This document shows positions 1 through 32,000 of a DNA stretch of 32,000 bases, piece after piece. The position numbers were made by a program, and so were the translations under genes. Origin of the DNA: Thalassolituus maritimus (GTDB lineage Bacteria > Pseudomonadota > Gammaproteobacteria > Pseudomonadales > Oceanobacteraceae); NCBI RefSeq assembly GCF_040372045.1, contig NZ_BAABWH010000005.1, one strand, 5' to 3'. The notes under the pieces are model-generated. The model had not been told where the DNA came from. It saw only the letters and a program-made list of their open reading frames with translations, and made no database searches. Position 1 is the first letter of the stretch; every line of letters begins with the position of its first letter.

Positions 1-462
1 CAGCATATTGCCCGATGGCGAGGCTACGTTATTTTCGAGAGTGGCTGTACTTCCATTCGCCTTGAGCGTTGCAATCACACCATTGCCCAGAGAGTGCGCA
101 TGCGCAGGCACCTCATTCGTCGACTCCTGACCTACTTGCTGACCCTGCCTGTAGTTACTCAGACCAGGTCCCTGCCCCGCATTGACCGCGACACGACCAC
201 GCAGGTCGGGCAAGCCGAAGGTTGTTCTACCGTCACCACCGTACATGGTTCCTAATAGAGAAAAGAGAGCAGAGTTCTGTGAAATAGCCATTAACTGGCC
301 GTCAGCACTGGCCCAGCCTCTTGGGCAAAAGTTACCAGCAAACCACATAACCTCACCGAGGAATGGCTCTGCCGCCGCGTGCGCCTTAGATACCGTTACT
401 CCGCTTACCAGAGCGGTAGCAAGCAGAGAACTACATACGAATTTTGAGAATTGCTTTTTCAT
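1..462 (-). CDS. Exported phage tail collar / microcystin-dependent-protein-like protein (partial, runs off the left edge)
   Basis: Manual minus-strand translation from ATG at 462 (absent from the ORF track because it has no stop in the window): MKKQFSKFVCSSLLATALVSGVTVSKAHAAAEPFLGEVMWFAGNFCPRGWASADGQLMAISQNSALFSLLGTMYGGDGRTTFGLPDLRGRV... The 'FLGEVMWFAGNFCPRGWA..DGQLM.ISQN.ALFSLLGTMYGGDGRTTFGLPDLRGR' pattern is typical of the tail collar family, here preceded by a signal peptide. RBS-like AGGTGTCC lies upstream. Confidence 0.85.
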   Translation of the reverse strand, partial: MKKQFSKFVCSSLLATALVSGVTVSKAHAAAEPFLGEVMWFAGNFCPRGWASADGQLMAISQNSALFSLLGTMYGGDGRTTFGLPDLRGRVAVNAGQGPGLSNYRQGQQVGQESTNEVPAHAHSLGNGVIATLKANGSTATLENNVASPSGNML

Positions 463-774
463 AGGACACCTTCGGTCATTCACGCCGCGTCAACAGCCTT
501 GTTAGTTTTTCGCGACGCGCCTCAGCGTGTCCCGTTATCAATTCCGACTGTACTAAGGCGACAGCTGAGTTCAGCAATTACGATTAGAGAACAGTCATTC
601 TGTATATTTTACATACAAAACGTTACATTGAGTAGACAATAATTGGTCAAATAACAACCTGTCCCGATTTGAGACAGCCGCAAAGCATCAGGTGAAGTAG
701 ACGCGCAAACAGAGTGTCGAAAAGCGGTCGTGCAAAAGGAAGCGGTTGGGAGGCGATAAAAAAAGGGGGGGAGA

Positions 775-799
775 AATCCCCACCAGAACGGTGGGGATT
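775..799 (-). terminator. Probable Rho-independent terminator downstream of the DUF1329-like gene
   Basis: Perfect 10-bp stem AATCCCCACC/GGTGGGGATT with 5-nt loop. On the minus strand it is followed by TCTCCCCCCCTTTTTTT. Confidence 0.7.
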
Positions 800-809
800 G
801 ATCATGCGA

Positions 810-2171
810 TTAGCGCACACCGCCTCGGCGCAGTGCCGCTGGAGTGTAATCAGAGTAGGTACGTTCAAACTCGTACTGATAACCCGACTCTTCTTCGTTA
901 TCCAAGCCAAGGGCCAGATAGCGGCCTGAGTTCAGGTCGTACAGAGTTTCAATCGCGTACCATGGAACCTTACGATCGAAGTAGAACATGTTGTGCGACT
1001 CAGCCACACGCCACAGTTCTCCACGGCCGTCGTAGTGATCAATCTCGGTCGCCTGCCAGGTGTCCTCATCGATATAGAACACACGCTTAGCGTATACGTG
1101 ACGCTGACCATCTTTCAGGGTGGCTGTTACTTTCCACACACGGTGCAGTTCATAACGAGTCAGGTCCTGATTGATATGACCGGCTTTTACGATGTCATCG
1201 TATTTCAGACTGGAATCTTTCAGCTGATATGAATTGTACGGGATATACATTTCGAACTGGCCATTCAGCTCCCACTCATAGCGGTCTGGCGAGCCGTTAA
1301 ACATATCAAAGTTATCGGCGGTACGAAGACCATCAGACGCAGTACCTGGACCGTCATAGGCTACCTGAGGCGCACGACGTACGCGACGCTGACCCGCATT
1401 GTAGACCCACGCCTTACGAGGTTCTTTTACCTGGTCCAACGTTTCGTGAACCAGCAGAACGTTACCCGCCAGACGAGCTGGAGACAGTACATCCTGTTTA
1501 AAGTAGAAAAGAACGTTGTCGTCTTTATCTGCCTGGAAATCGACCAGATTATTACGGAAAGTGAACTCGTCTTTAAAGCGAACCACGGTGTAATCACCGT
1601 TCACTTGAGGAGTCACCTGACCAATAATACGGCTGACCGAGCCACCACGGTAACGTGTAATGTGGTTCCAGATCACTTCAACACCCGTCTGAGGGAATGG
1701 GAAAGGCACGCCAAAAGTGAAGTTGGCAATACCGTTACCGTCGTTCAACAGTGAGGTGTTTACAGCGTTCTTCTTGGTTTCGTCATAAACGGCCTGCGGG
1801 TAAGCAGCAGAACGTACCGTCTTGTAGACCGGCATTTTGTAAGTATCAGGATACTTTTCAAACATAGCTTTCTGACCATCAGTCAGATTCGCCGCATAGT
1901 CTTTGTAATTTGCTGCAGTAATCACAAACTCAGGTTTTTCACCTGCAAATGGATTACCCAGACGACCGTTTTTACTCACGCTCGCGGCGTCAGTGGCCAG
2001 ACCGCCAGTCCACGCAGGAATATTGCCCTGCGCTTCTTTAATTGCACCTACTGGAGTCAGTTCTGTACCCAGTTTGGCCGCCTGATCAGCACTCACACCT
2101 GCGTGTGCAGAGCCCATCAGGATGGAGAGGGCCGCAGCCGCTCCCCAGGTTTTAAATTGTTTCTTCAACAT
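810..2171 (-). CDS. DUF1329 family (LolA-like outer-membrane/periplasmic lipid-handling) protein
   Basis: 453 aa; signal peptide MLKKQFKTWGAAAALSILMGSAHA; YKMPVYKTVRSAAYP, GVEVIWNHITRYRGG, 'NFDMFNGSPDRYEWELNGQFEMYIPYNSYQL', 'VWKVTATLKDGQRHVYAKRVFYIDEDTW' are characteristic of DUF1329 proteins. Adjacent to a DUF1302-like gene, as commonly seen. Confidence 0.88.
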   Translation of the reverse strand: MLKKQFKTWGAAAALSILMGSAHAGVSADQAAKLGTELTPVGAIKEAQGNIPAWTGGLATDAASVSKNGRLGNPFAGEKPEFVITAANYKDYAANLTDGQKAMFEKYPDTYKMPVYKTVRSAAYPQAVYDETKKNAVNTSLLNDGNGIANFTFGVPFPFPQTGVEVIWNHITRYRGGSVSRIIGQVTPQVNGDYTVVRFKDEFTFRNNLVDFQADKDDNVLFYFKQDVLSPARLAGNVLLVHETLDQVKEPRKAWVYNAGQRRVRRAPQVAYDGPGTASDGLRTADNFDMFNGSPDRYEWELNGQFEMYIPYNSYQLKDSSLKYDDIVKAGHINQDLTRYELHRVWKVTATLKDGQRHVYAKRVFYIDEDTWQATEIDHYDGRGELWRVAESHNMFYFDRKVPWYAIETLYDLNSGRYLALGLDNEEESGYQYEFERTYSDYTPAALRRGGVR

Positions 2172-2203
2172 ATTCGGAACCTCTGTGTAACTTGTTCAAC
2201 TGC

Positions 2204-4096
2204 TCAGAATGAATATTTAGCAGAAAGACTGATATTGTCGCGGTCTTTCAACTGGTTATATTTGCCACCCGAGAAGTTAGTGTAGGACACGTCAACGGAT
2301 GTCTGGTTCAGATACAGGAATGACACACCCAGACCAACGGTCAGACGATCATCGATGAACTGTGAACCCGGCTCTGGGCCGTAACCTTTGTCATAAGCAA
2401 TCGACATATTCGGCGTCATATTCACACCAGCAAATGCGTTGTTATACGTCAGACCAGAGCGCAGACGAATACCACCGGACAGCTTGGTCGTGTAACCATC
2501 GTCGGTACAGTAGTCGGTATTTACGTTCGCAGAAGTGCCACCATCGATACAGTAGTTAGTATCACCACCCGCGGCGAAAACACCGTCGTTGTTACCGATA
2601 CCGTAAGCACCTGAACGACCGTAGCGAGCGTCGTCGGTATTAGGCAGGTCTGGAATATACGTCGCACCAATTTCACCAACCAGTGCCAGACGGTCTGCAC
2701 CTAACACGCGATCGAAGAACATGATGTACGTCGACTGGGCCTGCCAGATATCGAACTCGTCATAACCTTCGCCAATTTCACCGTACAGGTTCTCTGCGCC
2801 ACCGGCTTCCTCAGCACGCTGCTGATACAGACGACTCCATGGCACACCGTTACCAGCCAGAATCAGCTCAAAGGCATTCCACTGAATCGGCATATCTGGT
2901 TTGTAGCTGATCTCACCAGAAATAGACGCACCGCTCGCGGTACTGCGAGCAAACGAGATACCGGCAATCTGAATGTCTTCTGGGTATGCGATCTGATACA
3001 GCGGACGATACGTGTTGTAAGACGCGTCGTCATTCACTTCCAGGTTTGGTGTACCAGTAAGAACGCCCAAGCGATCCTGATTGGTAATCACGCCGTTAAT
3101 ATATGGAAGGCGACTGTGGATATTCATGTAGTAGAAGCCGAACTCAGTATCACCGAGCGCTTCTGAGTACCAACGCAGGGCCACACCATACTGGCCAGAA
3201 TCACTTGGTTCTTCGTCCTCGATTCGTTCAGTCACAGGGGCGACTCGACCCGTCAGTGGAATACCACTGTCAATCTCAAGCTCGCGCAAGGCAAGAATTG
3301 CACGTTCCTCGGCATCACCACCCAGGATTACCGGACCACAGCCGTCGGCTACGAAGTCAACAGTAGAGAAGAAGGTGCCGCACGGATCGCTGCGAGTGTG
3401 ATCCCATTCAAGCTGATAGAAGGCTTCAAGAGTGATCTCACCGGTCAAACCGATAGACGTATACAGCATGTTGACAGGCAGGAGGCCCTCTTTCAGTTCG
3501 GCACCAGGCTTACGGAACGCAGACGCGTCCACCGGGTTTACACTGTTAATACCACCCTGAATAAAGGTGCTCTCACCCCAACTCAGTACCTGACGACCCA
3601 GACGGACACTTACAGGAACATAGTTGATGTCGTAGTCAGCCCAAACAAAAGCATCCAACAGCTCTGCACCGAAGCCTGCTGCGTCTTTCGTTTCATCATT
3701 CAACGGTTTGAATTCCGTATCCTGATCCATAATCGCGTGATCGTAGTACGCACGTGCACGGAAGAAAGCACCGTAATTGCGGTAACTCATTTCCAGGTCG
3801 CCACTCCACTTAAAGACGTTGGTATAGATGTCGCCTTGGCCGTAGTTTAGTGTGCCGTCATCGTAGTTATAGGATGAACCGTATGTATTCTCGTTAATCA
3901 CGCTACCATTGGAAGTCATGATCTGACCACGATCACGCTCTTCTAAGCGCCAGCCAATACCATAGGACAGAGTGTTGGCAAGTTGAATATTCAACTCACC
4001 GACGTTGTACTCAATTGCATTAACTGAGGTTACAGCTCCTGCCATGGCCAGTGCCAGCGGAGTCTTTTTAAACATTGAAATCATTGCTTTTTTCAT
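2204..4096 (-). CDS. DUF1302 family outer-membrane protein
   Basis: ORF 2204..4114. The likely ATG is at 4096 (MKKAMISMFKKTPLALAMAGAVTSVNA), preceded by CGGAGA. Long beta-strand-rich protein with 'RLGRQVLSWGESTFIQGGINSVNPVDASAFRKPGAELKEGLLPVNMLYTSIGL', ending in aromatic 'KYSF'. Confidence 0.88.
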   Translation of the reverse strand: MKKAMISMFKKTPLALAMAGAVTSVNAIEYNVGELNIQLANTLSYGIGWRLEERDRGQIMTSNGSVINENTYGSSYNYDDGTLNYGQGDIYTNVFKWSGDLEMSYRNYGAFFRARAYYDHAIMDQDTEFKPLNDETKDAAGFGAELLDAFVWADYDINYVPVSVRLGRQVLSWGESTFIQGGINSVNPVDASAFRKPGAELKEGLLPVNMLYTSIGLTGEITLEAFYQLEWDHTRSDPCGTFFSTVDFVADGCGPVILGGDAEERAILALRELEIDSGIPLTGRVAPVTERIEDEEPSDSGQYGVALRWYSEALGDTEFGFYYMNIHSRLPYINGVITNQDRLGVLTGTPNLEVNDDASYNTYRPLYQIAYPEDIQIAGISFARSTASGASISGEISYKPDMPIQWNAFELILAGNGVPWSRLYQQRAEEAGGAENLYGEIGEGYDEFDIWQAQSTYIMFFDRVLGADRLALVGEIGATYIPDLPNTDDARYGRSGAYGIGNNDGVFAAGGDTNYCIDGGTSANVNTDYCTDDGYTTKLSGGIRLRSGLTYNNAFAGVNMTPNMSIAYDKGYGPEPGSQFIDDRLTVGLGVSFLYLNQTSVDVSYTNFSGGKYNQLKDRDNISLSAKYSF

Positions 4097-4115
4097 GATT
4101 TTTATTCTCCGCAAC

Positions 4116-6968
4116 TTAATTACTTTCTAGAACAGTGGTGTTAGTGACGGAATAACTGCCCAGAATCAGACTGACGGATTGACCCAACATTTCCAGGAAA
4201 ACCGCACTGTCATCTGAATTCGCAAAGGTGCTGTGCGTTCCTGATGCAAATCGTACTTCTGCACGCAGAGGCGAAGACAGATCACCTACAGTCGTTGCAC
4301 TCGTTACAGGCTCAGTACCAAGAACTGTCGTCAGGCCTTGCGTACCAGCGAGAGGCGCGTAGGCAGTGTCGATACCTGTTGGCAAGCCCAACGCAGACGC
4401 GAAAGCGGCATATGGGTTGGTACCCGCATCAGCAAAGTAGTCGAAGTTTGGAACCGTTGGATCGGGCAGATATACACCAGCCGCTTTGAATCCATCCGGA
4501 TAAGAAACACCCGAGGCATCTGATGGCAGTGCATTACCACCTACCATATTAAATGCCACAACAGGTGTGTCCGTGGCTGCAAGCATCGCCCCTGCATTCG
4601 CAGGATCTGCTACATCTACAGCAGACTGGAAGACGTACATGAATTTCTCAAAATTCTCTGTACCCTGAGCCACACCTGAAGCAGCCAGACCACCCACAAC
4701 AACCGGACCAAAAGATGCAGAGTTTTCCAGCAGTTTGGTCAGGTTTGCACCGCCATTTGCCAGAATCACACCCTGAACCTCATTCAGGTTGTCATTCGCA
4801 GCAAGAACCGCTGGAGAGTTGTTCACCGCTGCATAGGTTGTCGCCACAATGGCACCCAGTGAATGACCAGCAACGAATACTTTAGTCTCATCGAGTTCGA
4901 GTGCCGCCCCTGCGGCAACGACAGCGTCGCTGACTGCTTCGATACTGGCGTTCAGGTTAAGCAAGTCGACAACTGCCTGACGTACGTTGTCACGAGTTCG
5001 GGTGAAATTCGACAGGTTAATAAAGGCGCTGCCAGACGTACCTGCATCAGTTTCGCCGAAGTCCATCGCCACACGGGCATTCAAGCTATTCTGATATACG
5101 TTGCCATGGCGTTCTTTAATGCTGGCAAAAGTGGTGTCTCCACCGCCAACCTGAGCGGCAATAACACCTGCCCATGGTGACGAGGTATCTGCACCCAGAG
5201 CGACTTCCATGTTGAATGGAAGCAATGCATTAGCTACCGGCTGACCGTTATTATCGCTACCAATCGGAGCAATACCGTGCAGAGGCAAATCGATCGCTAC
5301 CGTTGCAATGCAGTTAGCTGCCAGACCTGCCGAATAAGGTAGAGCGTTGCCTCGGCTGCCAGTGATACCGTGGACGTACATCACGACCGGCACAGAAGAT
5401 AAACCTGAACAATCCTGTCCGCCTGCTGCACTATAATCAGCTTGAGCAGGCATGGTGATCAACAATGGAGCGACATTGCTGCTTTCCAACGGCTGTGGGA
5501 AAGGATAACGGTAAGTCACGTTCGTCGTGTCGTCGTCGTCTTTGGGTGGAGTAGTACCCGCTTCATTTCCAAGAGCTCCATCCAATACAGCACCCACACT
5601 GGTATTCGCAGACCAGTCTGGGTCCGCAGCCATTGCTGCGCCAATACCTTCAGCAGACAATTCTGTCGTAAGAGTAACGCCGCCCAGGAAGTCCGGAAGT
5701 TCGATCTGACCCTGATAGTAGCGAGTCAACGTATCTGCCGTACCCAGGAATGTCGCAGGTGACGCGCCATTACCACCAATAACACCGTCTACAGTTGCTC
5801 CATCAACAACAGCAACCGTCCGTTCAGAAGGACGATCAACCAGATCGTTGATGCTCACAGCTGCTTCTGCGCCAATCAAGCTGCTGATATCGGCTGAGGC
5901 AATTGACCCGTAAACCTGTCCCGGATAGATGTCCAAAGCCTTCACTCCGGCTACCTGTTCATCCGTCACTGCAGCGAGCTGCGCGGGATCATTTGGGTTG
6001 CCCATGGCACTGGCAACAGCTATCGAACGCGCAACGATATCTTCTAACTGCCCGCCAGCGAACTCGTCAGTCAGATCTTCGGCAGCTTCCAAAGTAAGAT
6101 TTGCCGCAATGAACTGCGCTGGATTAGCGTAGGAGGTCAAAACGTCCAGAGAGCCATCTGTTGTGAACGCGTAGCTCAAAACAATGTTGTCTTGCGACAG
6201 AGACCCGCCACTCGCTGCAGCCAGGAACTGTGCAGAGAGCGCCTCCCAACCCTGTACAGCATCACGCACAGGCTGCAATGCATTTGACGCCAGCTCGAGG
6301 TTACTGCTGACTAACTCATACTCGGCGGATGTTGCAACTGACTCGCCTGCGGCGGACTGAATGCCATCAGTGAGTACCACAAGATACTTAGTCTGCTTGT
6401 CCAGTGGTTTCAGAGGGGTTATCGCCACAGATGGCGTTGCACCGTCGTCTAGCTCGACATAACGCGCAGTGTAGTCAGTGCCAGCTACAGGCTGATCAGC
6501 AGAGAACGGTGACGACGCTTCTTCTGCATACACGCTGTTCGCCAGAATCGTGTTGATATCCAACGCATCAATATTCGCGTTGTCATCACTGCTCTTCAGC
6601 TCGATCAGAAAGACCGACTGGCCGGCAACCACGGAGTCGGCGTTCAGAATACCGTTGAACGGAACATAAAAAGTCGCAGTCGTAGAGAACCCTGGCAGAT
6701 CATTAATAGCTGTTGTAACGGGTGGTGTCGTGTCTGCCGTTGCTGCTGTGCCGTCTGTCGCCGCCGCAGTGGCAAAGACCAGATCGGTATTCAAGGGAAC
6801 CTGAGAAGTCGCAGGGGAGAATATAGGTGTGATTCGGGACGGAGTCGCTCCATCAGAACCAGAGGTTACTGCGGTTGTGTCTACTTTGAAATCGCTACCC
6901 GTATTACAGCCCGCAAGGCCTGCGGCTGTGGCTGCGATGGCCAGACTGAGTAAAGTCTTCTTCACCAT
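4116..6968 (-). CDS. Large secreted lipoprotein lipase/esterase (VolA / Pla-1/cef family extracellular lipase)
   Basis: ORF 4116..6983. Likely start at 6968 gives MVKKTLLSLAIAATAAGLAGC (lipobox). C-terminal alpha/beta hydrolase signatures: 'VPVVMYVHGITGSRGNALPYSAGLA' and nucleophile elbow 'VFVAGHSLGAIVA'. N-terminal Ig-like 'DTTPPVTTA..' and 'GILNADSVVAGQSVFLIEL' segments. Confidence 0.85.
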   Translation of the reverse strand: MVKKTLLSLAIAATAAGLAGCNTGSDFKVDTTAVTSGSDGATPSRITPIFSPATSQVPLNTDLVFATAAATDGTAATADTTPPVTTAINDLPGFSTTATFYVPFNGILNADSVVAGQSVFLIELKSSDDNANIDALDINTILANSVYAEEASSPFSADQPVAGTDYTARYVELDDGATPSVAITPLKPLDKQTKYLVVLTDGIQSAAGESVATSAEYELVSSNLELASNALQPVRDAVQGWEALSAQFLAAASGGSLSQDNIVLSYAFTTDGSLDVLTSYANPAQFIAANLTLEAAEDLTDEFAGGQLEDIVARSIAVASAMGNPNDPAQLAAVTDEQVAGVKALDIYPGQVYGSIASADISSLIGAEAAVSINDLVDRPSERTVAVVDGATVDGVIGGNGASPATFLGTADTLTRYYQGQIELPDFLGGVTLTTELSAEGIGAAMAADPDWSANTSVGAVLDGALGNEAGTTPPKDDDDTTNVTYRYPFPQPLESSNVAPLLITMPAQADYSAAGGQDCSGLSSVPVVMYVHGITGSRGNALPYSAGLAANCIATVAIDLPLHGIAPIGSDNNGQPVANALLPFNMEVALGADTSSPWAGVIAAQVGGGDTTFASIKERHGNVYQNSLNARVAMDFGETDAGTSGSAFINLSNFTRTRDNVRQAVVDLLNLNASIEAVSDAVVAAGAALELDETKVFVAGHSLGAIVATTYAAVNNSPAVLAANDNLNEVQGVILANGGANLTKLLENSASFGPVVVGGLAASGVAQGTENFEKFMYVFQSAVDVADPANAGAMLAATDTPVVAFNMVGGNALPSDASGVSYPDGFKAAGVYLPDPTVPNFDYFADAGTNPYAAFASALGLPTGIDTAYAPLAGTQGLTTVLGTEPVTSATTVGDLSSPLRAEVRFASGTHSTFANSDDSAVFLEMLGQSVSLILGSYSVTNTTVLESN

Positions 6969-7244
6969 ACATATACCTGTCATGTGTTGTTATGGTTATC
7001 AGATGCGTTGGTACACGCATCCCTTGCGTATATCAGCAATCACCTGACTATAATCCCGTGGCGTCACACCCTCATCGCCCGAAAGTATGATTCGCCTCCT
7101 TAAACCGGGGCATTTTGTATCTGATCGTAATCAAACATAGTTCAAATCCGCCAACCTACCAAACCGAGGGATAGGATTTATACGAGCCTTTGACATAGAA
7201 TAGTCGGCCTTTTAAACCAACCCACCCCGAGACAGGAGATTCCT

Positions 7245-8435
7245 ATGTCGTCCAATCAGGATTCCGTTGTAATTGTTGCTGGCGCCCGTACCCCTATGGG
7301 TGGCTTTATGGGCAGCCTCAGCACCGTTTCTGCACCCGAGCTTGGCGCAATCGCGATTGAAGAAGCCGTTAAGCGTTCAGGCCTGCAGCCTGCGGACATT
7401 CAGGAAGTCATCATAGGCAATGTATTGTCTGCGGGTCTGCGCCAGGGCCCTGCCCGTCAGGCGATGCGTAAAGCCGGTCTGCCAGACAACACAGGTGCAA
7501 CCACGATCAACAAACTGTGCGGATCAGGTATGAAAGCTACCATGATGGCGCATGACGCGATCAAAGCAGGTTCTGTTGATGTCGCAGTCGCCGGTGGCAT
7601 GGAGTCGATGTCCAAGGCACCTTATATCCTTGAGAATGCGCGTGGCGGTTACCGTATGGGCCATGGTGATCAAGCAAAAGATCACATGTTCTTTGATGGT
7701 CTGGAAGACGCTGAGACCGGCAAACTGATGGGCGCTTTCGCTCAGGACATGTCCGACAAGAAAGAATACACCCGCGAGCAGATGGACGAATACGCGATCC
7801 GCTCACTGAACCGTGCAAAAGCGGCGATTGAGAAAGGTCTTAACACTGCTGAAATCGTACCGGTTACTGTAAAAAGCCGTCGCGGTGAGACTGTTGTTGA
7901 GCAGGACGAACAGCCATTCAACGCGAACATCGAGAAAATCCCATCTCTTCGCCCTGCTTTTGCAAAAGATGGCACCATTACGGCAGCAAATGCTTCATCC
8001 ATCTCTGATGGCGCATCTGCTCTGGTACTGGCGCGTGAATCAGTCGCGGCCGAGAAAGGTCTGACTCCTGTTGCTCGCATTGTTGCGCACAGCACTCACT
8101 CACAGCACCCTTCTGAATTTACAGCGGCTCCATGTGGTGCGATTGAAACACTGCTGGCGAAGACTGGCTGGACTAAAGACGACGTCGATCTTTGGGAAAT
8201 CAACGAAGCCTTCGCTATGGTAGCGATGATGCCAATCGATGCATTCGGACTGGATGCTGAGAAAGTAAACATCTACGGCGGTGCCTGTGCACAGGGCCAC
8301 CCTGTTGGCTCTACTGGCTCACGCCTGATCGTGACCCTGATGAACGCTTTGAAGAACACTGGCGGCAAGAAAGGTATTGCTGCTCTGTGTATCGGTGGTG
8401 GTGAAGCAGTTGCCGTTGCAATCGAAATGATCTGA
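7245..8435 (+). CDS. Acetyl-CoA C-acetyltransferase (thiolase)
   Basis: 396 aa; 'INKLCGSGMKATMMA' active-site Cys, 'NEAFAMVAMM', 'GGACAQGHPVGSTGSR', C-terminal 'ALCIGGGEAVAVAIE'. Confidence 0.95.
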   Translation: MSSNQDSVVIVAGARTPMGGFMGSLSTVSAPELGAIAIEEAVKRSGLQPADIQEVIIGNVLSAGLRQGPARQAMRKAGLPDNTGATTINKLCGSGMKATMMAHDAIKAGSVDVAVAGGMESMSKAPYILENARGGYRMGHGDQAKDHMFFDGLEDAETGKLMGAFAQDMSDKKEYTREQMDEYAIRSLNRAKAAIEKGLNTAEIVPVTVKSRRGETVVEQDEQPFNANIEKIPSLRPAFAKDGTITAANASSISDGASALVLARESVAAEKGLTPVARIVAHSTHSQHPSEFTAAPCGAIETLLAKTGWTKDDVDLWEINEAFAMVAMMPIDAFGLDAEKVNIYGGACAQGHPVGSTGSRLIVTLMNALKNTGGKKGIAALCIGGGEAVAVAIEMI

Positions 8436-8453
8436 TTGCAGCGCTAACGAAAG

Positions 8454-8478
8454 AAGCCGGCTTAACGCCGGCTTTTTT
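8454..8478 (+). terminator. Rho-independent terminator after thiolase
   Basis: AAGCCGGC-ttaac-GCCGGCTT followed by TTTT. Confidence 0.85.
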
Positions 8479-8630
8479 GTGCCTCGCACATAGCGAGCTT
8501 ACTCAGAGAGTTAAAGCGACCGCGAGGGCGTCACAACAAGGTAAACATCGGCCAAAGAAACGAAGCTTACTATCGCTAAGTGAGTATTTTTTGGCCGATG
8601 TTTAACAAAGCTATGACAATGCAGGCAGGC

Positions 8631-9482
8631 TCAGAAGACGATTGTTTTGTTACCGTGAAGTAGCACTCGATCCTCCAGATGACTCCGCACCCCACGCGCC
8701 AGCACCGACTTCTCAACGTCTTTCCCTAAGCGCACCATGTCTTCAACCGTGTCGTTGTGACTGATACGGATAACGTCCTGGTCAATAATCGGCCCGGCAT
8801 CCAGCTCCTGAGTCACGTAGTGGCAAGTCGCACCAATCAGTTTTACACCGCGCTCTGCGGCCTGATGGTATGGTTTCGCACCGACGAACGACGGCAGGAA
8901 ACTGTGGTGGATATTGATCACCTGACCGACATATTGCTGACAAATCTCTGGAGGAAGAATCTGCATGTAGCGCGCGAGGACAATGGTGTCGGCTTTATGC
9001 TCTTCAATAATCGCAGTCACACGACGAAAGTGCTCCGCCTTATTGTCTTTGTCGACAGGCACGTGGAAGTACGGAATACCGTGCCATTCCACCAGCGAGC
9101 GCAAATCATCATGGTTTGAAATTACACATGGAATATCGCATTCAAGTTCTCCGCTGTGCCACCTGTGCAACAGATCTACAAGGCAGTGGCTCTGCTTGGA
9201 AGCCATCAGAATAACCTTCTTGGGAGCGCCACTATCACTCAGCTGCCAGCTCATCTCAAATTCGTCAGCAATCGGGGCAAATGCTTCCTCTAAGCCTTTA
9301 ACATCGAATGGGAGGGAATCAGCCCGGATACAGTGGCGCATAAAAAAGCGTCCACTCTCAGGATCTGAATAATGATTAGCTTGTACGATCCAGCCACCAT
9401 GGCTCGAAAAGAACTGGCCAACTTTGGCCACAATCCCCACCCTGTCGGGGCAAGAGATAGTAAGACGAAATACTCTTTCCAT
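8631..9482 (-). CDS. purU: Formyltetrahydrofolate deformylase
   Basis: ORF 8631..9497, ATG at 9482 (MERVFRLTISCPDRVGIVAKVGQFFSSHGGWI). ACT domain, then formyltransferase domain 'VLARYMQILPPEICQQYVGQVINIHHSFLPSFVGAKPYHQAAERGVKLIGATCHYVTQELDAGPIIDQDVIRI'. Confidence 0.97.
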   Translation of the reverse strand: MERVFRLTISCPDRVGIVAKVGQFFSSHGGWIVQANHYSDPESGRFFMRHCIRADSLPFDVKGLEEAFAPIADEFEMSWQLSDSGAPKKVILMASKQSHCLVDLLHRWHSGELECDIPCVISNHDDLRSLVEWHGIPYFHVPVDKDNKAEHFRRVTAIIEEHKADTIVLARYMQILPPEICQQYVGQVINIHHSFLPSFVGAKPYHQAAERGVKLIGATCHYVTQELDAGPIIDQDVIRISHNDTVEDMVRLGKDVEKSVLARGVRSHLEDRVLLHGNKTIVF

Positions 9483-9594
9483 AATGTGATATAACACTCA
9501 ATAACGATGGACATCAGCTTGCAACGGCTGATCAATCATGGTCAACTATTTGACGTTTTTACGCCTGTTCAGAACACCACACAGAGACGGATCT

Positions 9595-10380
9595 ATGTTA
9601 CTCCTACGGACGTTTATCATCAGCCTTTTTTTCTGCCTTCCTGTGCACGCTATATCCAGCGATGGCGCACCTTTGGCCGAAGAGCTGCGCGTCTTCAAAC
9701 TCAGCACGGATGTGAAGCTGCTACTGCTTAAGTATTACCACGTTCAGGCCGACGAAGGAAATTCACAACTCGTTGAAGAAGTTCTGCGTCATAGAGATGA
9801 AGTTGCCTACCAGAAAGACCGTTTATTCCAGGAAATGTCGGAAGGCTACAGTGAGAAGCAGAGCCGGATCGACGGGCACTGGGTCGAATTCAATACTTTG
9901 CTGGATCAGAATATTAACGAAATTCGGGAGAGCAATTATCCGGAACTGCAGGTCGTCACACTGATGCGTAAAGCTCAGCGGGCCATGCTCGACGAGCTGG
10001 AACAACTCTCGCAAAGTATCCTCAGCAATAACGAAGTCTCTCTCTCTGAGCTGACTCTGTGGCAGCGCGACCAGAAGAATTTATTAATCGAGGTTGTTGA
10101 GCGCTACATTGAGCGTGCGGCGTCTTCCATGGGTGCTCCGCTGACCATCGACAGTGTCGATATCAACGTTCTGTGCCAGCGTTTTGATCGAGGTATCGAA
10201 GACATGCTTACGCGTGTGTCCTCGTCTGAAGCGCAACGCCTGTTGAATAAAGTGCGCAGCCAATGGCTGTTTATCGAAACCGCCGCTACAGACACCAACG
10301 CGCGCCTGATCCCTTTCCTTGTAATGCGCTATGCCGACAGCATCCTCGCACGCCTTGATGATGTGGCTCACCATATCTGA
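9595..10380 (+). CDS. Exported, largely helical hypothetical protein
   Basis: ORF 9538..10380. Internal ATG at 9595 gives a signal peptide (MLLLRTFIISLFFCLPVHAISS) followed by alpha-helical sequence. No family recognised. Confidence 0.65.
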   Translation: MLLLRTFIISLFFCLPVHAISSDGAPLAEELRVFKLSTDVKLLLLKYYHVQADEGNSQLVEEVLRHRDEVAYQKDRLFQEMSEGYSEKQSRIDGHWVEFNTLLDQNINEIRESNYPELQVVTLMRKAQRAMLDELEQLSQSILSNNEVSLSELTLWQRDQKNLLIEVVERYIERAASSMGAPLTIDSVDINVLCQRFDRGIEDMLTRVSSSEAQRLLNKVRSQWLFIETAATDTNARLIPFLVMRYADSILARLDDVAHHI

Positions 10381-10523
10381 GGCAGCAATGGCATCGATGG
10401 ATTTCGCAAATATTGAGCATAGAAACCTTAAGTATAGACAGGCGCGTGTCTTTGCCTGATACCGATAAGCAAAAGGCTTACGGCTATACTTAACGTATGT
10501 AAGCGCAGCATGGCAGCGTATGT

Positions 10524-11114
10524 ATGAGTTTAATTGTCTTCGATATGGGACGCCGGGTAGAAACCCCGGTTGCATCCCCCCGCAGAAGAATAAGTCCCCT
10601 TTCCGGCATCAGCCGTACGGATGCCGTCGAGCAGCAAAACGATCATGATGGCGAGCTCCTGACCTATTCCCGACAGGGACAACAGGAGCATGACGAGCAT
10701 TCACCTCAAGCTGTCGCACTCACTTCTGACATTATGATCCAGCCTGTTATCACAGTTGAAAGTGGTGCTTCTATTGGGCACGCCTATTCTCTGATGAGGC
10801 AACACGGTATTCACCATCTACCTGTGATGGACACTGATCACCGTGTACTGGCCATGGTATCTGACCGCCTGATACTAAGATCTCTGGTCGAAAATAATGC
10901 CAGTAATGAAGACCCCGTCATACGTATCGCTGCCAGACCCGTATACTGTACAGAAGAAGACGCAGATATTCGTCAAACGGCCCACCTGTTATGCGAATAC
11001 CACATTGGTGCCCTACCAGTACTGAATGATAAAGAACAACTGGTGGGCATCGTGACAGGCAGCGACCTGTTGCACGTTATCAGTGATTACGGGCCTTTGG
11101 AATTATGGGCCTGA
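10524..11114 (+). CDS. Tandem CBS-domain protein
   Basis: 196 aa; 'IMIQPVITVESGASIGHAYSLMRQHGIHHLPVMDTDHRVLAMVSDRLIL' and 'RPVYCTEEDADIRQTAHLLCEYHIGALPVLNDKEQLVGIVTGSDLL'. Confidence 0.9.
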   Translation: MSLIVFDMGRRVETPVASPRRRISPLSGISRTDAVEQQNDHDGELLTYSRQGQQEHDEHSPQAVALTSDIMIQPVITVESGASIGHAYSLMRQHGIHHLPVMDTDHRVLAMVSDRLILRSLVENNASNEDPVIRIAARPVYCTEEDADIRQTAHLLCEYHIGALPVLNDKEQLVGIVTGSDLLHVISDYGPLELWA

Positions 11115-11181
11115 CAAGCCACTCATCATTGACAATAAACGCCTGCAATAACAACAACAGCAGGCTATGGAGTGAATTACT

Positions 11182-12546
11182 TTGGCTAAACAATACGAAT
11201 TGATCCATCCGAAAACCCATCTTCGTGTGTTGTCACAGCATGAAATACAACAACTCAAAGACGTAGGAAGTGGCGCGCATGAGATGCTACGACGCTGTTC
11301 CTTTGCTGTTTTATCTGCCGGTAGCATGGAAGACGATTACACCCGCCTGGAAGAAAGCTATCGCGATTTCAGTATCAGCGTAGAACAGGAAGAGCGTGGC
11401 ATTGTTCTGCAACTCAGTGGTGCTCCCTCTGGCGCGTTTGTCGACGACGAAATTATCCGCGGCGTCAGGGAGCAGCTTTTCTCGGTACTGAGAGACATCC
11501 TCTACGCCGAAGAAAATATTCTTAAAGCCCATCGTTTTGACCTTAGCAAAAGTGAAGACATTACCAATGCCGTCTTTCACATTCTACGCAATGCTAACCT
11601 CCTGCAACCCGACGTCGAACCCAAACTCGTCGTATGCTGGGGAGGACATTCGATTCCACCCAATGAATACCAATACACCAAAGAAGTCGGCTACGAACTA
11701 GGCCTACGCGGTCTCGATATCGGTACCGGGTGTGGACCGGGGGCAATGAAGGGACCAATGAAAGGTGCCACCATCGGACATGCCAAACAGCACATCCGAA
11801 ACGGTCGCTATATCGGCATTACCGAGCCGGGCATTATTGCCGCAGAATCTCCCAACCCGATCGTAAATGAACTGGTTATTCTGCCAGATATAGAAAAGCG
11901 CCTTGAAGCATTCGTACGCATGGCACACGGCATTATTATTTTCCCGGGTGGCCCGGGTACAGCGGAAGAAATTCTCTACATACTTGGTGTGCTTTCACAC
12001 CCAGCCAATAAAGTTATTCCTTATCCATTAGTGATTACAGGACCAGAAGAAACCCGTGATTACCTGATGGACATTGATCGTTTTATTGGCGATACACTCG
12101 GGAAAGAAGCGCAGTCGCGCTACGAACTGATCATTAATGATCCTGTGACCGTCGCCCGTAGAATGAAAGCAGGCATGGAATCTGTACGCCAGTATCGTCG
12201 CGATAATAACGATGCCTACTTCTATAACTGGACATTGAAAATCGACCCTGATTTTCAGGCACCGTTCGAACCTACCCACGAGAATATGAAAACGTTACGA
12301 CTGAACCGCGATGCGCCTTTTCATGAATTAGCTGCAGACCTGAGGCGTGCGTTTTCTGGGATTGTAGCGGGTAACGTTAAGGCTGATGGCGTCGAGTTGG
12401 TACGTAAACATGGTCCTTACGAGATCCATGGTGACGCCGACATCCTTGATGGCATGGACCGATTACTGCGAGCGATGGTTGCCCATGGTCGAATGAAGAT
12501 CAGCGGTAACTACGAACCTTGCTACCGCATCGTAAAAAACGAGTGA
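11182..12546 (+). CDS. ppnN: LOG-family pyrimidine/purine nucleotide 5'-monophosphate nucleosidase (YgdH/PpnN)
   Basis: 454 aa; 'CWGGHSIPPNEYQYTKEVGYELGLRGLDIGTGCGPGAMKGPMKGATIGHAKQ', 'GIIIFPGGPGTAEEILYILG' (PGGxGTxxE). Confidence 0.93.
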   Translation: MAKQYELIHPKTHLRVLSQHEIQQLKDVGSGAHEMLRRCSFAVLSAGSMEDDYTRLEESYRDFSISVEQEERGIVLQLSGAPSGAFVDDEIIRGVREQLFSVLRDILYAEENILKAHRFDLSKSEDITNAVFHILRNANLLQPDVEPKLVVCWGGHSIPPNEYQYTKEVGYELGLRGLDIGTGCGPGAMKGPMKGATIGHAKQHIRNGRYIGITEPGIIAAESPNPIVNELVILPDIEKRLEAFVRMAHGIIIFPGGPGTAEEILYILGVLSHPANKVIPYPLVITGPEETRDYLMDIDRFIGDTLGKEAQSRYELIINDPVTVARRMKAGMESVRQYRRDNNDAYFYNWTLKIDPDFQAPFEPTHENMKTLRLNRDAPFHELAADLRRAFSGIVAGNVKADGVELVRKHGPYEIHGDADILDGMDRLLRAMVAHGRMKISGNYEPCYRIVKNE

Positions 12547-12574
12547 TTTGCTTCACGTGGATCAGCACCCCGCA

Positions 12575-14209
12575 TTAATGCGAGGTTTCCTGAGTAGCGT
12601 GCAACTGAATGCGTTCGGTTGCACGCTGCGATAGGCCCGCGGCATGGTTCATAACGTGAAAAATGACGTTCTGCTCGTTCACACCTGAAATCAACGGCGC
12701 ACCGGGTCCTCGGGCATAAATAGCAACATCCTCGCCGCCATGTGTTTCTGCAGTAAGTGGAACCAGCGCTTCCTGGTGATAGCCGACCGACTGAGTGTCT
12801 ATATCGGTAATGTCCTGACGACCAAAGGTCACTGGTTCTTCATAGACTACCTCAGGGTCTGTCTGAACGCCCAGTGCATAGTGGCCTCGACCGTTCATAT
12901 ACCCCAGAGTCGTATAGGGTTTACCGTCTTCCGCGAGCGTCGGTTCACTTTGCCCAACACCAACGACTTTTCCGAGAATGGGATTGCCGCGCTTGGGGTA
13001 GCCTGCCATTGTAAAAACATGGCTATGATCTGCAGTAACGATAATCAAAGTGTCGTCTTCTGAAGTCATATTTAATGCCATACTGATCGCATTCGAAAAC
13101 TCCCGGGTTTCATGCAGAGCATTAAACGCACTACCGGCGTGGTGCGCGTGATCAATGCGACCCGACTCGACCATAAGAAAGAAGCCTTCCTCGTCCGCGT
13201 CGGCCTGCAACAACTCCAGCGCTTTTTGAGTCATCTCACTCAATGACGGTTCGCCTGCTTTATCATTCTGACGATCGATTTCGAAGCGCATGTGAGTTTC
13301 TTCGAATAAGCCCAGCACAGGCAAAGTCGACAAGGACGCGAAGGTCTCAGAATCAAATGCGAACTGACCAACCGGATTCAGCTTCTGCCACTCAGAAATA
13401 AGATGGCGACCATCTGTGCGGTCACCCTCAGTCTCACTGCGCGCATCTGCGGTATTCGAGGCAGCATCCGCCGGCAGAAAATGTCGACGACCTCCGCCAA
13501 ATGCCACCTCAATACCGTCGACAGCAACTCCATAAGTCGAAGCTGTACGTGTTTTAAAATCAACAAACTGAGACGCAATGTCCACGCAGCCAGCGGCAAC
13601 GGCGTCTTCCGTCATATCGGAAATATCTTCCCAGTTGCGTTCGGCAGAATACGCGTATGTCGCCGCGGGTGTTGCGTGAGTCAGTCGCGCGGTGGTCACA
13701 ATACCGGTTCTCATACCGGCAAGCTCAGCCATTACCAGAGCGGAGGGCATTTGTAACTCTGCCTGATGGCAGGCACCCCGTTGTGCCTCTTCACTCAGGC
13801 CTATCACCCCTGCATCCGTCTTTACGCCTGTCACCATCGCGGTCATAGTGCCAGCCGAATCCGGGGTTTGCGCATCCACGTTGTAGGTTTTACTGAGCCC
13901 AGTAAAGGGTAACGTCTCAAAACTAAGCTGATACTCTTCACCACTCAGCCCCAGTAATTGCCCTGCGTAAATACGCGAAGCCGTCACGGTTGATATTCCC
14001 ATACCGTCGCCTACAAACAGAATGACATTCTTAGCTTGAGTGTTGTCTTTAAGATAGCTGGCTCGCTCCTCGACGGCTTTTTTCCCTGCGATATACCAAG
14101 GGTTAGTCGAATCAAAGAGGTCAATAGAACCAGAAGAGCTACGATCGATATCGGAGCAGCCCGACAGCAGAAATACAGAGGTAAACAGCAAAAGGTGGGA
14201 ATATTTCAT
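12575..14209 (-). CDS. Alkaline phosphatase, predicted lipoprotein
   Basis: ORF 12575..14218, likely start at 14209 (MKYSHLLLFTSVFLLSGCSD, lipobox). 'KNVILFVGDGMGISTVTASRIYAGQ', 'MVESGRIDHAHHAG', 'VTADHSHVFTMAGY', 'THGGEDVAIYARGP' match the alkaline phosphatase (PhoA) superfamily. Confidence 0.93.
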   Translation of the reverse strand: MKYSHLLLFTSVFLLSGCSDIDRSSSGSIDLFDSTNPWYIAGKKAVEERASYLKDNTQAKNVILFVGDGMGISTVTASRIYAGQLLGLSGEEYQLSFETLPFTGLSKTYNVDAQTPDSAGTMTAMVTGVKTDAGVIGLSEEAQRGACHQAELQMPSALVMAELAGMRTGIVTTARLTHATPAATYAYSAERNWEDISDMTEDAVAAGCVDIASQFVDFKTRTASTYGVAVDGIEVAFGGGRRHFLPADAASNTADARSETEGDRTDGRHLISEWQKLNPVGQFAFDSETFASLSTLPVLGLFEETHMRFEIDRQNDKAGEPSLSEMTQKALELLQADADEEGFFLMVESGRIDHAHHAGSAFNALHETREFSNAISMALNMTSEDDTLIIVTADHSHVFTMAGYPKRGNPILGKVVGVGQSEPTLAEDGKPYTTLGYMNGRGHYALGVQTDPEVVYEEPVTFGRQDITDIDTQSVGYHQEALVPLTAETHGGEDVAIYARGPGAPLISGVNEQNVIFHVMNHAAGLSQRATERIQLHATQETSH

Positions 14210-14246
14210 GGTCGTCAACGCCAGTCATGCGAATGACTGCATGGTA

Positions 14247-14921
14247 TCAGTAACGTCTTACAGTGACGACAACCCGACGATCAGCTTCACGTTGATCTTG
14301 AGTGGTAATGTCCCCTTCCAGAACCTTCGGACGACTATCCGCGTAACCCGATGCTTTAAGACGTTCTTTCGCAATTCCAGTTTGCAGTAAATACTTCACG
14401 ACACCGGTCGCGCGGGCCGCAGACAACTCCCAGTTTGAAGGGAATTCATCTGTCGCAATGGGTAAATCGTCGGTGTGCCCTTCCACTTCAATCATATGAG
14501 AGCCATGACTGACGTCTTTGATCACCCTTCCAAGCTCCTGCAACATAGGCTGCGCATCGGGCTTTAGCTGCGCCGACCCTGAATCGTACAGCGCCACATT
14601 TGCAAATTCGACCTGTATACCGCGCGGATCAAGCGTGACCGTTACCTGATCCGCCAACCCATTCTTTTCAACGTACTCGTCGAGCCCCTGCTTAATTTCC
14701 GTAAAAGGCGTCGCATTATTTTCAGATGAAATCACCTCTGCGAGGCCTTCTTTCAAGGACTCGATTTTTCCCTGATTTAAATCCGATACCGCGAGTATCA
14801 TCACGAAAAATGCCAACAGCAACGTAATAGCGTCAGAATACGTCACTAACCAAGAGCTGGAAGAATCATCAAAATTGGGACGACGTCGTCGCAATCCACG
14901 CTGACGAGATGCATGGCTCAT
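14247..14921 (-). CDS. MotB/PomB-like stator protein with C-terminal OmpA-like peptidoglycan-binding domain (non-flagellar context)
   Basis: 224 aa. 'SSSWLVTYSDAITLLLAFFVMILAVSDLNQGKIE' (single N-terminal TM with ion-binding Asp) and 'YDSGSAQLKPDAQPMLQELGRVI...IEVEGHTDDLPI...SNWELSAARATGVVKYL'. Start overlaps the upstream stop (TGATG). Confidence 0.93.
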   Translation of the reverse strand: MSHASRQRGLRRRRPNFDDSSSSWLVTYSDAITLLLAFFVMILAVSDLNQGKIESLKEGLAEVISSENNATPFTEIKQGLDEYVEKNGLADQVTVTLDPRGIQVEFANVALYDSGSAQLKPDAQPMLQELGRVIKDVSHGSHMIEVEGHTDDLPIATDEFPSNWELSAARATGVVKYLLQTGIAKERLKASGYADSRPKVLEGDITTQDQREADRRVVVTVRRY

Positions 14922-15724
14922 CAGAGTTCACCCGATAACACGGGGGTTCGTACAGACGGCTTAAGAAATGCGCTCAGCCTGTCCTGCATATACAGTGCCG
15001 TGCGCTTCTCACTCAACAGGACAAACCCCTCAGACACCAGCTGATGGCGGAAATACATGGTTTCCTGTTTTTCTGTAACCTGATTTGCAGCTGGCTTAAA
15101 AAATAAGTTCGACAGTAAAACACCATACAGCGTCGTGATTAATGCCAAGGCTAGGCCTTTACCCAAACCCGCCATATCCCCATTCAGATTATCCAACATG
15201 ATAATCAACCCGACTATGGTACCCACCATCCCAAAGCCGGGTGAGTACACAGCCATGGTATTCAATACCTTGCCTTCCAACGTGTGGCGCTGCCAGGTTG
15301 CATCCATCTGATCGGTCAACATAGTGCGGATATCATGATTGCTGTAGCCAGCTCCCATGAGATCCAGACCGGCGCGCATAAATTCATCGTTCTGCTCTTG
15401 CTTCGTCAAAGATTGCTCAAGCGCCACAATGCCACCTTGACGATAAATCGTACTCCACTCAACGAAGCGATCCGTCACCTGCTTGAGGTGTTTCTGTGAT
15501 GTTGGCGGGTGAAAGAAGGTGTACAGCATGCTGCGTAAGGCACGAATCACATCCATGGTGGAGTAACTGATTAAGGCTGCCGCCAAGGTACTACCAAACA
15601 CCAGCCCGAAACTGGAAACACTGATAAATATGACATGGTTATCAGTGGCGCTGGCCACTGCGAACACAAGGAGACCAATGCCTGCACAAAAACCAATTAG
15701 CGTACTGAATGAAAAACGGAACAC
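14921..15724 (-). CDS. MotA/PomA-like proton/sodium channel stator protein (non-flagellar context)
   Basis: 267 aa, GTG start with AGGAG RBS. Multi-TM; 'LEGKVLNTMAVYSPGFGMVGTIVGLIIMLDNLNGDMAGLGKGLALALITTLYGVLLSNLFFKPAANQV' matches the MotA/PomA TM3-TM4 block, including both conserved prolines. Confidence 0.93.
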   Translation of the reverse strand: MFRFSFSTLIGFCAGIGLLVFAVASATDNHVIFISVSSFGLVFGSTLAAALISYSTMDVIRALRSMLYTFFHPPTSQKHLKQVTDRFVEWSTIYRQGGIVALEQSLTKQEQNDEFMRAGLDLMGAGYSNHDIRTMLTDQMDATWQRHTLEGKVLNTMAVYSPGFGMVGTIVGLIIMLDNLNGDMAGLGKGLALALITTLYGVLLSNLFFKPAANQVTEKQETMYFRHQLVSEGFVLLSEKRTALYMQDRLSAFLKPSVRTPVLSGEL

Positions 15725-15766
15725 GACGATACTACTCCTTAACTCTTAGCCCCAAACCTTCAGAAC

Positions 15767-17701
15767 CTAGCTCTGCTTCACTTCAGCCAGCTCATCCATA
15801 GAGAAGCGACCTTCACGAATAACATCACGCATTTTTTGCACAACCTGACGACGGGCCGATTCAACCTGATCCTGTGCGGTCGCCGCTTCTGATACTTTCA
15901 GTTCATTAATAATCCCCGCGCGCAACTTGGCGGGCAACGCAGCCAGTACGTAACGTTTAAACTCAATAGACGTATTGCACAGCGACGCAGTTAAAATCGC
16001 GGTATCCAAGGTGCGTAACTCATTAGAAATAATGCGATCTGGTGTCCTGCTCAAATCAGCAAATGTGAAGTACACCTGACGTAAGCGATAGTAGGTTTCC
16101 GGCTTCTCAGACTTGAGTGTTTTAAGCATCCGGGTTTCTTCACTGGTGGTCATCTTATCCAGCATGCCGATTAATACCGACAAACCATCCGCCGTAATAT
16201 TCTCAAACGAAGGGACCGTCAATGACGCTTTGGCCAGGCGATCTGCAACATCTTTAAAAGCCGAGACGGGGAGACTCTCAAATTGTCCCAACTCGAATGC
16301 GATATCCGCCAACTCACGCGAGTCCAGTCGCAGAATAATATCCGCCGACCGCTGGGCCGGTAGCTGCGACATGACTAACGCCTTGATGCGTATATCCTCA
16401 TCCTTAATCAGGAACAGCACCTGGGAGTCGTTCAGTTTATTCAGAAAGGCAAAAGGCTGAGTATTTGAGGCGTCGTCCTGCTGGCGCTCAAGACGTTGAG
16501 AAAACTGCTCCATGCCTTCCGATAACTGCTCTTCATTCCAATCGCCTTCTTGTAGTAAGTCGTCGATCTGTTTCCAGTCTGCTGGCGTGAGATGCGGCGC
16601 CAGACTGGCAAATAAGCTCTTACCCATCGTTGCAGATAACGAAGCAACCTCAAATGCCTGCGCGCTGCCCAAGGCCTGTGACACCGCCTGCTGAAAGCGA
16701 TGTGGCTGCGACAGTCCCTGGCTCACCAGTCGTTGGCGGGATTCATTGATTCGATAACGGAGTGCTGCCGTATCGCCCTCCGACTGGCGGGCAATGCCAG
16801 TTCCCTTAGCCGTGTCAACGGGAGTATCAAGCCCGGGATGAGCTGTGGCCATTGAAGTAATTGGCTGATTGAGACGACGCCACAGTGCAAGGAACGCCAG
16901 CACGAGAAGCAACCCGACAACCAACAGGCTGGCTAACCAAATCCAAGGGGTGTATGCCTCCCAGAAAGAGAGGGGCGTTTCCTCTTTTTTCAGGTGACTA
17001 AAACCTGTTTTGACAATATTTAATGTATCTCCACGGAGTTCATTAATTTGTGCTTTGCGCGTCACCAGGTTTTTCAAAAACTCGATCTGTTCGTCTTCTA
17101 AGCCATTATCGACGACTAATGTAATCTCGAGTTTTTTAATGATATTGCGATAGCCTATGGTTTTCTCCGAGGGCTGACCGGCTTGCGCCTGTTGTTTTTG
17201 CTGTGCCACGTCTTTGAGCTGATCCGCGTAGGAGATAATCTCCTGACGCTCTTTCTCAAGCTGCTGCAGCTGAGAATGCAGCGCACGTAATTTCTCGTTA
17301 TTTTCCTTCAAGAGCGGCATTTCGCTGACAGGCAGACCAGGTAATTCTTCGAGGTCATCCAAATTATTGGATTCAATATCAGGCAGCGAAATACTGCCAC
17401 TGACTCGCGGTTTAGCCGGAAGTTGTGGAGGCTGCTGAGCTGGTGCTGGCTGACCCGATTCACGTACGACGGTGCGTGCGCGTTCAATGACTGCATCAAC
17501 CTGAATAATAAAGCGGTTATTACCGAGATAGGACTCAATATCCTGACGTAAGCGCGCCTCAAGGTCACTGCGAAAACGCGCCTCTTCTACCTCATCTTTT
17601 TTTACCGGCACCTCAAATGTGTCTTGAGAGTGTGCCATGAAGGGTAACATCAGAAGAGAGCAAACAAGCACCCAAAGATAACGACGTATTGAATTCATCA
17701 T
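15767..17701 (-). CDS. Exported/inner-membrane protein with FliF-like periplasmic and TM segment fused to a FliG-like cytoplasmic rotor module
   Basis: ORF 15767..17716 (649 aa from TTG); likely ATG at 17701 with GAGGG upstream. Using the 649-aa numbering: signal-like segment ~7-30; 'LEARLRQDIESYLGNNRFIIQVDA' (FliF ring-like); 'NIIKKLEITLVVDNGLEDEQIEFLKNLVTRKAQINELRGDTLNIVKTGF' (FliF C-terminal ring-like); TM 'PWIWLASLLVVGLLLVLAFLALWRR' (~258-281); 'PFAFLNKLNDSQVLFLIKDEDIRIKALVMSQLPAQRSADIILRLDSRELADIAFELG' (FliG middle); 'VYFTFADLSRTPDRIISNELRTLDTAILTASLCNTSIEFKRYVLAALPAKLRAGIINELK...QVESARRQVVQKMRDVIREGRF' (FliG C-terminal). Confidence 0.85.
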   Translation of the reverse strand: MMNSIRRYLWVLVCSLLMLPFMAHSQDTFEVPVKKDEVEEARFRSDLEARLRQDIESYLGNNRFIIQVDAVIERARTVVRESGQPAPAQQPPQLPAKPRVSGSISLPDIESNNLDDLEELPGLPVSEMPLLKENNEKLRALHSQLQQLEKERQEIISYADQLKDVAQQKQQAQAGQPSEKTIGYRNIIKKLEITLVVDNGLEDEQIEFLKNLVTRKAQINELRGDTLNIVKTGFSHLKKEETPLSFWEAYTPWIWLASLLVVGLLLVLAFLALWRRLNQPITSMATAHPGLDTPVDTAKGTGIARQSEGDTAALRYRINESRQRLVSQGLSQPHRFQQAVSQALGSAQAFEVASLSATMGKSLFASLAPHLTPADWKQIDDLLQEGDWNEEQLSEGMEQFSQRLERQQDDASNTQPFAFLNKLNDSQVLFLIKDEDIRIKALVMSQLPAQRSADIILRLDSRELADIAFELGQFESLPVSAFKDVADRLAKASLTVPSFENITADGLSVLIGMLDKMTTSEETRMLKTLKSEKPETYYRLRQVYFTFADLSRTPDRIISNELRTLDTAILTASLCNTSIEFKRYVLAALPAKLRAGIINELKVSEAATAQDQVESARRQVVQKMRDVIREGRFSMDELAEVKQS

Positions 17702-17712
17702 ATTGCCCTCCC

Positions 17713-18390
17713 TCAACGCAGGCGTGCCAGACTGGCACGTACCTGATCAAGCTCAGGATCGAGTTCGAGCGCCTGTTCCCAGCTTGCCCGCGCCTCTGGA
17801 AGCAAACCCATCTTGTAATAGATACTTCCCTTGAGGGCATGCGCTTGTGCTGAATCCGGAATCAACTCGAGTGCATCATTGGTCTGATCAAGCGCGTCCC
17901 AGTATTCCTTTTTATAAAACAGGCTTTGGGCCGAAAGGATGTGTTTCGTCATCGTTTCGCTACGACTGAGTTTTTCCTTCTGCTGCTCGCTGATTTTTCC
18001 CTCTGCATCAGCGTGATTTTCAGCCGCGATATCACTAGCAGTGCCTTCCATCAGTCCGTCGCTCTGATCTTCCACTTCAGCATGACTCTGCGGCAAATCC
18101 ATAACGAACTTCACATCAGAATCACCCGCATCAATGGTCATCAGAATGTCATACCCTTCACCGTAGCGATGGATGTGCATCAAGCCATGTTGCTTTTTGG
18201 CTTTCTCGACCACCTTCTCCAGTTGAGAGATTTCTTCAACCTCGGCCTCTTCTTCCGGTTCGACAGGCTTCCCCGGATCGACCCATGGGCTTGGGTTAAA
18301 CCCTTTTACCATCTTGTTGGTACGTTCGTGCGAGCAACCCTGAATTCCCAGAGAGACAAGGAGCACGGCAACTATCATTCCTGCTTTCAT
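17713..18390 (-). CDS. TPR-containing lipoprotein, component of the motor-like cluster
   Basis: 225 aa; lipobox MKAGMIVAVLLVSLGIQGC; C-terminal TPR 'AQSLFYKKEYWDALDQTNDALELIPDSAQAHALKGSIYYKMGLLPEARASWEQALELDPELDQVRASLARL'. AGGAGA RBS overlapping the upstream gene's stop. Confidence 0.85.
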   Translation of the reverse strand: MKAGMIVAVLLVSLGIQGCSHERTNKMVKGFNPSPWVDPGKPVEPEEEAEVEEISQLEKVVEKAKKQHGLMHIHRYGEGYDILMTIDAGDSDVKFVMDLPQSHAEVEDQSDGLMEGTASDIAAENHADAEGKISEQQKEKLSRSETMTKHILSAQSLFYKKEYWDALDQTNDALELIPDSAQAHALKGSIYYKMGLLPEARASWEQALELDPELDQVRASLARLR

Positions 18391-18398
18391 ACTATCTC

Positions 18399-19454
18399 CT
18401 AGAATCTCAGACCAAGTGACAAGTCATAGCTCGCACCACCAAGCTTCCCTGTGTCTTCCAGACCAGAAACACTCGTCCATTTCGCTGTGCTTTCCGGCAA
18501 GTACGTCACGCCATAATCAATGAAGCCGTCTTTGAAAAAGGGGAATTCAAAACCAAAACGGAAGACCAGTGCGTTGGTGTCGTTAAAGAACGCCTGCCCC
18601 ATACCCAGATAAACTTTCGTATCGATAAGATCATCCATGCTGGGAATATCAGCGATGATCCTCCCTTCCAGATTTATGCCTGAGATATCGAAGTTTTCGC
18701 GATTAGAGAAATTGCGGAAATACTCGAACGCCAGGGTGTATTGCAACTGATCGTCGAGGCTCGTCGTTTCGCGGCGTCGGATGCCAAATACGGTGACGCC
18801 TTTTACCTCTTCACTGTCTGTACTGGACAGGTGGGCCCGCTCTGCAGAAATTCCCCATGCGCCGACAAGGAATTCATAATTTACGCTGTCAAAGCCCTCT
18901 ACTTCCTGTTCCAGAGTCGTTTTCTTCGAATATTCTTTCAGCCACAGTAATTTGTTGTCGCGGGCATCGACCATACGCAAGTTAATGGTGAATTTGTTCT
19001 GCTCGACTGACGCGTTCCAGAACAAAAAAGCATCCGCTCGCACATGCTGCCCTAGCTTCCGTAACGCCTGATTATCAACAGCGACATGGCTGACCTCGAG
19101 CCGGTCTTCTCGCATTGCTACCTGCGTAGTTCTGCATTCAAGACATTGAATGACTTCAAAACGACCGCTATCCAGCATGCGCTTCATTAGCTTGTTCTCG
19201 ATCATCAAATGAACTTGCTTAGGAATCTTACGGTGCATCCGATCCCCGTTGTGATATAGCGCTACCCGCTTCACGGACTCGGGAAGGTCAATTAACTCTT
19301 CCTTTACCAGCGTTTTGTCGTCATCCAGCAGCTGAGTAAAACCCGTGTACAAAGATGAGCGCATTTCGGGTGGCTCAAGACCGGGAAGAGGTGTCTCTGC
19401 AAGACTGCTGAGCGGTAATAATATTACGGAGAGTAACAGTAACCGTCGGAACAT
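18399..19454 (-). CDS. Predicted outer-membrane protein: CsgG/FlgO-like N-terminal domain plus C-terminal beta-strand-rich region
   Basis: 351 aa; signal peptide MFRRLLLLSVILLPLSSLAE; 'SVKRVALYHNGDRMHRKIPKQVHLMIENKLMKRMLDSGRFEVIQCLECRTT....LRKLGQHVRADAFLFWNASVEQNKFTINLRMVDARDNKLLWLKEY' resembles CsgG/FlgO-type alpha/beta domains. The C-terminal half has alternating amphipathic strands and ends in 'YDLSLGLRF' (terminal Phe typical of BAM substrates). Confidence 0.7.
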   Translation of the reverse strand: MFRRLLLLSVILLPLSSLAETPLPGLEPPEMRSSLYTGFTQLLDDDKTLVKEELIDLPESVKRVALYHNGDRMHRKIPKQVHLMIENKLMKRMLDSGRFEVIQCLECRTTQVAMREDRLEVSHVAVDNQALRKLGQHVRADAFLFWNASVEQNKFTINLRMVDARDNKLLWLKEYSKKTTLEQEVEGFDSVNYEFLVGAWGISAERAHLSSTDSEEVKGVTVFGIRRRETTSLDDQLQYTLAFEYFRNFSNRENFDISGINLEGRIIADIPSMDDLIDTKVYLGMGQAFFNDTNALVFRFGFEFPFFKDGFIDYGVTYLPESTAKWTSVSGLEDTGKLGGASYDLSLGLRF

Positions 19455-19768
19455 CTGGGCATCCTGTATAGGTAAAACGCGAATACAGAGAGCTTAGTTC
19501 AGTACAGTAGACTCAGTTGAGGCGGCGACATTCCAACCTTTTGATTAACAAATGTTTTTTATTTGAAGATAAGATGACCGACAATAATCGAACGTCGTTC
19601 TATTTCACGAACGCCATTGAAATGCCGCAATGTGGAATGCAGCGGTAGGGAACTGGACAGTTTCAGCCGAACGCCAAAAGAGGTACCGAGAAACGACAAA
19701 CCGACGCCATAAAGACGTCAGCTTGTTTTCATTGGTAACAGATTGTCAGAGGTAAGCCGTTGATCTCG

Positions 19769-20065
19769 TCAGTTCGACAGGTGATCACACAAGGCTGCCA
19801 TATCAACATCGCGCTGAGTCACACCGCCGGCATCATGGCTCCACCAGATAACCGTCAATAAGCCCCACGCCACGTTGATTTGAGGGTGATGATCATAATT
19901 CTCGGCGAGTTCAGCTATCTTGCCTGCCAAAGCAAAGGCATCGGCAAAATTAGCAAAGGTCCAGGTTCGACAGAGGCAGGGGATGTCCTCCATTGTACCA
20001 ATGTGCCACTCAGGACGACTCAAGAGCTGAGATGTGAGTTCTTCGTGTGTCAGTACATCAGACAT
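19769..20065 (-). CDS. phhB: 4a-hydroxytetrahydrobiopterin (pterin-4-alpha-carbinolamine) dehydratase
   Basis: 98 aa; 'WTFANFADAFALAGKIAELAENYDHHPQINVAWGLLTVIWWSHDAGGVTQRDVDMAALCD' matches the PCD family. Confidence 0.88.
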   Translation of the reverse strand: MSDVLTHEELTSQLLSRPEWHIGTMEDIPCLCRTWTFANFADAFALAGKIAELAENYDHHPQINVAWGLLTVIWWSHDAGGVTQRDVDMAALCDHLSN

Positions 20066-20105
20066 ACAACCTCCGGGAAAGAAGTGAATGAGTCCTTACT
20101 CTGAC

Positions 20106-20135
20106 AAAAAAGGAGAGCAATTGCTCTCCTTTTTT
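20106..20135. terminator. Bidirectional Rho-independent terminator between fumarase and phhB
   Basis: Perfect palindrome AAAAAAGGAGAGCAA/TTGCTCTCCTTTTTT. Confidence 0.92.
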
Positions 20136-20174
20136 CGTATCAGGACAGGTCAAAGAATCCTTAGGAGGAAATCC

Positions 20175-21683
20175 TCAGACCTCGGTCGCGTTGATTCGCG
20201 CGAACCACTCCTGAGGGCCCGTCTGGTGAACGGACTCGCCTTTGCTGTCTACCGCTACGGTAACTGGCATATCTTCGACTTCAAACTCGTAGATAGCTTC
20301 CATGCCCAAGTCGTCAAAGCCGACAACCTTAGCGCCTTTAATCGCTTGAGATACCAGGTACGCAGCACCACCAACAGCCATCAGATAAACAGCTTCGTTG
20401 TCACGAATCGCATCAATAGCAATCGGACCACGTTCTGCTTTACCGATCATCCCCAGCAGACCGGTCTCCTCGAGCACAGTACGGGTGAATTTATCCATAC
20501 GCGTCGCGGTTGTCGGGCCCGCAGGACCTACGACTTCTTCGCGCACCGGATCAACCGGACCGACGTAGTAAATAAAACGACCTTTCAGATCAACTGGAAG
20601 CTCTTCGCCTTTCGAAATCATGTCGACCATACGCTTGTGCGCCGCATCACGGCCAGTCAGCATCTTACCGGACAACAAAACTGTCTCACCCGGCTGCCAG
20701 TCTTTCACATCTTCTGGAGTCACAGTGTCGAGGTTTACACGGCGAACGCTGTCACCGACTTCCCAGCTGATTTCTGGCCAGTCTTCAAGCTTAGGCGCTT
20801 TCAGAGAAGCAGGGCCGGAACCGTCCAACTCGAAATGCGTGTGACGGGTTGCAGCACAGTTCGGGATAATCGCAACAGGCTTATTCGCTGCATGCGTTGG
20901 GTAATCGGCGACTTTGATGTCGAGAACCGTGGTCAAACCACCCAGTCCCTGAGCACCAATACCCAGCTTGTTTACTTTCTCGTAGAGTTCGAGACGCAGT
21001 TCTTCCGCACGGTTTTCTGCACCGCGAGCCTGAAGTTCCTGAATATTAACCGGCTCAAGCAGCGCTTCTTTGGCAATCTGCATCGCTTTCTCAGCCGTAC
21101 CGCCAATACCAATGCCCAGCATACCCGGTGGACACCAGCCTGCACCCATCTTCGGCACCTGCTCAAGTACCCAATCAACAATCGAGTCTGATGGATTCAG
21201 CATCGCGAACTTTGATTTCGCCTCTGAACCACCGCCTTTCGCTGCAACATGAACATCAACCGTGCTGCCCGGTACTAATTTCATGTGAATGATGGCTGGC
21301 GTATTGTCTTTGGTGTTTGCACGCTTGCCATCCGGATCAGCGAGTACGGACGCACGGAGTACATTGTCAGGATGCGTATAAGCACGGCGAACGCCTTCGT
21401 TGCACATGTCTTCGACGCTCATATCACCCTCGAACTTCACATCCATACCGATGTTGAGGAAGACCGTTACGATACCCGTGTCCTGACAAATTGGACGTTT
21501 CCCCATCGCACACATACGTGAATTGATCAGAATCTGAGCCATGGCGTCTTTCGCTGCCTTGGATTCCTCACGCTCATAGGCCTGGTGTACGGCATCAATG
21601 AAGTCTTTCGGGTGGTAGTAGGAAATGTATTGCAAAGCGTCAGCAACGCTCTGAATCAGATCCTCTTGCTTTATCACGGTCAT
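20175..21683 (-). CDS. fumA: Fumarate hydratase class I (iron-sulfur, single-chain)
   Basis: 502 aa; 'RPICQDTGIVTVFLNIGMDVKFEG', 'AKGGGSEAKSKFAMLNPSDSIVDWVLEQVPKMGAGWCPPGMLGIGIGGTAEKAM', 'GAQGLGGLTTVLDIKVADYPTHAANKPVAIIPNCAATRHTHFELDGSG'. Confidence 0.96.
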   Translation of the reverse strand: MTVIKQEDLIQSVADALQYISYYHPKDFIDAVHQAYEREESKAAKDAMAQILINSRMCAMGKRPICQDTGIVTVFLNIGMDVKFEGDMSVEDMCNEGVRRAYTHPDNVLRASVLADPDGKRANTKDNTPAIIHMKLVPGSTVDVHVAAKGGGSEAKSKFAMLNPSDSIVDWVLEQVPKMGAGWCPPGMLGIGIGGTAEKAMQIAKEALLEPVNIQELQARGAENRAEELRLELYEKVNKLGIGAQGLGGLTTVLDIKVADYPTHAANKPVAIIPNCAATRHTHFELDGSGPASLKAPKLEDWPEISWEVGDSVRRVNLDTVTPEDVKDWQPGETVLLSGKMLTGRDAAHKRMVDMISKGEELPVDLKGRFIYYVGPVDPVREEVVGPAGPTTATRMDKFTRTVLEETGLLGMIGKAERGPIAIDAIRDNEAVYLMAVGGAAYLVSQAIKGAKVVGFDDLGMEAIYEFEVEDMPVTVAVDSKGESVHQTGPQEWFARINATEV

Positions 21684-21735
21684 CGGCTGATCTCTCTCTG
21701 AACAGGCTTATGGTCACATCGTTGTATACGGTCGC

Positions 21736-21764
21736 AAAAACGCCCACATTTAGTGGGCGTTTTA
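21736..21764. terminator. Bidirectional Rho-independent terminator
   Basis: AAAAACGCCCAC-attta-GTGGGCGTTTTT; 12-bp stem flanked by A/T tracts, located between the DUF2846-like lipoprotein gene and fumA. Confidence 0.92.
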
Positions 21765-21801
21765 TTATTATGCTGGGAATTGTAGCTCAAGCGGTCGCCC
21801 G

Positions 21802-22578
21802 TTAAAACGGCCACCACTCTTCTTCGGTTGAGCGGGGCTTCGCTCGAAGTCCTTCAGGGGCATCCGTCTCAGCGTTATTATCTTCTTCAATAAAGAAGGT
21901 CTGAGGCTCTTGCTGTTCTTCGACCTGCGGCTGAGCAGGCTCAGACTGACGAGCCATCACTGTCTCTTCCGGAGCATCATCTTCTGAGCGGGACTTAGCA
22001 CGGATCAATTCGCGTCCATGATGGTGCAAACGGGTCTTGTTCATTTCGCGGACAGCAAGGTCATGTCCGACCAGCTGAAGAGGGCCATCTCCGCCCAGCG
22101 ATCCATCGTCCATCAGAACCATGTTCTGAGGATCAACTTCAGAATACCGCAGGTAATAGACCTTACCCGCTTCGAGGTTCATGTCGAAATCACTGTAAGT
22201 GCGGAAAACCAGACTACCGACACCTTCAAAACCAAAAATGCCACGACGCACAACAAAGTCGTAGGTACCCGGTTCCATCTCGTACCAGGTGTAGCCGCCG
22301 CCTTTGAAGTTGAACAAACGCTCACCGTTGACATTAAGACTCGGCGCTTCGACCTCATCCATAGACCACTCAGTCGCAGGACGGTAAATGTATACCAGTG
22401 CGTACTTTTCGTAATCCCAACGATAACCCACGGACTTGTAGTACTGCCCTTTTGGCGAGAACAGCCACTTAGGATAAGACCCGAAATTATCGAACGTTGT
22501 GATGTGAATATTGCTACACCCGGCGATTAACGCCCCCATGGCTGCAGCAGAGAAAACTTTGATTGCTGTTTTTATCAT
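21802..22578 (-). CDS. Lipoprotein, DUF2846-like
   Basis: 258 aa; lipobox MIKTAIKVFSAAAMGALIAGCSN; 'ALVYIYRPATEWSMDEVEAPSLNVNGERLFNFKGGGYTWYEMEPGTYDFVVRR' resembles DUF2846 proteins; acidic Gln/Glu-rich C-terminal tail. Confidence 0.7.
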   Translation of the reverse strand: MIKTAIKVFSAAAMGALIAGCSNIHITTFDNFGSYPKWLFSPKGQYYKSVGYRWDYEKYALVYIYRPATEWSMDEVEAPSLNVNGERLFNFKGGGYTWYEMEPGTYDFVVRRGIFGFEGVGSLVFRTYSDFDMNLEAGKVYYLRYSEVDPQNMVLMDDGSLGGDGPLQLVGHDLAVREMNKTRLHHHGRELIRAKSRSEDDAPEETVMARQSEPAQPQVEEQQEPQTFFIEEDNNAETDAPEGLRAKPRSTEEEWWPF

Positions 22579-22766
22579 TATTATGCCCTGTTACCGGCTA
22601 TTACATACGTTTCAGGTCGGCTGGCCTACTTCGAGATCGCCAGACTATGACCACCAGTATTTATCAACTGGCGTAATGTTACCAACTGTACAGAAAGTAA
22701 ACCGTCGTGCTATATTGCATTCTACACATAATAACAAAAAGAAACAGCCACTAAGGGAAAGCAAAC

Positions 22767-23279
22767 ATGAAGAGTAGTCTGTACACACTTCCCCTCCTGT
22801 CGATTCTTGTAGCGGCTCCGGTTATGGCCGCGGAGACACTGGAACAGGAAAGCGCAACTCAAGCTTACGGCTCGCCAGAAATTGAAGTCGCGGTTGAAGC
22901 CGCCAGACGTTTCCCGGTTCAGGCCGAATACGTTGGTTACGAATGGTATAACCGCACCACCAGCAAAAGTTTTCCACTGCCCAAAATGCTCAATACTGAG
23001 ATGAACGATCTGGTAATTGAAGGCGCAATGGGACCAACTGCTGCCGGTACGGCTGCTGCCGAAGAGGCGTCTCGTCCAACACGTCGTGTGGCCTTGGGTC
23101 AAAGTGACGAAGACGAAGAAGTCATCGAGACAGATGAGAACCTTCAGCCATCTCCGCGTGCCGACGTCAAACGGGTACGAGAAGTGTTCATCAAGGAATC
23201 TCGCTCTTCCAGTGCAAGTGGTGAGATGATCACTCGTGAGGCCCGTTCATTCGGCACGGTCTCGGCTACCGCGCGATAA
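22767..23279 (+). CDS. Small exported hypothetical protein, member A of a tandem paralogous pair
   Basis: 170 aa; signal peptide MKSSLYTLPLLSILVAAPVMAAE, GGGAAA-type RBS upstream; shares 'E-[WF]-x-Y/N...RTTS-[KQ]-S' with the next gene. Confidence 0.75.
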   Translation: MKSSLYTLPLLSILVAAPVMAAETLEQESATQAYGSPEIEVAVEAARRFPVQAEYVGYEWYNRTTSKSFPLPKMLNTEMNDLVIEGAMGPTAAGTAAAEEASRPTRRVALGQSDEDEEVIETDENLQPSPRADVKRVREVFIKESRSSSASGEMITREARSFGTVSATAR

Positions 23280-23289
23280 GGATTCCGCC

Positions 23290-23784
23290 ATGCCAAGTGT
23301 CGTTATAAGTGCAGCGGTGCTCTTACTGCTGTGCTCTGGGGCCAGCGTAGCAGGAAATAAGTCAGCAACCGCTGAAGATTTTCGAAAAGCGCAGGACGAT
23401 TACTATGCCAGTGATCTTGATGCCGCCATCACCGAAGCACGCGAACGTACTCATCACTACGACTACAGCAGTGAATTTCGCTACGACCGCACTACGTCGC
23501 AAAGTATTCGTTTCTCACGCATGAGAAACAATGAACTTGAGCAACAGCGCATAGAAACCGCATCCTTGGCACCGACCAGTTCAGGTAACTCTGAAGACAC
23601 CGAATATAGTGCTGAAGGTAGTGCGGAAGTTAGTGGCGAATGGAATGCTGATGGCACCGAAGACGGTTTCCCGACCGACTTATTAGAACGTAATGACGTA
23701 CTGCCAACCACGGTCAGCCCAGCTGCCAGCCAGCAGATACAGCTGCCATCCAGTGGCATTCAAGTTCAAGTTAATGTGCGCTGA
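23290..23784 (+). CDS. Small exported hypothetical protein, member B of a tandem paralogous pair
   Basis: ORF 23236..23784; ATG at 23290, 10 bp after the previous stop, gives signal peptide MPSVVISAAVLLLLCSGASVAG; 'YSSEFRYDRTTSQSIRFSRMRNNELEQQRIE' aligns with 'VGYEWYNRTTSKSFPLPKMLNTEMNDLVIE' of the upstream gene. Confidence 0.75.
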   Translation: MPSVVISAAVLLLLCSGASVAGNKSATAEDFRKAQDDYYASDLDAAITEARERTHHYDYSSEFRYDRTTSQSIRFSRMRNNELEQQRIETASLAPTSSGNSEDTEYSAEGSAEVSGEWNADGTEDGFPTDLLERNDVLPTTVSPAASQQIQLPSSGIQVQVNVR

Positions 23785-24628
23785 GCTCCAGCCTCTGGCG
23801 AATAATACTCCGCGCTTTCTGCCCCATCACCAGTAACCTGCGATCACGCTGCCAGTAGTCCGCCGCTGCCGCAGGCAAAGCCGCAGCAACCGTCATCAGC
23901 TCTTCGGCAAGTGCTTCAAAGGCGTTTAACTGCTCCAGACAATAACCTTTCGACGACATCCGGTAACCACCGGCCAATGCCTGCATCACCGTCACCAGCT
24001 TGCTTTGATCTGACGCACTGTCTGACATCCTCAGACACCAGCCGGAAAACGCAAGTATGGTCATTACATCTTCATGGTATCGGAACGGCTTATTAATTTC
24101 GTTGTGCGCGTCGGCACAGTGAAAATGCGAGTCAACATGCGCCTCATTAAACTCGAGTGCGTGATGAGCTAACTCAGGAACCACGGGTTGCGCTGGGTCA
24201 GACGGTAATACAGAGACACCCTGCTCACCCGCCTTTACCCGACGACAAACCAGATCAGATTGGTCACGAGCAATGATATAGAGCCAGTCCATACCACTGT
24301 CGGCCAGCATAGCGTGACTCTTCCTACCCGATATCACGCCATTGTCTATGCAAGTAGACATTTCTGAGAGCGAGCGCAAGCCCTTTTCAGACACACAAAG
24401 ACATGCCCATTGCTCTGGAGACAGTGAAGAATCGACCGCGCGCATAGCAACCTGATAGCCGGCGAGAAATGCCGATGCAGGGATATCGGAACGCAACCCA
24501 GAAATAATGGCTGCCTCCGCAGGTTCTGAGGTTCGTAGTAATCGTGCCAGGTTCATCCTTAACGTATATGGCGTCGTCACTGAGAGTGCAGGCAAGCTCA
24601 GTGCCTGCACCCAGAGATCTGGCATCAT
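23771..24628 (-). CDS. Acyl-CoA dehydrogenase-like protein (short/divergent)
   Basis: 285 aa; 'CVSEKGLRSLSEMSTCIDNGVISGRKSHAMLADSGMDWLYIIARDQSDLVCRRV' resembles the ACAD middle domain, and the C-terminal half is helical like the ACAD C-terminal bundle. Overlaps the convergent gene end by 14 bp. Confidence 0.55.
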   Translation of the reverse strand: MMPDLWVQALSLPALSVTTPYTLRMNLARLLRTSEPAEAAIISGLRSDIPASAFLAGYQVAMRAVDSSLSPEQWACLCVSEKGLRSLSEMSTCIDNGVISGRKSHAMLADSGMDWLYIIARDQSDLVCRRVKAGEQGVSVLPSDPAQPVVPELAHHALEFNEAHVDSHFHCADAHNEINKPFRYHEDVMTILAFSGWCLRMSDSASDQSKLVTVMQALAGGYRMSSKGYCLEQLNAFEALAEELMTVAAALPAAAADYWQRDRRLLVMGQKARSIIRQRLELSAH

Positions 24629-24634
24629 GTGTAA

Positions 24635-25456
24635 TTAACCACCGCTCATTGCGTTCTGAATACGATCCAGACGGATCTGGATATCTTCGATTTCCAGTTT
24701 CATATTCAACAGATCGTTGTAACCCGCACCGCCACCACTGGCCGGAGCAGCCTTCTGACTATCCACTGTGGTACGAAGACTGTTAACGCTGGCTTCCAGC
24801 ATATCGATGCCTTCTTTATTCTGGGCAATAGATAACTCCAACCCAGAAGGCATAGCTGCCACACTGTTCTTTAATTCAGCCAGTTGTGCTTTCAATGCTT
24901 TGATATCGGAAGAACTCGCTCCTGAAGCACTGTTCACCGCAGAGCTGAGATTATTGAGTTTGGCTGCATTGGCATCAATATCCGCACGATTACGCTTGCT
25001 CGCCAAATCCCATAATTTCCGGATTTCGTTGTCCTGTTCACGCAAGACTACTTTAAGTGCATCTACCGAAAGATTCGCGTTTTCACCCGACGCCGAGAGA
25101 CGATTTTCAAGCGCTTCGATCTTACCGCCCTGCAGCAACAGAATATCCTGAGCAGCGGTCAGCTTCTGCTGAGATGACTCCAATAAAGTGTACATATATC
25201 CAGCGCCCGCCAGAGCACCGAGGGCGACGAGGAGGCTGACAACCGCCAAGCCCGATGAGCCCGATGAGCCTGAAGACCGCTGCACCGGTGCCGCCGCTGC
25301 AGTTGTCGCCTGTGCTGTTGGCGCTGTTGCTGCAGCAGTTAAGGGGTCAGTAGCCGGCGCACTGCGTTTCGCAGCACCTGCCTGTGCCAGACGTTGTTGA
25401 GCCTGACGACGAAGCTGCTGTTGCCGCTGCGCAATCTCTTCCTCTGTTGGTTTCAT
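24635..25456 (-). CDS. Single-pass membrane protein with coiled-coil periplasmic region
   Basis: ORF 24635..25465, likely ATG at 25456 (MKPTEEEIAQRQQQLRRQAQQRL...). Low-complexity Ala/Thr/Pro linker, TM 'LAVVSLLVALGALAGAGYMYTLL', then long heptad-like helices. Confidence 0.7.
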   Translation of the reverse strand: MKPTEEEIAQRQQQLRRQAQQRLAQAGAAKRSAPATDPLTAAATAPTAQATTAAAAPVQRSSGSSGSSGLAVVSLLVALGALAGAGYMYTLLESSQQKLTAAQDILLLQGGKIEALENRLSASGENANLSVDALKVVLREQDNEIRKLWDLASKRNRADIDANAAKLNNLSSAVNSASGASSSDIKALKAQLAELKNSVAAMPSGLELSIAQNKEGIDMLEASVNSLRTTVDSQKAAPASGGGAGYNDLLNMKLEIEDIQIRLDRIQNAMSGG

Positions 25457-25800
25457 TCGATACACCTTTTCTTGTTATTCCGTCCGGGTGACTGAACAGC
25501 GTGCTTCCCCAAAAGCTCAGTCACTACGACGCTTCGTTCGCGCTTCAATCTACGCGATACCCTTATGACTTTGAACCGTTAGTTTCCCTGATTGTCTACC
25601 GGTTGGCAATTTGTAAAGAAATGCTCAAGAAGACCTGTTAAATTTGAATCGAAACAAGGCCGTAGCCACGACAGACAGCGGCGTTATAATCTTTAGAATT
25701 ATTCAATAACGGAGCATTGAAATAGTACGAAACGACCCCATGTAGGTCACAACGGACATTTCAATAAATCCGGCAACCAACCTGAAATCGGAGAGAGACC

Positions 25801-26382
25801 ATGGCGTTCGAACTTCCTGCACTGCCTTACGAAAAAAATGCACTGGAGCCACACATTTCATCAGAGACTCTGGACTTCCACTACGGCAAACACCACAACA
25901 CCTACGTTCAGAAGCTGAACGGTCTGGTTGAAGGTACTGATCTCGAAGGCAAGAGCCTGGAAGACATCATCAAGACTTCTTCAGGTGGCGTATTCAACAA
26001 TGCGGCTCAGATCTGGAACCACACTTTCTACTGGAACAGCCTGAGCCCGAATGGCGGTGGCGAGCCAACTGGTGCGGTCGCTGACGCTATCAATGCGGCA
26101 TTCGGTTCTTTCGAAGACTTCAAAGCTAAGTTCAACGACATGGCTGTTAACAACTTCGGCTCAAGCTGGACTTGGCTGGTTAAGAAAGCAGATGGCACTC
26201 TGGATATCGTTAACACTTCCAACGCTGCAACGCCAATCACTGAAGACCTGACTCCACTGATTACCGTTGACCTGTGGGAACACGCCTACTACATCGACTA
26301 CCGCAATGTTCGTCCTGATTACCTGAAAGGTTTCTGGGCACTGGTTAACTGGGACTTCGCTAACGAAAACTTCGCTAAGTAA
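25801..26382 (+). CDS. sodB: Iron superoxide dismutase
   Basis: 193 aa; '[40 protein letters not shown]', '[24 protein letters not shown]', '[18 protein letters not shown]'. Confidence 0.97.
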
Positions 26383-26400
26383 TCGATCAGCGTTGTCAGT

Positions 26401-26435
26401 AGTACTAAACCAGTACTAAGTACTAAACCAGTACT
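26401..26435. repeat. Short tandem direct repeat (two 17-bp copies)
   Basis: AGTACTAAACCAGTACT at 26401-26417 and 26419-26435, separated by a single A. Confidence 0.9.
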
Positions 26436-26442
26436 GAGTATT

Positions 26443-26467
26443 AAAAAGGGAGCTATGCTCCCTTTTT
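26443..26467 (+). terminator. Rho-independent terminator after sodB
   Basis: AAAAAGGGAGC-tat-GCTCCCTTTTT followed by a further T. Confidence 0.9.
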
Positions 26468-26492
26468 TGTTTTTACGATCAGGTAACCCACC

Positions 26493-27086
26493 ATGTCTTT
26501 TTCACTGCTACTGGCGTCGAGTTCACCCTATCGGGCCGAGATTCTCGCAAAACTCCGTATTCCTTTTACGCAGGCGGCTCCAGACGTCGATGAAACACCC
26601 CGTACCAATGAAGCACCGTCAGACTACGTACTAAGACTTTCAGTCGAAAAAGCGAGAGCACTCCGGGCACAACATCCAGAGCACTGGATCATAGGCAGTG
26701 ATCAAACCTGTGTCGTGGACGGCAAGCCCGTCGGTAAGGCGGGGCAATCGGACAAGGCCGTCGCACAACTCAAACAGGTTCAGGGGCGAAAGATTACTTT
26801 CCTCACAGGCCTGTGCCTGCTATCACCACAAGGAAGGGAATACACGTTGGTCGAACCCTTTGAAGTGCACTTCCACGACCTGCCTGAAAATGTACTGGAG
26901 CGATACGTTGAAATCGAGAAACCCCTAGACTGTGCAGGTAGCTTTAAAGTGGAGGGCTTGGGTATCACGCTATTTTCCGCACTAGGCGGGCGCGATACAA
27001 ATTCACTTGTGGGACTGCCGCTGATTGGACTATGCGAACTGATGCGCGAGGCAGGACTTGAGCCACTGACATTGGCGGAAGCGTAG
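26493..27086 (+). CDS. yceF: Maf-family nucleotide pyrophosphatase (YceF, m7GTP pyrophosphatase type)
   Basis: 197 aa; 'LLLASSSPYRAEILAKLRIPFTQAAPDVDETPR', 'WIIGSDQTCVVDGKPVGKAG', 'GSFKVEGLGITLFSALGGRDTNSLVGLPLIGLCELM'. Confidence 0.93.
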   Translation: MSFSLLLASSSPYRAEILAKLRIPFTQAAPDVDETPRTNEAPSDYVLRLSVEKARALRAQHPEHWIIGSDQTCVVDGKPVGKAGQSDKAVAQLKQVQGRKITFLTGLCLLSPQGREYTLVEPFEVHFHDLPENVLERYVEIEKPLDCAGSFKVEGLGITLFSALGGRDTNSLVGLPLIGLCELMREAGLEPLTLAEA

Positions 27087-27127
27087 CCTCCGCCAACAGG
27101 CCCTTCTCAAGAGGTCTTTATTCCTCT

Positions 27128-29026
27128 TTATTTCTGAACAGGCAGTCCCTGGAACAGGCGTTCAAGCTGCATATCAGCTTCATCAACACCCAACTCTTCC
27201 GACACTGTAAACTCCCAGATGCCGTTGAATTTATCACGGGTCAGCGTCTTGGCTTTACCACCGTCATCGACAATGGTCGGGCGCAAGAACACCATCAGAT
27301 TACTCTTCACCTGATTAACGCTCTTAGAGCGGAACAACCAACCCAGTAATGGAATATCACCCAACAGAGGTACCTTGCTCACCACTTCACGAACGTCGTC
27401 ACGGATCAGACCACCCAACACGATCGTCTCACCGTCCTCAGACAGAATCATGGTTTTAATAGAGCGCTTGTTGGTAATCAGGTCAGCACTGCCAGCAACG
27501 GTAGTATTGGATACAGATTCCGCTGTCGCTTCCACTTCCAGTCGGATCGCCTCACCGTCGTGAATGTGAGGAATCACTTTCAACGTAACACCCACGTCCT
27601 GTCGATCAATTGTGGTGAATGGGTTTGTGTTGGTACTGGATGCTGTTTGCCCGGTCACGAAGGGAACATTCTGACCCACAACAATCTCAGCTTCCTGGTT
27701 GTCCAGCGTCATGATGCTCGGAGTCGACAACAGGTTGGTCGACGAATTACTTTTCAGAGCCTGAATAATGACACCGAAATCGATATCGCCACCAGACTCT
27801 TTAAACCCACCAATGGTCAGACCCGAGCCTACCGCGTTGGCGTAAGTTGATGGCCCGCCCGCCACTGCACCGGCAATGGTCGCAAGGTCTGGTCCGGCAT
27901 TGTTAAAGCTGGTTCCGGCAACAGGGGAGTCCAGATCACCACGAACCCACTGCACACCCAGTGCATCGCTGGTGTCGCCTGTCACTTCGATAATTGCCGA
28001 TTCAATCAGTACTTGCGCGCGACGTACATCGAGTGAATTAACCAGTTCCTGTACTTCTTTAAGGATAGAAGGCTCAGCACGCACAACGAGCGCATTCAGC
28101 TCTTCATCCGCGTGAATACCAACCTCGCCTTTCACCTTGGCTTCTTCGCCCGAACCCGTGCTGCTACCCATCAGGTTCTTCAACATCTCAGCCAGCTTGG
28201 TGGCATCGGCGTATTGCAGACGAATAACCTGAGCACTGCCGCTGAAATATGAAGGCTGGTCGAGCTGTTCGATCAGACCGCGGATACGCTCACGCGCCGT
28301 TTTCTCACCCTTGATGATAAGACGATTGCTACGCTCGTCTGCCACAACACGGATACTGCCAGCGGTGTTGTTATTGTCCGTATTTCCCTGAGAGACCTTC
28401 GATGGATCGAGGCTCTGCAACATGGTCACAACGTTGCCCACCCAGGCTTCTTTAAGCTGAATAACTTCAAGCTCTTCAGATCCTGAACGGTCAAGGCGGT
28501 CTATGATTTCCTCGATACGATTAATATTGATCGCGTGATCAGAAATAATCAGCGCGTTGGCCGATTTCACACCGGCCAGATGACCGTATTTCGCCACCAG
28601 AGGGCGAAGGATCGGCACCAGATCCAGCGCAGGCGTGTTCTTGATCATAATGACCTTAGTCAGCAACTCCTGACTGTCGACACCCGCTCGCTCTTCAAGG
28701 CTACGACCCGCTTGCTTCACATCGTTCTGCTGGATAATCAGCGTCACATCACCGGCGGGAACCGCCGCAAGACCATGAATCTGCAATACCGACAGGAAAA
28801 GTTCATAGACACCTTCCTGATTCATCGGCTCACTGGAGAGCACGCTGACCTTGCCTTTCACACGCGGATCAAGGACAAAACTTTTCCCTGTAATATCGGC
28901 AACCTGACTGATAAACGCTTCTATGTCCGCGTCCTTCAGATTGATCTGCCAGCTTTCATTCGCTTGCAGTGGCATCGCCATGCTTGCCATCAATAACATG
29001 GCCATCAGCCAACGTCTGAGCAACAT
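27128..29026 (-). CDS. gspD: Type II secretion system secretin GspD
   Basis: 632 aa; signal peptide; N0/N-domain 'INLKDADIEAFISQVADITGKSFVLDPRVKGKVSVLS', secretin domain 'VPLLGDIPLLGWLFRSKSVNQVKSNLMVFLRPTIV'. Confidence 0.97.
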   Translation of the reverse strand: MLLRRWLMAMLLMASMAMPLQANESWQINLKDADIEAFISQVADITGKSFVLDPRVKGKVSVLSSEPMNQEGVYELFLSVLQIHGLAAVPAGDVTLIIQQNDVKQAGRSLEERAGVDSQELLTKVIMIKNTPALDLVPILRPLVAKYGHLAGVKSANALIISDHAININRIEEIIDRLDRSGSEELEVIQLKEAWVGNVVTMLQSLDPSKVSQGNTDNNNTAGSIRVVADERSNRLIIKGEKTARERIRGLIEQLDQPSYFSGSAQVIRLQYADATKLAEMLKNLMGSSTGSGEEAKVKGEVGIHADEELNALVVRAEPSILKEVQELVNSLDVRRAQVLIESAIIEVTGDTSDALGVQWVRGDLDSPVAGTSFNNAGPDLATIAGAVAGGPSTYANAVGSGLTIGGFKESGGDIDFGVIIQALKSNSSTNLLSTPSIMTLDNQEAEIVVGQNVPFVTGQTASSTNTNPFTTIDRQDVGVTLKVIPHIHDGEAIRLEVEATAESVSNTTVAGSADLITNKRSIKTMILSEDGETIVLGGLIRDDVREVVSKVPLLGDIPLLGWLFRSKSVNQVKSNLMVFLRPTIVDDGGKAKTLTRDKFNGIWEFTVSEELGVDEADMQLERLFQGLPVQK

Positions 29027-29919
29027 CAGTTCCGAGCTCCAAAACTCTGATTAATCATAAAACGGCTATTGCCGCGCTGTACTTCTATCTGGGCGCGACC
29101 TTCCTGCATCACCTGATCAAGCAACGCCTGATCGGAAGACGCATCCCCCAATTGCTGTCCGTTTATCGACAGCAACACATCACCGGGTTTCATCCCAGCT
29201 TTCAATAATATAGAACTGCCTTCAACGCGATATCCCTCACCAACGCCAACGGACTCCAATCCAAGTCCATCAATCACCACCTCCGGTGACTGACTGGCTG
29301 CTTCGCTGGCAATCCCCATGAAATCAGAGGGTCGACGTATCCGGCTAAATCTGTCACGCAGTTCCGTGACACGTTCTTCACGGACTTCACGATCTGTGGG
29401 CGCCGGAGCCTGAGCAGAGACGCCCACGCCGCGGTTAGAAAACTCTTCAAACTTAAGTGTCTCAAGCTTACCCGCGGTATCAAGGATCACTTTATCGGGG
29501 TACACACCAGCGAGCTTAGTACGGCCCTGAACCACGTCCCCGACACGGTAAAAATCACCTTTACCGCCCTTCTGCGCAATAATGGCACTGGACATCTCAG
29601 CCACACTCGATTGCATAACTCCAAGCAGCTCGAGGCGTAGACGCGTATCAGGCGCATCCACTTCCTGCACAGCCACCACAGGCTCAGCACCCACCTCACC
29701 AAACAAATGATACTGAGCGGTACTGACTTGCGGCGCCGCCTGAGAGGCCGACTTACCAGCAACAGGTGCTTTCAGGGTGATGGGCTCAGGCGCCAGGACC
29801 ATCCAGAAAATCGTCGCCAGAAGCCACGCAGTAAGCAAAGTCAGACTGACGTAGGCGAGACGCTTGACCCATTTCTGCCAGGGGGCGAGTTCAACAGCTT
29901 GATTCACTACTGCGACCAT
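29026..29919 (-). CDS. gspC: Type II secretion system protein GspC
   Basis: 297 aa; N-terminal TM, HR domain 'LRLELLGVMQSSVAEMSSAIIAQKGGKGDFYRVGDVVQGRTKLAGVYPDKVIL', C-terminal PDZ 'GYRVEGSSILLKAGMKPGDVLLSINGQQL'. TGATG overlap with gspD. Confidence 0.93.
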   Translation of the reverse strand: MVAVVNQAVELAPWQKWVKRLAYVSLTLLTAWLLATIFWMVLAPEPITLKAPVAGKSASQAAPQVSTAQYHLFGEVGAEPVVAVQEVDAPDTRLRLELLGVMQSSVAEMSSAIIAQKGGKGDFYRVGDVVQGRTKLAGVYPDKVILDTAGKLETLKFEEFSNRGVGVSAQAPAPTDREVREERVTELRDRFSRIRRPSDFMGIASEAASQSPEVVIDGLGLESVGVGEGYRVEGSSILLKAGMKPGDVLLSINGQQLGDASSDQALLDQVMQEGRAQIEVQRGNSRFMINQSFGARN

Positions 29920-29939
29920 TATTAATCAAAGCGCTCAGG

Positions 29940-30719
29940 TTATAGAAACTTCTGCGACACTTCAAAAATTACCGTGTCGGGTTCCGCTTGTTTATCAGGC
30001 CAGCTCTGTCCTGCAATATCCACAGCACGACGCAATACCGTCATGCCCCCCCAACCATCAGGCTGCATAAACAACTGCCCTAACGGATCGCCCTCTGCGG
30101 TTGCCACAGGGACAACCAGCTTGTCACCTTCCATCATCAGATTGGCGACCAGCATCGGTAATTCGGTATCAACAGACTGGCGCTCAACCCGGGCACGGAG
30201 CTGACCACCGGAATAAACCAGCTGACCAGTAGCGTCGCTGACTTTACGATTGGCGATATCAATATTGGCATTCAGGCGACTGAGCTCGAAGTCGCCCTCG
30301 AGAGTTGCGCGCGCCTGAATTAAAAGAGGCATCAGAGCAGCACTGTTCACATAGCCAGAGACATCCGTCAGTTGCAGCTGATCAGGCAGACCGGAAAATA
30401 AGCCGTTGGCGTGCGCCTGACCCTCGAAGCGCACATTGTCGCCAGTGGCCTTAAGCTCAAGATCCGCCGCGCCCGTCATTAATGACCACGGGCTAAGCTG
30501 CCATTCGGTCGCCACGATGCCTGCCTGAGGAATACCGAGATTGACCCACCCCTGCCAGACAGTCCCTGCTGGATTTTCAATACGCACAGGTAAGCTACGT
30601 GCATGTGGCTCGGCGTATTTCCAGAGAAAATGAATCGGAGTGGTGGCAACCACTATCAGAGTAAAGGCCAGCAGACCAAGCAGGATGTACCACTTAGCTG
30701 ACCACACGGCACGCAGCAT
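29940..30719 (-). CDS. gspN: Type II secretion system protein GspN
   Basis: 259 aa; 'IHFLWKYAEPHARSLPVRIENPAGTVWQGWVNLG', 'WQLSPWSLMTGAADLELKATGDNVRFEGQA', and adjacency to gspC/gspD. Confidence 0.9.
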   Translation of the reverse strand: MLRAVWSAKWYILLGLLAFTLIVVATTPIHFLWKYAEPHARSLPVRIENPAGTVWQGWVNLGIPQAGIVATEWQLSPWSLMTGAADLELKATGDNVRFEGQAHANGLFSGLPDQLQLTDVSGYVNSAALMPLLIQARATLEGDFELSRLNANIDIANRKVSDATGQLVYSGGQLRARVERQSVDTELPMLVANLMMEGDKLVVPVATAEGDPLGQLFMQPDGWGGMTVLRRAVDIAGQSWPDKQAEPDTVIFEVSQKFL

Positions 30720-30854
30720 AATTTTTATATCTTTCCTTAGTTAGGCTGGACATTCTATCAGTCGGCGGGACAAATTTAACCTGAGATTACTCTGTTGGCG
30801 TAAATAATAGTCAATCAACGCGAATACGACGGAGGCAGTCAGGTTAGCACCGCA

Positions 30855-31196
30855 TTATGACAACGAAATAACAACCCGGGACAACCCTAATTCCAGCGCC
30901 AGAGCAGTATCACCGTCGGCGAGTCGTAGTTTTTGGGTACGGGTAAGCTTCTTAACGCGAAGCTCTGCCCGAAGCGCGTCGCCGTGTGTCCCCACTTTCG
31001 CAGCATAGCGCAGAGTAAGTGGTCCCTTACCGCGCAGGGATCGCGCAGTCTTGCTCTTGTTAGCCGCATGCTCATGAAATCGTCTTGCAACATCAAGGGT
31101 GATACCGCAATAGAGCTGACCCGATGCCGTTTCAATCAAGTAGAGATACCAACAGGTCTGCGGCTCAACAGCCACAGTGTTATTTTCTTCAGTCAT
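30855..31196 (-). CDS. GIY-YIG nuclease-domain protein (YhbQ-like)
   Basis: 113 aa; 'CWYLYLIETASGQLYCGITLDVARRFHEHAANKSKTARSLRGKGPLTLRYAAKVGTHGDALRAELRVKKLTRTQKLRL'. Confidence 0.93.
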   Translation of the reverse strand: MTEENNTVAVEPQTCWYLYLIETASGQLYCGITLDVARRFHEHAANKSKTARSLRGKGPLTLRYAAKVGTHGDALRAELRVKKLTRTQKLRLADGDTALALELGLSRVVISLS

Positions 31197-31265
31197 GTTT
31201 GCAGTATGCCAGCTTTACCGTATCGTGTGGCTTTTGCGGTCTTCTCTGCTTTTTAGCATAGGGTT

Positions 31266-31940
31266 TTGAGTATGCATTCTGTTTTCCGCGATCCCATCAG
31301 CGGTCTCTCTCACTTGCTGGGCGCTCTGTTTGCCATTGTCGCCCTGTGCATCCTGATGGTTCGCGCCGCGACCTATGGCTCCACACTTCATATCGTCGCA
31401 TTCGCTGTTTTTGGTACCACTTTACTGATGATGTTTGCCAGTAGCGCGCTCTACCACCTGGTGCACGCACCTGCGCATGTCATTCTATGGCTGAAGCGTA
31501 TCGATCACATGGCGATATTCATGCTGATCGCAGGCACTTATACACCCTTTTGCCTCATCCCACTGGCTGGCGATACTGGATTAGGGTTATTGATCGCTGT
31601 GTGGGGGCTCGCCGTGGCAGGAATCGGGTTAAAACTTTTCTGGATTACGGCCCCGCGCTGGCTGTCGACGGTTGTGTACGTTGCTATGGGCTGGCTGGTT
31701 GTATTCGCCTATGAGCCAGCCATGGAGCGCGTCCCCGAAGGCGCTTTACTGTGGTTACTATACGGCGGCATCGCTTACTCGATCGGCGCAGTTGTATACG
31801 CACTGCGCTGGCCCGATCCCTGGCCCCGCTGGGTAGGGTTCCACGAAATATGGCATGTCTTCGTGATGGCCGGTGCGTTCTGCCATTTCTGGGCAGTCGC
31901 GTTCCATTTACCTCAGGTTGTTGTTGGAGCAAACCCATGA
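31266..31940 (+). CDS. trhA: Hemolysin III / TrhA (YqfA) PAQR-family membrane protein
   Basis: 224 aa, seven hydrophobic segments; 'ISGLSHLLGALFAIVAL', 'SALYHL', 'LKRIDHMAIFMLIAGTYTPFCL', 'FHEIWHVFVMAGAFCHFWAVAFHL'. Confidence 0.94.
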   Translation: MSMHSVFRDPISGLSHLLGALFAIVALCILMVRAATYGSTLHIVAFAVFGTTLLMMFASSALYHLVHAPAHVILWLKRIDHMAIFMLIAGTYTPFCLIPLAGDTGLGLLIAVWGLAVAGIGLKLFWITAPRWLSTVVYVAMGWLVVFAYEPAMERVPEGALLWLLYGGIAYSIGAVVYALRWPDPWPRWVGFHEIWHVFVMAGAFCHFWAVAFHLPQVVVGANP

Positions 31941-32000
31941 ATGAGGGACTGTACATTAACCACCGGATCACACTGCCTTGGGCAGAGATCAATCTGAAAG
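31937..32000 (+). CDS. Start of a CDS overlapping the trhA stop (partial, runs off the right edge); possibly an ArfB/YaeJ-type release-factor-like protein
   Basis: ATGA overlap; MNEGLYINHRITLPWAEINLK... Only 21 codons are visible, and the N-terminal 'I...I.LP..EI.L' resembles ArfB N-termini only weakly. Confidence 0.35.
   Translation, partial: MNEGLYINHRITLPWAEINLK

Follow-up and report, generated by a model that had tools for sequence, protein, structure and literature searches.

A compact set of five minus-strand genes, here designated A to E, occupies positions 14247-19454 of the window, by which we mean the whole 32-kb stretch of DNA that was analysed (Table 1). The coordinates are confirmed, and direct reading of the junctions bears out the tight packing reported in a preliminary description made from the sequence alone. 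The TAG stop codon of A is followed after 8 nt by the ATG of B, with an AGGAG across the stop; 11 nt (GGGAGGG) lie between the TGA of B and the ATG of C; a 42-nt gap containing AAGGAG separates the TAG of C from the GTG of D, and D and E overlap in a TGATG. There is no sigma70-like promoter within the five genes, and terminator-like matches are fewer there than expected from shuffled sequences (3 observed, 5.2 expected). The five genes form one operon-like unit. The flanking genes code for an alkaline phosphatase, a pterin-4a-carbinolamine dehydratase and a fumarase, and the 32-kb window contains no fliM, fliN, flh, rod or hook genes, both as the preliminary description had it; nor does any other flagellar gene lie in the window.

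Table 1. Coordinates of the five genes and of features within and upstream of them. Residue numbers of C, here and throughout, count from the TTG at 17716.
Feature	Position	Strand	Remarks
Conserved upstream motif GTACTGAACTAAGCTCTCT (core CTAWGCT)	19487-19505	-	51 nt before gene A start
Gene A	18399-19454	-	351 aa
Gene B	17713-18390	-	225 aa
Gene C, open reading frame	15767-17716	-	649 aa counted from TTG
Gene C from ATG	15767-17701	-	644 aa; length agrees with closest homologues
C residues 33-236, FliF RBM3-like ring-building domain, periplasmic	17009-17620	-	AF2, Foldseek, phmmer, hhalign
LPGLP motif, proline-rich periplasmic loop of C	17330-17344	-	invariant in A1, >90% conserved in A2 and A5
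C residues 251-282, single TM helix, FliF TM2 equivalent	16871-16966	-	AF2 helix; aligned to FliF TM2
C residues 313-640, cytoplasmic FliG-like N-M-C region	15797-16780	-	Pfam, Foldseek
Torque helix AKLRAGIINELKVS of C	15890-15931	-	within FliG-like region
Gene D, MotA/PomA-type stator A subunit	14921-15724	-	267 aa, GTG start; MotA_ExbB 1.5e-22
Gene E, MotB-type stator B subunit	14247-14921	-	224 aa; MotB_plug 1.2e-13, OmpA 6.8e-17

The motif upstream of gene A, GTACTGAACTAAGCTCTCT, is probably a -10-like promoter element, and its core recurs at much the same distance in 19 of the 20 orthologous upstream regions. A sigma28- or sigma54-type identity for this motif was rejected, and none of the 20 upstream regions matches the sigma54 (GG-N10-GC) or sigma28 (TAAAG-N15-GCCGATAA) promoter patterns. 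The 313-nt leader has no match to an Rfam family.

Gene C encodes a natural FliF(RBM3)-TM-FliG fusion, predicted to be the rotor subunit of the set. The protein has a signal peptide, a FliF RBM3-like periplasmic domain, one transmembrane helix and a FliG-like N-M-C region, so that the FliF-like and FliG-like modules proposed earlier stand, with the amendments that the FliF part is RBM3 and the transmembrane helix only and that the FliG part is full length rather than M-C alone. These similarities are well above background. Pfam matches are to FliG_M (2.7e-11) and FliG_C (9.3e-15), a phmmer search against the PDB returns FliG (1.6e-13) as well as FliF and an engineered FliF-FliG fusion, and Foldseek aligns C with full-length FliG (3hjl; 3.8e-10, 320 columns) and with the FliF RBM3/collar of entries 6sd1, 7d84 and 8zdt (~2e-3, probability 1.0). 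An hhalign comparison with FliF gives an E value of 6e-6. C aligns to both halves of the engineered fusion 8z4d, and phmmer pairs residues 206-285 with FliF residues 434-517 of that entry, with an RGD common to both. Assignment to the type III secretion inner ring (SctJ/SctD) was rejected: the match to YscJ_FliF_C is sub-threshold (0.0025, 18.7 bits versus a cut-off of 23.8), that to PrgH has an E value of 0.098, and no secretion genes are linked to the module.

In the AF2 secondary structure the RBM3-like domain of C is b-a-b [insert] b-a-b, and an insertion at residues 86-183 splits it where FliF has its beta-collar, with a loop plus a helix at this position instead. The LPGLP motif is followed by a 45-residue helix (residues 133-177), and LPGxP is present in 80-86 of the 129 long C-family representatives. 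Neither RBM1 nor RBM2 was found in C, there being only one RBM3-like fold between the signal peptide and the transmembrane helix. The C family comprises 295 representatives at the 50% clustering level with E<1e-10; an internal transmembrane segment is present in 125 of the 129 long members, and the periplasm-TM-FliG layout in 125 of the best 129 long representatives.

The C-terminal domain of C superposes on the MotAB-bound FliG fragment 8ucs_H (TM 0.82, rmsd 1.7 Å). K597 aligns to E. coli FliG R281, and N604/E605 to D288/D289; among 24 diverse members the first of these positions is K or R in 20 and positions 604/605 are acidic or Asn in most, the acidic torque-helix positions being only ~50-60% conserved. 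An MFxF-like hinge (YxTFxD) is conserved in the family. The EHPQ(R) FliM-binding motif was not found in C, where its Glu (E440) is the sole residue retained.

The predicted stator genes D and E retain the assignment to the MotA/MotB type, with a peptidoglycan-binding domain, given in the preliminary description. D contains R95 and E103 (15416-15442) within YRQGGIVALE, spaced as are R90/E98 of E. coli MotA, and its PGFGMVGT and ALITTLYG segments align to MotA/PomA with the TM3/TM4 Pro/Thr conserved; the best PDB match is Clostridium sporogenes MotA (8ucs, 9e-32). E has a transmembrane Asp30 (..VTYSDAI..) that is invariant in nine module MotBs, a plug and an OmpA-like peptidoglycan-binding domain, and its PDB matches include MotB, PomB and MotS. 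The torque interface and TM3/TM4 Pro/Thr of D and the transmembrane Asp, plug and OmpA-like domain of E are features of the 'FIT' stators (PMC12505986). D and E are, by these sequence features, a MotA/MotB stator of flagellar type with torque residues, channel Asp, plug and peptidoglycan anchor. D scores 125-167 bits against the NCBIfam MotP, MotA and PomA models, all under the cut-off, as are the best NCBIfam matches of E (MotD and MotS). Because the best scores lie under the equivalog cut-offs (166.6 versus 394 for MotP, 175.9 versus 283 for MotD), D and E represent a separate subfamily. In Elusimicrobiota-type modules the basic MotA residue is missing or displaced by one position. Membership of the Ton or Tol-Pal systems was rejected, since D has 114 bits to MotA versus an E value of 0.076 to TolQ, and no module contains a TonB- or TolA-like gene. 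Zorya (ZorAB) was also rejected: ZorA scores 15 bits in PADLOC, where A, B and C have no match, and D is only 267 aa long.

Gene A encodes a protein with a signal peptide, a periplasmic alpha/beta domain (residues ~60-178) and a small C-terminal outer-membrane beta-barrel (~190-351) ending in GLRF. Foldseek matches of its AF2 model (pLDDT 73) are to the NspA, OmpA, Ail and OmpW barrels and to the LpoB and TolB N-terminal domains. The earlier assignment as an outer-membrane protein holds; the periplasmic domain, described earlier as CsgG/FlgO-like, is best described, from the model, as an LpoB/TolB-N/GNA1162-like fold. Matches to LpoB (0.03) and FlgO (0.06) are both sub-threshold, and identity with FlgO (PF17680) was rejected at 13.6 bits versus a gathering score of 22.6. 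A matches no Pfam or NCBIfam family at the cut-off and has no sequence relative in the PDB; orthologues are found in modules L001, L041, L047 and L048, and weakly in L040 and L044-L046. Gene B, described earlier as a TPR lipoprotein, is one: it has a lipoprotein signal (LGIQG-C19), the lipobox Cys of which is conserved in L001, L041, L042 and L043, followed by an acidic linker, a small conserved beta region and 2-3 C-terminal TPR repeats (147-222; TPR_1, 6e-10). PDB matches of B are to generic TPR only.

In HMM searches of 48 related loci the complete set forms an uninterrupted block in 43, and contig ends truncate three of the other five. In two loci (L042 and L043) A or the stator is missing beside B-C. 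Relatives with adequate coverage all have the five as neighbours, and B always adjoins A or C. The linkage of the five genes, which the preliminary description proposed to check by such a survey, is far beyond chance. The genes occur in three orders (A-B-C-D-E, D-E-A-B-C and C-A-B-D-E), with ten or more unrelated sets of flanking genes, and the hosts are Oceanospirillales, two Vibrio species, Elusimicrobiota and unclassified metagenomic lineages. The neighbours vary and are often envelope-related, such as Wza/Wzc/Wzy in L001, an AsmA-like gene in L048 and OmpA in L047.

Genomes commonly contain incomplete 'half motors' (PMC12199754), and the set might be what is left of a second flagellar system that has been lost, either a remnant in decay or a regulatory decoy derived from it, with no mechanical function of its own. 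This reading is already disfavoured and we regard it as highly improbable: none of the five ORFs is disrupted, catalytic and interface residues are kept across phyla, architecture and linkage persist while protein identity falls to 20-30%, the set is retained although its gene order is permuted, and neither A nor B is a flagellar protein.

A role beside the normal polar flagellum is a more serious alternative, in which the module is an accessory that adds a periplasmic/outer-membrane scaffold and a specialised stator set, like the Vibrio H/T rings (FlgO/P/T, MotX/Y) or Campylobacter PflA/PflB, with C either co-assembling with the MS-ring or sitting beside it. TPR proteins scaffold stators in Campylobacter, and in the Elusimicrobiota modules a TPR is fused to MotB; the N-domain of A has a weak FlgO/LpoB-type signal, and the first-found hosts are all polar flagellates, among them Thalassolituus (PMC9807766). 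In Vibrio agarivorans (L047) the module directly adjoins flgT-flgOP-flgNMA, and for this reason a flagellum-associated role is conceivable, but genuine FlgO and FlgT are present there as separate genes, and inspection of the locus contexts finds no flagellar neighbour in the other 47 of the 48 loci. C moreover combines a ring-building domain of its own with a complete FliG that lacks the FliM-binding motif, and neither a sigma28 nor a sigma54 promoter was found in the 20 upstream regions. Homologues of fliG and motAB are reported to persist in free-living Elusimicrobiota devoid of flagellar structural genes (bioRxiv 10.1101/2022.07.08.499144), and the Elusimicrobiota loci in our survey carry the module. 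We consider an accessory role unlikely. The loci without flagellar genes, the lack of RBM1/RBM2 and EHPQ in C and the promoter results show that the set is not a displaced flagellar operon, one of the outcomes that would have undone the original proposal; none of the refuting tests set out in the preliminary description went against it.

The best reading is an ion-driven rotor-stator ring that works autonomously and is tethered to the outer membrane, and we judge it reasonably probable that the five genes constitute a self-contained, flagellum-independent envelope machine with a core rotor-stator pair homologous to the flagellar motor. C would be exported N-terminus-out, and its RBM3-like domain would oligomerise, in the manner of FliF, to form a ring in the inner membrane; the covalent link to FliG would then set FliG-like domains in a 1:1 ring at the cytoplasmic side. 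D and E would form MotA5B2-type units, with ions passing through the channel around Asp30 of E and the OmpA-like domain anchoring E to peptidoglycan. D would turn and, through R95/E103, push against K597 and N604/E605 in the charged torque helix of C, and the ring would therefore rotate or come under torque. The insert loop of C, with its proline-rich spacer, LPGLP and long helix, is proposed to extend toward the outer membrane and to be held there by B, perhaps through a contact of LPGLP with the TPR, and by the periplasmic domain of A. The machine would thereby pass ion-motive energy to the outer membrane or cell surface, with movement of the surface, transduction of force or remodelling of the envelope as possible outputs; alternatively, A and B may serve as a static scaffold and not as an output.

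The same parts could also work as a Ton/Tol-like force transducer without free spin, in which stator torque winds or pulls the proline-rich C loops clamped by B and A, and the work goes to an outer-membrane process, for example gating of the A barrel, lipid or polymer handling or outer-membrane tethering. The combination of a proline-rich spacer and an invariant tip motif is reminiscent of TonB and TolA, both outer-membrane partners resemble anchors and not channels or filaments, and the variable, often envelope-related neighbours (L001, L047, L048) are consistent with such a role. However, D and E are of the flagellar stator type, with a plug and a rigid OmpA anchor, which phylogeny links to torque on a rotor and not to Ton/Tol transduction (PMC12505986), and a TonB or TolA homologue is missing. 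We think this variant improbable, and it is a sub-variant of the rotor-stator reading, not a true alternative to it.

The five-gene set travels together from marine gammaproteobacteria to Elusimicrobiota, without other flagellar parts at 47 of the 48 loci. It is tempting, if still somewhat short of an even chance, to see in it an autonomous rotary or torque-generating nanomachine that is not a flagellum, built from a FliF-FliG ring and a flagellar-type stator, reaching across the envelope to the outer-membrane barrel protein and the TPR lipoprotein, and found together with flagella in marine gammaproteobacteria and standing in for them in Elusimicrobiota. If so, it would be the first non-flagellar use of a FliG rotor and could power an undescribed surface motility or outer-membrane energisation. 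It could also be a rotor-stator lineage that does not depend on the type III export apparatus and may predate it; this would bear directly on the origin of the flagellar motor. No description of the five-gene set was found in Pfam, NCBIfam, PADLOC, the PDB or the searchable literature, in line with the initial view that no named system has this composition, and recent papers note fliG/motAB in non-flagellated bacteria only as unexplained.

The closest known relative is the flagellar motor core, with which C shares the RBM3 ring-building domain, TM2, FliG N-M-C, the basic/acidic torque-helix residues and the MFxF-like hinge, and D/E the stator type (R/E torque interface, channel Asp, plug and OmpA-like anchor). 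The module lacks RBM1/RBM2, FliM/FliN and the EHPQ motif, and also the type III export gate, rod, hook, filament, L/P ring and flagellar promoter. FliF and FliG are separate in the flagellum whereas in C they are one polypeptide, the beta-collar of FliF is replaced by the proline-rich LPGLP loop and long helix, and the module has a dedicated outer-membrane barrel protein and a TPR lipoprotein as partners. ExbBD-TonB, TolQR-TolA-Pal, GldLM/PorLM, AglRQS-Glt and ZorAB also combine an ion-driven inner-membrane motor of the MotAB family with outer-membrane components, but these non-flagellar 5:2 motors belong to ExbB/TolQ-like or divergent branches and have a single-pass transducer (TonB, TolA, GldM) and no FliG/FliF rotor. 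With the stator scaffolds of Vibrio (the FlgO/FlgP/FlgT H-ring and MotX/Y T-ring) and Campylobacter (the FlgP disk and PflA/PflB) the module has in common outer-membrane-anchored and TPR periplasmic proteins together with MotB-type stators, which A and B could position; the periplasmic domain of A is of the LpoB/FlgO-class fold, and B has no similarity to PflA/PflB beyond generic TPR. Engineered FliF-FliG fusions of Salmonella and Vibrio alginolyticus (PDB 8z4d/8z4g) assemble MS/S rings (PMC11481574); those are laboratory constructs with full-length FliF and a complete flagellum, whereas C is shortened, occurs naturally and is encoded apart from flagellar genes.

Five ORFs, A to E, all lie in the same direction on the minus strand at 14247-19454 and are closely packed. 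Read base by base, the A/B junction consists of TAG, 8 nt and ATG with an AGGAG straddling the stop; that of B and C has TGA, 11 nt including GGGAGGG, and ATG; C and D are separated by TAG, 42 nt including AAGGAG, and GTG; and D and E overlap at TGATG. No sigma70-like promoter was found within the five-gene unit and terminator-like sites are not above shuffle expectation, and an operon split by an internal promoter or terminator was rejected on these grounds. A perfect 7 bp hairpin (CAGTCAT-tcgc-ATGACTG, ~14221-14238, minus strand) lies immediately past the E stop codon; lacking a T tract, it does not qualify as a canonical terminator. The gene for an alkaline phosphatase (PF00245; 12575-14218, minus strand) begins 28 nt past the same stop. 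In an unrelated Elusimicrobiota locus (L044, 7755-8912) the module has a PF00245 gene directly upstream of it, and in several Thalassolituus loci (L004-L010) one lies 2-5 kb away, a recurrence that may be coincidental.

Coordinates of the five module genes and of the conserved element upstream of them
Feature	Coordinates	Strand	Remarks
Gene A	18399-19454	-	
Gene B	17713-18390	-	
Gene C	15767-17701	-	ORF reaches up to TTG at 17716
Gene D	14921-15724	-	
Gene E	14247-14921	-	
Conserved element CTGAACTAWGCT	19487-19505	-	core CTAWGCT; orthologous positions in L002-L036

The leader between the unit and phhB is 313 nt long, and both a riboswitch and a small ORF within it were rejected, as Rfam gave no match and none of the small reading frames was credible. 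The CTAWGCT element is common to 19 of 20 orthologous upstream regions at a similar distance from the start. In Thalassolituus and Oleispira it lies approximately 50-59 nt before gene A, in Bermanella nearer to the annotated start. It resembles neither sigma28 nor sigma54 promoter types, and no sigma54 (GG-N10-GC) or sigma28 consensus occurs in any of the 20 regions; control of the module by either factor was thus rejected.

The candidate rotor protein is C, whose closest relatives are Thalassolituus sp. proteins with 97-98% identity. Pfam matches are to FliG_M (2.7e-11) and FliG_C (9.3e-15), with YscJ_FliF_C below threshold. In an AF2 model (pLDDT 75; residues numbered from the TTG) a signal peptide precedes a periplasmic domain of b-a-b / b-a-b topology (residues 33-85 and 184-236), broken by an insertion (residues 86-183) that is made up of a disordered, proline-rich stretch, the invariant LPGLP motif and a helix of 45 residues. 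A single transmembrane helix (residues 251-282) and a short linker lead to an all-helical region (residues 313-640). Foldseek matches the helical region to full-length FliG (3hjl; 320 columns, 3.8e-10) and to FliG of the Salmonella C-ring (~4e-9), and the periplasmic domain to the FliF RBM3/collar (6sd1, 7d84, 8zdt; ~2e-3, probability 1.0); in superposition, the last domain fits the MotAB-bound FliG fragment 8ucs_H (TM 0.82, 1.7 Å). C also matches both halves of an engineered Vibrio FliF-FliG fusion (8z4d) at the sequence level, with residues 206-285 corresponding to FliF 434-517, including a common RGD and TM2, and residues 426-630 aligning to the FliG half. The C family matches genuine FliF in hhalign (E 6e-6), as does a profile of its distant members (3e-11), which returned seven proteins in a homologue search. 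RBM1 and RBM2 are absent, and a different insert replaces the FliF beta-collar. From the matches to FliF and to the halves of 8z4d, together with the modelled folds, C is a natural, shortened FliF-FliG fusion.

The torque helix is recognizable in C, with K597 aligning with E. coli FliG R281 and N604/E605 with D288/D289. Among 24 diverse family members, 20 have K/R at position 597, 14 have D/E/N at 604 and 12 have E/D at 605, and an MFxF-type hinge (YxTFxD) is conserved; only the Glu survives of the FliM-binding EHPQ motif.

The putative stator proteins D and E resemble those of flagella rather than ExbB/TolQ or ZorA. D scores 114 bits against Clostridium sporogenes MotA and 100 bits against PomA, with an E value of 0.076 against TolQ and 15 bits against ZorA, and it retains the R-x7-E pair (R95 and E103, equivalent to E. 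coli MotA R90/E98). E retains the channel Asp (D30), the plug and the OmpA-like domain. Both fall below all NCBIfam equivalog cut-offs and so constitute their own subfamily. The two Elusimicrobiota MotB-like proteins (L040 12575-13570; L044 13758-14783) have an extra C-terminal TPR past a long low-complexity linker, which hints that the stator takes part in TPR contacts.

A is assigned to no family in Pfam or NCBIfam, has no sequence relative in the PDB, and shares 100% identity with a protein named T. maritimus. Its model (pLDDT 73) has a signal peptide, a periplasmic alpha/beta domain and, C-terminally, a small barrel with about ten strands that ends in GLRF; Foldseek returns NspA, OmpA, Ail and OmpW barrels and the N-terminal domains of LpoB and TolB. 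B, a lipoprotein (Cys19), has an acidic linker and, at its C-terminus, generic TPRs.

The module therefore has homologies and topology elements of a rotor and stator, retains ion-channel, anchor and interface residues, and is linked to two outer-membrane proteins. We consider it reasonably probable that its core is an ion-driven rotor, a ring of C, and a D/E stator, tied to the outer membrane through A and B. C would oligomerise into a ring through its RBM3 domain, as the engineered FliF-FliG fusions do (PDB 8z4d; PMC11481574). Peptidoglycan-anchored D5E2 units would exert torque on the FliG-like ring, and the periplasmic loop of C with its invariant LPGLP may contact B, the TPR lipoprotein, as well as the part of A that lies in the periplasm. 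The output could be continuous rotation dragging surface components or a Ton/Tol-like winch, or A and B could form a static cage that positions the stators.

An exhaustive search gives 295 representatives of the C family at E<1e-10 (clustered at 50%), and 129 of the top 150 reach 500 aa or more; of these long proteins 125 have an internal transmembrane segment, 107 the RGD and 80-86 the LPGxP. A genome scan with the closer alignment A1, which reaches Oceanospirillales-type genomes only, identified 36 species-level loci in Thalassolituus, Oceanobacter, Bacterioplanoides, Oleispira, Bermanella, Oceaniserpentilla, Saccharospirillaceae and Gynuella, and distant members from 12 contigs bring the total to 48. 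HMM searches show A-E to be contiguous in 43 of the 48, and contig ends cut the module in three more; L042 has B-C-D-E with gene A missing, and L043 has B-C beside insertion-sequence elements. Gammaproteobacteria, with two Vibrio species among them, share the order A-B-C-D-E with L041; L001 has D-E-A-B-C, and C-A-B-D-E occurs in L045, in L046 and in two Elusimicrobiota loci. The set is kept despite this rearrangement while protein identity falls to 20-30%, the signature of an obligate functional module, and we give little credence to the alternative that it is a product of decay.

A conserved sixth gene was rejected, as each lineage has different flanks: the Oceanospirillales have fumarase and phhB, L001 has cytochrome bc1 and Wza/Wzc/Wzy, L040 has type IV pilus genes on the opposite strand, L042 has MoxR/VWA, V. 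nigripulchritudo has response-regulator GGDEF and AsmA-like proteins, and V. agarivorans has flgT-flgOP. The A-less L042 variant (11496-15039) is followed on the same strand by a Bat-like cluster of MoxR AAA ATPase, DUF58, DUF4381, VWA and pilin-like genes. In V. nigripulchritudo (L048) the module lies between the GGDEF gene and that for the 1307-aa AsmA-like protein (6953-8176, 13419-17342), and in L001 (10614-16819) BBP2_2 and the Wza, Wzc and Wzy polysaccharide-export genes come after it; these neighbours are envelope-related yet not conserved.

The remainder of the 32 kb window contains metabolic or housekeeping genes and a gspN/C/D fragment, with no flagellar genes outside the module. A DUF1329 (LolA-like) and DUF1302 outer-membrane pair is encoded at 810-6983 (minus strand) together with a 955-aa protein with a bacterial lipase N-terminal domain, and type II secretion genes gspD (secretin), gspC and a gspN-like gene are at the right-hand end (27128-30719, minus strand). 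Three ORFs of 276-285 aa, at 23771-25465 (minus) and 9538-10380 (plus), have no Pfam match at E<=1e-5.

Could the module be a flagellar accessory? In V. agarivorans (L047, 1-8516) it adjoins flgT, flgO/flgP, flgN, flgM, flgA, cheV, cheR and flgBCD, elaborate flagellar motors have stators scaffolded by outer-membrane and TPR proteins, and the Elusimicrobiota MotB-like protein itself ends in a TPR. We think this improbable. L047 is the only flagellar-adjacent context among the 48, and as it encodes genuine FlgO and FlgT beside the module, A is not FlgO. The module lacks every other flagellar component, and the absence from C of RBM1/RBM2 and the FliM-binding motif counts towards independence, as does the upstream CTAWGCT element in place of a sigma28 or sigma54 consensus. 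Thalassolituus species swim by a normal polar flagellum (PMC9807766), so that the module is an addition to the flagellum and not its motor. Two module loci come from Elusimicrobiota, a group in which most free-living members are reported to have no flagellar structural genes yet to encode fliG and motAB homologues of unexplained role (2022 preprint, bioRxiv 10.1101/2022.07.08.499144).

No model in Pfam, NCBIfam or PADLOC describes A, B, C or the five-gene set, and in public databases the proteins are annotated as 'hypothetical protein', 'FliG C-terminal domain-containing protein' or, mistakenly, 'flagellar motor switch protein FliG'. The full-text literature searched, which covered few subscription journals, contains no description of the module, and an earlier one is possible. 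FliG has so far been seen as a purely flagellar rotor protein and plug/OmpA-anchored MotAB as purely flagellar engines, and a 2025 stator phylogeny treats plug/OmpA-type stators as flagellar (PMC12505986). A 2025 survey raised the question of what function rotor proteins serve in filament-less genomes (PMC12199754). The module answers it in a concrete and testable form, as a minimal set of rotor and stator that has outer-membrane partners of its own. Predicting motility from genomes by counting fliG and motAB can accordingly mislead.

If the module rotates, torque generation could be studied in a far simpler system than the flagellum, and an extant rotor-stator without type III secretion would bear on models of flagellar origin. 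Identity with Zorya was rejected on the ZorA score and the PADLOC models, with Ton/Tol on the TolQ comparison, and with injectisome ring proteins on a Pfam search and a membership test; by such tests the module lies outside the flagellum, Ton/Tol, Zorya, H-ring proteins and injectisome rings. In its working it is closest to the flagellar rotor-stator core, and we therefore rate it a new kind of system made from known parts, which, should it rotate, would form a new class beside the ion-driven envelope machines Ton, Tol, Gld, Agl and Zorya.

Follow-up and report, generated by a model that had tools for sequence, protein, structure and literature searches.

The question raised by this locus is whether a single gene can really encode both a FliF-like and a FliG-like protein and, if so, what such a protein is for when no flagellar genes accompany it. 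The gene is located at positions 15767..17701 (stop codon 15767-15769) of the stretch of Thalassolituus maritimus DNA that we analysed (32,000 nt, hereafter the window), on the minus strand, as are all the features described below. Read from its ATG, it encodes a protein of 644 aa. An earlier note on this sequence, which left the strand unstated, placed the end of the gene at 17701, in agreement with the ATG start, but its '649-aa numbering' counts from a TTG at 17716, so that its residue numbers exceed those used here by 5. The TTG shares bases with the upstream gene's stop codon; the Shine-Dalgarno sequence GGGAGGG lies 5 nt ahead of the ATG, and the nearest homologues are likewise 644 aa long. 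All four peptide stretches quoted in the note are present in the protein: in the ATG numbering KKLEITLVV...KTGF covers residues 189-234, the transmembrane (TM) stretch PWIWLAS...LWRR 252-276 and SLFASLAPHL...FSQRL 362-404.

The protein opens with a signal-peptide-like segment; a split RBM3-like domain, a single TM helix and a tail like the FliF C-terminus come next, and the three FliG domains (N, M, C) make up the rest. A profile of the fusion family matches both Salmonella FliF (E 4e-11) and FliG (E 3.5e-24), with significant Pfam matches to FliG_M and FliG_C. Foldseek searches with the model of the fusion protein recover the FliF and FliG folds alike; the full-length AF2 model has a pTM of 0.29, and confidence in it is limited to individual domains. 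An assembly artefact is ruled out by more than 120 full-length homologues of the same architecture (27-98% identity), and about 138 of the best 150 cluster representatives (50% identity) are 480-780 aa long with a layout like that of the fusion protein. That the fusion is natural, as had been proposed, is supported by the existence, in other lineages, of split versions, in which a FliF-like gene (PF08345 E 4.7e-10) adjoins a FliG-like gene with N, M and C domains. Along their entire length the split FliF-like proteins can be aligned with positions 5-310 of the fusion profile (E 1e-34), and they end exactly at the join of the fusion.

The N-terminal 25 residues (MMNSIRRYLWVLVCSLLMLPFMAHS, followed by QD; 17627..17701) resemble a signal peptide, with an uncharged stretch, Ala at -3 and Ser at -1. 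The hydrophobic stretch is just 18 uncharged residues long, with the site falling between AHS and Q; elsewhere in the family the h-regions mostly comprise 11-18 residues, and an AXA-like site is found in 106 of 130 members. From these sequence features we infer a cleavable signal peptide rather than an uncleaved anchor of the FliF TM1 type, although cleavage has not been shown. The RBM3-like domain that follows comes in two halves. The first (residues 28-80; 17462..17620) is modelled as a strand, a helix (37-59) and a hairpin (64-80) at an AF2 pLDDT of 82-87, is matched by Foldseek to FliF RBM3 rings and aligns to Salmonella FliF starting at residue 234. The second (residues 179-234; 17000..17167; strands 179-198, helix 203-217 and strand 226-232) corresponds to PF08345 positions 75-147 and to FliF 382-438 in the profile alignment, matches a split FliF-like protein by BLASTP (E 3e-5), contains RGD, an invariant motif, and has ...TGF at its end, like FliF ahead of TM2. 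Between the halves, at the site of the FliF beta-collar, lies an insertion (residues 81-178; 17168..17461) that carries the motif LPGLP (residues 120-124; 17330-17344), invariant in alignments A1, A2 and A6 and retained as LPGFP in split homologues. The beta-collar itself was not found in the fusion: the insertion is predicted to be a disordered stretch followed by one 45-residue helix (128-173), and not beta structure.

Taken alone, the window fusion matches PF08345 only weakly (E 0.0025; 18.7 bits, under the cut-off of 23.8). Many fusion homologues have a precomputed match to this family, and the claim that this stretch resembles FliF ahead of its second TM helix is carried by the family profile, of which query positions 39-329 align to residues 234-537 of Salmonella FliF 6scn (E 4e-11 / 3e-10). 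A profile search with the N-terminal half alone also gives FliF (E 3e-10), and Foldseek gives FliF RBM3 rings at about 1e-3 with a probability of 1.0, PrgK and SpoIIIAG being weaker. The N-terminal half is thus homologous to the part of FliF that runs from RBM3 to TM2. RBM1/RBM2 (PF01514) had no match at E <= 1 in the window fusion, nor was any found in eight further family members, and the periplasmic part amounts to only about 215 residues. The single TM helix (residues 250-277; 16871..16954; AF2 helix 251-277), the equivalent of FliF TM2, has a hydropathy peak at the matching relative place in nearly every family member. The topology suggested earlier, i.e. one TM helix, a signal-peptide-like N-terminus and a reduced periplasmic part without RBM1/RBM2, therefore holds, cleavage remaining an inference.

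On the cytoplasmic side, residues 278-345 (16667..16870) form a disordered linker (278-304) and helices resembling the FliF C-terminus. The FliF alignment extends here to FliF residues 534-537, and the helices carry the conserved motif RQxLVSxGLxQPxxFQQ (322-337), in which R322, Q323, G329, L330, P333 and Q337 are nearly invariant in the family alignment. The split FliF-like proteins stop just past its equivalent (...VGNPETATNILNNWMS); their end, ...NPxxxxxxxxxW, resembles the FliF C-terminus, and any binding of FliG_N by this tail would be by analogy.

The C-terminal half is a full FliG. In the 649-aa frame Pfam places FliG_M at 431-500 and FliG_C at 533-639, both over gathering scores; in our numbering the M domain spans residues 416-500 (16202..16456; Pfam E 2.7e-11; HMMER alignments to 3hjl and 1lkv) and the C domain residues 501-644 (15770..16201; Pfam E 9.3e-15). 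The FliG_N-like domain (residues 346-415; 16457..16666) was recognised through P0185, a stand-alone FliG-like protein of 310 aa with Pfam FliG_N (E 4e-20), FliG_M and FliG_C and a PDB match to 5tdy_B (E 1.5e-6): fusion residues 353-640 align to its residues 14-305 (E 5e-41). The fused relative P0189 scores 30.8 bits for FliG_N at the matching position, and the Foldseek alignment to full-length Aquifex FliG (3hjl; 320 columns, 1.4e-9) spans all of that structure. All three FliG-like stretches reported earlier are thus accounted for. The FliM-binding motif EHPQR is not intact, reading DEDIR at 434-438 with just E435 and R438 retained. The hinge retains DG (505-506; G506 is invariant, in ADGL), and YFTF (544-547) stands in the place of MFXF, aligning to MFVF of T. 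maritima FliG. We also considered whether the fusion might be the cell's own flagellar FliF/FliG and rejected this, as the protein scores 62.1 bits against TIGR00207, for which the cut-off is 226.7.

The fusion gene is the third of five in an operon extending from 19454 to 14247, which encodes, in order, an outer-membrane protein, a TPR lipoprotein, the FliF-FliG fusion, MotA and MotB. Packing is tight: the first four genes are separated by 8, 11 and 42 nt, and the last two overlap by 1 nt. In the product of the first gene (18399..19454; 351 aa) a Sec signal peptide precedes a periplasmic domain with an alpha/beta fold of the TolB-N/LpoB/PelC/GNA1162/FlgT type, and the C-terminus is a beta-barrel of 8-10 strands ending in ...GLRF. 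The protein is 100% identical to a Thalassolituus maritimus hypothetical protein and has no significant Pfam or PDB sequence match; its family gives weak matches to FlgO (best E 7e-4, three of five members) and LpoB (E 0.03). The assignment rests on an AF2 model (pLDDT 75.5), for which Foldseek relates the N-terminal domain to TolB, LpoB, GNA1162, PelC and FlgT and the barrel to NspA, Ail, OmpX, OmpA and OmpW. We found no described counterpart of a PelC/FlgT-like domain fused to a small beta-barrel. The second gene (17713..18390; 225 aa) encodes a lipoprotein with the lipobox GIQG-C and Ser at +2. Its N-terminal domain is conserved, and TPR repeats (Pfam TPR_1 E 6e-10) occupy the C-terminal part; the Cys after the signal peptide is present in all six homologues inspected. 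Genes of the outer-membrane family are co-located with the fusion gene in most loci, and those detected by the TPR family HMM adjoin it in nearly all; in the split operon the TPR protein is the C-terminal domain of a 460-aa TPR protein. The outer-membrane, TPR lipoprotein, MotA and MotB genes, dedicated to this operon, had been overlooked in the earlier note, and we judge them the most informative part of the locus.

The stator genes are of flagellar type. The A subunit (14921..15724; 267 aa; Pfam MotA_ExbB; PomA/MotP-like) has flagellar MotA and PomA, and neither ExbB nor TolQ, as its best PDB sequence matches (E 9e-32 to 1e-25), and scores 166.6 bits against NCBIfam MotP (cut-off 394). The B subunit (14247..14921; 224 aa; Pfam MotB_plug and OmpA), whose start overlaps the MotA stop by 1 nt, carries the essential Asp in its TM helix, combines this with a plug and an OmpA-like domain for peptidoglycan binding, and matches MotB, MotS and PomB in the PDB (E 1e-26). 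Its Asp, in the context Y[SAG]D, is invariant across 42 loci.

The five genes form a conserved set. The fusion family comprises at least 184 clusters (50% identity, E <= 1e-30), and carriers of the five-gene set also include Thalassolituus, Oleispira, Bermanella, Vibrio nigripulchritudo and a deltaproteobacterial MAG. Three arrangements of the five families were found, one common to the window and loci L001, L002, L004 and L010 and the others seen at L003 and L007; among metagenome loci with enough flanking sequence, 28 of 35 hold all five genes, invariably (28/28) in the order fusion, outer-membrane protein, TPR, MotA, MotB. A subgroup, L053-L057, has the fusion, outer-membrane and TPR genes without adjacent MotAB. 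This conservation bears on the least attractive explanation, namely that we are looking at a decaying remnant of a duplicated flagellar cluster with no current function. The FliM-binding motif and RBM1/RBM2 are indeed lost, and the FliG, MotA and MotB scores fall under family cut-offs, as decay would have it; yet the frames are intact and tightly coupled, the ribosome-binding site is strong, more than 60 positions are invariant in homologues down to 30% identity, the family runs to at least 184 clusters, the five-gene composition has been kept through three gene orders, and the MotB Asp is invariant. We consider decay very improbable and already close to refuted.

Could the genes instead serve the host's own polar flagellar motor, as one more ring, as a rotor and stator set used only under certain conditions, or as a scaffold for stators like the Vibrio H/T rings and Campylobacter PflA/PflB? 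All named hosts, Thalassolituus, Oleispira, Bermanella and Vibrio, are flagellated marine bacteria, so that distribution does not prove the module independent of the flagellum; on the other hand, the loci range in GC from 28 to 70%, and one group has SusC-like neighbours, from which we infer that it belongs to the Bacteroidota, a phylum without flagella. While automatic annotation calls the fusion homologues FliG, the score is far under the FliG equivalog cut-off, and a second FliG carried by the fusion would compete with the FliF-bound one. TPR proteins scaffold stators in some polar motors, and the outer-membrane protein does weakly resemble FlgO and FlgT; a ring lacking RBM1/RBM2, however, could not house the export gate, and neither the 32-kb window nor the related loci, about 65 in number, showed a flagellar gene (export gate, rod, hook, FliM or FliN), the neighbours at these loci being unrelated housekeeping genes. 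Nor does the 314-bp non-coding stretch upstream of the operon (19455..19768) point to flagellar control: it is presumed to contain the promoter, which we could not identify, there being no sigma-70-like site and no sigma-54 or sigma-28 consensus. A role in the host flagellum is, in our judgement, quite unlikely.

An operon that has its own MotA/MotB and outer-membrane proteins and lacks the parts for building a flagellum looks like an undescribed stand-alone rotary machine. Our preferred explanation, to which we assign a probability of roughly 0.6, is that the five genes encode a self-contained, ion-driven rotor-stator machine made from flagellar motor parts and working outside any flagellum. 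The signal peptide would export the fusion protein, which would cross the inner membrane once, and the RBM3-like periplasmic domain may oligomerise into a ring, as in FliF, SctJ and SpoIIIAG. The covalently attached FliG N, M and C domains would then make up a cytoplasmic ring with the torque helix exposed. Units of the MotA5MotB2 type, held to peptidoglycan by the OmpA-like domain of MotB, would conduct ions past the invariant MotB Asp, and MotA, through its Arg and Glu, would turn against the FliG_C ring (K592/E600), so that the ring rotates in the membrane. As FliM, FliN and an intact EHPQR are missing, rotation should be unidirectional and not controlled by CheY; as RBM1/RBM2, export gate, rod and hook are missing, nothing should be exported through the ring. 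Output would have to pass through the approximately 100-residue periplasmic insertion (LPGLP and the long helix) and reach both outer-membrane proteins, namely the TPR lipoprotein and the beta-barrel protein with its PelC/FlgT-like domain, a contact that we infer and have not observed. By analogy with GldLM/T9SS and Agl-Glt we guess that the machine moves or remodels parts of the envelope or surface. The homologies, the order of the domains, the conservation of the operon and the relation between split and fused forms rest on data, while ring formation and rotation, like signal-peptide cleavage, are inferences: there is no experimental evidence of a ring, of rotation or of a phenotype, and the pTM of the full-length model and the loci without adjacent MotAB count against this reading.

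The torque interface and the outer-membrane partners are where a further explanation gains ground. In the flagellum, MotA R90 pairs with FliG D288/D289 and MotA E98 with FliG R281 (PMC12505986, PMC7564593). The window MotA has YRQGGIVALE, with R and E 8 apart as are R90 and E98 of E. coli, and the torque helix of the fusion has K592, N599 and E600 in the places of R281, D288 and D289. Across the family, the R281 equivalent is basic in 60 of 60 loci, the D288 equivalent is mostly Ser and the D289 equivalent acidic in 31 of 60; the R90 equivalent of MotA is R, Q or K and that of E98 D, S or E. With the torque-helix acids and both MotA positions variable, the electrostatic interface is not demonstrably conserved. 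Furthermore, a ring tethered to outer-membrane proteins could not turn freely unless the partners move or slip. Both observations would sit more easily with a force or signal transducer that does not rotate continuously: a fixed FliF-FliG docking platform, be it a ring or a smaller oligomer, would recruit and gate MotAB-type channels and pull, by conformational change, on the TPR lipoprotein and on the outer-membrane protein in the manner of ExbBD-TonB and TolQR-TolA-Pal, or would sense the envelope or surface. The invariant LPGLP of the insertion, a kind of peptide often bound by TPR domains, fits such a connection to two outer-membrane components, and the remaining non-flagellar MotAB relatives all transmit force to the envelope (for a review, see PMC9389320). 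It is harder to see why a transducer would use a flagellar-type stator with plug and peptidoglycan-binding domain rather than one of the ExbBD/TolQR type, or keep a complete FliG with the hinge motifs YFTF and DG and an invariantly basic R281 equivalent; the RBM3 domain, moreover, is known from large rings only, and the operon encodes no TonB- or TolA-like protein to span the periplasm. A transducer is possible, though on present evidence unlikely.

Set against the flagellar motor, the rotor-stator module shares with FliF the RBM3 domain followed by a TM helix and a putative FliG-binding tail, with FliG the N/M/C armadillo domains, hinge motifs and a torque helix whose charges are only partly conserved, and with MotA5MotB2/PomAB the Arg and Glu of the cytoplasmic MotA loop and a MotB with Asp, plug and OmpA-like domain. 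It differs in that FliF and FliG are one polypeptide, RBM1/RBM2 and, by prediction, the beta-collar are absent, a signal-peptide-like N-terminus takes the place of TM1, EHPQR is degenerate, no FliM, FliN, export gate, rod, hook or filament genes are associated and dedicated outer-membrane partners are encoded; its rotor and stator parts all score under flagellar equivalog cut-offs.

A natural FliF-FliG fusion of about 330 aa is already known from Chlamydiaceae, where it is thought to act with the injectisome (Bergeron 2016, PMC4768692), and the apparent novelty therefore lies in the module and not in the fusion. As in the window, one polypeptide unites a cut-down periplasmic part of FliF, a TM segment and a FliG-derived cytoplasmic part in the company of few flagellar genes, but the chlamydial protein has RBM2 and one RBM-like domain, two TM segments, only a FliG_M-like part and no MotAB, whereas the window protein, compared here with the published description and not with the sequences, has RBM3, one TM helix, full FliG N+M+C, 644 aa and its own stator. 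Engineered FliF-FliG fusions have been described (Thomas et al. 2001, as cited in PMC4768692), a full-frame one being reported to assemble rings (PMC6079021), and Vibrio fusion structures have been deposited (8z4d/8z4g, the former among our profile matches). These Salmonella and Vibrio proteins likewise indicate that covalent 1:1 linkage is compatible with ring assembly, but they are laboratory constructs with full-length FliF in complete flagella.

GldLM (T9SS/gliding), AglRQS-Glt, ExbBD-TonB, TolQR-TolA-Pal and ZorAB resemble the module in combining an inner-membrane ion motor with co-encoded envelope-spanning or outer-membrane partners, which in Agl-Glt include TPR proteins and beta-barrels (reviewed in PMC9389320). 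Unlike the module, with its flagellar-type stator, these 5:2 ion motors belong to the non-flagellar branch and lack FliG or a FliF-type ring. Zorya is further set apart by a long-tailed ZorA and by ZorC/ZorD or equivalents: PADLOC returned no match, to ZorA or otherwise, for the MotA-like protein or any of the other genes, and only generic ZorB/MotB similarity for the MotB-like protein. With Vibrio FlgO/FlgP/FlgT, Campylobacter PflA/PflB and PelC/CsgG-type rings the locus has in common the TolB-N/LpoB/PelC/FlgT-like domain and a co-encoded TPR lipoprotein, the likeness to FlgO/FlgT and to PelC/CsgG-type rings being at the level of fold or marginal in sequence.

We only tentatively suggest, with the odds somewhat against it, that the family represents a rotary nanomachine which is widespread and stands alone: flagellar-type MotAB stators would spin a FliF(RBM3)-FliG ring coupled to outer-membrane partners, without secretion system or filament. 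The origin of the flagellar motor is a long-standing question, and all known torque generation by FliG and MotA is tied to a type III export machine; MotAB/PomAB-type stators are treated as flagellum-specific in recent phylogenies (PMC12505986). If the suggestion is true, the FliG-MotA torque interface works outside flagella, 'flagellar-type' stators are not specific to them, and the module either derives from the flagellar motor, stripped down and serving the envelope in a new way, or survives as a relative of a rotor-stator core that existed before its union with type III export. As an outgroup or a derived lineage it serves to polarise how FliF, FliG and MotAB evolved, and it gives structural and biophysical studies a natural minimal rotor in which the fusion fixes FliF:FliG at 1:1. 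It also allows one to ask, in cultured and tractable bacteria such as Thalassolituus, Oleispira antarctica and Vibrio nigripulchritudo, whether rotor and stator can function when the remainder of the flagellum is missing. Finally, the annotation 'flagellar motor switch protein FliG' given to fusion genes could inflate genome-based predictions of motility.

The ORF list gives the gene for the FliF-FliG fusion at 15767..17716 on the minus strand, with a TTG start and a 649-aa product. Since the ATG at 17701 has a ribosome-binding site (GGGAGGG) 5 nt upstream, the TTG overlaps the preceding gene's stop codon (TGA) and the nearest homologues are 644 aa long, we numbered the protein from this ATG; residue numbers in the earlier note are five higher. 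All the peptide stretches that the earlier note quoted are found in the protein. The FliG-like C-terminal half that it proposed holds up: Pfam FliG_M (E 2.7e-11) and FliG_C (E 9.3e-15) both exceed their cut-offs, and a profile of 19 homologues run against PDB sequences finds Aquifex FliG 3hjl (E 3.5e-24, positions 424–634 versus 117–327). The proposed FliF-like N-terminal half is likewise borne out, as the same profile matches Salmonella FliF 6scn (E 4e-11, positions 41–329 versus 234–537) over RBM3, TM2 and much of the cytoplasmic tail, and with the N-terminal-half profile alone FliF is the sole significant match (E 3e-10). The suggested check against the FliF families was met in part: a precomputed PF08345 match is present in many fusion homologues, with the window protein by itself remaining below the Pfam cut-off (E 0.0025, 18.7 bits against 23.8), and PF01514 (RBM1/RBM2) gave no signal in the fusion or the other family members tested. 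In Foldseek searches with an AF2 model (mean pLDDT 73.8; single domains confident, pTM 0.29), the FliG half matches full-length FliG (1.4e-9, 320 aligned columns), and the FliF half matches FliF RBM3/S-ring structures as a block (E 8e-4 to 7e-3, probability 1.0), followed by PrgK (0.13) and SpoIIIAG (0.76). The protein is a FliF-like half joined to a FliG-like half; this confirms what the earlier note had observed and supports its FliF-FliG interpretation.

As judged by the AF2 model and the family alignment, a signal-peptide-like N-terminus (residues 1–25 in ATG numbering) precedes the first half of RBM3 (28–80), an insertion (81–178) and the second half of RBM3 (179–234), which carries an invariant RGD. 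The insertion, predicted to be disordered around an invariant LPGLP (120–124) and then to form a helix (128–173), occupies the site of the beta-collar in FliF. A transmembrane helix (250–277), a disordered linker (278–304) and helices with a conserved RQxLVSxGLxQPxxFQQ motif (305–345) lead to the FliG_N-like domain (346–415), FliG_M (416–500) and FliG_C (501–644).

That the fusion is natural is upheld by 184 clusters at E ≤ 1e-30 in an exhaustive search of 1.84 billion cluster representatives and by the existence of adjacent split-gene counterparts. Most of the best 150 clusters are 550–720 aa long and share the signal-peptide-like start and a single TM (at ~200–300), the topology inferred earlier for the window protein. 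A few matches are 304–311 aa long and begin FliG-like. One of these stand-alone proteins, P0185, matches Pfam FliG_N (E 4e-20), FliG_M and FliG_C as well as the FliG_N chain of the FliF_C-FliG_N complex 5tdy, and aligns to residues 353–640 of the window fusion (E 5e-41). Its gene lies directly downstream of, and overlaps, that for a 382-aa protein matched by PF08345 over the entire model (E 4.7e-10). Against the profile of the fusion family, the split FliF-like proteins align end to end with positions 5–310 (E 1e-34 and 1e-31) and stop right after the motif ...VGNPETATNILNNWMS, equivalent to window residues 329–345; when one split FliF-like sequence was searched by itself against the PDB, its FliF matches were no more than marginal (E 0.03–0.3). 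Because the split FliF-like and FliG-like proteins align to successive parts of it, the window protein is, by sequence comparison, a FliF-like protein (RBM3 to C-terminus) placed head-to-tail with a complete FliG; in P0189, a fused relative from another clade, FliG_N is detected at the expected position (30.8 bits). The split operons contain FliF-like and FliG-like genes, MotA, MotB and several TPR proteins. At four such loci (L064, 3273–11081; L065, 1195–9026; L066, 1716–9547; and L008), MotA, MotB and three TPR proteins precede separate genes for FliF-like (382 or 504 aa) and FliG-like (306–310 aa) proteins, and a 326–345-aa lipoprotein, which bears no relation to the outer-membrane protein in the window, is also encoded.

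The operon context, absent from the earlier note, leads to the larger result: a conserved five-gene module with flagellar-type motor parts and no flagellum, apparently undescribed. The fusion gene (17701–15767) is the third of a tightly packed minus-strand operon, after genes for a 351-aa outer-membrane protein (OMP; 19454–18399) and a 225-aa TPR lipoprotein (18390–17713) and before those for MotA-like (15724–14921) and MotB-like (14921–14247) proteins, which overlap by 1 nt. The MotA-like protein has flagellar MotA and PomA as its only PDB relatives (E 9e-32 to 1e-25), with no ExbB/TolQ among the matches; among NCBIfam models, MotP, PomA and MotA fit it best, each below its cut-off, and it contains YRQGGIVALE, with the R-to-E spacing of R90/E98. 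The MotB-like protein has a plug, an OmpA-like domain and a TM Asp that is invariant in 42 loci. The OMP is 100% identical to a protein of Thalassolituus maritimus, so the window most probably derives from this species or one very closely related to it. No Pfam domain was found in the OMP, and a PDB profile search with its family gave no match; sequence matches to FlgO and LpoB were marginal. Its AF2 model (pLDDT 75.5) combines an N-terminal alpha/beta domain that in Foldseek resembles TolB-N, LpoB, GNA1162, PelC and FlgT with a small C-terminal beta-barrel resembling NspA, Ail, OmpX, OmpA and OmpW, the last residue being Phe. The TPR protein and its six listed homologues all have a Cys after the signal peptide. 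We rejected a Zorya identity for the module, as PADLOC found no Zorya-type ZorA among the window genes. No sigma-54 or sigma-28 consensus was found in the 314 bp upstream of the operon, and a sigma-70 consensus scan of 12300–20300 gave 0 sites against 7.5 ± 2.4 in shuffles. A 547-aa alkaline phosphatase (PF00245, E 2e-123; 12575–14218, minus strand) begins 28 bp downstream of the MotB-like gene and may be co-transcribed; a functional link was rejected because this neighbour is not conserved at other loci.

The five families occur together in three gene orders. OMP-TPR-fusion-MotA-MotB is found in the window, T. pacificus (L001), L002, Bermanella (L004/L005) and L010; MotA-MotB-OMP-TPR-fusion in L003, a gammaproteobacterial MAG with a fusion protein only 27% identical; and fusion-OMP-TPR-MotA-MotB in L007. 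L006 retains TPR-fusion-MotA-MotB, its OMP gene being undetected. A metagenome scan with an alignment of a distant clade (A6) returned 53 loci. Of the 35 that extend 3.7 kb or more downstream, all five genes are present in 28, every one in the order fusion-OMP-TPR-MotA-MotB; in two a gene at the OMP position went undetected, and five (L053–L057) lack adjacent MotAB. With such conservation, we give hardly any credence to the module being a decayed remnant. Those five (GC 0.34; e.g. L053, 5671–9538 and 10899–13637) keep fusion-OMP-TPR with no MotA/MotB within 4 kb downstream, and their next large gene encodes a SusC-like TonB-dependent receptor with a CarboxypepD_reg domain, which is typical of Bacteroidota. 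To our knowledge no member of that phylum has flagella; if the loci are Bacteroidota, they place the rotor-like protein in a flagellum-free phylum, where it may use another motor.

The named hosts are Thalassolituus, Oleispira (including O. antarctica RB-8), Bermanella and Vibrio nigripulchritudo, with one deltaproteobacterial and one gammaproteobacterial MAG besides. A query of genome contigs with a single protein yielded just two loci, both of the Thalassolituus family (with an alignment as query the reach would have been greater); a 29-sequence alignment, used to search for homologues, picked up mainly close relatives and contributed no taxonomy, and tblastn against plasmids gave no matches. 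All named hosts are flagellated, a weak point of a separate rotor and stator and a point in favour of an accessory of the ordinary flagellum; the genes on either side of the module are unrelated housekeeping genes, different at each locus, with no flagellar export, rod, hook or C-ring genes among them at the loci examined, GC spans 28–70% across the loci, and we consider such an accessory role improbable. In L003 (10614–16819), the gammaproteobacterial relative at the greatest distance, a Sel1/SPOR protein is encoded ahead of the module and a cluster for polysaccharide export (BBP2_2 barrel, Wza-like Poly_export, Wzc-like Wzz/GNVR kinase, Wzy_C) comes directly after it, a link seen at no other locus and not retained. 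In L006 (11496–14573) the genes after the module encode MoxR-type AAA ATPase, DUF58 and VWA proteins (a Bat/aerotolerance-like set) and a pilin-like protein.

The simplest reading of the module, to which we assign a probability of roughly 60%, is a rotor-stator pair. RBM domains serve to build rings. The stator shows all the hallmarks of a MotA5B2 unit that is driven by ions and anchored to peptidoglycan. Next to it, in dozens of lineages, lies the gene for its cognate partner, a complete FliG that keeps the hinge motifs and in which a basic residue of the torque helix is invariant. By HMMER alignments to T. maritima and Aquifex FliG and by the family alignment, the Gly-Gly hinge is retained as D-G506 (G506 invariant), MFXF has its counterpart in YFTF (544–547) and the FliM-binding EHPQR is replaced by DEDIR. 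In the torque helix, K592/N599/E600 are presumably the equivalents of E. coli FliG R281/D288/D289. In flagella, MotA R90 pairs with FliG D288/D289 and MotA E98 with FliG R281 (PMC12505986, PMC7564593). The R281 equivalent is basic in 60/60 loci and the acidic positions vary among them; MotA/FliG charge pairs vary outside the window's clade, which counts against a rotor-stator pair, as does the subgroup without adjacent MotAB. A transducer of force or signal that does not rotate is an alternative that we hold to be unlikely.

Were the rotor-stator pair correct, rotation should be one-directional with no obvious switch, because FliM, FliN and an intact EHPQR are all missing, and no material would pass through the ring, since RBM1/RBM2, an export gate and a rod are missing. 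The only plausible route for output would be the conserved periplasmic insertion (LPGLP and the long helix) and the two outer-membrane proteins. In support of the pair, rings are assembled by an engineered fusion of FliF and FliG in full frame (PMC6079021). The rotor-stator pair rests on no experiment, and its physiological output has not been identified.

The fusion descends from and works like FliF plus FliG, ring and rotation being inferred without experiment, and belongs to neither orthologous family, because it scores 62 bits against TIGR00207 (cut-off 226.7), lacks the RBM1/RBM2, collar and TM1 of FliF and, unlike flagellar FliG, has neither EHPQR nor FliM/FliN partners. A natural FliF-FliG fusion was reported earlier in Chlamydiaceae; it differs in being ~330 aa long, in having an RBM2-type region and FliG_M as its sole FliG part, and in lacking a stator (PMC4768692). 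Stator phylogeny has treated the MotAB/PomAB-type clade as flagellar (PMC12505986), and a review of 5:2 motors lists no FliG-coupled non-flagellar system (PMC9389320). Our full-text search, which did not extend to subscription-only literature, found no account of the module, and none of the uses of 'FliG-like' within that scope concern it.

Over the whole window there are 35 matches to GCCGATAA with one mismatch, where shuffles give 20.7 ± 4.0 (35 reached by 0/100), and no copy lies upstream of the operon; the excess is probably a codon or composition effect. A strong GC-rich hairpin with A and T runs on its flanks (aaaaaaggagagcaattgctctcctttttt; 20100–20135, minus strand), right after the fumarase gene, looks like a bidirectional intrinsic terminator and is absent from the terminator-scan list. 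Also on the minus strand are adjacent ORFs of 285 and 276 aa without a Pfam family (23771–25465), one with a weak coiled-coil (intermediate-filament) match, and type II secretion gspN-, gspC- and gspD-like genes (T2SSN, T2SSC+PDZ, secretin; 27128–30719). Thalassolituus is an oil-degrading genus, and in 810–6983 (minus strand) the gene for a lipase-like protein of 955 aa (Lipase_bact_N) is followed by an outer-membrane pair, DUF1329 (LolA-like) and DUF1302, which could relate to uptake of hydrophobic substrates.
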